Assembly (NCBI GenBank): GCA_014238595.1
Contig: JABAAV010000003.1
Coordinates: 1 to 48,828 of the forward strand
Direction: 5' to 3'
Length of the DNA stretch: 48,828 nucleotides
Source: Myxococcales bacterium
Lineage (GTDB): Bacteria; Myxococcota_A; Polyangia; Haliangiales; J016
This document shows, piece after piece, positions 1-48,828 of this stretch. The translations under genes and the position numbers were made by a program. How positions within the stretch are numbered: position 1 is the first letter of the stretch; each line of letters begins with the position of its first letter. The notes beneath the pieces are model-generated. The model did not search any database and was not told the DNA's origin. It saw nothing but the letters and a program-made list of their open reading frames with translations.

Positions 1-1043
1 GCTTGTTTTTTGATAGAGGCCATCATTTTAATTCGGGTAAGGGCACCTTCAATTTCTCGGACACTTCCTGTTATTTTCTCTGAAAGATAGACAATGGCAT
101 CTTCTGTTAACGCTAATGTGTGTTCCTGTGCTTTGCTTTTCAAAATAGCCTTTCGTAATTCAAATTCTGGTGGGGCTATATCTGCGATTAAACCCCAAGA
201 AAAGCGTGTTTGGAGCCGTTTAGTGAGATTTAAGATCTCATGAGGTTTCTTATCTGATGTCAGGACAATTTGTTTTCCTGTGGAATGAAGCTCATTGAAG
301 ACATGGAAAAATTCATCTTGGGTTTGATTTTTTCCTGCAAAAAATTGGATATCATCGAGTAACAAAACATCGCAATTTTTTCGGATACGATTTCTAAACT
401 GCTGCATTGTTTTATTTCGAATTGCATTAATGTAATCAGTAACAAATTGTTCACATGTCATATAGATAACATTCAGATCTGAACAAGATTGAATTTGATG
501 TCCAATGGCATGAAGCAAATGTGTTTTACCTAAACCAACATCACCACAAATAAACAATGGATTGTATTTAGGTTTTTCAGGAATAGCCGCTGCTTTTGAA
601 GCGGCATGAGCAAGTTGATTGGATTGTCCTACAATAAAACGTTCAAAGGTATAATTTTTGTTGAGATCTTTTTTGTTATGATTCAATCCTGTAGCGTTTT
701 TTGTCAATGAATGCGATTGAGAGACAGATTTGATGGCTTGTGACTCATTAGAGATCTCCGAGAGAGTTTCCGAAGACTGAGCCTCTATTTTTTTCTCTTT
801 GAAGATCACCGTATACAGATCTCCTGTTTCTTCTTTGATGAGATCTAATACGTTTTTAAGAAAATTAGATTCAAACCAAAAACGAATATAATCATCAGGT
901 GTTTGTAAATAAATGACATGCTTAACATGATCGATTTCCAGACATTCAATCGGATTAATCCACATGTTGTAATTTTGTGAAGAAATCCGTTTATTTATTT
1001 GTTTAAGTGCTTGGTTCCAAATTGAAATGTGATCGGATTTCAT
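1..1043 (-). CDS. dnaA: Chromosomal replication initiator DnaA. About 347 N-terminal codons are present; the 3' end runs off the left window edge.
   Basis: Absent from the ORF track because it is open to the window edge. Manual minus-strand translation from the ATG at 1043 gives MKSDHISIWNQALKQINKRISSQNYNMWINPIE...NYTFERFIVGQSNQLAHAASKAAA...PLFICGDVGLGKTHLLHAIGHQI...VLLLDDIQFFAGKNQTQDEFFHVFNELH..GKQIVLTSDKKP...REIEGALTRI. AAA+ Walker A/B and DnaA hallmarks are present. It is divergent from rpmH, the classical arrangement. Confidence 0.95.
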   Translation of the reverse strand, partial: MKSDHISIWNQALKQINKRISSQNYNMWINPIECLEIDHVKHVIYLQTPDDYIRFWFESNFLKNVLDLIKEETGDLYTVIFKEKKIEAQSSETLSEISNESQAIKSVSQSHSLTKNATGLNHNKKDLNKNYTFERFIVGQSNQLAHAASKAAAIPEKPKYNPLFICGDVGLGKTHLLHAIGHQIQSCSDLNVIYMTCEQFVTDYINAIRNKTMQQFRNRIRKNCDVLLLDDIQFFAGKNQTQDEFFHVFNELHSTGKQIVLTSDKKPHEILNLTKRLQTRFSWGLIADIAPPEFELRKAILKSKAQEHTLALTEDAIVYLSEKITGSVREIEGALTRIKMMASIKKQ

Positions 1044-1441
1044 GGGAACAAACCAATAACAAAAACTGTTTGTTGATAACAGGTTGATAACAGATCGTTA
1101 TTTGTTTTTGATCGGTAAAGTCTTGTAATGTATCGGAAAAAAAAACATATTTTTTATGTGATTTTAAAAAAAATTCTAAAGAAAAAGTTCTAAAAACAAG
1201 CACATGAAAACAAGAGTTTTTTATCGTCTTGATTTTGTTATCGAAAAGACAAATCAATGAAGCTGTCATTTGTATATCTATGTCTTGTATAAGTTAGCTC
1301 AGTGTTCGGTGTGCAAATCCTTACAGAATAAGGATTTGCACAAAAACATTGATAGCAATATTAAAAAAAAGATATCTTGACATCTCAGGAGTGATCAAGT
1401 ATCCACCAGCTCTATTGATCGTGATCATGTTGTAAAACGCC
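1044..1441. promoter_or_regulatory. dnaA-rpmH divergent intergenic region with DnaA-box-like 9-mers and an AT-rich tract. Candidate dnaA autoregulatory region and/or oriC.
   Basis: TGTTGATAA at 1071-1079 matches 8/9 of TGTGGATAA. GGTTGATAA at 1082-1090 matches 7/9. TTATCGAAA at 1237-1245 matches 7/9 of TTATCCACA, and GTATCCACC at 1399-1407 matches 7/9. A very AT-rich stretch lies at about 1131-1200 (aaaaaaaaacatattttttatgtgattttaaaaaaaattctaaag). Gene orientation diverges here. Confidence 0.4.
1311..1341. repeat. Perfect 13-bp inverted repeat with a 5-nt spacer (GTGCAAATCCTTA-CAGAA-TAAGGATTTGCAC)
   Basis: Read directly: arms at 1311-1323 and 1329-1341 are exact reverse complements. There is no flanking U-tract on either strand, so it does not look like an intrinsic terminator. 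Confidence 0.9.
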
Positions 1442-1591
1442 ATGAAAAGAACATATCAACCACATAATAAAAGCCGAAAACGAACCCATGGGTTCCGAAG
1501 TCGTATGAAAACGCATGCAGGTCGACTCGTCATTAAAAACCGTCGGGCAAAAGGGCGAAAACGGATTTCAGTTACAGTTTCTGGAAAGTAG
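1442..1591 (+). CDS. rpmH: 50S ribosomal protein L34
   Basis: Too short for the ORF track. Manual translation gives [49 protein letters not shown] (49 aa), the canonical L34 sequence, immediately upstream of rnpA. Confidence 0.95.
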
Positions 1592-1600
1592 TTTTTCTCA

Positions 1601-1939
1601 ATGTTTTCTAAGCGCGATCGTTTGCGTCGTCGGCAGGATTTTGTTGCATTAAGTCAATCGAGTCGTTCTGTTCATTTGTCCCATTTCATTGTATTGATGG
1701 GTAAAATCAGTGACAAACCAGGGCGTTTCGGTGTTACCGTAAGCAAACGTGTTGGCAATTCAGTGGTTCGTAATCGTGTCAAACGCTTCATTCGAGAATA
1801 CATACGTCTGTATTTATTACCGCAAAATATTTGTCGTGACGTTATCATCATTGCAAAGCCTAATGCGCGCTCTTTGAACGGCTTTTCGGAAACATTAGAT
1901 GTGTTCATGTCAAAAATGATTGTTTGGAATCAATCTTAG
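1601..1939 (+). CDS. rnpA: Ribonuclease P protein component
   Basis: 112-aa basic protein (RLRRRQDF..., FGVTVSKRVGNSVVRNRVKRFIRE) at the conserved rpmH-rnpA position. Confidence 0.9.
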   Translation: MFSKRDRLRRRQDFVALSQSSRSVHLSHFIVLMGKISDKPGRFGVTVSKRVGNSVVRNRVKRFIREYIRLYLLPQNICRDVIIIAKPNARSLNGFSETLDVFMSKMIVWNQS

Positions 1940-2194
1940 ATGTTGTACATGAAGAACCTGTTGATTGGTGTGATTCGTATGTATCAACGATACCTATCAC
2001 CACTTAAGCGCAAACCTACATGTAAATATGTTCCCTCTTGTTCCCAATATGCCGTTGATGCCATTGCTCATTACGGTGTGTTTATGGGATTGTTTAAATC
2101 ATGTTGGCGTTTATTGCGATGTCAACCGTTTGGTTCCGGTGGCTATGATCCTGCCGTCTCACCGCCTTCATTAGTCAAAAAAGACACGCGATAA
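1940..2194 (+). CDS. yidD: Membrane protein insertion efficiency factor YidD
   Basis: [32 protein letters not shown]...[12 protein letters not shown] is the YidD signature. The gene sits between rnpA and yidC. Confidence 0.9.
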
Positions 2195-2198
2195 ATCG

Positions 2199-3848
2199 AT
2201 GGAAAACCAAGGAAAAAGACTCATTCTTGCGATGGGGTTATCGTTTGTTTTGATGGCTGTTTGGCAATGGTTGTTTCCTCCACCGATGCCTCCATTACCA
2301 ACAGAAACACAGCAAGAAACAGTGGTTCCTTCGCAGGCCGTTGCAAAGCCAACAACTGGAGCCGCGCTTCATGATGAACCCACTAAAGTACGTCCCAAAG
2401 AAGAAACAGTAGCCTTTGCGTTTGATGATATTCATGTAGAAATGTCTACTTATGGTGCGACATTGGTCTCTTGGGAACTTCAAGAAAAAAAATCCGCCAC
2501 AGAACATCGTAATTTTGTGGCTAAAACCGCCAAAGAAACCCAAAGACCACTGCTTTTATCTGTTCGAGAAGCCAATGATGATGATGCGCCATTGTTATCT
2601 CAAGAAAGTACATGGACCATCATTGATAAGCAGGCAAGAGCCATTACATTTGAAAACAAATCTGATCAGTTGAAAATTACAAAACAGATTACGTTCATTC
2701 CAGAATCTTTTTTAGCAAAAGTTAACGTCAATGTTGCGTTGTCACCGCAGGTTACAGGTAAGAAGGCTGTTACCTTGGGCATGAGTCTGTTTGAAAAGAT
2801 CGATCCAACCATTGCCGATGATGCGAGCTTATTTGCACCACCACCACTGGCCTGGCGGGCTATTTGTTCCCTTGACGGTGAATTACAAGAATCAGAAGAA
2901 ACAACACAAACTCATGTTGGCGCTGTAAAATGGGCTGGGTTCAATCACAATTATTTTCTATCAGCCATCATTCCGGAGCGACTACCACGGCTTGAGTGTG
3001 ATGCTAAACCCGTCATGGAATACAGCCGACCTGCAGAAAACGGCATGACTGAAATGCGGTTGTCCTACCCTACAATCATTCTTAAACCAGGTGATCCGTC
3101 ATATGAACGTGCGTTTTATGTGTTTTTAGGGCCTAAATATATTGAAACACTGGAATCTATCGCAACTGTCATTGATCAAACTGGAAAAACCAATCCACAA
3201 TTAGAAGAATCGGTTGAGTTAGGTTGGTTTGCTTTTATTGCACGGCCTCTACTCTGGCTGCTTATTCAGTTTGAATTAGTCGTAGGCAATTGGGGTGTGG
3301 CCATTATCATGCTGACGATTGTTGTGATGCTGTTGACCTTGCCATGGCAAAACAAAGCAATGCGTTCCATGCGTGCTATGTCTAAATTGCGTCCTAAAAT
3401 TGAAGAAATTCAGAAAAAATACACAGATGATAAGCAACGACAACAGACTGAAATTATGGGTCTATATAAAAATCATGGGATTAATCCATTGGCGGGATGT
3501 TTGCCTATGTTTTTGCAAATGCCTATTTGGTTTGCGTTGTATCGTGCGTTGAGTGTTGCTGCCGAGCTTCATCACTCGCCATTTATTCCAGGATGGCTCG
3601 ATGACATGACAGCAACAGATCCCTACTATGTTTTGCCTGTTTTATTGACGATGGTTATGTTTTTACAGGCAAAAATGATGCCTACTACGGTAGAATCTGC
3701 TCAACAAAAGATTATGATCTATGGTATGCCACTAATGTTTGGCGCATTTTCCTTTGTATTTCCAAGTGGTCTAACGCTTTATATTTTTACCAACACGTTA
3801 CTGCGTGGGATTCATCAGTGGTGGCGTAATAATCACGAAGATGCTTAA
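2199..3848 (+). CDS. yidC: Membrane protein insertase YidC
   Basis: 549 aa with an N-terminal TM segment, a large periplasmic domain and the conserved C-terminal core ([31 protein letters not shown]). Synteny agrees. Confidence 0.95.
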
Positions 3849-3881
3849 CTAACCAACAATCAACATTAACCTAGGAAAACT

Positions 3882-4439
3882 ATGATGAGTGATACAATTC
3901 AAAAACCAGATTCAGCAAAAGATTTACTTGCTGCTATTTTAGAACGGATGGGCATTGAGGCCACTATTAATGAATCACAAGACGATGAAAGCATTATGCT
4001 TCAAATCGACTGCAGTGAACCTGAGCGGATTACAGGTTCTTATGGACAAGTGCTTGATGCATTACAACATCTTATTGGTAAGATTTGGTTTCGTCATCAA
4101 CGCGAACAAGCAGGTACGGACGATCAGAATGAATGGGAAGGACCACGCTGGATACGTATTGATGCGAATGGATACCGAGAAAAGAAACGAGAAGCTCTTG
4201 AAACATTGGCAGGCGATATGGCAGAAAAAGCCTCTTCAGAAAATGATACGGTAGCTCTTGAGCCTATGAAATCATATGAACGTCGTATTATTCACAGCAT
4301 ACTTGCCGAAGATTCTCGTGTAGAAACAAAAAGTCATGGACGAGGCGCGAAGCGACATGTTTTAATCATGCCAGTGTCGGAAAGCAGCAGTGCTGTTCAT
4401 TCAGAAAACAACGGTGAAGACATTTCCACAGAACTCTAA
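3882..4439 (+). CDS. jag: Jag/KhpB-type RNA-binding protein (KH plus R3H domains)
   Basis: 185 aa. The C-terminal YERRIIHSILAED..VETKSHG region is R3H-like. Conserved position between yidC and mnmE. Confidence 0.8.
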   Translation: MMSDTIQKPDSAKDLLAAILERMGIEATINESQDDESIMLQIDCSEPERITGSYGQVLDALQHLIGKIWFRHQREQAGTDDQNEWEGPRWIRIDANGYREKKREALETLAGDMAEKASSENDTVALEPMKSYERRIIHSILAEDSRVETKSHGRGAKRHVLIMPVSESSSAVHSENNGEDISTEL

Positions 4440-5799
4440 TAGACCAACGATTGCAGCTATTGCTACTGCGGCAGGACAAGGTGCCGTAGGTATTGTCCGC
4501 ATCAGTGGATCATTAGCGATCTCAATTCTTGCGCGGATCACACATCGATCGGAGCAATTGTTTCAAGATCGTGTCATGACATGTTGTAAGATTGTTGATG
4601 CACAAAACGTACTTGTTGATGAAGCACTTGTTGTGGTGATGCGCGCTCCACGTTCATACACGGGTGAAGATGTTATAGAAATTCATGGGCATGGTGGTCA
4701 TTACAATACAGGTCGATTACTTAGAGTGGTGATTGAGCAAGGTGCAACATTGGCAGAAGCCGGTGAATTTACCATGCGTGCTTTTTTAGCGGGCAAACTT
4801 AACCTTGTTGAAGTTGAAGCTATTGCTGACATTATTAATGCTAGTAGTGAACGTGCTTTGCGATTGGCACAAACACAACAAGGCGGTGCGCTTGTTGCCG
4901 CTTTTTTAGCGATACAAAAAGAAGTGATATCGATGCTTGCTACGATTGAAGCCAACATTGATTTTCCTGAAGAAGGCTTGGAAGAAATGCCAAGACAAAC
5001 ATTGTCTGATGGATTAATGGCTGTTGCACATCAAGCGACATGTTTGGCTGAAACGTTTTCATTAGGTAAGCTTTTAACATCAGGGGTTTCTGTTGCATTG
5101 GTTGGTGCGGTCAATGCAGGGAAATCAAGTTTATTTAATGCGTTGATCGGTGAGCAGCGGTGTTTAGTGACTCATGATCCAGGTACAACCAGAGATTTTA
5201 TTGAAGCAACAGTGGTCTGGGATGGAATTAATATTACATTGATTGATACGGCAGGAACCAGAGATAAAGATCTCTCTGAGAGTCTTGATGATGCAGAGCG
5301 TCAAGGGATTGTCCGCAGTACACAGCGTGCATCAAAGGCAGATTTGCGGTTAGTTGTTCGGGTCGATGGTCAAGAATTTGAGCCATCGTCAATGGATCGC
5401 TCTGATGAACTATGGGTGCAGAGTAAATGTGATCATGACAAAGAAATGATCAATGATCATCACACTCAAGGTGAGAAGCAAAACAGCTTGGTTCGAACCT
5501 CTGTCAAAACAGGTGTGGGTTTGGATGAATTACGACAGGCTATATTGACCCACATTCAAAGCAGAGTCTCTGAAGGTGATGATGGATTTGTGATTACTCA
5601 AGAGCGTCAACGTGATGGATTGGAAAAAACAGCCGCACTGCTTCGTTGTGCTGCCGAAGGTGTTGAGACATCTCAACCATGGGAAATTGTTGCGATTGAC
5701 ATGAAGGATGCAGCAGAAACATTGGCCGCTTTATTAGGTGAGCGATTGGATGATGCTGTGTTGGATGCGGTGTTTGCACAGTTTTGTATTGGTAAATAA
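4390..5799 (+). CDS. mnmE: tRNA modification GTPase MnmE (TrmE)
   Basis: TIAAIATAAGQGAVGIVRISG N-terminus, G-domain GAVNAGKSSLFNAL / DTAG, and the C-terminal FCIGK motif. The 4390 start overlaps jag by 50 nt, so an in-frame GTG at 4414 or a nearby codon may be the true start. Confidence 0.9.
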   Translation: MLFIQKTTVKTFPQNSNRPTIAAIATAAGQGAVGIVRISGSLAISILARITHRSEQLFQDRVMTCCKIVDAQNVLVDEALVVVMRAPRSYTGEDVIEIHGHGGHYNTGRLLRVVIEQGATLAEAGEFTMRAFLAGKLNLVEVEAIADIINASSERALRLAQTQQGGALVAAFLAIQKEVISMLATIEANIDFPEEGLEEMPRQTLSDGLMAVAHQATCLAETFSLGKLLTSGVSVALVGAVNAGKSSLFNALIGEQRCLVTHDPGTTRDFIEATVVWDGINITLIDTAGTRDKDLSESLDDAERQGIVRSTQRASKADLRLVVRVDGQEFEPSSMDRSDELWVQSKCDHDKEMINDHHTQGEKQNSLVRTSVKTGVGLDELRQAILTHIQSRVSEGDDGFVITQERQRDGLEKTAALLRCAAEGVETSQPWEIVAIDMKDAAETLAALLGERLDDAVLDAVFAQFCIGK

Positions 5800-5824
5800 A
5801 TCTTCGCAAGGGTGATCATTAAAC

Positions 5825-6997
5825 ATGGACAGAGATCTTTGGCAGGATGAATTAACATCGTTCGATGACATAGGACGTTTGCGAACACTTAGAATGCTTG
5901 GTGCAGCGCAAGGGACAACGGTTACGATTGATGGGCGATCATTAATTAACATGTCGTCTAATGATTATTTGGGCATGACATCTTGTGTCGATCTTCGCAA
6001 TGCCGCAAGCAAAGCGTCTCTGTTATCGGGGACGGGATCGGGATCTTCTCGATTAATTGCAGGAACACTTTTGTGTCATGAGCAACTAGAGCAAGCACTT
6101 GCAGATTATTATGGCTATGACAAAGCGTTGATTTTTAACTCAGGGTATCAGGCTAATCTCGGGATCTTATCCTCATTGTTTGGTCAAGAGGATGTCATTT
6201 ATTCTGATGCATTCAATCATGCAAGCATTATTGATGGAGCACGGTTGAGTTACGCTGATGTTAAGATCTTCCCACATAACGATATGGAGGCATTAGAAGC
6301 ACTGCTTGCCGAGACACGATCACAGTACCGCCATGGCGTTATTGTCACCGAAGCATTATTTTCTATGGATGGTGATTATGCGCAGCTTTCTAAGATAGCT
6401 GCACTTGCTAAGCAGTATGATCTGTTGTTGATGGTTGATGAGGCACATAGCACAGGGGTTATCGGTGATGGCGGTCGTGGTTTGTCTGCATTGCACTCGG
6501 TGGTTCCTGATATTTATATGGGAACGATGGGCAAAGCCTTTGGTAGTTTTGGTGCATTTGTTCTTGGTCGCGTGTCAATGATTGATCTATTGATTAATAA
6601 AGCACGCAGCTTTGTCTTTACGACAGCATTGCCCCCACCCGTGATTGAAGCAAGTGGCGCGGCATTGAAGATTATTGGGAATACCGACGGTGAACAACGG
6701 CGATCTAAACTTGTGCGATTGGTCAAACATTTTGTTTCAGGGTTGCATGAGCTTTATCCAGAGAGACATTATGACAACCATTCGTCACATATTATTCCGT
6801 TGATTTTTGGTGAGGACAAAAAAACAATGTCGGCGACCACGATGTTATTGGAGCATGGTTATTATGTTCAAGGTATTCGACCACCCACGGTTCCAGAGCA
6901 TACCAGCCGATTACGCTTTAGTTTAAATGCAGAGCATACCGAGCAAGATATTAATAACTTATTGAAGTTATTAGATAAATTAAGGAAAAACTCATGA
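5825..6997 (+). CDS. bioF: 8-amino-7-oxononanoate synthase
   Basis: 390-aa PLP alpha-oxoamine synthase (SNDYLG, HASIIDG, DEAHSTG, GTMGKAFG lysine motif), followed by bioA and bioD. Confidence 0.85.
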   Translation: MDRDLWQDELTSFDDIGRLRTLRMLGAAQGTTVTIDGRSLINMSSNDYLGMTSCVDLRNAASKASLLSGTGSGSSRLIAGTLLCHEQLEQALADYYGYDKALIFNSGYQANLGILSSLFGQEDVIYSDAFNHASIIDGARLSYADVKIFPHNDMEALEALLAETRSQYRHGVIVTEALFSMDGDYAQLSKIAALAKQYDLLLMVDEAHSTGVIGDGGRGLSALHSVVPDIYMGTMGKAFGSFGAFVLGRVSMIDLLINKARSFVFTTALPPPVIEASGAALKIIGNTDGEQRRSKLVRLVKHFVSGLHELYPERHYDNHSSHIIPLIFGEDKKTMSATTMLLEHGYYVQGIRPPTVPEHTSRLRFSLNAEHTEQDINNLLKLLDKLRKNS

Positions 6998-8391
6998 AAA
7001 TAAACGAGAAACAAACCGAAGCCGCTAAGCGTCAATCTACCGAATCGATGTGGTCGTCACTGGATAAATCATTTGTTTGGCATCCCTTCACTCAAATGGA
7101 GCAATGGAATCAATCCAATTCACTGGTTATTGAATCTGGGGAAGGAAATTATCTCTTTGATACGGAAGGGAATCGTTATTTTGATGGTATTTCATCCTTG
7201 TGGACCAATGTTCATGGACATAATCACCCTAAAATTAATCAAGCCATTATCAATCAGGCTGAACAAATAGCACATTGTACATTATTGGGTTTGGCCAGCC
7301 CACCGTCTATTGCGTTAGCACAACGATTAGTTGACATAACACCGACGGGATTATCCAAAGTGTTTTACTCAGATTCAGGGAGTTCTGCTGTAGAAATTGC
7401 AATCAAAATGGCATTTCAATATTGGAAAAACAGAGGACAGACTCAGAAAACGAAATTTGTTTCGTTAAAAAATGCTTATCATGGCGATACACTTGGTGCT
7501 GTTTCGGTTGGTGGTATTGATTTGTTCCATGAAGTGTTCTCTCCCCTATTGTTTTCGGGGTTTTCAGTGACACCACCATATTTATATCGTGATCCATTGG
7601 GTGGAACAGAACAAGAGTGTTGTAACCGAGCGGTTTTAGAACTGCATGAATTACTTGAGACCAATCATCAATCCATTGCAGCCATGATTGTTGAACCTTT
7701 GGTACAGGGTGCTGCTGGTATGTTGACTTATGCCTCGGATTATCTGCGTAAAGTGTCTGAATTGTGTAAAGAATTTGAGGTGTTGCTGATTGTTGATGAA
7801 GTGGCAACTGGTTTTGGGCGCACTGGAACCATGTTTGCCTGTGAACATGAGAAAATTCATCCTGATCTTGTTTGTCTTGCCAAAGGAATTACTGGTGGTT
7901 ACTTGCCACTAGCTGCAACGTTAGTCACTGATGAGATCTATGCCATGTTTTTGGCAGATCCTTCTGAAGATAAGCAATTTTTTCATGGTCATACCTATAC
8001 AGGAAATGCATTGGCCGCTGCCGCTGCCTTAGCATCCATTCAAATATTTGAAGATGATGATGTGATCACAAATCTTGCACCAAAAATCCAATTAATCGAC
8101 AAAGAATTGACGGAAAAAATTAAACCGTTATCTTTTGTGGGTGATATTCGTCAGTGTGGCATGATGGTTGGCATTGAATTGGTTCGTGACAAAGAAAAAG
8201 CCATCTCATTTGCCTGTGATGAACTCATTGGTGCACAAGTCTGTCACAAAGCACGTGATTATGGTGTCATTTTACGACCTTTGGGTGATGTTATTGTGTT
8301 GATGCCACCATTGTCTTCTACAAAAGATGAATTGGTGTCTTTGATCGACACGGTTGCTTCTTCCATCCTTGATATTACAGGATCGATGTAA
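6994..8391 (+). CDS. bioA: Adenosylmethionine-8-amino-7-oxononanoate aminotransferase
   Basis: 465-aa class III aminotransferase (VWHPFTQM, SDSGSSAVE, DEVATGFGRTG). Its ATGA start overlaps the bioF stop. Confidence 0.9.
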   Translation: MKINEKQTEAAKRQSTESMWSSLDKSFVWHPFTQMEQWNQSNSLVIESGEGNYLFDTEGNRYFDGISSLWTNVHGHNHPKINQAIINQAEQIAHCTLLGLASPPSIALAQRLVDITPTGLSKVFYSDSGSSAVEIAIKMAFQYWKNRGQTQKTKFVSLKNAYHGDTLGAVSVGGIDLFHEVFSPLLFSGFSVTPPYLYRDPLGGTEQECCNRAVLELHELLETNHQSIAAMIVEPLVQGAAGMLTYASDYLRKVSELCKEFEVLLIVDEVATGFGRTGTMFACEHEKIHPDLVCLAKGITGGYLPLAATLVTDEIYAMFLADPSEDKQFFHGHTYTGNALAAAAALASIQIFEDDDVITNLAPKIQLIDKELTEKIKPLSFVGDIRQCGMMVGIELVRDKEKAISFACDELIGAQVCHKARDYGVILRPLGDVIVLMPPLSSTKDELVSLIDTVASSILDITGSM

Positions 8392-8446
8392 CTATTTTTG
8401 ATATTAAAAGATTAATGAATGAGGATGAATCAAGACTGTAAGACCC

Positions 8447-9175
8447 TTGACGAATCCTCTTGTGATGCTTAATCTCAGTTTTGTGTCAAAACGTTGGTTC
8501 ATTACAGGTACAGATACAGGTGTCGGTAAAACGACCATCTGCTGTGCATTATTGTTGGCTGCTGCTAAACGAGGGTTGAGCACGGCTGTGAGTAAACCTG
8601 TGGAAACAGGTTGTTTAAAAAAACAAGATCGATTAGTTCCAGAAGATGCCTATCTCTTACAGCGGAATTCTACGATTGATCTACCGTTAGATCTTATCTC
8701 TCCGTATCAATATGAGCCAGCATGTTCACCTTATCAAGCCGCAGTGGATTCCAGTTGCTCTCTTGTGACTAAGCCGATCGTTCTTCGAAGCCTTCAAGAG
8801 ATTGAGACACACAACCCTGATTTTTTATTAATTGAAGGTGCTGGTGGTCTTTTAGCTCCGCTTAATGCACAAGATACTATTCTCGATATGATTGCATGGA
8901 CCAAAGCCCCGTTATTAATTGTAATCCCTAATCGATTAGGTACGATTAGTCATACCTTGTTGACCATCAAATACGCGCAATCTGAAAGCATTGATGTTCA
9001 GGGATTAATATTGTCAAATGCTGAAGAAACGACAGAAGGTTCAACCTTAAGAAATCAAGCACAAATAGAAATGTTTACGGATGTGCCTGTTTTGGGGCAT
9101 ATGCCTTATTTAAAGAACCCAGAAGATGGTGAATCTTCTGCCGAATCCATTTTATCGACATTGTTGATGGAATAA
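8447..9175 (+). CDS. bioD: Dethiobiotin synthetase
   Basis: FITGTDTGVGKT P-loop and EGAGG motif. The TTG at 8447 is the longest start; the ATG at 8465 is an alternative. Confidence 0.85.
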   Translation: MTNPLVMLNLSFVSKRWFITGTDTGVGKTTICCALLLAAAKRGLSTAVSKPVETGCLKKQDRLVPEDAYLLQRNSTIDLPLDLISPYQYEPACSPYQAAVDSSCSLVTKPIVLRSLQEIETHNPDFLLIEGAGGLLAPLNAQDTILDMIAWTKAPLLIVIPNRLGTISHTLLTIKYAQSESIDVQGLILSNAEETTEGSTLRNQAQIEMFTDVPVLGHMPYLKNPEDGESSAESILSTLLME

Positions 9176-9207
9176 TCAGTAAACTTCAACCTGTTTTCTT
9201 GAATCAT

Positions 9208-9223
9208 TGTTTCACGTGAAACG
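9208..9223. promoter_or_regulatory. parS: parS-like site 1 (TGTTTCACGTGAAACG)
   Basis: 15/16 match to the perfect palindrome TGTTTCACGTGAAACA. The 14-bp core is a perfect palindrome. Confidence 0.8.
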
Positions 9224-9277
9224 AGGCATGACTGTGCTTCTGGTTCTGTGAGACTGAACAGAACGATGTTTGAATCA

Positions 9278-9293
9278 TGTTTCACGTGAAACG
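9278..9293. promoter_or_regulatory. parS: parS-like site 2 (TGTTTCACGTGAAACG)
   Basis: Same 16-mer, 70 bp after site 1. Confidence 0.8.
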
Positions 9294-9347
9294 GAGCATG
9301 GTTGTGCTTCTGGTTCTGTGAGATACAGCAGGACGATGTTTGAGTCG

Positions 9348-9363
9348 TGTTTCACGTGAAACG
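9348..9363. promoter_or_regulatory. parS: parS-like site 3 (TGTTTCACGTGAAACG)
   Basis: Same 16-mer, 70 bp after site 2. Confidence 0.8.
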
Positions 9364-9417
9364 GAGCATGGTTGTGCTTCTGGTTCTGTGAAATACAGCA
9401 GGACTATGTTTGAGTCG

Positions 9418-9433
9418 TGTTTCACGTGAAACG
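9418..9433. promoter_or_regulatory. parS: parS-like site 4 (TGTTTCACGTGAAACG)
   Basis: Same 16-mer, 70 bp after site 3. Confidence 0.8.
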
Positions 9434-9487
9434 AAGCATGGGTGTTATTCTGGTTCTTCGAGACTTAACAGAACGATGTTTGAGTTA

Positions 9488-9503
9488 TGTTTCACGTGAA
9501 ACG
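9488..9503. promoter_or_regulatory. parS: parS-like site 5 (TGTTTCACGTGAAACG)
   Basis: Same 16-mer, 70 bp after site 4. Confidence 0.8.
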
Positions 9504-9557
9504 AGGCATGGGTGTAATTATACTTCTGTGAGATACAGAAGAACGATGTTTGAATCG

Positions 9558-9573
9558 TGTTTCACGTGAAACG
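9558..9573. promoter_or_regulatory. parS: parS-like site 6 (TGTTTCACGTGAAACG)
   Basis: Same 16-mer, 70 bp after site 5. Confidence 0.8.
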
Positions 9574-9627
9574 AAGTATGGGTGTAATTATACTTCTGTG
9601 AGATAGAGCAGAACGATGTTTGAATCG

Positions 9628-9643
9628 TGTTTCACGTGAAACG
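9628..9643. promoter_or_regulatory. parS: parS-like site 7 (TGTTTCACGTGAAACG)
   Basis: Same 16-mer, 70 bp after site 6. Confidence 0.8.
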
Positions 9644-9697
9644 AAGCATGATTGTGCTTCTGGTTCTGTGAGATAGAGCAGAACGATGTTTGAATCG

Positions 9698-9713
9698 TGT
9701 TTCACGTGAAACG
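9698..9713. promoter_or_regulatory. parS: parS-like site 8 (TGTTTCACGTGAAACG)
   Basis: Same 16-mer, 70 bp after site 7. Confidence 0.8.
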
Positions 9714-9767
9714 AGGCATGGGTGTAATTATACTTCTGTGAAATACAGCAGAACGATGTTTGAATCG

Positions 9768-9783
9768 TGTTTCACGTGAAACA
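9768..9783. promoter_or_regulatory. parS: parS-like site 9 (TGTTTCACGTGAAACA, full 16-bp palindrome)
   Basis: The only copy that is the perfect 16-bp palindrome. It closes the array about 60 bp upstream of the tsaD start. Confidence 0.8.
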
Positions 9784-9845
9784 TTGTCATGATATTCAAT
9801 AATTGACTTGACAGAAGGGGTGTTTTAAAGGATTCAATAGTCACT

Positions 9846-10853
9846 ATGCTTGTTCTTGGATTAGAAAGCTCATGTGACGAAACAGCAGCAGCTGTTGTGA
9901 GGGATGGAAAAGATGTTCTTTCTGATGTGGTTTTTTCGCAAGATCAGATTCATCAAGACTATGGTGGCATTGTTCCTGAGCTGGCTTCACGAGAACATAT
10001 TAGTCAAGTGATTCCAGTTTTAGCTCAAGCATTAGAAACTGCGAATGTGTCATGGGATGATATTGATGGCATTGCTGTTACTTGTGGTCCAGGGTTGATC
10101 GGTGCTTTGTTTGTTGGGGTTCAAACCGCCAAAGCCATTGCTTATGCTCGGAAAATTCCTTTTGTTGGTGTCAATCATCTTCATGGTCATATTGCTGCGG
10201 TGTTTTTGGATCGAGAAACGCCTGATCCATCTTTTCCTCATCTTGCATTGCTTGTTTCAGGGGGACATACAGAAATCGTTTTAGTTAAATCAATGACCTC
10301 CATGGAACGACTTGGCGTGACTCGAGACGATGCAGCAGGAGAAGCCTTTGATAAAGTCGCCAAAATGCTAGGTCTTGGTTATCCTGGAGGTGCAAAAATC
10401 GATAAGCTCGCTCAACAAGGTGCATTGGGACATTTTTCAATGCCTCGTTTGATGACAGGTGAAAAAACAGGGTATGATTTTTCATTTAGTGGTATTAAAA
10501 CGGCGGTATTACGTATTATTCAAGAGCAAGAATCTTTGAGTGATACCGATATTCAAAATTTAGCGGCTGCATTTCAAGAATCTGTTGTTGAAGTGTTGGT
10601 TCGTAAGATTTCTAAAGCCGTCAAAACCTCTATGATTGATACAGTACAACTTTGTGGTGGTGTTGCAGCGAACAGTCGTTTGCGTTATGTCTTAGAAACG
10701 ACTGGAAAAGAGCAGGGATTTTCTGTTTTTATTCCTCCGTTGTCATATTGTACGGATAATGCGGCGATGATTGCGGCTGCGGGGTATCATCGTTTTCAAG
10801 ATGGCATAGAAGATCCATGGGATTTGTCGGCATCTACGCGAATGTCTTTTTAA
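9846..10853 (+). CDS. tsaD: tRNA N6-adenosine threonylcarbamoyltransferase TsaD
   Basis: MLVLGLESSCDETAAAVV, VNHLHGHI, LLVSGGHTE and GGVAANSRLR are canonical Kae1/TsaD motifs. Confidence 0.95.
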   Translation: MLVLGLESSCDETAAAVVRDGKDVLSDVVFSQDQIHQDYGGIVPELASREHISQVIPVLAQALETANVSWDDIDGIAVTCGPGLIGALFVGVQTAKAIAYARKIPFVGVNHLHGHIAAVFLDRETPDPSFPHLALLVSGGHTEIVLVKSMTSMERLGVTRDDAAGEAFDKVAKMLGLGYPGGAKIDKLAQQGALGHFSMPRLMTGEKTGYDFSFSGIKTAVLRIIQEQESLSDTDIQNLAAAFQESVVEVLVRKISKAVKTSMIDTVQLCGGVAANSRLRYVLETTGKEQGFSVFIPPLSYCTDNAAMIAAAGYHRFQDGIEDPWDLSASTRMSF

Positions 10854-10893
10854 AAAACACAATAATTTCAATTAGTTATACTGTTTTAAAACG

Positions 10894-11739
10894 ATGAACA
10901 CAACAACACATTACCCTGATGTTCGTACTGTGATGAAACGTTATGGGCTTTCAACAAAGGCATCATGGGGGCAGTGTTTTTTAATTGCCGAATCGGTGTT
11001 TGCTGCACTTGTGAACGCCACGGTATTGGATAACAGCGATAAAGTGATTGAGATTGGCGCAGGTGCTGGTTCATTGACAATGCGATTGGCAGATCACACA
11101 CAATCGTTGTTGGCCATTGAGCGAGACAGAGAATGGATTCCTGTTCTTAATGATCTGTTTAATGATCAATCACATGTTGAAATTATTGAAGGCAACGCAC
11201 TCACGTTTGATTATAACGCCGAAGCTCAAAAGCACGGATCACCACTCATTATTTGTGGCAATTTACCTTATCAAATTGCGGGACCGATTTTAATGCTATT
11301 GTTTTCACAACGACAAGCATGGAAACGTTTGGTCGTGATGGTGCAACATGAAATGGCACATCGATTGGTGGCACATCCTTCAACAAAGGCCTATGGCGCG
11401 TTATCTGTTTTGACACAAACCTATGCCAAGACCAGCATGGTGATGTCCCGCATATCTCCAGGCGCTTTTGTACCACAACCTAAAGTTGATTCCTCAATTG
11501 TGATGTTTGAACCATTACACGATTGTGCCATTTCATCGATACAGGAAGATCATTTTCGTAACGTCGTGATGGCTTCATTTGCACAACGAAGAAAAACATT
11601 ACGCAACTCATTACAATCAGCATTTGATCGTCATGCGATTGACCATGCATTAGATAGAAGTTCAATCGATGGATCCCGTCGAGGAGAAACATTGTCTATT
11701 GAAGAATTTGTTTCTCTGTCACAGGCCTTGCGTCGTTAA
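10894..11739 (+). CDS. rsmA: 16S rRNA (adenine1518/1519-N6)-dimethyltransferase
   Basis: GQCFLIAESV, VIEIGAGAGSLT SAM motif, GNLPYQI, and FAQRRKTLRNSL C-terminal region. Confidence 0.9.
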   Translation: MNTTTHYPDVRTVMKRYGLSTKASWGQCFLIAESVFAALVNATVLDNSDKVIEIGAGAGSLTMRLADHTQSLLAIERDREWIPVLNDLFNDQSHVEIIEGNALTFDYNAEAQKHGSPLIICGNLPYQIAGPILMLLFSQRQAWKRLVVMVQHEMAHRLVAHPSTKAYGALSVLTQTYAKTSMVMSRISPGAFVPQPKVDSSIVMFEPLHDCAISSIQEDHFRNVVMASFAQRRKTLRNSLQSAFDRHAIDHALDRSSIDGSRRGETLSIEEFVSLSQALRR

Positions 11740-11764
11740 ACGGTTCAGATTCATCGTAACGCAG

Positions 11765-11810
11765 CAATAAAAAACGGGGAGCCTTGGTAATGGCTCCCCG
11801 TCATTATTCT
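11765..11810. terminator. Intrinsic terminator between the convergent rsmA and lipoprotein genes. Strong on the minus strand, possibly bidirectional.
   Basis: 10-bp GC-rich stem ACGGGGAGCC (11774-11783) / GGCTCCCCGT (11792-11801) with loop TTGGTAAT. On the minus strand the stem is followed by TTTTTTATT. On the plus strand it is followed by CATTATTCT, a weaker tract. Confidence 0.75.
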
Positions 11811-11840
11811 AAATCGAGGATTACGACACTGAGGGTTTCA

Positions 11841-12812
11841 TTACGGACAATATTGATCAGTATAACTTCCGAGATCACAATTTGTCAGGTATCTGTTCAG
11901 AAAGAAATAATCACTGTCGTTCTCTATGGAATCTTCTATGGAAGTCAAGGCTGGTATTGAAAAATCTGTCAGTTCATCGTTGTAACTGATCTTGATGTAA
12001 CCACCCAGAGTGGTTAAGAGGGGTAGTGAAAATTCTGTCAGTGCATCATCGTCAGTAATGTATAAACTATGACCTATAGTAGTTAAAGCGGGCAATGAAA
12101 CTTCTGTCAATGCATCACTATAACTGATCCATAGGGAACCATCCATGGTGGTTAAGACGGGTAATGAAATATGCCTCAATACTCTATTTGCTGTAATCGA
12201 TACAACACCACCGACGCTTTTTAAAGCGGGTAGTGAAATCTCTGTCATACTGTTAAATCTGAATATGAAGACTCCTTCTATGGAAGTCAAAGCGGGTAGT
12301 AAAAGGTTTGTCAAACGGTAGTTTTCATATAAAAACACCTCACCAGTAATCTGCTCAAGCAATGGAAGATTAATCACCGTTATAGCAGAACTATCGAACT
12401 GAAGAGATCCCCAGAGTACAGTACAATCACGCACCGAATCCAATTGCGCTTGAGAGGTTACAATCCCAGTACAGTCAATGATCGGTTCTTGTGAACTTGG
12501 TCTTTTTGGTAGCGGAAGACAAAATACATCTCCAGAGTCCTCTGTGACGCCATCCCAAGAAGATACTCCACGACATAGTAGATCAGGGTCGGGATCATTT
12601 GAAGGGAGCTCTGGCCTTACTGGATCTGGCGTTGACCCTGTTTCATTAGACGGTGTTGATGCAGACTCTTCATCTACTGTTTCAGAAGATGGTCTTGATG
12701 CAGAGTTTTCATCTATTGCTTCAGAAGAGGGTGTTAATGCAGACTCTTTATCATGACAACCGAAGAGACCAAGACTAAGAATCAAAGAGAGAGAGATTGT
12801 TAATGTTTTCAT
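11841..12812 (-). CDS. Repeat (receptor-L-domain-like / LRR beta-helix) lipoprotein, long paralog with a Ser/Glu/Pro-rich linker
   Basis: Signal peptide plus lipobox MKTLTISLSLILSLGLFGC. Low-complexity linker (SASRPSSETVDEESASTPSNE...). Then RDCTVLWGSLQF and about 22-24-aa repeats of the form L(T/S)x(I/V)SLPxLTx(I/V)xGxLxIxxNxxL. The C-terminus is NCDLGSYTDQYCP. Confidence 0.7.
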   Translation of the reverse strand: MKTLTISLSLILSLGLFGCHDKESALTPSSEAIDENSASRPSSETVDEESASTPSNETGSTPDPVRPELPSNDPDPDLLCRGVSSWDGVTEDSGDVFCLPLPKRPSSQEPIIDCTGIVTSQAQLDSVRDCTVLWGSLQFDSSAITVINLPLLEQITGEVFLYENYRLTNLLLPALTSIEGVFIFRFNSMTEISLPALKSVGGVVSITANRVLRHISLPVLTTMDGSLWISYSDALTEVSLPALTTIGHSLYITDDDALTEFSLPLLTTLGGYIKISYNDELTDFSIPALTSIEDSIENDSDYFFLNRYLTNCDLGSYTDQYCP

Positions 12813-12821
12813 AGCCTCATC

Positions 12822-12849
12822 AATATCAAACGTTCTGATGAGATGTCAA
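12822..12849 (-). promoter_or_regulatory. Putative sigma70-type promoter of the 323-aa lipoprotein gene
   Basis: Minus strand: TTGACA (12849-12844), 16 nt, GATATT (12827-12822). The ATG at 12812 lies only 9 nt beyond the -10 element. The same architecture is conserved upstream of the paralog. Confidence 0.4.
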
Positions 12850-12911
12850 GAAGTCATTGAGTACGACGCAGCGTACGACACAAATCAAGGACTACAACAC
12901 TTAGGTTTTCA

Positions 12912-13526
12912 TTACGGACAATATTGATCAGTATAACTTCCCAGATCACAATTTTGCAGCTTGCTGTTAGAAGAGATATGAATGCTATCGGGATAAATGC
13001 TATCGGGGCCGAAGTCTTCTACCGAAGTCAAGTTTGGCATTGAAACATCTGTCAGTGCACCGTTGTAAGTGATAGCAATGTAATCCACAGAGGTTAAAAC
13101 GGGTAGTGAAATTTCTCTCAGTGCATTAACCTCATTAATGTATAAAGTACTACCTATAGTATTCAAAACGGGTAATGAAAGTTCTGTTAATGACTCGTGA
13201 TGATCAATCTCTAGGCCAGCATACATGTAAGTCAAAGCGGGTAGTAAAATTTTAGTCAGACGGGAGTTATCTTGTAAAAACACCCTACCAGTAATCTCTT
13301 CAAGCAATGGAAGATTAATCACCGTTACATCAGAATCATTAAACCGAATAGATCCCCAGATTACGGTACAATCACGTACTGAATCCAATTGAGCTTGAGA
13401 GGTTACATCACCAACGCATTCCATGTTTGGTTCTTGTGAAGTTGGTGTTGATGCAGATTCTTCATCGCCACAACCGAAGAGACCAAGACTAAGAATCAAA
13501 GAGAGAGAGATTGTTAAAGTTTTCAT
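12912..13526 (-). CDS. Repeat (receptor-L-domain-like / LRR beta-helix) lipoprotein, short paralog
   Basis: Signal peptide MKTLTISLSLILSLGLFGC is identical to the neighbouring gene. RDCTVIWGSIRFNDSDVTVINLPLLEEITGRVFLQDNSRLTKILLPAL... ends in ..IHISSNSKLQNCDLGSYTDQYCP. The 5' and 3' ends are near-identical to the neighbour at the DNA level. Confidence 0.7.
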   Translation of the reverse strand: MKTLTISLSLILSLGLFGCGDEESASTPTSQEPNMECVGDVTSQAQLDSVRDCTVIWGSIRFNDSDVTVINLPLLEEITGRVFLQDNSRLTKILLPALTYMYAGLEIDHHESLTELSLPVLNTIGSTLYINEVNALREISLPVLTSVDYIAITYNGALTDVSMPNLTSVEDFGPDSIYPDSIHISSNSKLQNCDLGSYTDQYCP

Positions 13527-13535
13527 AGCCTCATC

Positions 13536-13563
13536 AGTATCAAACCTTCTGATTCGATGTCAA
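13536..13563 (-). promoter_or_regulatory. Putative sigma70-type promoter of the 204-aa lipoprotein gene
   Basis: Minus strand: TTGACA (13563-13558), 16 nt, GATACT (13541-13536), then the ATG at 13526. It lies within a roughly 100-bp upstream block duplicated with 12813-12911. Confidence 0.4.
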
Positions 13564-13625
13564 GAAGTCATTGAGTATGACGCAGCGTACGATAAAAATC
13601 GAGGACTGCAATATTTAGATTTTCA

Positions 13626-13805
13626 TTACGGACAATATTGATCAGTATAACTTCCCAGATTACAAATTTGCAGGGAGTTGTTAAGAGATATATCAATGCT
13701 GTCGTCTTCTATGAAAGCAGCCGCTAGCATTGAATCTGATTGCAGAAATATGCAGCGTAGGACGTTGGAAAAATCCCGCGATGGTTCTTCACTGTTCACA
13801 AAAGG
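13626..13805 (-). pseudogene. Decayed 3' fragment of a third paralog of the repeat-lipoprotein family
   Basis: Minus-strand translation ends ...FIEDDSIDISLNNSLQICNLGSYTDQYCP* (stop at 13626-13628), matching the C-termini of both intact paralogs. The downstream DNA (ttacggacaatattgatcagtataacttcc...) is also shared. An upstream in-frame TAG at 13806-13808 is present, and no signal peptide or repeat body remains. Confidence 0.55.
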
Positions 13806-13852
13806 CTACAGAAGCAGACTCACCCATGAAGCACTATCGGTACAAGGGGTCG

Positions 13853-14272
13853 TTATTTTTTCTTGAGATCATTTTCCTTTGGGAGGGACTTGTCTTCTCT
13901 TGGGAGGTACCTGTCATAACATTTGTCAGCGCAAGCTACCCTATCGGGGTGATCCACTGGCATACTATCACAAAAGTCTTTTATACAAGTGGTTGCTTTC
14001 GCGTAACGGGAAGGACTTTCTTTGAACTCTTTAAACATTTTAACCCCTACGGAGGTGAACATAAGAAACAAGAACCCATACAACACCACAACAAGAAGCA
14101 ACCCATGCAACAGAAAGACCCATAGGCAACCGAGGCTCAAGCCTTTGACTTTGTATTTTTCTAAAAAACCCCTTAAAATTTGGTGCCCACACTGAGGACA
14201 TGTTTTAGCCTGTGATGATATTTCGGCAGCACAGGCGGGACATTTTTCAATATTAATATTAATATTACTCAT
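13853..14272 (-). CDS. Zinc-ribbon membrane protein (hypothetical)
   Basis: MSNININIEKCPACAAEISSQAKTCPQCGH has a CxxC...CxxC zinc ribbon. One hydrophobic TM follows (GCLWVFLLHGLLLVVVLYGFLFLMF), then a short 4-Cys C-terminal tail. The longest ORF extends to 14317, but the ATG at 14272 fits the domain start better. Confidence 0.55.
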   Translation of the reverse strand: MSNININIEKCPACAAEISSQAKTCPQCGHQILRGFLEKYKVKGLSLGCLWVFLLHGLLLVVVLYGFLFLMFTSVGVKMFKEFKESPSRYAKATTCIKDFCDSMPVDHPDRVACADKCYDRYLPREDKSLPKENDLKKK

Positions 14273-14662
14273 AGCGACACAATACACGATAAAGATTGTT
14301 TGACAATAAAAGAACAACGTTAAGTGTCACCACAATCACACCATGCACTACAAAGGTCGTTAAGTGACTCAACCGTGGAGGCATCAGGGTAGGGACGCCT
14401 CTCTTTCCAATATAAAAAATAATAATACAGTACGACAGTGTACATGTAACACACCTAAAGCAAAAGATGCCTGTTTACAGAACAGGCTTTCCGTATATGT
14501 CTAATGCTAGCAGGTCTGCATGTACTGAATCCTCACATAGGCGTACTTGCAAAATCTGATTGTTGGTGATTGCGATGCGTTCTTTAATCAATTCATGGTA
14601 GTGCGGGGAATTCCTCGTGGTTCGGGTTGTGTACTCTTGTAAGAAACTGGTAGCAAACAAGG

Positions 14663-16228
14663 GTGATGAGTCAGTATCGACTAGATGAATGTTTAGGCAA
14701 AGGCGGGATGGCTGAAGTTTATCGTGGTGCCTTGTTAGGGGTTGAAGGTTTTTCGCGACCTGTTGCATTGAAACGTGTGCTTCCTTCATTTTCATCCGAT
14801 GCTCAGTTTGCAAAATTATTTATTAACGAAGCACAAATCGCATCATGGCTTCAACATCCTAATATTGTTTCTGTGATTGATTTTTCTCGTGATGATGAGG
14901 GTCATTTATTTTTAGCTATGGAGCTTGTTGAAGGGATTAATCTTGTACAACTGATGGCTGAGCAATCCATTGAGCCTTCAATTGCTGCATTGATTGTTGG
15001 TGAAATTTTACGCGGATTAGATTTTGCTCATAACGTCAAACGAGACAACAAAAAAATATGTGTGGCGCATCGTGATATCTCACCCCATAACATTCTGCTT
15101 TCTTGGAATGGTGCGATTAAGATAAGTGACTTTGGTATTGCCAAAGCGATTGGACATGGTGTTCAAGAAAACACGGGAACACTGCGTGGGAAGCTAACTT
15201 ATATGAGTCCCGAACAAGCCCGTGGTCATGGTATCGATGGGCGTGCTGATTTATTTTCAGTGGGTGTGATTTTTTATGAGATGCTTACGGGGCAACGCAT
15301 TTACAAAGGACAAACTGATTCTGAAAAATTAAATAGATTGCTTTATGAGCCTCATATCCCTTTATATGATAATGCGATTGCATTACCGCCGGATGTTGGA
15401 TGGATCTGTAAAAAACTCATGGAAAAATCAGCCGATGATCGATTCCTTGATGCACGAAGTGCGTTGAATGCTTTATACAACAGTGGATTAATTACACCAC
15501 AAACAACACAACGCTTTGCTGCATTGATGAGTGATTTTCACAAAGACAACACGACCAATGTCACAGAACCTAAAATGGATCCCATTGTGGTGACAGCAAA
15601 ATATGATATTCATCAGTTAATGAATATGCCGACACAAACAGCCGGAGATATTCTACAAAATCAACTATCAAAACCTGCGACAATCAAAAATCAATATAAT
15701 GACTACCAGTACTCATCTGACTTTCCGAAATCATCACGAAAAAACATGTGGTTTTTGGCCAGTGGTGTTGTTGTTGTTCTAGGGATGCTTTCTCTGTTTT
15801 TCTTAGACAGGCAAGACAGTGAACCCAATCATATCACACAAGCATCTCTTGACACTGTTGACACTATTGAAACACAACAAGACACAGCCAAGCACAACAA
15901 AACACAACCAGTAATGATACCCAATGAACAGGTTGTTATTAATGATATCAAACGTAATGAGACAAAACCCACAACGCTCAAACAAAAAACAGAAAACAAT
16001 CCTGTCAAAAAACAAATCACCTATGGTTGGCTATCGGTACATGTTTCTCCTGGATGGGCGATCATACAAATTAATGGCAAGAAAGTGGGTGAAACACCAC
16101 TGCTTCGTCATCAATTAAAAACAGGGCATCACAAACTTTCACTATACAATGATGAAACCGGCAAGCAGTATCATACATCCCTATGGATCAAGCGTGGGAA
16201 ACAAACACAGATTAAGCATCAATGGTAA
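14663..16228 (+). CDS. Hanks-type Ser/Thr protein kinase with a TM segment and a PEGA-like C-terminal domain
   Basis: GKGGMAEVYRG...ALKRV (ATP site), HRDISPHNILL (catalytic loop), DFGIAK and YMSPEQ. TM WFLASGVVVVLGMLSLFFL. C-terminal GWLSVHVSPGWAIIQINGKKVGETPL is PEGA-type. GTG at 14663 or ATG at 14666. Confidence 0.9.
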   Translation: MMSQYRLDECLGKGGMAEVYRGALLGVEGFSRPVALKRVLPSFSSDAQFAKLFINEAQIASWLQHPNIVSVIDFSRDDEGHLFLAMELVEGINLVQLMAEQSIEPSIAALIVGEILRGLDFAHNVKRDNKKICVAHRDISPHNILLSWNGAIKISDFGIAKAIGHGVQENTGTLRGKLTYMSPEQARGHGIDGRADLFSVGVIFYEMLTGQRIYKGQTDSEKLNRLLYEPHIPLYDNAIALPPDVGWICKKLMEKSADDRFLDARSALNALYNSGLITPQTTQRFAALMSDFHKDNTTNVTEPKMDPIVVTAKYDIHQLMNMPTQTAGDILQNQLSKPATIKNQYNDYQYSSDFPKSSRKNMWFLASGVVVVLGMLSLFFLDRQDSEPNHITQASLDTVDTIETQQDTAKHNKTQPVMIPNEQVVINDIKRNETKPTTLKQKTENNPVKKQITYGWLSVHVSPGWAIIQINGKKVGETPLLRHQLKTGHHKLSLYNDETGKQYHTSLWIKRGKQTQIKHQW

Positions 16229-16871
16229 TGTCTTGAAGTGATCGAGTGTTCCAGGACGTGCGAAGCTCTGGAGGGAAGCAGCCGTATGTTTTTTTGTATT
16301 GTTTTAAAAATGCGATTGTTGGTTTGTTGATATAGCCGCCACCTTTAATCTCTCCAAATTGTTTGTGATAACGTTTGGCGATTAATGCAAATAAATCATC
16401 ACGTTTATCTTTGGCTAAAACAGATGCTGCGGCGACTGCAATATGTGCCGATTCAGCATGGTTTTGAGCATGAAGGCTGGGAAACTGTTTCGACAATGGA
16501 CCAAAAACAGACAAGCCATCAGCAATAATTGTCGTTGCTTTGGGGGCTTTTTCAATGAGGCTTTGAGCCACGTTACGTTCCAATACATTGAGCTCTCCTC
16601 GAACAACATGACGATCAATGGTTGAGACATCAACAACAACAACTTCGGCAAAACGAGCATGGGTTTGAATAAATTCAGCCATTATTTTTCGTTTTTTCTT
16701 GGCAGCCATTGTTGAACCAAAATGTTTTGAATCGGCAATGCCTTGTTGTTCAAAGGATGGGATCGCCTGATCTTCAATGAATACAGCCGCAAGAACCATG
16801 GGACCAAGAATAGGACCACGCCCTGCTTCATCAATACCCAATACTGTATTGTGTCGTTTGGAGTTCAACAT
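16212..16871 (-). CDS. rnhB: Ribonuclease HII
   Basis: VLGIDEAGRGPILGPMV (DEAGRG catalytic motif), ADSK and AAASVLAK. 219 aa. Confidence 0.9.
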   Translation of the reverse strand: MLNSKRHNTVLGIDEAGRGPILGPMVLAAVFIEDQAIPSFEQQGIADSKHFGSTMAAKKKRKIMAEFIQTHARFAEVVVVDVSTIDRHVVRGELNVLERNVAQSLIEKAPKATTIIADGLSVFGPLSKQFPSLHAQNHAESAHIAVAAASVLAKDKRDDLFALIAKRYHKQFGEIKGGGYINKPTIAFLKQYKKTYGCFPPELRTSWNTRSLQDITIDA

Positions 16872-17116
16872 CGCGTTATCTTTGTATGATCAATAGGGTC
16901 ATCTAGTCAAAGTTCCATGGGCGATGTTTTTTGATCTGTTTTTTCAATAACGATTGTTATGTTTCGCAATGCGTTTCTGTTTGGTTTCCACGCATGAACC
17001 ATTGTTTATGTGACAAAGGCTTTGTAAAAGCATGACGATTTCAGGTTGTTGAACCAAGATCATCCATGTGGATCCTTGATTGATTTGCCTTGTATCTTGT
17101 TTATGGTTACTGATCT

Positions 17117-18295
17117 GTGATAGCAGATGTTATGCCTATCACCTCTTCTGAGCGCCTTAAACAATTACCAAAATTTTTATTTGTTCAGATTGATCAACTC
17201 AAATCAGATGCTGTCAAAAAAAATATTGATGTGATTGATCTTGGAGTTGGCGATCCCGATATTCCTACACCACAACCTATTATTGATGCTTTGAAAGAAG
17301 CCGTTCAAGATTCAAAATATCATCGATATCCAAGCCATTTGGGTATGCCTTCGTTTCGAGAGGCTGCCGCCAACTATTATCAAAAACATTGGGACGTATC
17401 GCTTGATCCCAACAACGAAGTTCTTGGTTTGATTGGAGCTAAAGAAGGCATTGCTAATTTGCCCGTTAGTCTTGTTAATCCTGATGACATCGTTTTGGTT
17501 CCTGATCCATCATATCCTGTTTATGGATCGAGTACATTGTTAAACGGTGGACATGTGCATCATGTTCCGTTAACACGCCACAACGGATTTCTTCCTGATT
17601 TATCATCGATTCCCAACGATATTTGTCGTCGTGCCAAAATTCTTTGGCTTAATTATCCCAACAACCCAACCGGTGCCATTGCTCCGTTGTCGTTTTATGA
17701 AGATGCGGTTGCATGGGCAAAAAAACATGATGTTGTTTTGGCAAGTGATGCGGCGTATATTGATTTATATTATGGAGAAAAACCACCATCTCTTTTGTCG
17801 GCACAGGGTGCCAAAGATGTTTCCATTGAATTTTATTCATTGTCAAAAACATTCAATATGGCAGGGTGGCGTATCGCATTTGCTTGTGGCAACGCTGAAT
17901 TAATTTCTATGTTAGCCACAGTCAAAACCAATGTTGATTCAGGTCCGTTTGATGCTGTTCAACAAGCCGCCATTGCAGGGTTAACAGGTGATCACTCTAT
18001 GGTCGAAGATATACGAGATGTTTATCGCGAGCGCCGTGATATTTTATGTCAAGGGTTGGTTGATGCAGGGTTTGATCTGTTTTATCCGGATGCAGGGTTA
18101 TACTGTTATGTTGCTGTTCCTCAAGGGGTAACTTCTATGGAATTTACGCGTCAGATTTTAGAACAAGCACATATTGTAACAACACCAGGCAATGGATTTG
18201 GTTCACAGGGAGAAGGCTTTGTTCGGTTTTCATTATGTGAAACCAAAGAACGTTTGATACAAGCCATAGAGCGACTCAAAAACGTCAAACTATAA
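17117..18295 (+). CDS. Class I/II PLP aminotransferase, LL-diaminopimelate aminotransferase (DapL)-like
   Basis: LPKFLFVQID, LGVGDPDIPTP, NYPNNPTG and YSLSKTFNMAGWRIAF (PLP lysine). The overall pattern fits DapL-type enzymes, but specificity cannot be proven from sequence alone. GTG at 17117 or ATG at 17132. Confidence 0.65.
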   Translation: MIADVMPITSSERLKQLPKFLFVQIDQLKSDAVKKNIDVIDLGVGDPDIPTPQPIIDALKEAVQDSKYHRYPSHLGMPSFREAAANYYQKHWDVSLDPNNEVLGLIGAKEGIANLPVSLVNPDDIVLVPDPSYPVYGSSTLLNGGHVHHVPLTRHNGFLPDLSSIPNDICRRAKILWLNYPNNPTGAIAPLSFYEDAVAWAKKHDVVLASDAAYIDLYYGEKPPSLLSAQGAKDVSIEFYSLSKTFNMAGWRIAFACGNAELISMLATVKTNVDSGPFDAVQQAAIAGLTGDHSMVEDIRDVYRERRDILCQGLVDAGFDLFYPDAGLYCYVAVPQGVTSMEFTRQILEQAHIVTTPGNGFGSQGEGFVRFSLCETKERLIQAIERLKNVKL

Positions 18296-18298
18296 AAT

Positions 18299-18835
18299 AT
18301 GACCGACCTTGAATCATTTCCGATCTATGTTGGACTTGGTGCTAATATAGGTTCAGATAAAGAAATCTCTGATCGTTTTGATCGTGCGATACAAATAATG
18401 AACACCTTTCCATTTGTTGTTTCTGTCCAAGTCTCTTCGCGATATCAAACAGGTGCCATAGGTGTCGTTCAATCAGATTTTATTAATGCGGTTGCTTGTT
18501 TGTTGGTTAAACAACCGCCTTCTGCCTCTGGTTTTTTGCAACTGCTTTTAAATATAGAAACGAAACTAGGACGTGATAGAACAGACCAAAATTTTATCAA
18601 CAAAGAACCTCGCACGATGGATTTAGATTTATTATTGTTTGGAGAACAGCAAGGTGTTTTTGTGGGGCCACCACTATGTATTGTGCCACATGAAAGATTA
18701 TATCAGCGTGCATTTGCATTGATGCCATTAGGTGAATTATTTGGATATGATAACGTCCTGATGAATACAGGGCTGACCATCAACGAACATCTTGCAACAC
18801 CTGATGTTGCAAAACAAAACATCATTCAACTATGA
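18299..18835 (+). CDS. folK: 2-amino-4-hydroxy-6-hydroxymethyldihydropteridine pyrophosphokinase (HPPK)
   Basis: IYVGLGANIG, EPRTMDLDLLLFGE and VPHERLYQRAFALMPLGEL are HPPK motifs. Confidence 0.85.
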   Translation: MTDLESFPIYVGLGANIGSDKEISDRFDRAIQIMNTFPFVVSVQVSSRYQTGAIGVVQSDFINAVACLLVKQPPSASGFLQLLLNIETKLGRDRTDQNFINKEPRTMDLDLLLFGEQQGVFVGPPLCIVPHERLYQRAFALMPLGELFGYDNVLMNTGLTINEHLATPDVAKQNIIQL

Positions 18836-19362
18836 CAACTAAAAATACATTGATTCATCAATCTGCTGTCGTTGATCAAGGTGCAACCCTTGGTAACAAA
18901 ACAGTTGTGTGGCATTTCTCACATGTTCGTGAAGGTGCCATTGTGGGAGATGATTGCATGATTGGACAGGGTTGTTACATTGGCAATGTTGTGTTGGGCG
19001 ATGGTGTTCGTGTTCAAAACAATGTTTCGATTTACGATGGTGTGACATTGTCGGACAATGTTTTTGTGGGACCTTCTGTCACCTTTACCAATGTTAACAG
19101 ACCTCGTGCCGCATACAAAACGAATCATCGTGAACAAACAATGATTGAACAAGGTGTCACGATTGGCGCGAATGCCACGATTATTTGTGGTGTCACGATT
19201 GGCGCATATGCGTTTATTGCAGCAGGCGCGGTGATCACCAGTAATGTTTCTTCCCATGCGTTAATGATGGGGGTTCCTGCAAAACAAACAGGATGGGTGT
19301 GTGTGTGTGGCAAGGAGCGTCAAACACAACCAACACAAGATCAAGTACAGTGTCTTTGTTAA
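18832..19362 (+). CDS. Left-handed beta-helix (hexapeptide) N-acetyltransferase, WbpD/WxcM-like sugar aminotransferase-partner type
   Basis: Repeated hexapeptide pattern (IHQSAVVDQGATLGNKTVVWHFSHVREGAIVGDDCMIGQGCYIG...GANATIICGVTIGAYAFIAAGAVIT). Its ATGA start overlaps the folK stop. Confidence 0.65.
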   Translation: MTTKNTLIHQSAVVDQGATLGNKTVVWHFSHVREGAIVGDDCMIGQGCYIGNVVLGDGVRVQNNVSIYDGVTLSDNVFVGPSVTFTNVNRPRAAYKTNHREQTMIEQGVTIGANATIICGVTIGAYAFIAAGAVITSNVSSHALMMGVPAKQTGWVCVCGKERQTQPTQDQVQCLC

Positions 19363-19374
19363 ACAACCGTGTCG

Positions 19375-20538
19375 TTACAGTGAAAAGGTTTCCCATTCAC
19401 CGCGACAAGGCATTGAGAACATAATTTTAATTTGTCGCCGTTTTGGAAAAAGCAACATAGAACAAGTTGTTCGAAATGGATCACCATGCATACAAATGGT
19501 GTTGTTGTTTCCATTGAGTGAGCCATTGTGATCAGACAAGATATTATGAAGATCAGATTCTTTAAAAACCTTAATGGGGTTTGTTAATTCTCTGAGACGG
19601 TCTTGACGCAGTAACGATGATTCCATGACATGAAAGCCACGGAGTTTTTTTGGAAGCAGCCGTGATAATGTTGTGTCGTGAGGTAAATCTATTTTGTGCA
19701 TTTCATCGGTAATGGCATGGTTGGTTTGAAAAAACATATCATTGTGATCTCGAATATTACGTACAGACATATGTTGAGGCGAGAGTTCTACAATAGCAAT
19801 GTCTCCAGTTGCATCGGCAAATGTTAGAATAGATGATCCCATTTTTGGACGATCATTTAAATGGTTCAGTGCCTCTTGGGTTGTTTTACATTTTTCTAAA
19901 ATTTCTTGAACAAGAAACGTCAAAGGAATACAGCCTGTTGCTTCTTCATGAAAAAAACCATAATTATATGTCACAGCAAGACCATCTTCGTTGATGCCTT
20001 CATGTGATCCTGTCATTGGTGTTGCTGTGACATCAATGGAATGTGCTTTGCCATATGGTTTGCTTTTGCGGAGCAAATACATGTGTTTAGCAATATCTGT
20101 GTAATCAAAGTTTTTAGCGATGACAGGTTCGTTGGTTTCAAAGCGTGTATTGGCAATAGCCAATGTAGAACAGCCTCCTAAAACTCGTGTAGAGAGTTTC
20201 GGTTGAGAAAAATTATTCATCATTGTTTCGATGGCAGGAATAATAAACAACATAGAGAGAGGTACTTTGGCTCCATCGGCAATACCTTGAGTGCGCTCGA
20301 ACATTCGCGGATAGTAATGGGTAAGATCATCTCGTATCCAATGCTCCCCATATTTACCGACAGCATATGACAGTAATTGTTTTCCACTATTGAAGGCAGG
20401 GAATGGTAAGCCTGAAATTGTTTTTGTAAGATCAAACAATAAATCGACAATTTCCTGAGAAGCATTTTCTATCTGTTTGCCTTGGATATGTCCCATTTCA
20501 TAAGGCATATGAGTGCATTCTAAAAAAGGAATCGGCAT
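19375..20538 (-). CDS. Peptidase C45 / acyl-CoA:6-aminopenicillanic-acid acyltransferase family Ntn-hydrolase
   Basis: 387 aa. Internal GGCSTLAI..., the candidate N-terminal nucleophile Cys after autoprocessing, followed by ..AKNFDY, is typical of the C45 family. The call is from motif memory only. Confidence 0.5.
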   Translation of the reverse strand: MPIPFLECTHMPYEMGHIQGKQIENASQEIVDLLFDLTKTISGLPFPAFNSGKQLLSYAVGKYGEHWIRDDLTHYYPRMFERTQGIADGAKVPLSMLFIIPAIETMMNNFSQPKLSTRVLGGCSTLAIANTRFETNEPVIAKNFDYTDIAKHMYLLRKSKPYGKAHSIDVTATPMTGSHEGINEDGLAVTYNYGFFHEEATGCIPLTFLVQEILEKCKTTQEALNHLNDRPKMGSSILTFADATGDIAIVELSPQHMSVRNIRDHNDMFFQTNHAITDEMHKIDLPHDTTLSRLLPKKLRGFHVMESSLLRQDRLRELTNPIKVFKESDLHNILSDHNGSLNGNNNTICMHGDPFRTTCSMLLFPKRRQIKIMFSMPCRGEWETFSL

Positions 20539-20652
20539 GGGAGTTATCTTCTTTGCTTCGTATGGTTGTTGATCTGCATCATTATATAAGAATGATGCAG
20601 TTTACGCAGATGCGCTTACAGTAGCAACAAAACATTGGTGTCGTTATCACGA

Positions 20653-21675
20653 TTAATTACTCCAGATTTTGTTTGGAAGACGTGCAAGTAAAACCAAAAA
20701 GAATGGACCGCCCAAAAGTGCCGTTATAATACCGACAGGTATTTCTGCGGGCATAAAAATCAGTCGTGCCAATGTATCGCAAAAAACAACAAAACCTGCT
20801 CCAAAAATAATGCATACAGGTAATAGTTTTCGTTGGTCAGGTCCTACAATGCCTCGCAACCAATGCGGAATGACAAGACCCACAAAACCAATAGGTCCGG
20901 CAATAGCAATGCTGCTCCCTACGATTAAAGACACTGCAAAAAAAACCCAAAACCTTGTTTTGGCGGGTGAAAAACCTAACATCGCTGTCGCAGTTGTACC
21001 TGCACTTAATGTGTTGATGGGGCGTGCGAAATAAAACAATAACCCAAGTCCTATCATGATAGGGACTAACGATTGTGTAATAGCTTGGTACCCTGTGACA
21101 TCTAACCCTCCCATCATCCAATGGACAAAGCGATAAATTTCAGAAAAACTTGCTGTGTATTGAATGAGCAATGTTGCTGCACCACAAAACAATGAAATCG
21201 TGATGCCGGCTAGAATAAGAGAATTTCCTGAAAGCGATCGTTTGTATGTTGCAAGATATGTGATTAATCCCATTGTTGTCATGGCACCAAGCATTGCAGC
21301 GATACCGACACTATTGATGCCCCATATATGATCAATGCCCCATCGAATGGTAGCTAATGCTGCCAAAGAAGCACCTGATGAAATGCCTAATGTATAGGGT
21401 TCTGCAAGAGGATTTCGAAGTATAGCTTGGAGTGCACTACCGGCCGCTGCTAAAGATGCTCCAACAAGTGCCCCTGCAAAAACGCGTGGAAGTCGCAAAA
21501 GAAAAAAGCGCGAAGCTTGGGTTGGTTCTTGTGTTAATCCTGAAATAACATCAGCAATTGATAACAAGGCTAAGCCTTCCCCTGTGACAGGATCGATTCC
21601 GATCAGAGGTACTACCCCACACATGATGACAGTCATGAGGCTAAGAAAAACAACAACTATGGTTCGAAATGACAT
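20653..21675 (-). CDS. FecCD/BtuC-family ABC importer permease (iron-siderophore/cobalamin type)
   Basis: 340 aa with about 9-10 TM segments. RNPLAEPYTLGISSGASL and GPIGFVGLVIPH are FecCD signatures. Confidence 0.85.
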   Translation of the reverse strand: MSFRTIVVVFLSLMTVIMCGVVPLIGIDPVTGEGLALLSIADVISGLTQEPTQASRFFLLRLPRVFAGALVGASLAAAGSALQAILRNPLAEPYTLGISSGASLAALATIRWGIDHIWGINSVGIAAMLGAMTTMGLITYLATYKRSLSGNSLILAGITISLFCGAATLLIQYTASFSEIYRFVHWMMGGLDVTGYQAITQSLVPIMIGLGLLFYFARPINTLSAGTTATAMLGFSPAKTRFWVFFAVSLIVGSSIAIAGPIGFVGLVIPHWLRGIVGPDQRKLLPVCIIFGAGFVVFCDTLARLIFMPAEIPVGIITALLGGPFFLVLLARLPNKIWSN

Positions 21676-21684
21676 GAGACTAGA

Positions 21685-22452
21685 TTACCAAGGCATCACA
21701 AATGGTTGATTGTTTTTCGGTAACGTACTGATATGCAATGTTGTATCCAATGCTGTTTCGGCTTCGGAGGATGAAAGAACAGAGAGTGGATCACCATCAA
21801 GACAAATGGTTTGATCATGAAGTAATATAACACGATCAGCAAAGCGACTTGCTAACGTTAGATCATGTGTTGTTATCAATGCTGTACGGTTTTTTGTGCG
21901 AACTTGGTTTTGAATTGTAGAAAACAATGTAATGGCATGGGATGGATCAAGAGATGCTGTTGGTTCATCAAAGAATAATAGTGGTGTGTTTTGACAAAAG
22001 GCTTGAGCCAATAACACACGACGTTGTTCTCCTGTGGAAAGTTGTGTAAAAGATTTGTCTGCAAACACATCAACATGACATTGAGTCATGGCTTGGTTGG
22101 CTAGCGCGAGATCTTCTTTGCTTGTTGAAGCGAGCCATGTTGTAAAGGGATACCGTCCCATCATCACAATGTCTTTAACGGGAAATGGCATTGTCATAAT
22201 ATAATTTTGGGATAAAAATGAAATTTGTTGAGCTATATCACGACGAGACAAGGTTGTGATTGATTGGTCATTGAGTGTAATCGTTCCTTGAAAGGGTGTC
22301 AGAAGACCAGCAAACAAACTAAGAAGCGTTGTTTTGCCTGATCCATTGGCGCCAACCAAACAAACCAATTCTCCTGGACACAGTGAGAGTGAAACATCAT
22401 GAAGAATGGTCTGATGTTGATACGAAAACGAAAGGTTCTTTGCAACAATCAT
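21685..22452 (-). CDS. ABC transporter ATP-binding protein (FecE/BtuD-like)
   Basis: Walker A GANGSGKTT, signature LSTGEQRRV and Walker B LLFFDEP. Lies 9 nt upstream of the permease. Confidence 0.85.
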   Translation of the reverse strand: MIVAKNLSFSYQHQTILHDVSLSLCPGELVCLVGANGSGKTTLLSLFAGLLTPFQGTITLNDQSITTLSRRDIAQQISFLSQNYIMTMPFPVKDIVMMGRYPFTTWLASTSKEDLALANQAMTQCHVDVFADKSFTQLSTGEQRRVLLAQAFCQNTPLLFFDEPTASLDPSHAITLFSTIQNQVRTKNRTALITTHDLTLASRFADRVILLHDQTICLDGDPLSVLSSSEAETALDTTLHISTLPKNNQPFVMPW

Positions 22453-22461
22453 GACACTAGA

Positions 22462-23310
22462 TTACACAATAGAAGGACGACCATGGTTGTTGAGAAACAC
22501 AGGGGAAGATAGTTGTTGATGAACAAATTGCTTTGCTGCCAAAGCAGCATCAATAAGTGGGATGTTGTTGATAAGATAACATCCTAACGCTGTAGACAAT
22601 GCACATCCTGTACCATGTATATCATGTGTCACTGCAATGTGAGGCAACGAAAGAGGTGTGGTCGCTGTTTTTGTGATTAAAAAATCGGTGGCTTGTGTGG
22701 TTAGATGGGATGAATCATTTCCGCCTTTGATTAACACCGCATGAAGCCCTTGAGACAGCAGAGTTTCTCCCATAGATTTAATCATGTCATCAGTGATGTC
22801 AGCGTGAGATGACGGCGGTACTGCACAGAGACGATGGGCTTCATGACTGTTGGGTGTGAGTATAATTTGATGGTTTGGTAAGCTTTTCGTTAATGTTGCA
22901 ATCATCTGTGTTGGATCATCGATATAAAAAACAGTGTCACCCAATGTTGGTGCAAGCACTGGATCCCAAACAATAGGAACTGTTGATGGAAGTTTTTGGA
23001 GTGACTGTACAATGGCTTCTAAAATTGTGTCGTTAGGGATCATGCCTATTTTGACAGCAGCAATTGTTAAATCATCACACAAGGCAGTGACTTGTTGCAC
23101 AAGGTGTTCAGGATTTGAAGGTGTTATTGTTTTGACACCTTGTGTTGTTTGTACCGTGGTTGCTGTCAATGTTCCGACAGGACGAATCTGATGAGCATGT
23201 GCCACCGTTAAATCGGCAATAAATCCTGCACCGCCTGATGGATCAAGCCCCGAGAGAATTAACAAGTTCGGTAAAAAGGTGTGTTTAGATGTAGCGGTAT
23301 ATGTCGACAT
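22462..23310 (-). CDS. thiD: Hydroxymethylpyrimidine/phosphomethylpyrimidine kinase (ThiD-like ribokinase-fold kinase)
   Basis: LILSGLDPSGGAGFIADL N-terminus, KIGMI, and HGTGCALSTAL C-terminal anion-hole motif. Confidence 0.75.
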   Translation of the reverse strand: MSTYTATSKHTFLPNLLILSGLDPSGGAGFIADLTVAHAHQIRPVGTLTATTVQTTQGVKTITPSNPEHLVQQVTALCDDLTIAAVKIGMIPNDTILEAIVQSLQKLPSTVPIVWDPVLAPTLGDTVFYIDDPTQMIATLTKSLPNHQIILTPNSHEAHRLCAVPPSSHADITDDMIKSMGETLLSQGLHAVLIKGGNDSSHLTTQATDFLITKTATTPLSLPHIAVTHDIHGTGCALSTALGCYLINNIPLIDAALAAKQFVHQQLSSPVFLNNHGRPSIV

Positions 23311-23502
23311 GGCTGAAACGATTGAAATTCTCTTCTATCAAAGACGACATCGATAAAAAAACCAAGACAAACAACAGTAGAAATGCGTCAAAAATACTAT
23401 AGAAGGCACAAGAATCACCAAAGCAAAAGTCACTGTATGAAGACTTGCAAGAACACAAAAGATAACGCATCATCCGCTGTTGATAGGAGTGAAGAAACAC
23501 TG

Positions 23503-24321
23503 ATGACCACCGAAAAAAATGCCACACAACAGCCTGTTCTTTTGGAAAAAAAAGATTATGTAGCTACGATCACTCTCAATCAACCGGATAAGCGTAATGC
23601 CATGACACCAGAGTTGCTTACGGGATTTTCTGAAAAAGTTCGAGATGTTCGAGATGATACTGAGATGCGCGTTTTGATTATTCGTGGCGTGGGTCGCTTT
23701 TTTTGTACAGGGGCGAGTTTTGGAAATTCTATCCCTGAAATGGCGGTAACCACTGTGCCTGGTGTGTTAGGGCAATCTAAATCATTGCGCCATTTGTATG
23801 CTTATTTTTTAGATTTGTTGGATGTTGAAATACCTGTCATTGCACAGATTAATGGACATGCCATTGGCGGTGGATTGGGTTTAGCGTTGGCCTGTGATTT
23901 TCGTATTGTATCAAAGCAAGCGAAAATAGGTGCCAACTTTGTACGACTCGGGTTGTCTCCAGGAATGGCGACGAGTTATTTGTTACCACGTCTGATTGGA
24001 ATTCCTCGTGCCGCAGAGCTTTTATTAACGGGACGTATCATTAACGGAGAAGAAGCCTATAATATGGGAATGATGCATTCAGTGTCCGATGAGAATGCTG
24101 TTGCTACCTGTGTTGATCAATTAAAACAAGAGATCTTGATGGCAGCACCTTTGGCCGTGCGTCTTGCGAAAAAAGCGATGTACCAAAGTATGGATTTCAA
24201 TCCCAGAGATCATCTTTTATTTGAATCATTTTGTCAGTCAGCATCAACTCAAACCAAAGATATGCGTGAAGGTATTATGGCAGCAATGGAAAAACGCGAA
24301 CCCGAGTTTAAAGGAAAATAA
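23503..24321 (+). CDS. Enoyl-CoA hydratase/isomerase (crotonase family)
   Basis: ATITLNQPDKRNAM, FCTGASF and INGHAIGGGLGLALACDFRI. The longest ORF starts at 23383, but that adds a basic, non-homologous 40-aa extension. The ATG at 23503 is preferred. Confidence 0.85.
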   Translation: MTTEKNATQQPVLLEKKDYVATITLNQPDKRNAMTPELLTGFSEKVRDVRDDTEMRVLIIRGVGRFFCTGASFGNSIPEMAVTTVPGVLGQSKSLRHLYAYFLDLLDVEIPVIAQINGHAIGGGLGLALACDFRIVSKQAKIGANFVRLGLSPGMATSYLLPRLIGIPRAAELLLTGRIINGEEAYNMGMMHSVSDENAVATCVDQLKQEILMAAPLAVRLAKKAMYQSMDFNPRDHLLFESFCQSASTQTKDMREGIMAAMEKREPEFKGK

Positions 24322-24327
24322 ACAACG

Positions 24328-25413
24328 ATGTTTACTTTTTCCTTAACAGAAGAACAAGAACTGATTGCTAAATCAGCCCATGAATTTGCTCAAGAACAAC
24401 TGCTACCGCATTGTCGTGAGATGGAAAAAAAACATGTGTTATCTGAAGCACTGCGCGCACAATACGATACCCTTGGTTTTTCGGGTGCAGAAATTCCATC
24501 TCATATAGGTGGACTGGATCTTTCACCATTGGATCGAATGTTGTTGTTGCACAATCTTGCACAAGGAGATGTTGCAGTAACGTTAGCCTTTGATGGATTA
24601 GGTCCTGCTATTTATCCCCTTCTTGAATCTCAAGATAATCAAGAACAATGCTATAAAATACTTTCTTCAAAACAAGGTCGTGGTTGGGTCGTGTTTGATG
24701 ATGAAGAACGTTTTACCATCAAAGATGGAAAAATCACGGGTGTTTTCCCATGGGTTCCTGCCAATGAACTTGCTGTTTTTATTGTTATACAGGGTCAGAC
24801 GATGACCGTTATTGATCAAGGGATGGCTATGGAAAAAGTCATTCCTCAAGCATTGCATGCCGCAGGATCATCAGAAATTACACTAGATGCCCCCATTGTT
24901 TTTTCAGAAACATTGACACAAAAAGCCTACGCTAAAATAGTGGCACGACTTCGTCTTTATGTGGCATCTCTGATGACTGGTGTAGCAACAGTATCACTTA
25001 AATATGCAATGGATTATACACAAAACAGAATTGCATTTGGGTTACCTATTGCACATCACCAAGGTGTTGCGTTTTTGTTTTCAGAATTAGCTGTCAATTT
25101 AGATGCCGCTAAAATGTCATGTTGGCGATTGGCATGGGCATTGACACAAGACGGTGATCCAACAGAAGCAGGTGCCGCAGCAATGATTCATGCCAGTAAT
25201 AGTGGTGTTGCCATTGGTGAACAATCCGTACAAATGCTTGGTGGTCATGGCTATATGAAAGATTTCCCTGTTGAAAAATGGATGCGCGAAATCAAAACAT
25301 TAGCGCAATTATGGGGTGGTTCAATGGCGGCTATTGATGATTCATCGAAGCAGTTGCAGGCATTAACAGGGCATGTAGGGTTTGCGTTGCCGATGTTTGC
25401 CGATGTTTCATAG
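24328..25413 (+). CDS. Acyl-CoA dehydrogenase-fold protein lacking the catalytic glutamate (probable non-catalytic partner subunit)
   Basis: 361 aa with ACAD-like N- and C-domains (GGHGYMKDFPVEKWMRE). The position of the (I/Y)EGT catalytic motif reads QLWGGS. Confidence 0.7.
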   Translation: MFTFSLTEEQELIAKSAHEFAQEQLLPHCREMEKKHVLSEALRAQYDTLGFSGAEIPSHIGGLDLSPLDRMLLLHNLAQGDVAVTLAFDGLGPAIYPLLESQDNQEQCYKILSSKQGRGWVVFDDEERFTIKDGKITGVFPWVPANELAVFIVIQGQTMTVIDQGMAMEKVIPQALHAAGSSEITLDAPIVFSETLTQKAYAKIVARLRLYVASLMTGVATVSLKYAMDYTQNRIAFGLPIAHHQGVAFLFSELAVNLDAAKMSCWRLAWALTQDGDPTEAGAAAMIHASNSGVAIGEQSVQMLGGHGYMKDFPVEKWMREIKTLAQLWGGSMAAIDDSSKQLQALTGHVGFALPMFADVS

Positions 25414-25455
25414 TTCTGTACCAGATCATGATGATAACGATAAAGGAGATCACCG

Positions 25456-26679
25456 ATGGATTTTAGTCTTGATGATGCAACGGTAAAACGAATGAAAATG
25501 CTTCGAAGTTTAGGGCGTGATGTTCTTCGTCCGTTAGGTCTAGAATGTGATCGACAAGGAAAACCGCTTGATGCTGATCATCCATTTTTTCAACGTGTGA
25601 TTGATATGGGATTGGTTCGACCTGTCAGTGATTCCAAGAAAAACAAACAAGAGAATCAAGGCAAAGAAAAAAAGACGGCACGTATTGCTGTCATGTTTGC
25701 TGAAGAAGCCTCGTATTGGGATCGCGGTATTACCGTTGCCTTTCCTGGACCAGGATTGGGTGGTCCCCCTATTGCACAGATGGGAACACCCGAACAACAG
25801 GAACGTTTTTTGAGTGTGTTTAGAGATGGAAAACCTCATTGGGGTTCATTTGGTATGACCGAACCCAATGCTGGTAGTGATATTGCGGCGATTGCGACGA
25901 CATGTCACAAAGAAGGCAATGAATGGGTATTAAATGGTGCAAAAACATTCATCTCAAATGTTAAACGCGGAGAATGGTGCGTTATTTTTGCTACGATTGA
26001 TCCCAAGCAAGGTCGTGCGGGACATCGTGTTTTTGTTGTTGAGAAAAACACCCCTGGATTTGTTGTTACAAAAGTTGAAGAAAAAATGGGTCTTAAAGCC
26101 TATGAAAGCTGTTCCTTGGTCATGGAAAATTGTCGAATACCTTCAGATAATTTACTTGGTGGTGAAAAACATTATCAATCACAGGAAGGGTTTAGAGGTG
26201 CAATGTCTGCATTTAACGCTTCACGATCATTGGTGGCAGGCATGGCGATTGGTGTAGGGCGTGCGGCATGGGATCATGCACGACGCTTTATGAAAGAAAA
26301 TTATAATTTGTCGCGACCTATACGAAGGTATCGACAAATGGAAGAACGATTAGTCATGGTCAAACATCAATTAGATGCAGGTAGAATGCTTGCATGGCGT
26401 GGTGCATGGCTTTTGGATCAAGATAAACCCAATGCCTTGGAAGCTTCAATGGCAAAAGCATACTGTCCACCGGTGGCGTTAGAAGCCTGTCGTGTTGCGA
26501 TGGAAGTGCTTTCCGATGCGGGTGTTCGTAATGATCATGTGGTTGAAAAATTATATCGTGATGTCAAAGCCATGGATATTGTTGAAGGAACACAACAGAT
26601 GCAACGAACAGTTATTGCAAGACGATTAGTGAACCTTCCTAATTATAATCAAAGTCATGTCTCATCAACAACGAATTAA
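25456..26679 (+). CDS. Acyl-CoA dehydrogenase (catalytic subunit)
   Basis: FGMTEPNAGSD, TFISN, and the C-terminal YRDVKAMDIVEGTQQMQR with the catalytic Glu in the EGT motif. Confidence 0.85.
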   Translation: MDFSLDDATVKRMKMLRSLGRDVLRPLGLECDRQGKPLDADHPFFQRVIDMGLVRPVSDSKKNKQENQGKEKKTARIAVMFAEEASYWDRGITVAFPGPGLGGPPIAQMGTPEQQERFLSVFRDGKPHWGSFGMTEPNAGSDIAAIATTCHKEGNEWVLNGAKTFISNVKRGEWCVIFATIDPKQGRAGHRVFVVEKNTPGFVVTKVEEKMGLKAYESCSLVMENCRIPSDNLLGGEKHYQSQEGFRGAMSAFNASRSLVAGMAIGVGRAAWDHARRFMKENYNLSRPIRRYRQMEERLVMVKHQLDAGRMLAWRGAWLLDQDKPNALEASMAKAYCPPVALEACRVAMEVLSDAGVRNDHVVEKLYRDVKAMDIVEGTQQMQRTVIARRLVNLPNYNQSHVSSTTN

Positions 26680-26694
26680 ACAAGGATTGAATCA

Positions 26695-27816
26695 ATGACA
26701 ACAGGACGAGCAGCTGTTTTTTGTAAGGCCGGAGAACCGATGGTGATTCGGGAATTTCCTGTACAAGATCCTGATGAGGGATATACCTTGGTACGATTAT
26801 CGGTCACTAACATATGTGGTTCTGATTTGCATGTGTGGCGTGGTGAAACACCGATCGGTCGTGGTAGTGGAATGGAATGTATTTTAGGGCATGAAACAAC
26901 AGGCACAATCACAGCACTCGGAAAAGGGGTAAGCTCAGATGCATTAGGTCGAAGCTTAAAAGAAGGTGATCGTGTTGTGTTTACCTATTATAATTCTTGT
27001 GGTCGATGCTTGGCTTGTTTGCGTGGAGATGAAAATCAATGCGGCGTTTCTTTAATGTCCGTAATCCGACCTGCAACGATTGCACCACATTTTACTGGAG
27101 GGTTTGGCGAATATTATTATGTGTCACCCAAACAGCGAATGATTAAAGTTCCTGATCATGTTTCTAATGAAGCGGTTGCAGGTGTTAATTGTGCATTATC
27201 ACAAGTTATTTATGGATTGCTTCAGGCCAAACTTTCTTTTGGTGAGACTGTCGTGATTCAAGGTGCTGGTGGATTAGGATTGTATGCTACGGCTGTTGCA
27301 CGTCAAATGGGTGCCTCTTGCATCATTGTCATCGATGCTGTTTCAGAGCGTCTTGATTTGGCTCGTCGTATGGGTGCAACAGAAGTGATCGATATCAAGG
27401 AGATTCCCGATCCCAAAACACGAACAGGGAAAGTGATGTCTTACACAGAAGGATGGGGTGCTGATCTCGTGGTCGAAGTTGTTGGTCGTCCTGAAGCAAT
27501 GCCTGAAGGAATTCGTATGATGGGTCGCGGTGGTCGATATTTAACGCTTGGCAATATTACGCCAAAAGCATGTTACAAAGAAGACCCTTCTATTTTAGTT
27601 GGAGGTAACCGCTCTATTATTGGTGTCTCTCTTTATCCGCCTATAATTTTAAAATATGCGATTGATTTTGTTGCAAGAGAGCACGAACGATTGCCTTTGT
27701 TTGATATTCCTACGTTGTATGACTTAGAAGAGATTAATCAAGCGTTTGTTGATGCTGATCAATTTGCAAAGTCAGGCAAAGGGGTGACCCGTGCTTCAAT
27801 ACGATTAGCTAGTTAG
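26695..27816 (+). CDS. Zinc-dependent medium-chain dehydrogenase/reductase (MDR/ADH superfamily)
   Basis: ICGSDLHVWRGE, GHETTG, structural-zinc CGRCLACLRGDENQC, and Rossmann GAGGLGL. Confidence 0.8.
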   Translation: MTTGRAAVFCKAGEPMVIREFPVQDPDEGYTLVRLSVTNICGSDLHVWRGETPIGRGSGMECILGHETTGTITALGKGVSSDALGRSLKEGDRVVFTYYNSCGRCLACLRGDENQCGVSLMSVIRPATIAPHFTGGFGEYYYVSPKQRMIKVPDHVSNEAVAGVNCALSQVIYGLLQAKLSFGETVVIQGAGGLGLYATAVARQMGASCIIVIDAVSERLDLARRMGATEVIDIKEIPDPKTRTGKVMSYTEGWGADLVVEVVGRPEAMPEGIRMMGRGGRYLTLGNITPKACYKEDPSILVGGNRSIIGVSLYPPIILKYAIDFVAREHERLPLFDIPTLYDLEEINQAFVDADQFAKSGKGVTRASIRLAS

Positions 27817-27825
27817 TACGATTAA

Positions 27826-28875
27826 TCAATTACCCTCTGAACATTCGTCATATTTTTCAGCAATGTTTGCCAGACATGCGCTGCTTTCTGATGGTCTATC
27901 ATCGAAAAAGTCCTCATCGAAAATGTCACTGTCATCATTACCGATTGCCGCAACTCTACAACGTTGTAAAGGATGTGGTGCGATGTTGAGTGTGTCTAAC
28001 CAATCTTCAATATCACAAGAGGATAATGATCCGTTATATTCAATTCCCACAACAGGATCTTGCATAACAACCTCTTCCCCAAAATCCTCGATTAAGCGAT
28101 TCCATCCCTCTGTATTGTTTCCAACATCAGTCAGTGAATTGAGATCCAAAGATTGTAATTCATCGTTTAGAAAAACATGGAGAAGTACCCCAATTGAGGT
28201 TAACGCATCAAGAGAGAATGTGTTTAATTGACTGTTGAGATCCAGAGTTACTCCTCCAAGAACTGTTTCCAACTTTGGAAAATCAATCGATTGGAGTGTT
28301 TCGGTTTGTGTAATCTCTAGAGTGCCTTCAATTGCAGTCAGGACAGGCAATGTCATTGATGAAAAGTTTTTAGTTGCTGCAATTGACAGATTACCTCCTA
28401 TATTAAGAAGAGCGGGGAATTTTGAAAAATCAGTCATCTCAAGCGTTGTATCTGTAGAGAGATATCCTTCAATTTTTAAGTCTTCTCCAATGGTTGTTAG
28501 CTGAGGAAATCCTGAAAAATCAGTGAGATTTTTCGTATCTTGGATAATAAGGCTACCACTAATATCTGTGAGGCAAGGAACATCGTGGACTGTATTTTCA
28601 ATAAAAAGATCGCCTTCAATCCTCGACAATGTTTTCAATTCGAATATCTCGAGGGGTAAAAAATCATCGTCTTTAAGAAACAAACTACCATTATAGACTT
28701 GATCGGGATTACAGGTCTCTGTAGGCGTAGGACCCTCTTCCCCAGGAATGATATCAGGATCAATAGACGAAGAAGTAGCCGTAGGCTCTGAAGCTACAGA
28801 GACAGGCTCGTGGTTGCACCCAAGACTGACACAAAAAAACAGAAGCATAGAACTAATATAGTGGCGCGGCATCAT
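27826..28875 (-). CDS. Repeat (receptor-L-domain-like / LRR beta-helix) lipoprotein, distant paralog
   Basis: Signal peptide MMPRHYISSMLLFFCVSLGC. About 24-aa repeats follow (LTDISGSLIIQDTKNLTDFSGFPQLTTIGEDLKIEG..., LPVLTAIEGTLEITQTETLQSIDFPKLETVLGGVTLDLNSQL...). Cys-containing acidic C-terminus. AAGGAG RBS 8 nt upstream. Confidence 0.65.
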   Translation of the reverse strand: MMPRHYISSMLLFFCVSLGCNHEPVSVASEPTATSSSIDPDIIPGEEGPTPTETCNPDQVYNGSLFLKDDDFLPLEIFELKTLSRIEGDLFIENTVHDVPCLTDISGSLIIQDTKNLTDFSGFPQLTTIGEDLKIEGYLSTDTTLEMTDFSKFPALLNIGGNLSIAATKNFSSMTLPVLTAIEGTLEITQTETLQSIDFPKLETVLGGVTLDLNSQLNTFSLDALTSIGVLLHVFLNDELQSLDLNSLTDVGNNTEGWNRLIEDFGEEVVMQDPVVGIEYNGSLSSCDIEDWLDTLNIAPHPLQRCRVAAIGNDDSDIFDEDFFDDRPSESSACLANIAEKYDECSEGN

Positions 28876-28920
28876 GATGAGAGTCTCCTTGCATTATTAA
28901 AAATACGACTAATAGGCACC

Positions 28921-28948
28921 ATTATAGTATGCCAAGAACAGAATGCAA
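28921..28948 (-). promoter_or_regulatory. Putative sigma70-type promoter of the 349-aa lipoprotein gene
   Basis: Minus strand: TTGCAT (28948-28943), 16 nt, a perfect TATAAT (28926-28921), then the AAGGAG RBS and the ATG at 28875. Confidence 0.4.
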
Positions 28949-29028
28949 GGCTATGCCGTGGTTCTCAACGAAATATTGAATTTGTTTGAATGAACAGGGC
29001 TAAACGATTGATAATTTTTTGTTACTAA

Positions 29029-30849
29029 TTATGACAAGGCGGTTCGTGTAAAATAGCCATGTGGATCATAGCTTCGTAGGATCGCAAGCTCTTGCTCAGA
29101 AGGATTGGGCAATGGTGTTAATGATGGTGCGAATTTCAAATCCCAATCGGTATGATGGACAAGATCGGCTTTGGCCTCATCCTCTGACAGGTAGCCCGTT
29201 TTTCCTCCTTGAAAATAGCCCGTCACAACAAACACGCCATCTTGTTGTCGTTTCAAAATACATCGATCGGTGACAATGGCACAAACACGATTGCCTGGTG
29301 ATGTAATGTAAGCAACCTTTTTGCAGAATGTTCTTTTGTTCATAGGAGTAATGACCATTAATGATGTTGCATGACAGGCAACATCATTACCGCCACCAGA
29401 GCCTAATAAGTGGAGCGTATCTGGAATGCATGTCGAGTTAATATTGCCCAAGGGGTCAATTTGAGCCGCTCCAACAGCCCCTAATGTTTTGTGTGAAGAA
29501 ATAATCATAGTCAACGATGTAAAAATATCAGCCACAGCAATACAGGTTTGTTGGTTGTGCAATGACATAATGGAAGAATCTCCTGGTCGTGGTTCAAAAC
29601 CAAAAAATCCCATATCAACGACTAACTCAATTTCTTTGCGTGTTTTATGTAAGAAATAATGCGCAACCCATGTCGATAAATTTGCGGCGCCAACGCCTGC
29701 AAGCAGACAATCAAATGTTTCTGTGTTCACCATTGATTGCAACAATGTCGATGCAGCAATAATTTTTCGTTCTTGTGAGGTAAACGCCTTGAGAGAACGC
29801 GGTTTGTTTTTTATCGCTATGGGATTAGGTGAAGGATTGTTTTTCCAAGAACTGGGTAGAGCATTTTTTTTCAATGTGTTCAAATGCTCTTGACCAAGTT
29901 TGTCTAAGAATGCGTCATGTGAAGGACAGTTTAAAATCCATTCTTCGATCCATGCAAGTGCTGTTTCTTTGTTGTTAAATGTTTGATTAACATCATAAGA
30001 AAATGCTGGATCATCAGAATAAGAAGGAAGTTCTGAAATCTCCATATTGTTTTGAGCTCGAGGATGATTTCCAAATGGTAATTCAATAACAGCATCCACA
30101 AGTCGTGCAGGTATTTGCACTAGATAATTGTGTTTTTTTAGATAGTCGGTGGATACAATGGTTTCGGTAGAGATAAGAACATGTTTTTTTGCTGCAAATG
30201 CAGAGAGCGCACCTTCTCCAGAGGGTACAGAAAGCAAAGCATTACCATGTTTATCGCATGCTAACACATGAAGAATTGCAATATCTGGATGATAGGGAGA
30301 TAAAACTCCAATTTTTTTATCTGTTCCAAATGGATCAGTGATCATTTGAAAGGCATGAGCATTGTCTGTTTCCATGGTTGAATTGGAAATAGAATGTGTG
30401 GGGAGAAATGGTACTTTGATTGCTGCCGCAAAAAGTCGCGTGATCAAACTTAAAATAGACCAATGTTCAATGGTGACACGTCCCGACTTCCATGCCTCAT
30501 TAATGATGCTATTGGGCGAGGGATAAGGCCAAACAGTTCCAGAAAATGTTGTCATTGCTTTTGTCATGAGATCATCAAAAAACAATGGCATAAAAGATTC
30601 TGATACAGACAATGACGATACAGTAAAGGCAGGTTGTTGTTTCCAATATTGTCGAATGATTTCGTATAACATTGGTATCGATCGACAAGGACTGCTTGCA
30701 AAATGTATGGTCATCCCAGGCTTGACAAATTTCTTGACTGCCTCTTGGGCCGATATCCGTTTATCCTTGCCATAATGTGGTAAATCATTGTTAAAATAAG
30801 TTTTAACAAGATGTTGATAAGAGGGAATATGTGATTCAAAAGGTTCCAT
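29029..30849 (-). CDS. Fused alpha/beta class I CoA-transferase (glutaconate/3-oxoacid CoA-transferase-like)
   Basis: About 606 aa from the ATG at 30849 (MEPFESH...). The N-terminal half resembles subunit A (FVKPGMTIHFASS). The C-terminal half resembles subunit B (AGVGAANLSTWVA...GSGGGNDV). The longest ORF, starting at 30906, would overlap the divergent SDR gene. Confidence 0.65.
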   Translation of the reverse strand: MEPFESHIPSYQHLVKTYFNNDLPHYGKDKRISAQEAVKKFVKPGMTIHFASSPCRSIPMLYEIIRQYWKQQPAFTVSSLSVSESFMPLFFDDLMTKAMTTFSGTVWPYPSPNSIINEAWKSGRVTIEHWSILSLITRLFAAAIKVPFLPTHSISNSTMETDNAHAFQMITDPFGTDKKIGVLSPYHPDIAILHVLACDKHGNALLSVPSGEGALSAFAAKKHVLISTETIVSTDYLKKHNYLVQIPARLVDAVIELPFGNHPRAQNNMEISELPSYSDDPAFSYDVNQTFNNKETALAWIEEWILNCPSHDAFLDKLGQEHLNTLKKNALPSSWKNNPSPNPIAIKNKPRSLKAFTSQERKIIAASTLLQSMVNTETFDCLLAGVGAANLSTWVAHYFLHKTRKEIELVVDMGFFGFEPRPGDSSIMSLHNQQTCIAVADIFTSLTMIISSHKTLGAVGAAQIDPLGNINSTCIPDTLHLLGSGGGNDVACHATSLMVITPMNKRTFCKKVAYITSPGNRVCAIVTDRCILKRQQDGVFVVTGYFQGGKTGYLSEDEAKADLVHHTDWDLKFAPSLTPLPNPSEQELAILRSYDPHGYFTRTALS

Positions 30850-30880
30850 GTTCAATAAGGTTCCCTTATAAAGAACAACA

Positions 30881-31654
30881 GTGAATAGCACAACATGGAA
30901 TGGCAAAGTAGCATTGGTTACTGGTGCAAGTCGCGGTATTGGTAAGGCAATTGCCGATAAATTGGCCGCTTTGGGTGTCTCGGTCGCGTTGGTTGCGCGT
31001 CATGAAGACGATCTCATCTTAGTTCGTGATGAGATTGTGCGTTGTGGTGGTACTGGGGAAGTGTTTGCGTGTCACATGGGTAATGTTGATGCAATCAATA
31101 CAATGGTTGAGCATGTCATCAATCATTTTGGTGACATTGATATTATTGTTAACAATGCTGCAACAAATCCTAGCCATGGCAATTTAACCGAGGTTTCTTG
31201 GCCTGCATGGGATAAAACCTTTGATGTGAATCTCAAGGGATATCTTGCGGTGATTCAAGCCGTTTATCGACAATGGCAAGAACATGGGAAAGATTGCTCT
31301 TCTAAATCTATTATCAACATGGCGAGTATTGCAGGTCTTGAAGGGATGCCACAAGAAGGTGTTTATGCAATGACAAAAGCTGCCATTATCTCAATGACAA
31401 AAACATTAGCAGCAGAGCTTGGTAGCAAAGGTATTCGTGTCAATGCCATTGCACCAGGATGGGTTGACACCTCTTTTTCGCGCGCTGTTATTCAAAACTC
31501 TCGACAGGTGGATGCTATTGTCAAAAAAACACCGCTAGGTCGTGTTGGTATTCCACAAGATATTTCAGGTGCAGCTATTTTTTTGGCGAGCGATGAATCT
31601 GCCTATGTGACAGGGTCAGTTTTGACCGTTGATGGTGGTTGGACTGCCGCTTAA
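30881..31654 (+). CDS. Short-chain dehydrogenase/reductase (SDR)
   Basis: ALVTGASRGIGKA, NNAA, S...YAMTKAA catalytic triad region, and SAYVTGSVLTVDGGW. GTG start. Confidence 0.85.
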   Translation: MNSTTWNGKVALVTGASRGIGKAIADKLAALGVSVALVARHEDDLILVRDEIVRCGGTGEVFACHMGNVDAINTMVEHVINHFGDIDIIVNNAATNPSHGNLTEVSWPAWDKTFDVNLKGYLAVIQAVYRQWQEHGKDCSSKSIINMASIAGLEGMPQEGVYAMTKAAIISMTKTLAAELGSKGIRVNAIAPGWVDTSFSRAVIQNSRQVDAIVKKTPLGRVGIPQDISGAAIFLASDESAYVTGSVLTVDGGWTAA

Positions 31655-31678
31655 TTTTTAAAACAGAAAAAACGATAT

Positions 31679-33148
31679 ATGACAGAAACAAAAATAATTA
31701 TTAATCAAACGGATCAAGAAATTCGTGTGGGATTAGTTGAACAAGGACGACTTGCTGAATGCTTTATTGAACGAACACAAAGTATTGTTGGCAATATTTA
31801 TAAAGGGAAAATAAAAACAATTCTTCCTGGTATGCAAGCAGCTTTTGTGGATATTGGATTGCCTAAAGCAGGATATCTCTCTTTCGATGATCTCGTGACA
31901 TCGTCTTCTAAATCATTAAAGGAGAATCAAACCATTGTTGTTCAGGTGGTGCGTGAAGGTATTGGAACGAAAGGACCTAGAATCACCGCACAAATATCTA
32001 TTGCAGGAAGGCAATTAGTATTTATGCCCAACAGTTCCCAAGTGGGTGTTTCACGGCGTATTCGTTCTGATAAAGAACGGCGAAGATTACGCAGTATTTT
32101 AGATGACTTATCGCCTGAAAATACAGGACTTCTTGCGCGCACGGCTGCCGAAGGTATGGATAAAAAAATATTGCAAGAAGATGTCGTGTTTTTGCAAAAA
32201 TGTTGGGCGGATATTGAGACCAAAAAGAAAAAAGGAAAAATTCCTTCTTTAATTTATTCAGATGGTAATTTAGCCGTTAGAATCATTCGTGATCGGATGT
32301 CTTCTGATATCACTGAAATTATTGCAGACACTAAAAAGAACTACACCGAAATTCACAAATTTTTTACACGGTTTATGCCGCAATGGATTGATCGTATTCA
32401 ATTGTTTTCAGGAAATACACCTATCTTTGAACAACATGGATTAGAAAGCGCTTTGCGACAGGCGATTCTTCGAAAAGTGCCACTAAACTCTGGAGGATCA
32501 TTGGTGTTCGATCAGGGAGAAGCATTAGCAGTCGTTGATGTGAATACAGGAAGTTTTGTAGGCAAAAAACATTTAGAAGAGACCGTTATCACGAACAATT
32601 TAGAAGCGTGTCAAGAAGTTGTTAATCAAATGCGTCTTCGTAATCTTGGCGGTATTGTTGTGATTGATTTTGTAGATATGGAAGAAGAGGAAAATCGAAA
32701 AAAACTATTAAATACGTTTTGTAATGCTTTAAAAAATGATCGATCAAAAACGAATGTGACTCGATTGAGTGAACTTGGTTTAGTAGAGATGACACGGAAG
32801 CGAACACAACAATCATTGACACAAACAATGACAGAAACTTGTTCAACTTGTGATGGAACAGGGTCTGTCATATCACAAGAAACCTTGTGTTATGATTTGT
32901 TGCGACAGCTTCATCAACAAGGTAAGAAAGCACGGAAACGTCCTGTGAAAATTGAAGCATCAGATGCTATTTTGAAACGGTTAAAACAAACGCATCAAGC
33001 GTATTTGTTTGAATTAGAGAAACGGTTTGGGATACCCATTGAATTGTGTCCCAATAATACGCTTGCAGACAAAGATTATCGAATACGAATTGTTTCATCC
33101 GAAAAAAGCCGTTCGAGAAGAACTTCACGAAACAAAGAAAAATCTTAA
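31679..33148 (+). CDS. rng: Ribonuclease G (Rne/Rng family endoribonuclease)
   Basis: 489 aa. S1 domain (GNIYKGKIKTILPGMQAAFVDIG), catalytic VVDVNTG.. / GGIVVIDFVDM, and a C..C zinc-link (CSTCDGTG). It lacks the long RNase E scaffold tail. Confidence 0.85.
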   Translation: MTETKIIINQTDQEIRVGLVEQGRLAECFIERTQSIVGNIYKGKIKTILPGMQAAFVDIGLPKAGYLSFDDLVTSSSKSLKENQTIVVQVVREGIGTKGPRITAQISIAGRQLVFMPNSSQVGVSRRIRSDKERRRLRSILDDLSPENTGLLARTAAEGMDKKILQEDVVFLQKCWADIETKKKKGKIPSLIYSDGNLAVRIIRDRMSSDITEIIADTKKNYTEIHKFFTRFMPQWIDRIQLFSGNTPIFEQHGLESALRQAILRKVPLNSGGSLVFDQGEALAVVDVNTGSFVGKKHLEETVITNNLEACQEVVNQMRLRNLGGIVVIDFVDMEEEENRKKLLNTFCNALKNDRSKTNVTRLSELGLVEMTRKRTQQSLTQTMTETCSTCDGTGSVISQETLCYDLLRQLHQQGKKARKRPVKIEASDAILKRLKQTHQAYLFELEKRFGIPIELCPNNTLADKDYRIRIVSSEKSRSRRTSRNKEKS

Positions 33149-33193
33149 CTCATGATGAATTGTTGAACCTATTGCTGCTCGTATTAGAAGATC

Positions 33194-33221
33194 ACATCAA
33201 AATAAAGGGTGATGTTTTTTT
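33194..33221 (+). terminator. Weak candidate intrinsic terminator after rng
   Basis: ACATCA (33194-33199) / TGATGT (33210-33215) form a 6-bp AT-rich stem with a 10-nt loop, followed by a T7 run. Confidence 0.35.
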
Positions 33222-33335
33222 GTAAAAAGCGGCATTCATTTGTGTTAAACAAGGATTTGAATCGTTATATTGCTGGTAGCTTGACAGAGATACTCAGAAG
33301 CAAGTAAACAGAAATGCCTTGATGGCACGATCGTT

Positions 33336-34427
33336 ATGATAGTTCAATCCATGCAGCAAGTTTTAGATCATAAAGGAGCTCTTTGTCAGGATGCAAAGAT
33401 GCCTGATTTATCCGATAAGGAGCTGCTTCGTTTGTTTGATACGATGCTTCATGTTCGTGTTATGGACGAACGGATGCTTCGTTTACAACGGCAAGGACGA
33501 TTAGGGTTTTACATGACATCTCTTGGAGAAGAAGCAACCCATTTAGCGGTTCAGCCTTTAACACAGGAGGATTGTCTGTTTCCTTCATACCGTGAAACCG
33601 GTGCTTTATTTTGGCGCGGATTGACTAATGAAGATTATATCAATCAACTTTATGGAAATCGAAAAGATCCAATCAAAGGACGACAGATGCCCGTGCATCA
33701 TTCGTCAAAAGAGAAAAACATTGTTTCGATAAGTTCACCCGTAGGGACACAGATTCCTCAAGCCGTTGGTGCTGCTATGGCAGGTCGTAAGCAAGGTCGT
33801 GCTGCCATGGTTTTTTTTGGTGAAGGAACCTCATCTACGGGATCTTTTCATGTTGGCTGTAATTTTGCCGCTGTCATGAAGGCCCCTGTGGTTTTTATAT
33901 GCCGTAATAATGGTTGGGCAATTTCCGTACCCAAACATAAGCAAACTGCATCAGAAACATTTGCTCAAAAAGCAATTGCCTATGGGATGCCAGGTATTTT
34001 AGTTGATGGTAACGATATCTTGGCCGTGGTTGCCGCAGCACAAGAAGCAGTCGCTCATGCCAAAGCAGGCAAAGGCCCAACATTAATAGAGCTTAAAACA
34101 TATCGCATGGGAGGTCATTCAAGTTCAGATGATCCTTCAGTCTATCGAGATGAAGCGGAAGTAACTGAATGGGAATCAGCAGATCCCGTCAATCGATTTC
34201 ATGCGTATCTAAAAAACAAAAAACTTTTAACAGATGATCAAGAAACCAAGATGCGTGATGCGCATGTTAAAAATATAACAGAAGCACAAAACATTGCAGA
34301 CAAAGAGCCTCCACCTGAGGTTGAAACATTGTTTGACGATGTGTTTGAAGAAATGCCATGGCATCTTAAAGAACAACAAGCGTGGTTATTGCAACAAAAA
34401 CGAACGAAATCGCCGCATGGTCATTGA
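33336..34427 (+). CDS. Branched-chain 2-oxoacid dehydrogenase E1 alpha subunit
   Basis: RLQRQGRLGFY, the TPP motif FGEGTSSTGSFHVGCNFAAV...FICRNNGWAIS (GEG form, as in BCKDH E1a), and YRMGGHSSSDDPSVYR. Confidence 0.85.
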   Translation: MIVQSMQQVLDHKGALCQDAKMPDLSDKELLRLFDTMLHVRVMDERMLRLQRQGRLGFYMTSLGEEATHLAVQPLTQEDCLFPSYRETGALFWRGLTNEDYINQLYGNRKDPIKGRQMPVHHSSKEKNIVSISSPVGTQIPQAVGAAMAGRKQGRAAMVFFGEGTSSTGSFHVGCNFAAVMKAPVVFICRNNGWAISVPKHKQTASETFAQKAIAYGMPGILVDGNDILAVVAAAQEAVAHAKAGKGPTLIELKTYRMGGHSSSDDPSVYRDEAEVTEWESADPVNRFHAYLKNKKLLTDDQETKMRDAHVKNITEAQNIADKEPPPEVETLFDDVFEEMPWHLKEQQAWLLQQKRTKSPHGH

Positions 34428-34459
34428 TCGTATCACCATGGAAGGATGAAAAAGCAACT

Positions 34460-35425
34460 ATGCCTACAATGAATATAATTCAAGCTGTTAACGATGCATT
34501 GCATCTTGAGATGAAACGCAACGATAAGATCATTGTTCTTGGTGAAGATGTGGGGAAATTTGGTGGTGTATTTCGAGCAACGAGTGGTCTATCCGAAACC
34601 TTTGGTGACGATCGTGTTATTGATACCCCGCTTTCTGAAGAAGGTATTATTGGAACAGCAATTGGTATGGCTCTGTATGGATTAAGACCTGTTCCTGAAA
34701 TTCAGTTTTCGGATTTTATTTTTCCAGCGTTTGACCAAATTGTGAATGAACTTGCAAAATTTCGCTATCGTTCTGGTGGTCAATACCCTTGTCCTGTCGT
34801 GATACGAACACCCTATGGTGGTGGTATTCGTGGTGGTCATTACCATTCACAATCACCTGAAGCTTTGTTTATTCATACCCCTGGCTTGAAAGTGATTACG
34901 CCTTCAAATCCTGTTGATGCTAAAGGTCTATTGTTAAGTGCTATGCGTCAAAACGATCCCGTGATTTTTCTTGAACCGAAACGTATTTACCGTGCATCAA
35001 AAGGAGATGTTTCGAAAGAAGATTATACAACACCGATTGGTAAAGCAGCGATTGTACAAGAAGGAACAGATTGTACATTAATTACTTATGGCGCAATGGT
35101 CTCTGTAGCATTGGAAGCCGCGCAACAAACAGATGTTTCCATTGAAGTGATTGATCTACGGACATTGCTTCCATTTGATATAGAAACGGTTATTGCTTCT
35201 GTAACAAAAACAAATCGTGCAATGGTGCTTCATGAAGCACCGAAAACCTGTGGATTTGGTGCAGAATTAATTGCTTCAATTCAAGAACGTGCGTTGGATC
35301 AATTACATGCACCTATTTTGCGTGTCTGTGGTTTTGATACACCGTTTCCGTATACGTTAGAATTTGAATATTTACCGAATGCAGATCGTGTTCTTTCTTG
35401 TGTTCATGAAATTATGGAGTGGTGA
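34460..35425 (+). CDS. Branched-chain 2-oxoacid dehydrogenase E1 beta subunit
   Basis: MPTMNIIQAVNDAL..., GEDVGKFGGVFR, DTPLSEEGI and FLEPKRIY. The ATG at 34460 follows GGAAGGA. The longest ORF, starting at 34382, overlaps the E1a 3' end. Confidence 0.9.
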   Translation: MPTMNIIQAVNDALHLEMKRNDKIIVLGEDVGKFGGVFRATSGLSETFGDDRVIDTPLSEEGIIGTAIGMALYGLRPVPEIQFSDFIFPAFDQIVNELAKFRYRSGGQYPCPVVIRTPYGGGIRGGHYHSQSPEALFIHTPGLKVITPSNPVDAKGLLLSAMRQNDPVIFLEPKRIYRASKGDVSKEDYTTPIGKAAIVQEGTDCTLITYGAMVSVALEAAQQTDVSIEVIDLRTLLPFDIETVIASVTKTNRAMVLHEAPKTCGFGAELIASIQERALDQLHAPILRVCGFDTPFPYTLEFEYLPNADRVLSCVHEIMEW

Positions 35426-35428
35426 GTT

Positions 35429-36616
35429 ATGTCTTTTTCGTTTCGTTTACCCGATATTGGTGAAGGTGTTGTAGAGGGCGAAGTTGTTGCTTGGAAAGTT
35501 TCCGAAGGGGACTTGATTGCACTTGATGAGCCGATGGTAGAAATTCAAACAGACAAAGCTTCTGTAGAAATACCATCACCACGACAAGGAACCATTGCTA
35601 AAATCATGTTTCAAGAGGGTGAAATTTGTCCTGTGGGTGATGTGTTGGTGGTCATTGATGTTGAAGGTGAAGAAACATCACAAGAGACGCAATCACAAGA
35701 AAGTACACCGCAGCAGAAAACACCTGCATCTCCCAAAACATCTAAATCATCAAATTCAAAAAGTCATGGTAAATCTTCTGTATTGGCACCACCTTCAGTG
35801 CGAAAATTAGCACGAGAAAAAGGTGTTGATTTGGAATCCATTGCGATCAAAGGAAAACGAATTTCTGCCGAGGATGTTCTTGAAGCCGCAAGAGCAACAA
35901 CAGGTACTTCAAATTCGGAAAGTCAACGTGAAGAGCGTATTCCACTAAAAGGTGTCCGTGCAAAGATTGCTGAAAACATGAGTCAGTCAGTGTCAACAGC
36001 CGCACATTTTACTTATGTTGAAGAACTGGATGTTACAACATTAGTTGAGTTGCGTCAGCAAGCCAAAAAGAACATGGAAAATCTAACGTATTTACCATTC
36101 TTTATCAAAGCCGTTGTTGCGGGACTAAAAAAACATCCAGAACTTAATGCGACATTAGATGAACAATCTAAAGAGATTGTTCATAAATTTTATTATCATA
36201 TTGGTATTGCGATACAAGGTACAAACGGATTGGTGGTGGTTGTGATTCGTGATGCTGATAAAAAATCGATTAAAGAATTGTCTCACGAGATTGTGAGATT
36301 GTCTGACGAAGTGCAAACAAATAAAATCAAACGCGATGATATGGTTGGATCAACCTTCACTATTTCTTCTTTGGGTCAACGTGGTGGTGTCTTGGCAACG
36401 CCGATTATTAATTTTCCTGAAGTTGGTATTTTAGGTGTTCACCAGCTCAAAGAAAAACCTGCTGTTTATCAAGGCGAGATTGTTCCACGTTGGTTGATGA
36501 ATCTTTCATTATCGTTGGATCATCGTATTGTGGATGGTTGGAATGGCGCTGAGTTTATGAATACAGTCAAAACAGCACTTGAAGCACCTGATCCTATGTT
36601 TACGGATTTAATGTAG
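35429..36616 (+). CDS. Dihydrolipoamide acyltransferase E2 (single lipoyl domain)
   Basis: Lipoyl motif EIQTDKASVEI, Ser/Pro/Lys-rich linker, subunit-binding PSVRKLAREKGVDL, and catalytic DHRIVDG. Confidence 0.9.
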   Translation: MSFSFRLPDIGEGVVEGEVVAWKVSEGDLIALDEPMVEIQTDKASVEIPSPRQGTIAKIMFQEGEICPVGDVLVVIDVEGEETSQETQSQESTPQQKTPASPKTSKSSNSKSHGKSSVLAPPSVRKLAREKGVDLESIAIKGKRISAEDVLEAARATTGTSNSESQREERIPLKGVRAKIAENMSQSVSTAAHFTYVEELDVTTLVELRQQAKKNMENLTYLPFFIKAVVAGLKKHPELNATLDEQSKEIVHKFYYHIGIAIQGTNGLVVVVIRDADKKSIKELSHEIVRLSDEVQTNKIKRDDMVGSTFTISSLGQRGGVLATPIINFPEVGILGVHQLKEKPAVYQGEIVPRWLMNLSLSLDHRIVDGWNGAEFMNTVKTALEAPDPMFTDLM

Positions 36617-37686
36617 TGTACGCACTGGATCAGTATCTTGCTTGTGATGCGAAAGTAAAAGCAACCTCACTGTTTTCTCTTCTTTCCGAAGACGGAATAT
36701 TGCAAGAGGGGTTTGATTTAGATCAAGAATCATTGCTCCGAATGTATCGTGGTATGCGTAGGCTTCGTATTCTTGATGAGCGCATGCTTATTCTGCAACG
36801 GCAAGGACGTATTGGATTTTACGGAGAAGCCCGTGGACAGGAAGCGGCAGTGATTGGAACAGCATCGGCGCTTTGTGAAAAAGATTGGATTGTTCCTGCA
36901 CTGCGTGAAGCTGGTGTTGGATTATATTGTGGGATGCCACTGTCGATTTATATTAATCAAATCTTTGGTAATGCCGCGGATGTTTCAAAAGGGCGGCAAA
37001 TGCCATGTCATCCTTGTGACAAAGATCACAATTATGTTGTGATGTCTTCATGTGTTGCAAATCAACTACCGCATGCTGTCGGTATTGCTTGGGCAATGAA
37101 ACACAACAAGGACACTGATAGATTATGTGTAAGTTACATGGGTGATGGAGGAACGAGCGAAGGAAGTTTTCATATTGGACTAAATTTCGCACAGACAATG
37201 TCGGTTCCTGTATTGTTCATCTGTCAAAACAATGGATGGGCTATTTCAACACCTACAAACAAACAAACCATATCAGAGACCTATGCAATCAAAGGGTTGG
37301 CCTATGACATGGAATCGTTGCGTGTTGATGGTAATGATTTATTAGCAGTATCAACATTAACAAAATATGCCGCTGAAAAAATACGTAAAGATCAAAAACC
37401 TATTTTTATTGAAGCGGTCACTTATCGTGTGAGTGCTCATTCAAGTTCGGATGATCCATCACGATATCGAGATGAATCGGTAACGAAAGAATGGATCGAG
37501 AAAAGAGATCCTATTGATCGAATTCGAAAACTTTTGTTTGAAAAAAAATGGATGACAGAAGACGAAGATCAAAAAATAACACACCATTTTGAATCTGAAA
37601 TTAATCAAGAGATCAAAAAAGCTGAAGCAATTGAATTGCCAGATAAAAAAACGCTAACGCAAGATGTTTTTGAAGAAGAACAATAA
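36616..37686 (+). CDS. Second, diverged 2-oxoacid dehydrogenase E1 alpha paralog
   Basis: ILQRQGRIGFY, the TPP motif MGDGGTSEGSFHIGLNFAQT...FICQNNGWAIS (GDG form), and YRVSAHSSSDDPSRYR. Its GTG start shares one nucleotide with the E2 stop codon. No second E1 beta gene follows. Confidence 0.8.
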   Translation: MYALDQYLACDAKVKATSLFSLLSEDGILQEGFDLDQESLLRMYRGMRRLRILDERMLILQRQGRIGFYGEARGQEAAVIGTASALCEKDWIVPALREAGVGLYCGMPLSIYINQIFGNAADVSKGRQMPCHPCDKDHNYVVMSSCVANQLPHAVGIAWAMKHNKDTDRLCVSYMGDGGTSEGSFHIGLNFAQTMSVPVLFICQNNGWAISTPTNKQTISETYAIKGLAYDMESLRVDGNDLLAVSTLTKYAAEKIRKDQKPIFIEAVTYRVSAHSSSDDPSRYRDESVTKEWIEKRDPIDRIRKLLFEKKWMTEDEDQKITHHFESEINQEIKKAEAIELPDKKTLTQDVFEEEQ

Positions 37687-37723
37687 AGCTATGATAGTTA
37701 ACTATCATGAAGGATAAAAAACG

Positions 37724-39130
37724 ATGCAAGAAAAAAAAGTAGATGTCGCTGTTCTTGGAGCAGGTCCAGGGGGTTATGTTTCTGCAATTCGTTTGGGACA
37801 AAAAGGATTATCTACGATGATTGTAGATAAGGCTTTTATTGGTGGTACTTGTCTCAATACAGGATGCATTCCGTCAAAATCATTAATCCACGCAGCAAGT
37901 TTTGTTTCAGTTTCTACACATGCAAAATCGATAGGCATTACATTCGATACACCAACAATCGATATGAAATCGATACAAACATGGAAACAAGGTATCGTAT
38001 CGCGGCTAACGAAAGGTGTTGAAGGATTATTAAAAGGCAATCACGTTGATGTTGTTAACGGTCATGCCTCGTTTATTTCAAGCGATACAGATCATCATGA
38101 ATTACTGGTTGATGAGACCACCAAAATTATAGCGAAACATGTCGTGATTGCGACAGGCTCTACAGCAAGAACACTGCCCGAATTCCCTGTTGATCAAACA
38201 ACGATTCTTGATTCTACTGGATTGTTAAATCTCGAAACAATTCCCCAAAGTTTAATCATTTTAGGTGGTGGTTATATTGGGCTTGAATTGGGCATCGTGT
38301 ATGCCAAACTTGGTACAGCGGTCACGATTGTTGAAACAATGCCACGGCTTTTGTCAGCAATGGATCCTGATACTGTGGCTGTGGTTTCAAAAACATTACG
38401 ACGGCTTGGTGTTGTTGTTCACTGCAACACCGTTGTCAAAAATCACACAAAACATTCAACATCTATTTCATTAGAGATACAAACAGATCAAAAAAACCAA
38501 ACGATTGAAGCTGAAAAATTATTTGTTTCAATCGGACGAAAACCAAACACTGAAGGTCTTGGATTAGATAAGATTGATTTAAACACAGATGAACATGGCT
38601 TTATTCCTGTCAATGAAACACTGCAAACAAACAAACCAGGTATCTATGCGATTGGTGATGTTACATCTGGTCCCATGCTTGCACATCGTGCATCCAATCA
38701 AGGTGAAATTGTTGCTGATGTCATTTGTGGCGATACTTCCGCAATCGATCCACGTGTTATCCCTGCTGTTGTTTTTACCGATCCTGAAATTTCATCAGTC
38801 GGCATGACCGAATCTGAATTAAAAGAGGCGGGATGTTCTGTTCTTGTTGGAAAATTCCCTTTTGCAGCATCGGGTCGAGCAATGAGTGTCAATAATACAG
38901 ACGGATTTGTTAAAGTGATTGCTGACAGTGAGACAAAAGCCATTCTTGGTGTTCATATTGTTGGTGCGCATGCTTCAGAAATGATTGCTGAAGCAGGACT
39001 TGTTATTGAAATGGGTGCAACATTAGAAGATATTGTTGGTACTGTTCATGCACATCCATCATTAAGTGAAGCGTTTGTAGAAGCAGCACATGTTGCTTTG
39101 GGTCAAGCCCTTCATATTATGGCAAAATAA
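37724..39130 (+). CDS. lpdA: Dihydrolipoyl dehydrogenase E3
   Basis: GAGPGGY FAD motif, redox-active GGTCLNTGCIPSK, NAD-site GGGYIGLE, and C-terminal HAHPSLSE. Confidence 0.9.
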   Translation: MQEKKVDVAVLGAGPGGYVSAIRLGQKGLSTMIVDKAFIGGTCLNTGCIPSKSLIHAASFVSVSTHAKSIGITFDTPTIDMKSIQTWKQGIVSRLTKGVEGLLKGNHVDVVNGHASFISSDTDHHELLVDETTKIIAKHVVIATGSTARTLPEFPVDQTTILDSTGLLNLETIPQSLIILGGGYIGLELGIVYAKLGTAVTIVETMPRLLSAMDPDTVAVVSKTLRRLGVVVHCNTVVKNHTKHSTSISLEIQTDQKNQTIEAEKLFVSIGRKPNTEGLGLDKIDLNTDEHGFIPVNETLQTNKPGIYAIGDVTSGPMLAHRASNQGEIVADVICGDTSAIDPRVIPAVVFTDPEISSVGMTESELKEAGCSVLVGKFPFAASGRAMSVNNTDGFVKVIADSETKAILGVHIVGAHASEMIAEAGLVIEMGATLEDIVGTVHAHPSLSEAFVEAAHVALGQALHIMAK

Positions 39131-39140
39131 TACAACGGTT

Positions 39141-39785
39141 GTGCAATCTACATTGTCTCATACAACCATTGTTTCTGATTTAGGTCGGTTAGATTACAAG
39201 ACAACATGGAAAAAACAACTCGAGTTGTTGTCAGACTGTCAAAAAACGAAACAAGAATATTTACTGATGGTGGAACATCCACCTGTCATTACGTTAGGGA
39301 GACGACGAGATAGTATCTCCAATGTTCTTAATGACGATAATATTGATGTCGTTTCTGTAGAACGAGGTGGTGATGTTACCTATCACGGGTTTGGGCAATT
39401 AGTTGTTTATCCAATTTTGTATTTGCGAGAAGATGAACGTGACTTACATCGATATATGCGAAATTTAGAGCAAGCCATTATTGATGTGTTGATGTATTAT
39501 GACATCAAAGGGGATCGTATTTCTGGACAAACAGGTGTTTGGGTTGAAGACAGAAAAATTGCGTCAATCGGTATTGCATGTCGTCGATGGGTGACCTTTC
39601 ATGGATTAGCCTTGAATGTTACGACAGATTTAAAATCCTTTCTAAAAATCAATCCCTGTGGTTTTGATGCATCAGTCATGACCAGTATGAGTAACGAAAG
39701 CTCTCAAGATCAAATCGATATAGAACGCATTAAACCTCAAATGCTTCAAACATTGGGTCATGTGTTGAAACGTAAATTTATATGA
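39141..39785 (+). CDS. lipB: Octanoyltransferase LipB
   Basis: LGRLDYKTTW, EHPPVITLGRR, RGGDVTYHGFGQLV, the active-site Cys in INPCGF, and KI.SIG. The longest ORF, starting at 39090, overlaps lpdA by 41 nt. An in-frame GTG at 39141 is preferred but unverified. Confidence 0.8.
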   Translation: MQSTLSHTTIVSDLGRLDYKTTWKKQLELLSDCQKTKQEYLLMVEHPPVITLGRRRDSISNVLNDDNIDVVSVERGGDVTYHGFGQLVVYPILYLREDERDLHRYMRNLEQAIIDVLMYYDIKGDRISGQTGVWVEDRKIASIGIACRRWVTFHGLALNVTTDLKSFLKINPCGFDASVMTSMSNESSQDQIDIERIKPQMLQTLGHVLKRKFI

Positions 39786-39836
39786 TCACATGCGGATAAT
39801 CGTGAAAAATGACGACTGATTTAATGTCAGGGCGTT

Positions 39837-41105
39837 TTATGAAACACGACGAATCGATGCACCCAAGGCCGCAAGTTTTTTCTCAAAGCGTTCATAGCCA
39901 CGATCGATATGATAGACACGTTGTACATGCGTTGGTTGTTGTGCGATTAACCCAGCAAGAATCATTGAAGCACCGGCACGTAAATCTGTTGCCATAACGG
40001 TTGTGCCTGATAAAGGTGTTTTGCCACTGATTACGGCAGTGCTTCCCTGTACGGAAATGGATGCGCCCATGCGATTTAATTCTGCAACATGCATAAACCG
40101 ATTCTCAAAAATATGTTCATTAATCGTACTTTGACCATGAGTTTGTGTCGCAAGAACCATAAACTGTGCTTGCATATCAGTAGGAAAGCCTGGATAGGGA
40201 TGCGTTGTTATCGAAAACGGTGAAAAATTCCCATCACTCTGAACACGAAATGTTTTGTGATTATTCTCTTTGCTGGCTGTTATCTTGACACCTGCGGAAC
40301 GCAGTTTTGCCGTGATGACTTCAAGATGTTTGGGGTTAATATCATGAAGCGTAACATCACCGCCTGTAACAGCAGCCGCGATCATAAATGTTCCGGCTTC
40401 AATACGATCAGGGATAATGCTATGGGATACTGCGGAAAGATTATTGTTTCCTTCAATACGAAGATGTGATGTTCCGACACCTTGAATAGAAGCACCCATT
40501 TTAATCAGGACTTCTGCAAGTTCTTCGACTTCAGGTTCACAAGCAGCATTTTCAATCCATGTTGTTCCTTCAGTACAGACAGCTGCCATTAATATATTTT
40601 CTGTTCCTGTTACAGAAGGAAGATCAAAAACAATGCGGGCACCTTGAAGTTGTTTTGCAGAGGCATCAACATAACCATGATCAAGCGATACGGTTGCTCC
40701 CATAGCCGTTAAGGCTTCGAGATGTTGATCAATAGGACGAGAACCAATAGAACAGCCTCCTGGCAATGAAACCCGTGCATGTCCTCGTCGTGCAACAAGA
40801 GGGCCTAAAACCAAAATACTCGCACGCATAGTTTTGACCAGATCATAGGGTGCAATTGATATGTTATTCCATGTTTCTGGAGAATGTATTGTAATTTTTT
40901 TATCGCAACGATCGATCTGACAACCAAGTTGTTCCAATAGTTGGCACATTGTAGCGACGTCTTTGAGATCAGGCATATTATCAAAGACAAAGGTCCCAGA
41001 AGCCAACAATGTAGCGGCTAACAATGGCAACGATGAATTTTTTGAACCGCTAATAAAGACATCTCCGTTTAGTGGTTTTCCTCCCTCGACAATAATGCTA
41101 TCCAT
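39837..41105 (-). CDS. murA: UDP-N-acetylglucosamine 1-carboxyvinyltransferase
   Basis: [34 protein letters not shown], the active-site loop [13 protein letters not shown], and FPTDMQAQF. Confidence 0.95.
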
Positions 41106-41137
41106 AGAACAAGATCTTTCGAAACGTAAACTGATTT

Positions 41138-43195
41138 ATGACTTCTCGTTTTTCTAAAATATTACAACAATATTCCGATTGGGTTGTTGCTGTACTCGTT
41201 ATTTTCATTGTTGGAATAATGATTGTTCCTTTGCCTACGGCTTTGGTTGATTTGTTGTTGTCATTCAATATGGCGTTGGCGGTACTTTTATTGATGGTAT
41301 CTCTCTATGTTGGTAATGCGATGCAAATTGCTTCGTTTCCTTCTATTTTACTCATTACCACATTGTTTCGATTAGGTCTTAATGTTTCTACCACAAGATT
41401 AATCTTACGCGATGCTGATGCCGGTGAAATTGTTTTAGCATTTGGTAATTTTGTCGCAGCAGGCAACATTGTTGTTGGCGTGGTTGTTTTTGCGATTTTA
41501 ACGTTAATTCAATTTATCGTTATTGCCAAAGGATCTGAGCGTGTGGCGGAAGTTGCGGCACGTTTTTCATTAGATGCCTTACCAGGCAAGCAAATGGCCA
41601 TTGATGCCGATGTTCGGTCAGGGTATCTCGATCAAGAAACTGCACGACAGCAACGGACGGTCTTAGAACAAGAATCAAAATTGTATGGATCCATGGATGG
41701 TGCCATGAAGTTTGTCAAAGGCGATGCCATTGCTGGAATATTAATTACAATCATTAATATTATAGGAGGCCTGACGATTGGCATGGTCTCTCAAGGCATG
41801 GATTTAACAGAAGCCAGTCGTCTTTATACCGTGTTAACTATTGGCGATGGCTTGGTCTCTCAAATTCCTGCACTCTTAATTTCATTGGCGGCAGGCCTTG
41901 TCGTGACACGAGTTTCTATAGGGGAGGAACATGTCGGTCACGATATTGTCACGCAATTATTTGTTCACCCTAAAGCGATGATTGCAACAACGGTATTTTT
42001 GTTGGTATTAGCATTTGTTCCAGGACTTCCATTAGTTCCCTTTTTGGTTCTTGGATTAGGTGCATGTTTCTTATCCTTTAAGTTAGTTAAACAACAAAAC
42101 CAAATACAACAAGACAATGTGGACACAAAAGCATCGTCAGTAGGCATTCCACCTATTGTTATAGAATTTGATACGACGCTTCAACAAGCATTTCATGCCC
42201 ATGAAAAAACAGATGTGTTTTTCCGTGAAACACTCAATCAGATTAGAGAGAATCTTTATCAAACGTGTGGAATCAATGTTCCTTCGATGTATGTCCGTCC
42301 CCTTGATCATACTGAATTCTTTTCAAATGACGATTCATTAGCAGAAGGTAAGTTTGTTCTTTATTTCTTTGAACAAATTGTGATGGTCGGCAGTCTTTCA
42401 ACAACACAGTGTTTGGTTAATGTCTCTGCAAAAACACTTGTATCCAAAGGTGTTGATGCCACTCAAGCAATTCATCCTGTTTTGGGTAATGAAATAAGTT
42501 CTATAAATACTAATCAGAGAGTTCAATGTGAGCGGTTAGGGTTTCTAGTCTATTCTCCTTTAGATGTCTTTGTCATGATATTGGGAGATAAAATAAAAAC
42601 ACATGCTTCAGAATTTGTTGGTATTGAAGAAACTAAACAATTAATTGGACAGTTGGAGCAAACACATCCGACATTGGTGAATGAAGTTGTGCCTCAGTTG
42701 GTTTCACTATCTTTGTTATCTGATATTTTACGTAAGCTGGTTCAAGAAGATGTTTCAATTCGTGATCTTCGCTTAATTATTCAGGCATTAGCCGATGCCA
42801 TTTCAGATAAAGATCAAAAGAAAGATCCAGTTGTATTAACAGAGCAGATTCGGATTGCATTGCGTCGTCAAATTACATTGAAGTATGCCATCAATGGCAT
42901 TTTAGATGTCTGGATGTTAGATCCATTACTCGAAGACACAATACGTGAATCCTTGCACAAAACTGAAAAAGGTGTGTTTTTGGCACTCGATCCTCAAATG
43001 TCACAAGATATTCTGAAAGCCTTTCGACAGGCCTTGGAACAACATGCCTCGGCAGTGATTGTAACGTCCTTGGACATTCGTCATTATGTTCGACGGTTAA
43101 TTGAAATTGAACTTCCTTTAATAGCCGTTCTTTCTTTTTCAGAGCTTCTCCCTGATATTCAATTAAATCCTCAAGGGAAAATTTCTGTTGATTAA
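41138..43195 (+). CDS. sctV: FHIPEP-family type III secretion export-gate protein, injectisome (SctV/YscV/InvA) type
   Basis: 685 aa. LLITTLFRLGLNVSTTRLIL, DADAGEIV, KGSERVAEVAARFSLDALPGKQMAIDAD and GSMDGAMKFVKGDAIAG match the SctV forms. The flagellar FlhA forms are LLFTTLLRL, KGAGRIAEV and GASKFVRGD. Confidence 0.85.
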   Translation: MTSRFSKILQQYSDWVVAVLVIFIVGIMIVPLPTALVDLLLSFNMALAVLLLMVSLYVGNAMQIASFPSILLITTLFRLGLNVSTTRLILRDADAGEIVLAFGNFVAAGNIVVGVVVFAILTLIQFIVIAKGSERVAEVAARFSLDALPGKQMAIDADVRSGYLDQETARQQRTVLEQESKLYGSMDGAMKFVKGDAIAGILITIINIIGGLTIGMVSQGMDLTEASRLYTVLTIGDGLVSQIPALLISLAAGLVVTRVSIGEEHVGHDIVTQLFVHPKAMIATTVFLLVLAFVPGLPLVPFLVLGLGACFLSFKLVKQQNQIQQDNVDTKASSVGIPPIVIEFDTTLQQAFHAHEKTDVFFRETLNQIRENLYQTCGINVPSMYVRPLDHTEFFSNDDSLAEGKFVLYFFEQIVMVGSLSTTQCLVNVSAKTLVSKGVDATQAIHPVLGNEISSINTNQRVQCERLGFLVYSPLDVFVMILGDKIKTHASEFVGIEETKQLIGQLEQTHPTLVNEVVPQLVSLSLLSDILRKLVQEDVSIRDLRLIIQALADAISDKDQKKDPVVLTEQIRIALRRQITLKYAINGILDVWMLDPLLEDTIRESLHKTEKGVFLALDPQMSQDILKAFRQALEQHASAVIVTSLDIRHYVRRLIEIELPLIAVLSFSELLPDIQLNPQGKISVD

Positions 43196-44181
43196 CCTTC
43201 TACAATAGCTGTGATGATGTGACGGTTGGATTTTAGCCAATCAACATAATAGTCTGTCTCTTGTTGTTTTTGTAATTCATTGCGTTCAATCAAGTCTTCC
43301 ACTGCTTCTTTGATTAATCCAATTTTTTTAGAAGGAGGAAGATTAAACTCTTTCATAATGCTTGCGCCGAATCCTTTGGGCAATAATGCAGGTTGTTCAT
43401 CCTGTTCTTTTAAAGATTTAATTCGTTGTTCTAGATCATGAATACCTTGTAACAATGTTTGCCGTTTTCCTGGTATTTTAGATGTAATATCGGCACGGGA
43501 TAGGTTGAGCAAATCTTTACAGTAAGGTTCCATATCTTTCGCAAAACGTCGAACAGCAGAGTCTGTCCATGCACGACTGTACTGTGCACATCTTAAATGT
43601 TCTGCAATGAGAAAACGTATCTTTGTTTTTTCTTGTGGTTCAAAAGGAAGTCGTTTTGAAATTTTATCAAACATTTTAGCACCGACTAATGCATGTCCAC
43701 GAAAATGTACGGAACCATTAGGCATAAATGTTCTTGTAGGTACTTTCCCAATATCATGAAGCAGTGCAGCCCATCGCATTGTTACATCGGGAACGGTTTG
43801 TTTGACGACCAATACAGTATGTTCCCAAACATCTTTATGTTTACGCTGACCTTCTTGACGTAAAGCAACGGTTGCTTCTAATTCAGGCAGAAGATATTTG
43901 ATAACTCCAATACGTTGGAGCCATTGTAATGCTTGATCAACATGTTTTCCAGGAAGACATTGTTCAAAACTTGTTTTACAAGCTTGTGGTGCAATCTCTT
44001 TAATTACATCTATTTCTTCACAACAGGATTGAGTTAAATTGAGTCCAGGCCATGCACCTGTCTGAGAAATGTTTTGTGCAATATGAAAAATAAACAACGG
44101 ATCATTTTGAACACAGGATCGTGTGTTGTTTGCGAGATGTAAATCATCGGCAGCGTAAAGCAAATCTTGAACGCTGTTCAT
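43192..44181 (-). CDS. HD-domain protein related to the body/tail of CCA-adding enzymes or poly(A) polymerases, without the nucleotidyltransferase head
   Basis: LQWLQRIGVIKYLLPEL (RNA-binding-region-like), HKDVWEHT...AALLHDIGK (HD motif) and HFRGHALVGA. There is no GGxVRD/DxD head motif at the N-terminus. Confidence 0.55.
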   Translation of the reverse strand: MNSVQDLLYAADDLHLANNTRSCVQNDPLFIFHIAQNISQTGAWPGLNLTQSCCEEIDVIKEIAPQACKTSFEQCLPGKHVDQALQWLQRIGVIKYLLPELEATVALRQEGQRKHKDVWEHTVLVVKQTVPDVTMRWAALLHDIGKVPTRTFMPNGSVHFRGHALVGAKMFDKISKRLPFEPQEKTKIRFLIAEHLRCAQYSRAWTDSAVRRFAKDMEPYCKDLLNLSRADITSKIPGKRQTLLQGIHDLEQRIKSLKEQDEQPALLPKGFGASIMKEFNLPPSKKIGLIKEAVEDLIERNELQKQQETDYYVDWLKSNRHIITAIVEG

Positions 44182-44191
44182 AAAAGACTCT

Positions 44192-44854
44192 TTACTCGTT
44201 AGGTAGGCGCAAGGTCAAGAGGCTCTGATCATTGAGAGAGGCTTGAGCTAGGATATTTGTTTCGAGTTTGTCCAATATCTTGATAAGATCATGATCAAAA
44301 ACAGATGCAAGTGTTTGACGAGATACACGATAAACACTGGGTGCATCGGCATCATAAGCACAGGAATAATCAAGATAATCATCGGACATCACAATAGATT
44401 GATCGGTGTATGTAATCGGAAATAATCGGCAAATATTAGGTTTAATGCCCTCCATGTTCCAATTTCCTTCTATGGCGGCACGATGAATCGCACAACCCCG
44501 TTGTGAATGTTGCAAAAACACACATCCGGCCTCATCAGATGTTGTTTGTGTCCGAACATGTGCCCCTGTTGGAAAATCTTTGTCAACAATCACGTCATCG
44601 GTAAACCAAGGCAAGTCACGGACTGATTCATTGAGAATACTGCGTAGCTGTTTTGAATGAGATAAAATAGCGTCACGTTCTGCAATATCCACATCTGCAC
44701 CATATTGACAACATGCATCCAATTTAATCGTGTTGTTTTTATGTTTCAATGAACAGGTATGTGTCATGCAATCGGCAACAAGACGACAAACAAAAATAGT
44801 GGGATCAACCCAATTAAATCGTGCATGTGAGATAGCAACAGGCGTTGTTTGCAT
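44192..44854 (-). CDS. Cys-rich hypothetical protein (DUF3109-like)
   Basis: LDACCQYGADVDIAERDAIL ... GCVFLQHSQRGCAIHRAAIEG...KPNICRLFPITY. The family call is from motif memory only. The ATG at 44854 is chosen because the longest ORF, starting at 45070, overlaps the epimerase gene by about 210 nt. Confidence 0.4.
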   Translation of the reverse strand: MQTTPVAISHARFNWVDPTIFVCRLVADCMTHTCSLKHKNNTIKLDACCQYGADVDIAERDAILSHSKQLRSILNESVRDLPWFTDDVIVDKDFPTGAHVRTQTTSDEAGCVFLQHSQRGCAIHRAAIEGNWNMEGIKPNICRLFPITYTDQSIVMSDDYLDYSCAYDADAPSVYRVSRQTLASVFDHDLIKILDKLETNILAQASLNDQSLLTLRLPNE

Positions 44855-44858
44855 AATA

Positions 44859-45311
44859 TTATTTATGATTGATTTCAACCAATTCAACCAAAGTGCCACC
44901 CATGGCTTTAGGGTGAAGAAACCCGACAAGATGGTTGCCTGCCCCAGGGCGTGGTTCTTGATCAATGATGGGAACGTTATATTTATCAAGGAGTGTCCAT
45001 GCTTGTTTAATATCTGTGACCGCAAAGGCAATATGATGCAGTCCATTGCCGCGCTTGTTGACAAAGTCAACCAGTCCTTTGTTATCAGGTAATGGACAAA
45101 TCAATTCGATGTTGGTTTGATTATTAAATCGAAAAAATCCTACGTCGGTTTGTTGTTCAGAGACGGTTTCTTTATCCGTTAAATCTATCCCGAGTAGATG
45201 ACTCCATGCTTGAGAACATTGATCCATCGATGTTGTTGCAATGGCAATATGATCAATGCCAGTAATGAGATGTCCTAAGAGTGGATGCGAAATTTTTGAA
45301 AAATCAAACAT
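44859..45311 (-). CDS. mce: Methylmalonyl-CoA epimerase (VOC/glyoxalase fold)
   Basis: GIDHIAIATTSMD..., NIELICPL, GNGLHHIAFAVTDI and GGTLVELVE. The ATG at 45311 lies 5 nt after the thiolase stop. Confidence 0.8.
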   Translation of the reverse strand: MFDFSKISHPLLGHLITGIDHIAIATTSMDQCSQAWSHLLGIDLTDKETVSEQQTDVGFFRFNNQTNIELICPLPDNKGLVDFVNKRGNGLHHIAFAVTDIKQAWTLLDKYNVPIIDQEPRPGAGNHLVGFLHPKAMGGTLVELVEINHK

Positions 45312-45316
45312 GAGAA

Positions 45317-46516
45317 CTAAGAAAGTCCTTCTAAGGTAATGGCAATACCCTGTCCCACACCAATACACATCGCAGCGAGTCCAAATGATTTTTTTGTGCG
45401 ATGGAGTTGATGCATTAACGTTAATGTAATGCGTGCGCCAGAGGCCCCTAACGGATGACCTAATGCAATGGCGCCACCAAGAGGATTGACAATGGCTGGA
45501 TCCAAATTTAATTGATCAATACAAGGAATGGCTTGTGCAGCAAAGGCTTCATTGATTTCAGCGATATCAACATCACTGGCACGCTTTCCAGCTTGTGCTA
45601 ATGCTTTTTTTCCTGCTGGAATTGGGCCTAGTCCCATTAAGGATGGTTCGACACCACAGACGGCTGCACTCACATAGCGTGCTTTAGGTGTCAATGTATA
45701 TTTTTTAAGTGCAGATTCACTCGCAAGTAATACTGCACAAGCACCATCATTTAATCCCGAAGAATTTCCCGCAGTCACCGTGCCGTTTTCAATAAATACA
45801 GGGTGAAGTCGTGTTAAGTCTTCTTGTGTGAGCGATGGGCGTGGATGTTGATCTTCTTGAAACACGATGGATTGTTTTTTTTGTTTGATTGTTAAGGCAA
45901 TAATTTCTTCTTGATGTGCTGCTTTGCCTTTCATTGCTTTTTGTTGAGAGTTCAATGCAAATGCATCTTGTTGCTCTCGTGAAACATTGCATTGTTGAGC
46001 AACACGTTCTGCTGTTTCTCCCATGGGTAATGTTCCAAATTGTTTTTTCATTTTTGGATTGATAAAACGCCATCCCAATGTTGTGTCATAAGCCGTGAGG
46101 TGTTTTTTCATAAAAGGGGTATCTGCTTTAGGCAAGACCCATGGTGCACGTGACATTTGTTCAACACCGCCGGCAATAACAAGATCTGCTGCGCCTGTTT
46201 GGATCATACGTGCAGCATCAATAATGGCTTGCATCCCAGAGCCACACAAACGATTGACTGTAACACCTGGAACACTGACATCGAGTTGCGCCAATAATGC
46301 AGCTTGTCGTGCAATGTTTCGATTGTCTTCACCGGCTTGGTTGGCACAACCGATAATCACATCAGCGGGGGCATCGGGTGCAATTTTTGTACGAGTGACT
46401 AAAGCAGATAACACATGACTGAGTAAATCATCGGCACGAACAGAAGATAGGGCACCACCATGTGTTCCAAATGGGCTGCGAATCCCATCAACTAAATATA
46501 CCGGAGTATGACTCAT
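45317..46516 (-). CDS. Acetyl-CoA C-acetyltransferase (thiolase II)
   Basis: VNRLCGSGMQAI (active-site Cys), NEAFAAQ, GGAIALGHPLGASGAR and CIGVGQG. Confidence 0.9.
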   Translation of the reverse strand: MSHTPVYLVDGIRSPFGTHGGALSSVRADDLLSHVLSALVTRTKIAPDAPADVIIGCANQAGEDNRNIARQAALLAQLDVSVPGVTVNRLCGSGMQAIIDAARMIQTGAADLVIAGGVEQMSRAPWVLPKADTPFMKKHLTAYDTTLGWRFINPKMKKQFGTLPMGETAERVAQQCNVSREQQDAFALNSQQKAMKGKAAHQEEIIALTIKQKKQSIVFQEDQHPRPSLTQEDLTRLHPVFIENGTVTAGNSSGLNDGACAVLLASESALKKYTLTPKARYVSAAVCGVEPSLMGLGPIPAGKKALAQAGKRASDVDIAEINEAFAAQAIPCIDQLNLDPAIVNPLGGAIALGHPLGASGARITLTLMHQLHRTKKSFGLAAMCIGVGQGIAITLEGLS

Positions 46517-46525
46517 GATGTTTGT

Positions 46526-46819
46526 TTATTTTGTTCGTGTGTCCCACAATGAATCAAAACGATAAATGCCAGTATTATGTCCATCTGAAAAGGTTATACG
46601 AACACCATAGTTTCCGATAAGTTCCATATCAGTCACGCGAATATCTTCTGGGATAGAGTCTGGCTCAATGAGCTTCTGACCTGATACCTCATGAACACAA
46701 AACGCACAATTACAGAGAAGACGCAGATCACGAGGTGTTCTATTGTCGGGTTTGTTGTCTTCCCAAATGATGGAGACTTCTGCACGATTTAGTGCCAATA
46801 TTTTCACAGGTGTATTCAT
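46526..46819 (-). CDS. DUF971 (gamma-butyrobetaine-hydroxylase-like N-terminal domain) protein
   Basis: LRLLCNCAFCVHEVSGQKL...IGNYGVRITFSDGHNTGIYRFDSL is the typical DUF971 pattern. The ATG at 46819 is chosen to avoid overlap with queC. Confidence 0.6.
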   Translation of the reverse strand: MNTPVKILALNRAEVSIIWEDNKPDNRTPRDLRLLCNCAFCVHEVSGQKLIEPDSIPEDIRVTDMELIGNYGVRITFSDGHNTGIYRFDSLWDTRTK

Positions 46820-46826
46820 GCGCTGA

Positions 46827-47534
46827 CTATACAGGATGTTGGGTATACTTTGTTGGATTAGGGATCCCTGAAGATTCAAAGCCTTTTTTACGTAAAATAC
46901 AGGCATCACAAAGACCGCATGCTCCATCTTGTTGCGGATCATAGCAGGAATGGGTGAGACCATAATCAATGCCAAGAGCGGCACCTTTTTGTATAATTTG
47001 GGCTTTAGTCCAATGAATCAGCGGTGCATGAATCACGAAAGGTGCACGTTTATTAGCCGCCACTGATGTTGCTTGGTTTGCTGTTTGAATAAAGGTGTTC
47101 AAAAAATCTTGGCTACAATCAGGGTATCCACTGGCATCTAATGTGTTAATGCCTATAAAAATAGCATCTGCATGAAGTGTTTCTGCCCAAGATACGGCAA
47201 GACTTAAAAAGATTAAATTTCGTGCAGGGACATAGGTGGCTGGAATATCACCCTGTCGATGAATTTCTTCTTCAGGACGGGATTTGGGAACAGCGATCGA
47301 ATCTTTAGTTAATGCAGAATCTGCAATGGTATCCAATACTAATGGAAAAATATGATGCTTTGTGACCTGATATGTCGTGGCAATTGTGGATGCCGCCTGA
47401 ATTTCATGTTGATGGCGCTGACCATAGTCAATGGTCAGGGCATAGCAAGAAAAGCCTTGTTCTTGAGCGATTGCCAAGGTTGTGGTGGAATCAAGACCGC
47501 CAGATAAAAGAACAACTGCTTTGGGATTGGACAT
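46827..47534 (-). CDS. queC: 7-cyano-7-deazaguanine synthase
   Basis: KAVVLLSGGLDSTT PP-loop and the C-terminal zinc cluster SCY...CGLCDAC. The ATG at 47534 gives the canonical N-terminus. Confidence 0.9.
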   Translation of the reverse strand: MSNPKAVVLLSGGLDSTTTLAIAQEQGFSCYALTIDYGQRHQHEIQAASTIATTYQVTKHHIFPLVLDTIADSALTKDSIAVPKSRPEEEIHRQGDIPATYVPARNLIFLSLAVSWAETLHADAIFIGINTLDASGYPDCSQDFLNTFIQTANQATSVAANKRAPFVIHAPLIHWTKAQIIQKGAALGIDYGLTHSCYDPQQDGACGLCDACILRKKGFESSGIPNPTKYTQHPV

Positions 47535-47648
47535 GATAGAGGTTTGTACCACGATGTTATTTGATCGTGCATAGACCCATGTGTCAAAAAAACAGTCCAT
47601 GTATAAAGATTTGATCTTATTGTAGAGCAGTATAGACTGCAAACCATC

Positions 47649-48134
47649 ATGAGAGCATCGATGATGATAGCAATGATAAGCCTTGCAAGTGTTATATCTT
47701 GTACGCCTGAGATTGGTTCATCTTGTGTGTTGGCTAGTGATTGCTCTACGACCAATGATAGGATTTGTGATCTAACGCAAAGCGGTGGCTATTGCACCGT
47801 TATTGGATGTGACGCTGATTCTTGTCCAGAAGGATCTGTTTGTGTGCAATTCTTTCCACATGAAAACCAAAGCCGTATATGCAACCCTGATACCGAAGAT
47901 GACACAACTGATGATTGTAATCGATCAGAGACCTGTTCATTAAACGGGTATTGTGTTTTTCGATCATCAGAGATTCGCTATTGTATGGCGACATGTGACA
48001 GCGAAGATATGTGTCGTTCCAATTATGAATGTCGCGATCGTGACTTGATGCGCGAGCATGGTGGTCAAGTGTTGTCGTCTGATTCCAATCAAGACCCGCA
48101 AGCGTTCTGCGCAGAAAAACCAGATAACCAGTAA
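47649..48134 (+). CDS. Cys-rich secreted lipoprotein (hypothetical)
   Basis: Signal peptide plus lipobox MRASMMIAMISLASVISC. The 161-aa precursor has 17 Cys including the lipobox Cys (CxxxxxC and CDxDxC-type spacings). No family recognised. Confidence 0.5.
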   Translation: MRASMMIAMISLASVISCTPEIGSSCVLASDCSTTNDRICDLTQSGGYCTVIGCDADSCPEGSVCVQFFPHENQSRICNPDTEDDTTDDCNRSETCSLNGYCVFRSSEIRYCMATCDSEDMCRSNYECRDRDLMREHGGQVLSSDSNQDPQAFCAEKPDNQ

Positions 48135-48144
48135 CGTAACTTCT

Positions 48145-48828
48145 ATGGCAGGGTTTCTGTTACAACGTGTTGCATCGGGGATGACAGCGATGTTAGGCGT
48201 TTCCGTTTTAGTTTTTATTTCGCTGCATGCTGTTCCTGGCGATCCTGTTGATCATCTGACGGGCGGAGAAGCAACACCTGAACAGCGTGAAGCCATGCGA
48301 GAATGTATGAATCTCGATAAATCGATGTGGGTACAATGGAGTATTTTTGTTGAAAATATTTTTGATGGAAGTTTAGGGTATCAATGCCCTGATCCAGAAA
48401 GTAAACCCACTGTTTCTGATCGGATTGCCTATGTTTTCCCTTACACGGCCGAGCTTGCATTGGGCGGTATTTTGCTTGCGATTTTGTTTGCATTACCTTT
48501 AGGCATCATCGCAGGATTGTATGCAGGAAGTTGGATAGATACATTAACAGCGTTGGTCGCCTTGGCAGGGCTTTCGGTTCATACCTCGTTTATGGGCTTG
48601 GTGTGTTTGATGATTTTTTATGTGGATTTGCAATGGTTACCAGGTCCTTCGTTTCCTGATGCTGAGTTTGCGTTAGTGTTGCCAGCCTTTGTGATTGGAA
48701 CACATTTAATGGCAATGATTGCGCGGATGACGCGTACATCTTTGATGAATGTTCTTTCTGAAGATTACATTCGAACAGCACGATCCAAAGGGCTTTCTGG
48801 TTTTGCGGTGACCATCAAACATGGTCTT
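48145..48828 (+). CDS. ABC transporter permease, DppB/OppB type (5' part; runs off the right window edge)
   Basis: Not in the ORF track because it is open-ended. Manual translation gives MAGFLLQRVASGMTAMLGVSVLVFISLHAVPGDPVDHL...EDYIRTARSKGLS, which is the BPD-transporter EAA-loop region. Confidence 0.85.
   Translation, partial: MAGFLLQRVASGMTAMLGVSVLVFISLHAVPGDPVDHLTGGEATPEQREAMRECMNLDKSMWVQWSIFVENIFDGSLGYQCPDPESKPTVSDRIAYVFPYTAELALGGILLAILFALPLGIIAGLYAGSWIDTLTALVALAGLSVHTSFMGLVCLMIFYVDLQWLPGPSFPDAEFALVLPAFVIGTHLMAMIARMTRTSLMNVLSEDYIRTARSKGLSGFAVTIKHGL

Follow-up and report, generated by a model that had tools for sequence, protein, structure and literature searches.

What is a block of nine parS-like palindromes, repeated head to tail every 70 bp, doing between bioD and tsaD about 8 kb from dnaA, and how did it come to lie there? 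The window, by which we mean the whole 48,828-nucleotide (48.8-kb) stretch of DNA that was analysed, a complete contig of an NCBI metagenome-assembled genome, contains the following features at and around this block.

1 to 1043, minus strand: dnaA, truncated at the 3′ end by the edge of the contig, with the start codon at 1043 (translation 97% identical to full-length DnaA P0132)
8447 to 9175, plus strand: bioD, last gene of mnmE-bioF-bioA-bioD (NCBIfam TIGR00347, E = 1.9e-41)
9199 to 9783, no strand assigned: tandem array with eight complete 70-bp units and a terminal parS (TRF; units aligned in register)
9208 to 9223, no strand assigned: parS 1, TGTTTCACGTGAAACG (motif scan)
9278 to 9293, no strand assigned: parS 2, TGTTTCACGTGAAACG (motif scan)
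9348 to 9363, no strand assigned: parS 3, TGTTTCACGTGAAACG (motif scan)
9418 to 9433, no strand assigned: parS 4, TGTTTCACGTGAAACG (motif scan)
9488 to 9503, no strand assigned: parS 5, TGTTTCACGTGAAACG (motif scan)
9558 to 9573, no strand assigned: parS 6, TGTTTCACGTGAAACG (motif scan)
9628 to 9643, no strand assigned: parS 7, TGTTTCACGTGAAACG (motif scan)
9698 to 9713, no strand assigned: parS 8, TGTTTCACGTGAAACG (motif scan)
9768 to 9783, no strand assigned: parS 9, the perfect 16-bp palindrome TGTTTCACGTGAAACA (motif scan)
9784 to 9845, plus strand: unique sequence from the array to the tsaD start codon (by position)
9846 to 10853, plus strand: tsaD, followed by rsmA (NCBIfam TIGR03723, E = 7e-130)

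First of all, the sites themselves have to be identified. A sequence scan of the window finds nine of them, starting at 9208, 9278, 9348, 9418, 9488, 9558, 9628, 9698 and 9768, eight with the sequence TGTTTCACGTGAAACG and one, the last, with the perfect TGTTTCACGTGAAACA; the 14-bp core is a perfect palindrome. All nine are inverted repeats that match the 16-bp parS consensus tGTTNCACGTGAAACa with at most one mismatch (0–1 in 9/9). Searching the window for TGTTNCACGTGAAACA with up to two mismatches returns the nine array sites only (18 strand-matches), while dinucleotide shuffles yield 0.44 ± 0.78 matches and reach 18 in 0 of 100 cases. Tandem Repeats Finder (TRF) reports a repeat at 9199–9782 with a period of 70, 8.3 copies, 86% matches and 0% indels, and the nine sites fit inside 576 bp (9208 to 9783). 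Each 70-bp unit is made up of one parS and a 54-bp variable spacer, with whole units 52–66/70 identical to each other in pairwise comparison. The first-pass annotation had described nine sites of the chromosomal parS consensus, in a tandem repeat of exactly 70 bp between bioD and tsaD, and all of these statements were reproduced; the parS reading of the array is very probably right.

On the bioD side, the array begins 24 bp beyond the stop codon of that gene, and the sequence preceding it, when compared with the repeat unit, has no likeness to it beyond TTGAATCA. Downstream, 62 bp separate the end of the array from the tsaD start, and in this interval positions 9804–9824 show some likeness to a stretch of the repeat (aligned locally with unit 4 as GACTTGACAGAAGGGGTGTTT, with a score reached in 20 of 500 shuffles), which may perhaps be a decayed partial unit.

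A number of other readings of the repeat were tried and dropped. A 210-bp super-repeat is no better a description than the 70-bp one, the TRF row at 210 bp having an 86% match that is equal to the 70-bp row. It had also been proposed that every third site faces the same side of the helix; units three apart are, however, no more alike than neighbours (59/70 identical on average versus about 60/70), and the periods of other arrays vary without a common phase, so that helical phasing was abandoned. The block is not a CRISPR array, as its variable segments are homologous to one another and the window has no cas families (NCBIfam, Pfam) and no Rfam families, nor is it a dispersed repeat or mobile element, given that neither the rest of the window nor the other loci contain the spacer sequence. 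A scan of JGI metagenomes for the 70-bp unit returned one unrelated high-GC contig only. Promoters within the units were considered as well, with four promoter-like sites against 3.0 ± 1.8 in shuffles, which is not significant, and the array contains no terminators.

Second, the surroundings are those of a main chromosome close to its origin. From dnaA on the minus strand, the order continues on the plus strand with rpmH, rnpA, yidD, yidC, jag, mnmE, bioF, bioA, bioD, the array, tsaD and rsmA, and the distance from the dnaA start to the array is 8.2 kb. A sister contig continues past dnaA into dnaN, recF and gyrB, and its GC skew has a minimum, with a change of sign, at the dnaA/dnaN junction. 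The dnaA-dnaN-recF-gyrB housekeeping context and the skew switch together mark the replicon as the main chromosome and place the array approximately 8–10 kb from the origin, in agreement with the origin-proximal placement claimed earlier. The 10 kb of the sister contig past dnaA hold one parS-like site only, with two mismatches. The intergenic region between dnaA and rpmH (1044–1440) is AT-rich and, by eye, contains DnaA-box-like TTATCAACA motifs, with TGTTGATAA at ~1071–1091; these motifs are on the dnaA-rpmH side, whereas the skew switch of the sister contig is on the dnaA/dnaN side.

Among named taxa, the nearest to TsaD and DnaA belong to Haliangium, Haliangiales, Kofleriaceae and other Myxococcota, with identities of 45–63% only; judged from best hits alone, the host may be a deep, low-GC (~40%) lineage in or near Myxococcota. 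The remainder of the window offers some observations of its own. A 323-aa ORF without a family match (11841–12812, minus strand) carries an in-frame 39-bp tandem repeat of 2.9 copies (12638–12752); its homologue in the third assembly described below (L122) has a faint match to the Receptor L domain, a domain that is also matched (1.8e-11) by a 349-aa ORF at 27826–28875 on the minus strand, and the region of the 323-aa ORF is rearranged in the sister strain, where there is an inverted partial copy (85.7% alignment). A 2-oxoacid dehydrogenase cluster occupies 33336–39785 on the plus strand, with two E1 alpha-type genes (33336–34427 and 36616–37686) around E1 beta and E2, followed by E3 and a lipoyl ligase/transferase. 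Further along, at 41138–43195 on the plus strand, a FHIPEP-family protein (FlhA/SctV type, E = 5e-204) is encoded between a murA-like EPSP-synthase-family gene and an HD-domain gene, with no further flagellar or type III secretion genes visible beside it in the window.

As the first-pass annotation had noted, neither parA nor parB is present in the window: a six-frame motif search, NCBIfam and Pfam of the ORFs detect no ParA, ParB or SMC in its 48.8 kb. None of the three is encoded in the 10 kb of the sister contig past dnaA either, and there is no parAB from −14 kb to +39 kb of the array (roughly 62 kb of sequence covered overall). It had further been suggested that bioFAD here replaces the usual mnmG-rsmG-parAB string; since a distant relative has mnmE-bioFAD too, this is instead a trait of the lineage.

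Third, that same relative sheds light on where the array came from. The closest distinct relative found (L129), an 80.6-kb JGI metagenome contig of 69% GC whose TsaD is 63% identical, has the layout dnaA / rpmH-rnpA-yidD-yidC-jag-mnmE-bioFAD followed by tsaD-rsmA, where bioD and tsaD are separated by four additional genes, one of them rsmG. At the 3′ flank of bioD it has four scattered parS cores within 1.4 kb, one in bioD, one 26 bp past its stop codon, and one at either end of a small ORF next to rsmG. The site just past bioD reads CGTTCCACGTGGAACA, which is the reverse complement of the Myxococcus xanthus consensus TGTTCCACGTGGAACG (PMC3899335), and the internal copies of our array share the outer T...G of that consensus. 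Since parS sits at the same bioD flank in both lineages, the centromere position predates their split, and the lineage of the window has amplified one site, together with what surrounds it, as a 70-bp unit. The relative has repeats of its own, namely a 12-bp tandem repeat (CGGTCTCGGATT, 8.8 copies, L129 4470–4575) 20 bp past the post-bioD parS, and a 221-aa ORF downstream of rsmG (L129 4640–5305) that is packed with repeats of 6 to 42 bp, has parS cores at both ends and has no Pfam match.

The array can also be followed in other metagenome assemblies, a comparison that had been recommended at the outset. Scaffold L126, which comes from a different sample record, is 99.8% identical to the window in its flanks and has nine units in unchanged order, its N-gap merely repeating the left edge of the array. 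In a third assembly (contig L122/L128), with flanks 97.8% identical, there are six parS at a strict 70-bp period with the spacer types reshuffled. The unique flanks on the bioD side and on the tsaD side are joined in all three assemblies. Three short contigs (L124, L125 and L127), on the other hand, end within the array, and a 7.8-kb contig from the same sample as L122 (L001/L123, ena:ERZ26869290:ctg312998) is a fold-back in which inverted tsaD-rsmA flanks both ends of a scrambled array with irregular spacings of 34–145 bp; it is probably a chimeric artefact of the assembly or of the reads, seeded by the palindromic repeats. These metagenome assemblies, with one fold-back chimera and contigs that break in the array, leave the exact unit number per strain somewhat uncertain, while the longest exact repeat within the array is only 51 bp, so that reads or k-mers above that length can order the units. 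We take the array to be real, with a copy number that is probably right and that is polymorphic between strains. Palindrome-bearing tandem arrays at a centromere break metagenome assemblies or make them fold back, and in metagenome-assembled genomes (MAGs) they will be under-counted.

Having copies from two strains allowed constraint on the site to be compared with that on its surroundings. When all 15 copies (nine plus six) are aligned in register, the 15-bp TGTTTCACGTGAAAC is invariant in 15/15, with variants in 0 of 225 cells, and position 16 of the site is G in the internal copies and A in the terminal copy. Outside the core, 109 of 726 cells (15%) hold a minor allele, and variation is seen in 31 of the 54 columns. 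Concerted evolution would homogenise whole units; that the core has remained perfect amid drifting sequence speaks instead for selection acting on each site, and the alignment indicates that purifying selection keeps each parS core intact. The invariance of the 15-bp core in 15 copies, together with the parS at the same bioD flank in the distant relative, strengthens the reading of the array as a centromere. We therefore have good confidence in the proposal that the array is the putative origin-proximal centromere of this chromosome, a predicted ParB loading cluster that would have arisen by tandem duplication of a 70-bp segment carrying an ancestral parS.

Among the alternatives, the one that survives best is that of a neutral minisatellite, in which a parS-bearing 70-bp segment has grown by replication slippage and the extra copies add no function. 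Copy number does differ between strains (six versus nine), the palindromes can pair with each other in single-stranded DNA (two units folded as DNA give z = −4.8), which would make slippage easier, and a single parS is sufficient in several model species (PMC7333895). The contrast between ~15% divergence outside parS and 0/225 core changes in 15 copies, however, needs purifying selection on each copy, and similar arrays recur independently, again origin-proximal, in other phyla; we consider a purely neutral origin improbable.

A further alternative is that another protein binds the array and controls tsaD or the bio operon via a silencing complex, the candidates being a ParB paralogue and a transcription factor. 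The ninth site shares bases with the first hexamer of a promoter-like match (GTGAAA-16 nt-AATAAT, 9776–9803) that lies shortly upstream of tsaD, although this match is at chance level. ParB-family paralogues with other roles do exist (Noc; VirB, PMC10770331), and some arrays from Bacilli contain a second palindrome per unit, consistent with a second binding protein there. In our unit, the second inverted repeat (TTCTGT...ACAGAA), which was considered as a binding site or hairpin and rejected, shows no conserved pairing: for 13 spacers, RNAalifold predicts six pairs, a consensus energy of −3.9 kcal/mol and no compensatory change. The site is moreover the canonical segregation parS and no variant of it, and the parS locus is conserved in a relative in which the neighbouring genes are different. 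With a canonical site at a parS locus that is ancestral, there is no need to invoke another protein, and we regard such regulation as quite unlikely. Least credible of all is that short-read assembly expanded or mis-joined a palindromic repeat, as the fold-back contig, the three contigs that break in the array and the duplicated array start at the N-gap of L126 might suggest, since the units are distinguishable with no internal exact repeat above 51 bp, the nine-unit order is repeated in a second assembly from another sample record, the six-unit array of the third is clean and both unique flanks are joined in all three.

Returning to the reading as a ParB-loading centromere, the array could work as follows, assuming a cognate ParB and the established biology of ParABS, in which ParB clamps load at parS, ParA moves the complex and SMC is loaded there (reviewed in PMC7333895). 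A ParB dimer would bind each palindrome and, on binding CTP, would close as a clamp and slide away onto the DNA at its flanks. With nine loading sites next to one another, the loading flux and the local concentration of ParB would be expected to rise, and the outcome would be one robust partition complex ~8 kb from oriC that ParA segregates and at which SMC is loaded. [quoted passage not shown] One parS usually suffices for segregation in model species (PMC7333895), and the benefit of having nine here is accordingly one that we infer. As to copy number, slippage or unequal recombination between units would shift it (six versus nine in the sister strains) while selection keeps the cores. The palindromes are mutually complementary, and single strands can mispair between units, which explains both the change in copy number and the fold-back assemblies.

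How common, then, are dense or tandem clusters of parS? Taking a single genome for each bacterial and archaeal species, we looked for three parS cores with 30–60 bp between them (44–74 bp spacing) and found at least 120 loci across many phyla. The matches listed include Myxococcota, Acidobacteriota, Planctomycetota, Bacteroidota, Actinomycetota, Bacillota, Patescibacteria and others, with complete genomes of cultured strains among them. According to TRF, 27 of the 120 loci among the matches listed are true tandem arrays over at least three parS. Their periods, again among the matches listed, are 22–81 bp where there is one site per unit (e.g. 23, 29, 35, 44–47, 55, 57, 62–64 and 66 bp), and two of these arrays have several sites per unit, at TRF periods of 124 and 175 bp. 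Within the 8-kb locus, a ParB box II motif occurs in 48 and a ParA Walker motif in 53 of the 120 matches listed (~40%). Packed parS sites on a chromosome had been taken by the first-pass annotation to be exceptional and plasmid-style, a view that does not hold in the face of at least 120 species genomes with tight triplets, 27 of those listed being tandem, and of M. xanthus, which has 22 parS in 3 kb in a cluster that ParB binds in EMSA (PMC3899335). Streptomyces coelicolor and Listeria innocua have 20–23 sites (PMC7333895). For natural tandem-repeat parS arrays on chromosomes as such, we found no paper, within an incomplete coverage of the literature.

Several of the surveyed arrays resemble ours in being true tandem repeats with one parS per unit, and differ from it in lineage, unit sequence and period. 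Among the matches listed, the nearest analogue in size is L045 (CANRCZ010000003.1, a Bacilli MAG), where nine parS at 5382–5896 form a 55-bp repeat of 9.4 copies with 88% matches between gyrA and tadA-dnaX-recR. The same locus is occupied in L067 (CAMZHD010000016.1, a Bacillales MAG) by a 64-bp unit of 7.8 copies at 3558–4054, between gyrA and tadA-dnaX near the origin; neither L045 nor L067 has a parAB motif within the 8-kb locus. Further tandem arrays are L030 (seven sites, 46 bp), L050 (five sites, 63 bp) and L012 (JAFVEF010000033.1, a Bacilli MAG; 62-bp unit, 6.7 copies, 18–435). In L067 and L012 each unit carries one parS plus the palindrome ATTTCCCGGGAAAT, which we take to be the Noc-binding-site (NBS) consensus. 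If the palindrome is a Noc site, these two arrays would consist of alternating ParB and Noc sites, and no description of such a composite arrangement of parS and NBS-like sites was found in the literature. What these uncharacterised tandem arrays show is that the architecture recurs, and not what it does.

As a natural case, the array shows cleanly how a parS cluster can form, in that an ancestral site has been amplified, the cores are kept, the spacers drift and copy number varies between close strains, and it thereby bears on why parS numbers vary and why sites cluster. A broader and distinctly more tentative idea, which we put forward as a speculation, is that of a fast-evolving "satellite" centromere: tandem amplification of a parS unit might be the general origin of clusters, with copy number as a selectable dial for ParB loading, far from a parAB that has left the origin region. 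If true, this would directly answer the question of what drives parS clustering, which is an open one (PMC7333895), and would provide a parallel to the satellite centromeres of eukaryotes.

Finally, we compare the array with the named systems. The parS sites of B. subtilis, C. crescentus, P. aeruginosa and C. glutamicum (PMC7333895) are like those of the array in sequence, in proximity to the origin and in the presumed functions of ParB-CTP loading, ParA and SMC. They lie kilobases apart and often in genes (PMC7333895), whereas the array sites are all intergenic, 70 bp apart and homologous along the whole unit. sopC of the F plasmid, which consists of 12 direct repeats, each 43 bp long and containing a 16-bp inverted repeat (PMC3177203), has been offered as an architectural parallel. 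The likeness stands as far as the repeats go, both being head-to-tail arrays with one inverted-repeat site per unit that are read as nucleation sites for a ParB-family partition complex. It fails for the plasmid location next to its own sopAB/parAB: the array is on the main chromosome, has no partition genes adjacent, uses the chromosomal consensus, and is built from 70-bp units that are far more diverged outside the site. The array is not a plasmid-style novelty.

The M. xanthus cluster (22–24 sites in ~3 kb; Iniesta 2014, PMC3899335) is like the array in that canonical chromosomal parS sites are densely packed near the origin of a Myxococcota-type lineage, and its 16-mer has the outer T...G in common with the internal copies of the window. 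In Myxococcus sp. Y35, the sites of the cluster are spaced by 74, 73, 80 and 67 bp, and part of it is a repeat of three 67-bp copies with parS in the unit, which suggests that the Myxococcus cluster is partly the same architecture in a decayed form. The array of the window, on the other hand, is confined to 0.58 kb, is strictly periodic and ~86% homogeneous, and has an AT-type core, TTTCAC and not TTCCAC. It lies 8 kb from oriC, as against ~35 kb for the M. xanthus cluster, and has no parAB from −14 to +39 kb, while the M. xanthus cluster is within 4 kb of parAB (a few kb upstream). Taken with the survey, these comparisons show that the array belongs to a known class, that of dense parS clusters near the origin, which are typical of Myxococcota and widespread elsewhere, and that within this class it is compact, homogeneous and recently amplified.

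Follow-up and report, generated by a model that had tools for sequence, protein, structure and literature searches.

What is an intact export gate doing when its gene stands apart from every other gene of a type III secretion system (T3SS)? The question is raised by sctV in a window of 48,828 nucleotides, the whole stretch of DNA analysed here (contig JABAAV010000003.1 of a Myxococcales bacterium, assembly GCA_014238595.1). A preliminary description of this DNA had recognised an injectisome-type gate gene with no other secretion or flagellar gene nearby, and had proposed that it belongs to a dispersed T3SS as in some obligate intracellular lineages, that it is a relic of a lost system, or that it is a re-purposed membrane export component. 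The features on which the following argument draws are collected in Table 1.

Table 1. Features of the sctV locus and of its product, in positions of the window.
Feature	Coordinates	Strand	Remarks
lipB	39090..39785	+	Pfam LplA-B_cat; member of the conserved PDH-lipB-murA-sctV block
murA	39837..41105	-	TIGR01072, 566 bits; syntenic neighbour in the SctV clade
Divergent murA/sctV spacer, 32 bp between start codons	41106..41137	.	Too short for two promoters
sctV, intact single-gene unit, apparently monocistronic	41138..43195	+	ATG start, 685-aa ORF, FHIPEP family
N-terminal membrane (FHIPEP) domain, residues 1-331	41138..42130	+	~8 hydrophobic segments, conserved cytoplasmic loop
Flexible linker, residues ~327-338	42116..42151	+	pLDDT <50 for residues 327-335
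C-terminal cytoplasmic ring domain, SD1-SD4 fold, residues ~339-685	42152..43192	+	pLDDT mostly >90
Codon 455 (Ser) at the column of E. coli FlhA W465	42500..42502	+	W in 44/44 cluster-linked SctVs
Codon 481 (Ile) at the column of E. coli FlhA H491	42578..42580	+	H in 44/44 cluster-linked SctVs
HD-domain gene like the C-terminal half of CCA-adding enzyme	43192..44181	-	Pfam HD; TIGR02692 positions 161-465 only

The 685-aa protein is a bona fide injectisome-type SctV, not FlhA. It matches the Pfam family FHIPEP (PF00771) with 679.9 bits, and because residues 24-674 align with profile positions 1-656/657 the gene is full length, as had been proposed; all four motifs that had been quoted as SctV rather than FlhA variants were likewise found in it. 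The SctV model TIGR01399 (NCBIfam) is passed narrowly, by ~6 bits (698.4 against a cutoff of 692.25), whereas the protein falls short of the FlhA model TIGR01398 (575.2 against 772.1) and of the Chlamydia FlhA-like model NF004571 (257 against 670). A sequence search of the PDB ranked YscV (494 bits) above SsaV (407) and FlhA (358). In alignment the protein reads GSERVAEV and GAMKFVKGD, against GAGRIAEV and GASKFVRGD in FlhA, and relative to E. coli FlhA it carries a deletion of five residues before ADAGE; all three features, at each of which E. coli FlhA differs, recur in AscV, in the Myxo-cluster SctV and in a CdsV-type/chlamydial SctV.

Full-length architecture and SctV-type motifs are shared with YscV (7ALW/7QIJ), CdsV (6WA6), EscV (7OSL), SsaV (7AWA), InvA and MxiA. 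The membrane-rich N-terminus that had been described is borne out by about eight hydrophobic segments in the hydropathy profile and by a helical N-domain in the AlphaFold model (mean pLDDT 84.9). In the same model the predicted fold of the C-domain matches the solved SctV rings, with target-normalised Foldseek TM-scores of 0.82-0.89 to CdsV, 0.82-0.86 to YscV and 0.80-0.81 to EscV (0.80-0.89 over these three), and 0.77-0.84 to FlhA, although sequence identity to the solved C-domains is only 22-31% over aligned residues. With FlhA the protein shares a homologous membrane domain, its conserved charged residues and a cytoplasmic fold of four subdomains. The charged residues in question, which we take to be those for export energisation in FlhA, are D45, R85, R94, R147, R154, D158, R185, K203, D208 and D249. 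By alignment all ten of these membrane-region residues are kept in the window SctV, and nine are kept in all eight members of the clade to which it belongs, D45 being present in seven of the eight and falling in a gap in the shorter P0008.

Over the 41 kb upstream of sctV and the 10 kb downstream of it, no further core gene of a T3SS or flagellum was found. All window ORFs of 150 aa or more either fall into housekeeping or metabolic families or match nothing in Pfam, and neither an flhB/SctU-family ORF nor fliPQR is present in the window. HMMs for SctU, SctT, SctS, SctR, SctQ, SctN and SctW, made from a Pfam-verified Aeromonas cluster, gave no match in the window or in L001, which comprises 10 kb either side of sctV on a 57.6-kb scaffold and so reaches ~4.4 kb past the 3' end of the window; no gatekeeper sctW, sctU, chaperone or needle gene adjoins sctV. 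The isolation claimed in the preliminary description thus held both in the annotation of the window ORFs and against the Sct HMMs, and its placing of the gene between a divergent murA and a convergent HD-domain gene with overlapping stops agrees with the coordinates, the overlap with the sctV stop measuring 4 bp. In the spacer towards murA there is no obvious Shine-Dalgarno sequence, and a consensus scan found no sigma-70-like site there. A promoter and terminator scan and an Rfam scan returned nothing informative, and DnaA boxes near rpmH showed no excess over chance.

With respect to the SctVs of the needle-less Myxococcota T3SS* ('Myxo' NF-T3SS; Abby & Rocha, 2012, PMC3459982), the window SctV falls in a separate clade of eight protein clusters only, which is defined by linkage to murA. 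All members with readable context share the order (PDH)-lipB-(hisG)-murA-(AAA)-sctV-HD-(murI), despite a GC content that ranges from 40% to 71%; murA lies at most 1.3 kb upstream of sctV and an HD homologue lies downstream in L002, L003, L005, L087 and L088, and lipB is found upstream in L002, L003, L005 and L088. Between the window and the other clade members identity amounts to 51-55% for SctV, 59-61% for murA, 51-55% for lipB and 50-56% for HD, and among the four high-GC members to 64-78% for SctV and 75-77% for murA. Since sctV has diverged like its housekeeping neighbours and has kept its synteny, long-term purifying selection and vertical descent are implied, and this comparison of sequences indicates that the sctV of the clade is old, vertically inherited and under selection. 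At the level of the clade this speaks against the proposal that sctV is left over from a lost system, SctV being as conserved as murA, lipB and HD.

The clade did not grow in wider searches. A profile search found no member past the eight known protein clusters, a scan of GTDB representative genomes with the SctV protein found relatives no closer than 46% identity, none of them in the murA-linked clade, and a scan of JGI metagenomes with the clade alignment found no new clade member among the matches listed; the patterns of the JGI scan are degenerate and amount to generic FHIPEP motifs, and the resulting loci were used for family-wide statistics only. A ClpX-like AAA gene was considered as a partner of sctV, but it is divergent in the four high-GC members and absent in the window and L002, and as it is not an SctN-type ATPase it was dropped. 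The search for a conserved non-T3SS neighbour of lone SctVs yielded subgroup-specific ones only, a result blurred by spurious overlapping ORFs in high-GC DNA.

In the cytoplasmic part of the protein, two residues that are invariant in the injectisome SctVs of solved structure are replaced. They are a Trp and a His in the SD2/SD1 region, at the columns of W465 and H491 of E. coli FlhA, which has both; the eight clade members read S, A, S, R, A, A, S, A at the first column and I, T, H, A, T, R, S, A at the second. The cluster-embedded Myxo SctVs L012, L022, L029 and L031 keep both residues, whereas the window SctV has neither. Over the whole set of related loci, one or the other had been lost at 30 of the 92 lone loci against 2 of the 75 T3SS-linked ones (Fisher p = 2.5e-7, phylogeny ignored). 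However, the lone bradymonad-type SctV L017 is also without the His, so that loss of this residue is compatible with membership of a T3SS. Inside the clade the membrane domain is 65-71% identical and the cytoplasmic domain 39-42%, and the latter evolves faster than the cytoplasmic domain of T3SS-linked SctVs. Conservation otherwise largely stands, the window keeping 111 of the 124 columns in which 44 T3SS-linked SctVs agree to 95% or more. L002 also keeps 111, against 113-119 in the other clade members. At columns of this kind, seven changes (M148L, P414I, Q497E, R533K, E561K, R649H and Q668S) are confined to the window, in the sense that its residue is carried by 0/7 other clade members.

A sibling assembly from the same project (L091, ERZ23489589 scaffold_81), which differs from the window by 0.57% of nucleotides over 7 kb, carries a nonsense allele: codon 333, in the linker, is changed from TCG to TAG at 42134-42136, splitting sctV into products of 332 and 326 aa. 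The sibling sctV has four amino-acid changes besides the nonsense codon and murA has 0; the nonsynonymous share is 5/13 changes in sctV and 4/27 in the neighbours, a difference that is not significant (Fisher p = 0.12). It may be that the TAG allele is carried by a minority only, or that a single strain has lost an accessory trait.

The host, with 40% GC, appears to represent a deep lineage of Myxococcota close to Haliangiales, grouping with Polyangia/Haliangiales. The best named matches of its YidC, at 37-41% identity and for this one marker only, were Haliangium ochraceum, Haliangium sp. and Kofleriaceae, and the SctVs closest to its own are those of Myxococcota, Polyangia or 'Deltaproteobacteria' MAGs. 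As the host is myxobacterium-like and not obligate intracellular, it is the needle-less T3SS* of Myxococcota that offers a fitting precedent, and not the arrangement found in Chlamydia. The earlier suggestion of a dispersed system therefore survives in part: its analogy with intracellular lineages fails on the YidC matches to Haliangium and Kofleriaceae, but a lone sctV is known in Bradymonadales. The chlamydial T3SS is indeed dispersed, its genes occupying several loci of a bacterium without flagella (PMC3459982). However, sctV there lies beside sctU in 11 of 11 loci (among them L025, L036, L052, L059, L068, L070, L071 and L084) and beside sctW too in 10 of the 11, at ~0-2.4 kb from sctV, whereas the window sctV has no T3SS neighbour; flanked as it is by murA and the HD gene and not by sctU or sctW, it does not have a Chlamydia-type arrangement.

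Among Myxococcota-type SctVs, a lone sctV is a common state. The examined DNA carried no core T3SS gene at 92 of 167 related SctV loci, and the same is true of 29 when only the 64 loci flanked on either side by 8 kb or more are counted; sctV is lone, too, in one closed 9.07-Mb genome, a contig of ERZ25074506, and, in the present screen, in the Lujinxingiaceae MAG L017, and MAGs of Polyangia, Sandaracinaceae and Haliangium-like bacteria often have a lone SctV. In the Bradymonadales strain YN101 sctV lies at 0.85 Mb, sctUTSR at 3.53 Mb and sctN at 5.99 Mb, and in V1718 sctV lies at 1.07 Mb and sctN with sctI at 1.79 Mb (PMC11509652 supplementary file 4), while from Polyangia both sctV and sctR copies have been reported (PMC11509652). 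The sctV of Bradymonadales is thus single and far from sctRSTU and sctN, and the window sctV is likewise single, the partners being known in Bradymonadales only. Moreover, the window SctV is of the same family as the SctVs of the Myxococcota T3SS*, its host belongs to the same phylum, and in a NJ tree all of them form one broad radiation.

Given the Bradymonadales and the commonness of lone sctV, the best reading is that the window sctV is a relocated member of a dispersed, needle-less Myxococcota T3SS*-like system whose partners lie at other loci, and a rough probability of 0.5 is assigned to it. A piece of a scattered needle-less myxobacterial T3SS is most likely, rather than a new kind of machine; where the preliminary description had allowed that a complete system elsewhere would make this gene just a relocated member of an ordinary one, that outcome is now the likeliest. 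We infer that partner genes are present elsewhere in the genome, that the window SctV forms a nonamer and that it exports protein. A functional SctV would be the large subunit that forms a nonameric ring round the SctRST(U) channel and links protein export to proton-motive force; sctRSTU, sctN, sctI/J and other partners would be encoded at separate loci of the same genome; and sctV would have a transcript of its own, whose promoter has to be within or beside murA.

Several observations speak against a dispersed T3SS* at this locus. Two surveys place T3SS* / T3SS(2) mainly in Myxococcia or Myxococcaceae (bioRxiv 10.64898/2026.07.10.737566; PMC11821767), whereas the host groups with Polyangia/Haliangiales, and its 40%-GC lineage is near Haliangiales, where T3SS* is unreported. 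The lost Trp and His, a cytoplasmic domain more diverged than the conservation of the membrane domain would lead one to expect, the nonsense codon of the sibling and the narrow pass of the SctV model weigh in the same direction, and on the DNA examined around sctV no partner gene was seen for the lineage.

It is possible, though unlikely, that the gate stands alone in function as well, SctV having been kept without SctRSTU and SctN and its proton- or ion-conducting membrane module and ring domain re-purposed for ion flux, another kind of translocation or signalling by way of a remodelled cytoplasmic domain. Such a role would accord with a membrane domain that is well conserved in the clade, with its charged residues kept, beside a cytoplasmic domain that is not, and with the loss of Trp and His in the clade and preferentially at lone loci, subject to phylogeny having been ignored in that count. 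It would also accord with the long stability of sctV among housekeeping genes and with surveys that find T3SS mainly in Myxococcia while lone SctVs are frequent outside. However, Bradymonadales with a lone sctV still encode sctRSTU and sctN elsewhere, Polyangia have copies of both sctV and sctR, the lone bradymonad-type SctV has lost the His too, and the published surveys took as their score the share of M. xanthus homologues and not which single genes are absent. We know of no SctV or FlhA that functions without the SctRST/FliPQR core. Extended to the lone SctVs of non-Myxococcia Myxococcota at large, namely that they have no SctRSTU/N partners genome-wide and are autonomous membrane machines with a retained ion-conducting FHIPEP module, a remodelled ring and a non-export function, the proposal becomes doubtful.

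An improbable alternative is that sctV is a dispensable remnant in the window species, functional in an ancestor and now under relaxed selection and in early decay. The nonsense codon of the sibling assembly, together with four further changes in SctV against 0 in murA, keeps a relic conceivable for this species, although not for the clade, and the seven window-only changes at positions conserved to at least 95%, as well as the lower number of conserved columns kept in the window and L002 than elsewhere in the clade, point the same way. On the other hand, the window copy reads through 685 codons without interruption at a GC content of 40%, at which stops arise easily; its divergence tracks that of murA, lipB and HD, with no gene-specific acceleration; nonsynonymous changes are not in significant excess; the AlphaFold model is confidently folded; and the TAG, as stated, may belong to a minority or reflect loss in a single strain. 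The changed Trp and His, the fast cytoplasmic domain and the sibling nonsense codon leave some probability to a gate that is either re-purposed or dispensable. A flagellar FlhA, or a Chlamydia-like flagellar-orphan FlhA working with flagellar export components, is very improbable. In its favour, the FHIPEP domain is common to both systems and the FlhA model still scores 575 bits, but the protein lies below both FlhA-type cutoffs while passing that for SctV, has the SctV-type motifs and the five-residue deletion, is closer to YscV and SsaV in the PDB search, and has no flhB, fliPQR or other flagellar gene nearby. To our knowledge, flagella are absent from cultured Myxococcota.

The preferential loss of Trp and His in lone SctVs, together with a cytoplasmic domain that evolves faster in them than the membrane domain, provides a handle on the parts of the gate that need injectisome-specific partners. 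If no partners exist, the window SctV would be the first T3SS export gate to act alone, which would bear on the coupling of ion flow to transport. If, as is preferred here, it is a member of a scattered needle-less T3SS, the system would reach beyond Myxococcia into a deep myxobacterial lineage of low GC, and detection by gene clustering would under-count T3SS in Myxococcota.

The feature is real and was correctly described in the preliminary description, which had called it a full-length, injectisome-type SctV rather than its flagellar counterpart FlhA. The Pfam FHIPEP profile is matched over its whole length (679.9 bits; protein residues 24-674, profile positions 1-656 of 657), and this coverage bears out that the protein is complete. 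It narrowly passes the NCBIfam equivalog model for SctV (TIGR01399; 698.4, cutoff 692.25) and falls far under the cutoff of that for FlhA (TIGR01398; 575.2, cutoff 772.1), and solved structures rank by sequence score as YscV (7ALW; 494 bits), SsaV (407) and FlhA (358). The four motifs quoted earlier were all found, in their SctV variants; GSERVAEV and GAMKFVKGD stand where FlhA has GAGRIAEV and GASKFVRGD, and the five residues before 'ADAGE' of E. coli FlhA are missing, as they are from AscV, one chlamydial SctV and one Myxococcus-type SctV. With the FlhA model below its cutoff and motifs of the SctV type, a flagellar identity is excluded for practical purposes. In 44 SctVs that have an adjacent T3SS core gene, 124 columns show a conservation of 95% or more; the protein keeps 111 of these (E. 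coli FlhA keeps 95), and the ten conserved charged residues checked in the N-terminal (membrane) region of FlhA, taken from the FlhA mutagenesis literature, are all retained (D45, R85, R94, R147, R154, D158, R185, K203, D208, D249). The AlphaFold model, for which 65 homologues were used, averages a pLDDT of 84.9, mostly >90 in the cytoplasmic domain, whose target-normalised TM-scores against solved C-domains are 0.82-0.89 for CdsV, 0.82-0.86 for YscV, 0.80-0.81 for EscV and 0.77-0.84 for FlhA.

Coordinates of sctV, its neighbours and other features in the window and in compared loci
Feature	Position	Strand	Remarks
AT-rich stretch	window 1-1600		1.4 kb, 35.5% GC, no convincing gene
rpmH	window 1442-1591
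Receptor L domain ORFs (three paralogues)	window 11841-12812, 12912-13526, 27826-28875	-	PF01030, eukaryote-type, weak to moderate, E 2e-6 to 2e-11
E1 genes (two)	window 33336-34427, 36616-37686	+	PF00676
murA	window 39837-41105	-	start 32 bp from sctV start
sctV	window 41138-43195	+	ATG start, 685 codons, uninterrupted
sctV codon 333	window 42134-42136; L091 3997-3999		linker; TCG in window, TAG in L091 (sibling assembly)
HD-domain gene	window 43192-44181	-	4-bp overlap with sctV stop
Lone sctV	L172 10001-12076		closed 9,074,070-nt metagenomic genome, ERZ25074506 (9.07 Mb, myxobacterial-size)
ClpX/HslU-like AAA gene	L003 5285-6454, L005 8578-9726, L087 8743-9885, L088 8614-9765	-	380-389 aa, AAA_2 + ClpB_D2-small

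The gene is isolated over at least 41 kb in one direction and at least 10 kb in the opposite one. The divergent murA and the convergent HD gene with its overlapping stop are both as had been reported, and from its orientation relative to these neighbours sctV would be monocistronic. According to Pfam, run here or taken from the calls of a public gene table, all larger ORFs of the window belong to housekeeping or metabolic families or have no Pfam match. The order begins with rpmH-rnpA-yidD-yidC-jag-mnmE, bioF/A/D, tsaD, rsmA, a Ser/Thr kinase and rnhB, continues, among others, with an ABC/FecCD transporter, acyl-CoA dehydrogenases, RNase E/G, pyruvate-dehydrogenase E1/E2/E3, lipB, murA and sctV, and beyond sctV includes HD, DUF3109, glyoxalase, thiolase and queC. 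A Pfam-verified Aeromonas asc cluster was the source of HMMs for SctU, T, S, R, Q, N and W. Iterated across all fetched loci, they recovered their targets in Ysc-type, Desulfovibrio-type, Bryobacter, chlamydial and Archangium/Corallococcus loci, and gave no match in the window or in L001 (sctV with 10 kb on either side on a 57.6-kb scaffold, ending about 4.4 kb past the 3' end of the window); the claim that no other type III genes lie nearby is thus upheld by both surveys. TIGR02692, the model of an actinobacterial-type CCA-adding enzyme, is matched by the HD gene only over positions 161-465 of 466, its C-terminal two-thirds; the gene therefore lacks the nucleotidyltransferase head. The AT-rich stretch 5' of rpmH, which rnpA-yidD-yidC-jag-mnmE follow, could be an origin-proximal region; DnaA-box matches near rpmH were not above chance (23 found, 17.7 expected). 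Three paralogous ORFs match the Receptor L domain weakly to moderately, and two separate E1 genes lie on either side of E1-beta and E2 in the 2-oxoacid dehydrogenase cluster, a duplication also present in the related loci L002 and L088.

The immediate family of the window SctV consists of only eight 90%-identity clusters (P0001-P0008, from a collection of 5.8 billion proteins), 49-54% identical to it and set apart in the profile search (1125-1306 bits, all others at most 1038). A neighbour-joining tree of 196 SctVs, with E. coli FlhA as its single outgroup, places them together in one group. Every member with a readable contig shares the neighbourhood (PDH genes)-lipB-(hisG)-murA-(ClpX-like AAA, four members)-sctV-HD-(murI), so that the HD gene is a conserved neighbour across the clade; the divergent AAA gene lies immediately 5' of sctV in four high-GC members and is absent from the window and L002, where murA abuts sctV. 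Between the window and other members, identity is 51-55% for SctV, 59-61% for murA, 51-55% for lipB and 50-56% for HD, and among the four high-GC members 64-78%, 75-77%, 61-72% and 68-77%, respectively. SctV diverges about as its neighbours do in every pairwise comparison, which marks it as an ancient gene, passed on vertically under purifying selection, and not as a recent arrival or a long-dead relic. An identical SctV protein occurs on ENA scaffold BUSC20-1_SAMN14422896 scaffold_63, and the closest SctVs come from Myxococcota, Polyangia or 'Deltaproteobacteria' MAGs. The best named relatives of the window YidC are Haliangium ochraceum, Haliangium sp. and Kofleriaceae (37-41% identity; MAG proteins up to 47%). 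Myxococcota usually have a GC content of 65-72%; that of the window is 40% (0.36-0.44 along its length). We conclude that the host is probably a deep Myxococcota lineage of low GC content that lies near Haliangiales/Polyangia, its taxonomy being read from one marker, YidC. Within the clade, GC shifts widely from the window to its syntenic relatives (L002, 46.5%; L003, L005, L087 and L088, 66-71%), yet gene order around sctV is kept.

Lone sctV genes are not peculiar to this window. For the majority of fetched Myxococcota-type SctVs, the surrounding 10 kb contain no core T3SS gene; among these are copies on contigs of 0.4-2.4 Mb and that in the closed genome of L172, where the gene adjoins an Omp85 gene close to dnaX-ybaB-recR, among housekeeping genes. 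In Archangium and Corallococcus, sctV is embedded in a cluster, in agreement with the 'Myxo' NF-T3SS described by Abby and Rocha, which is without secretin and needle (PMC3459982) and is now named T3SS* in M. xanthus (PMC10433427). Chromosome coordinates from a study of Bradymonadales reveal a dispersed system in which sctV stands by itself: in YN101, sctV lies at 851,913, sctU-T-S-R at 3,532,728-3,536,127 and sctN at 5,986,337; in V1718, sctV at 1,072,813, sctN at 1,786,376 and sctI at 1,789,634; and in SEH01, sctV at 561 kb shares a scaffold with sctN at 41 kb, sctR/S being on another (PMC11509652 supplementary file 4). A Lujinxingiaceae MAG (L017) also has a lone sctV, and multiple sctV and sctR copies are mentioned for Polyangia (PMC11509652). 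The most economical reading, to which we assign a probability of about 0.5, is that the window sctV encodes the export-gate subunit of a Myxococcota-type T3SS that is needle-less and has its genes dispersed, the gene having perhaps moved long ago into a housekeeping neighbourhood and been maintained there. By the criterion set in the preliminary description, it would then, at the same even odds, be 'a relocated member of an ordinary system', that system being the atypical myxobacterial one. However, two surveys place T3SS* and T3SS(2) mainly in Myxococcia or Myxococcaceae; in both, the score was the share of M. xanthus homologues present, not individual genes (bioRxiv 10.64898/2026.07.10.737566; PMC11821767).

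The cytoplasmic domain has been remodelled. The Trp at FlhA W465 is lost throughout the clade (S455 in the window protein), and the clade has also lost the His at FlhA H491 (I481 in the window protein), which L017 lacks as well; all 44 T3SS-linked SctVs keep both residues, and so does E. coli FlhA. They lie at most 10 residues from FlhA D456, F459 and T490, the three residues of the dimple between SD1 and SD2 that binds chaperones, and from this position we infer the functional roles of W465 and H491. D456 and F459 have been studied previously (PDB entries 6AI1, D456V, and 6AI2, F459A). Among the matches listed from GTDB genomes and JGI metagenomes, 167 SctV loci (L002-L172) were compared, and at least one of the two residues is missing from 30 of 92 lone and 2 of 75 T3SS-linked loci (Fisher p = 2.5e-7, shared ancestry ignored); where each flank extends for 8 kb or more, the figures, again among the matches listed and ignoring shared ancestry, are 9 of 29 and 1 of 35. 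When pairs are grouped by the identity of their membrane domains, the cytoplasmic domain proves to be faster-evolving in lone SctVs: at 65-75% membrane-domain identity, its identity is 65% in T3SS-linked pairs, 51% in other lone pairs and 44% in the murA-linked clade, and at 75-85% it is 76%, 64% and 60%. Against the clade, the window SctV is 65-71% identical in the membrane domain and only 39-42% in the cytoplasmic domain. Such a domain would suit a system that has no gatekeeper, needle or translocon substrates, and would suit equally well a gate bereft of its T3SS partners, an explanation that we consider unlikely.

Somewhat more doubtful is the possibility that sctV is dispensable and that its decay is beginning in the host species. 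In the sibling assembly (ERZ23489589 scaffold_81; SAMN14422898, same project), the TAG at codon 333 splits the gene, giving two products (332 and 326 aa), four further amino-acid changes occur at residues 336, 445, 458 and 461, and the sequences differ at 40 of 6,999 nt (0.57%). Synonymous and nonsynonymous differences number 8 and 5 in SctV, 10 and 0 in murA, and 23 and 4 in five neighbouring genes pooled, and the nonsynonymous excess in SctV over its neighbours is not significant (p = 0.12). Of the earlier suggestion of a relic, beginning decay is the part that would draw on this nonsense allele and on seven changes, confined to the window protein, at positions conserved elsewhere. A long-dead relic is disfavoured by the neighbour-like conservation of SctV, and long-standing decay is opposed further by a 685-codon frame that is intact in an AT-rich genome. 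What is new here is a murA-linked clade of lone SctVs with a remodelled cytoplasmic domain in a deep, low-GC myxobacterial lineage, the kind of SctV itself being already known.
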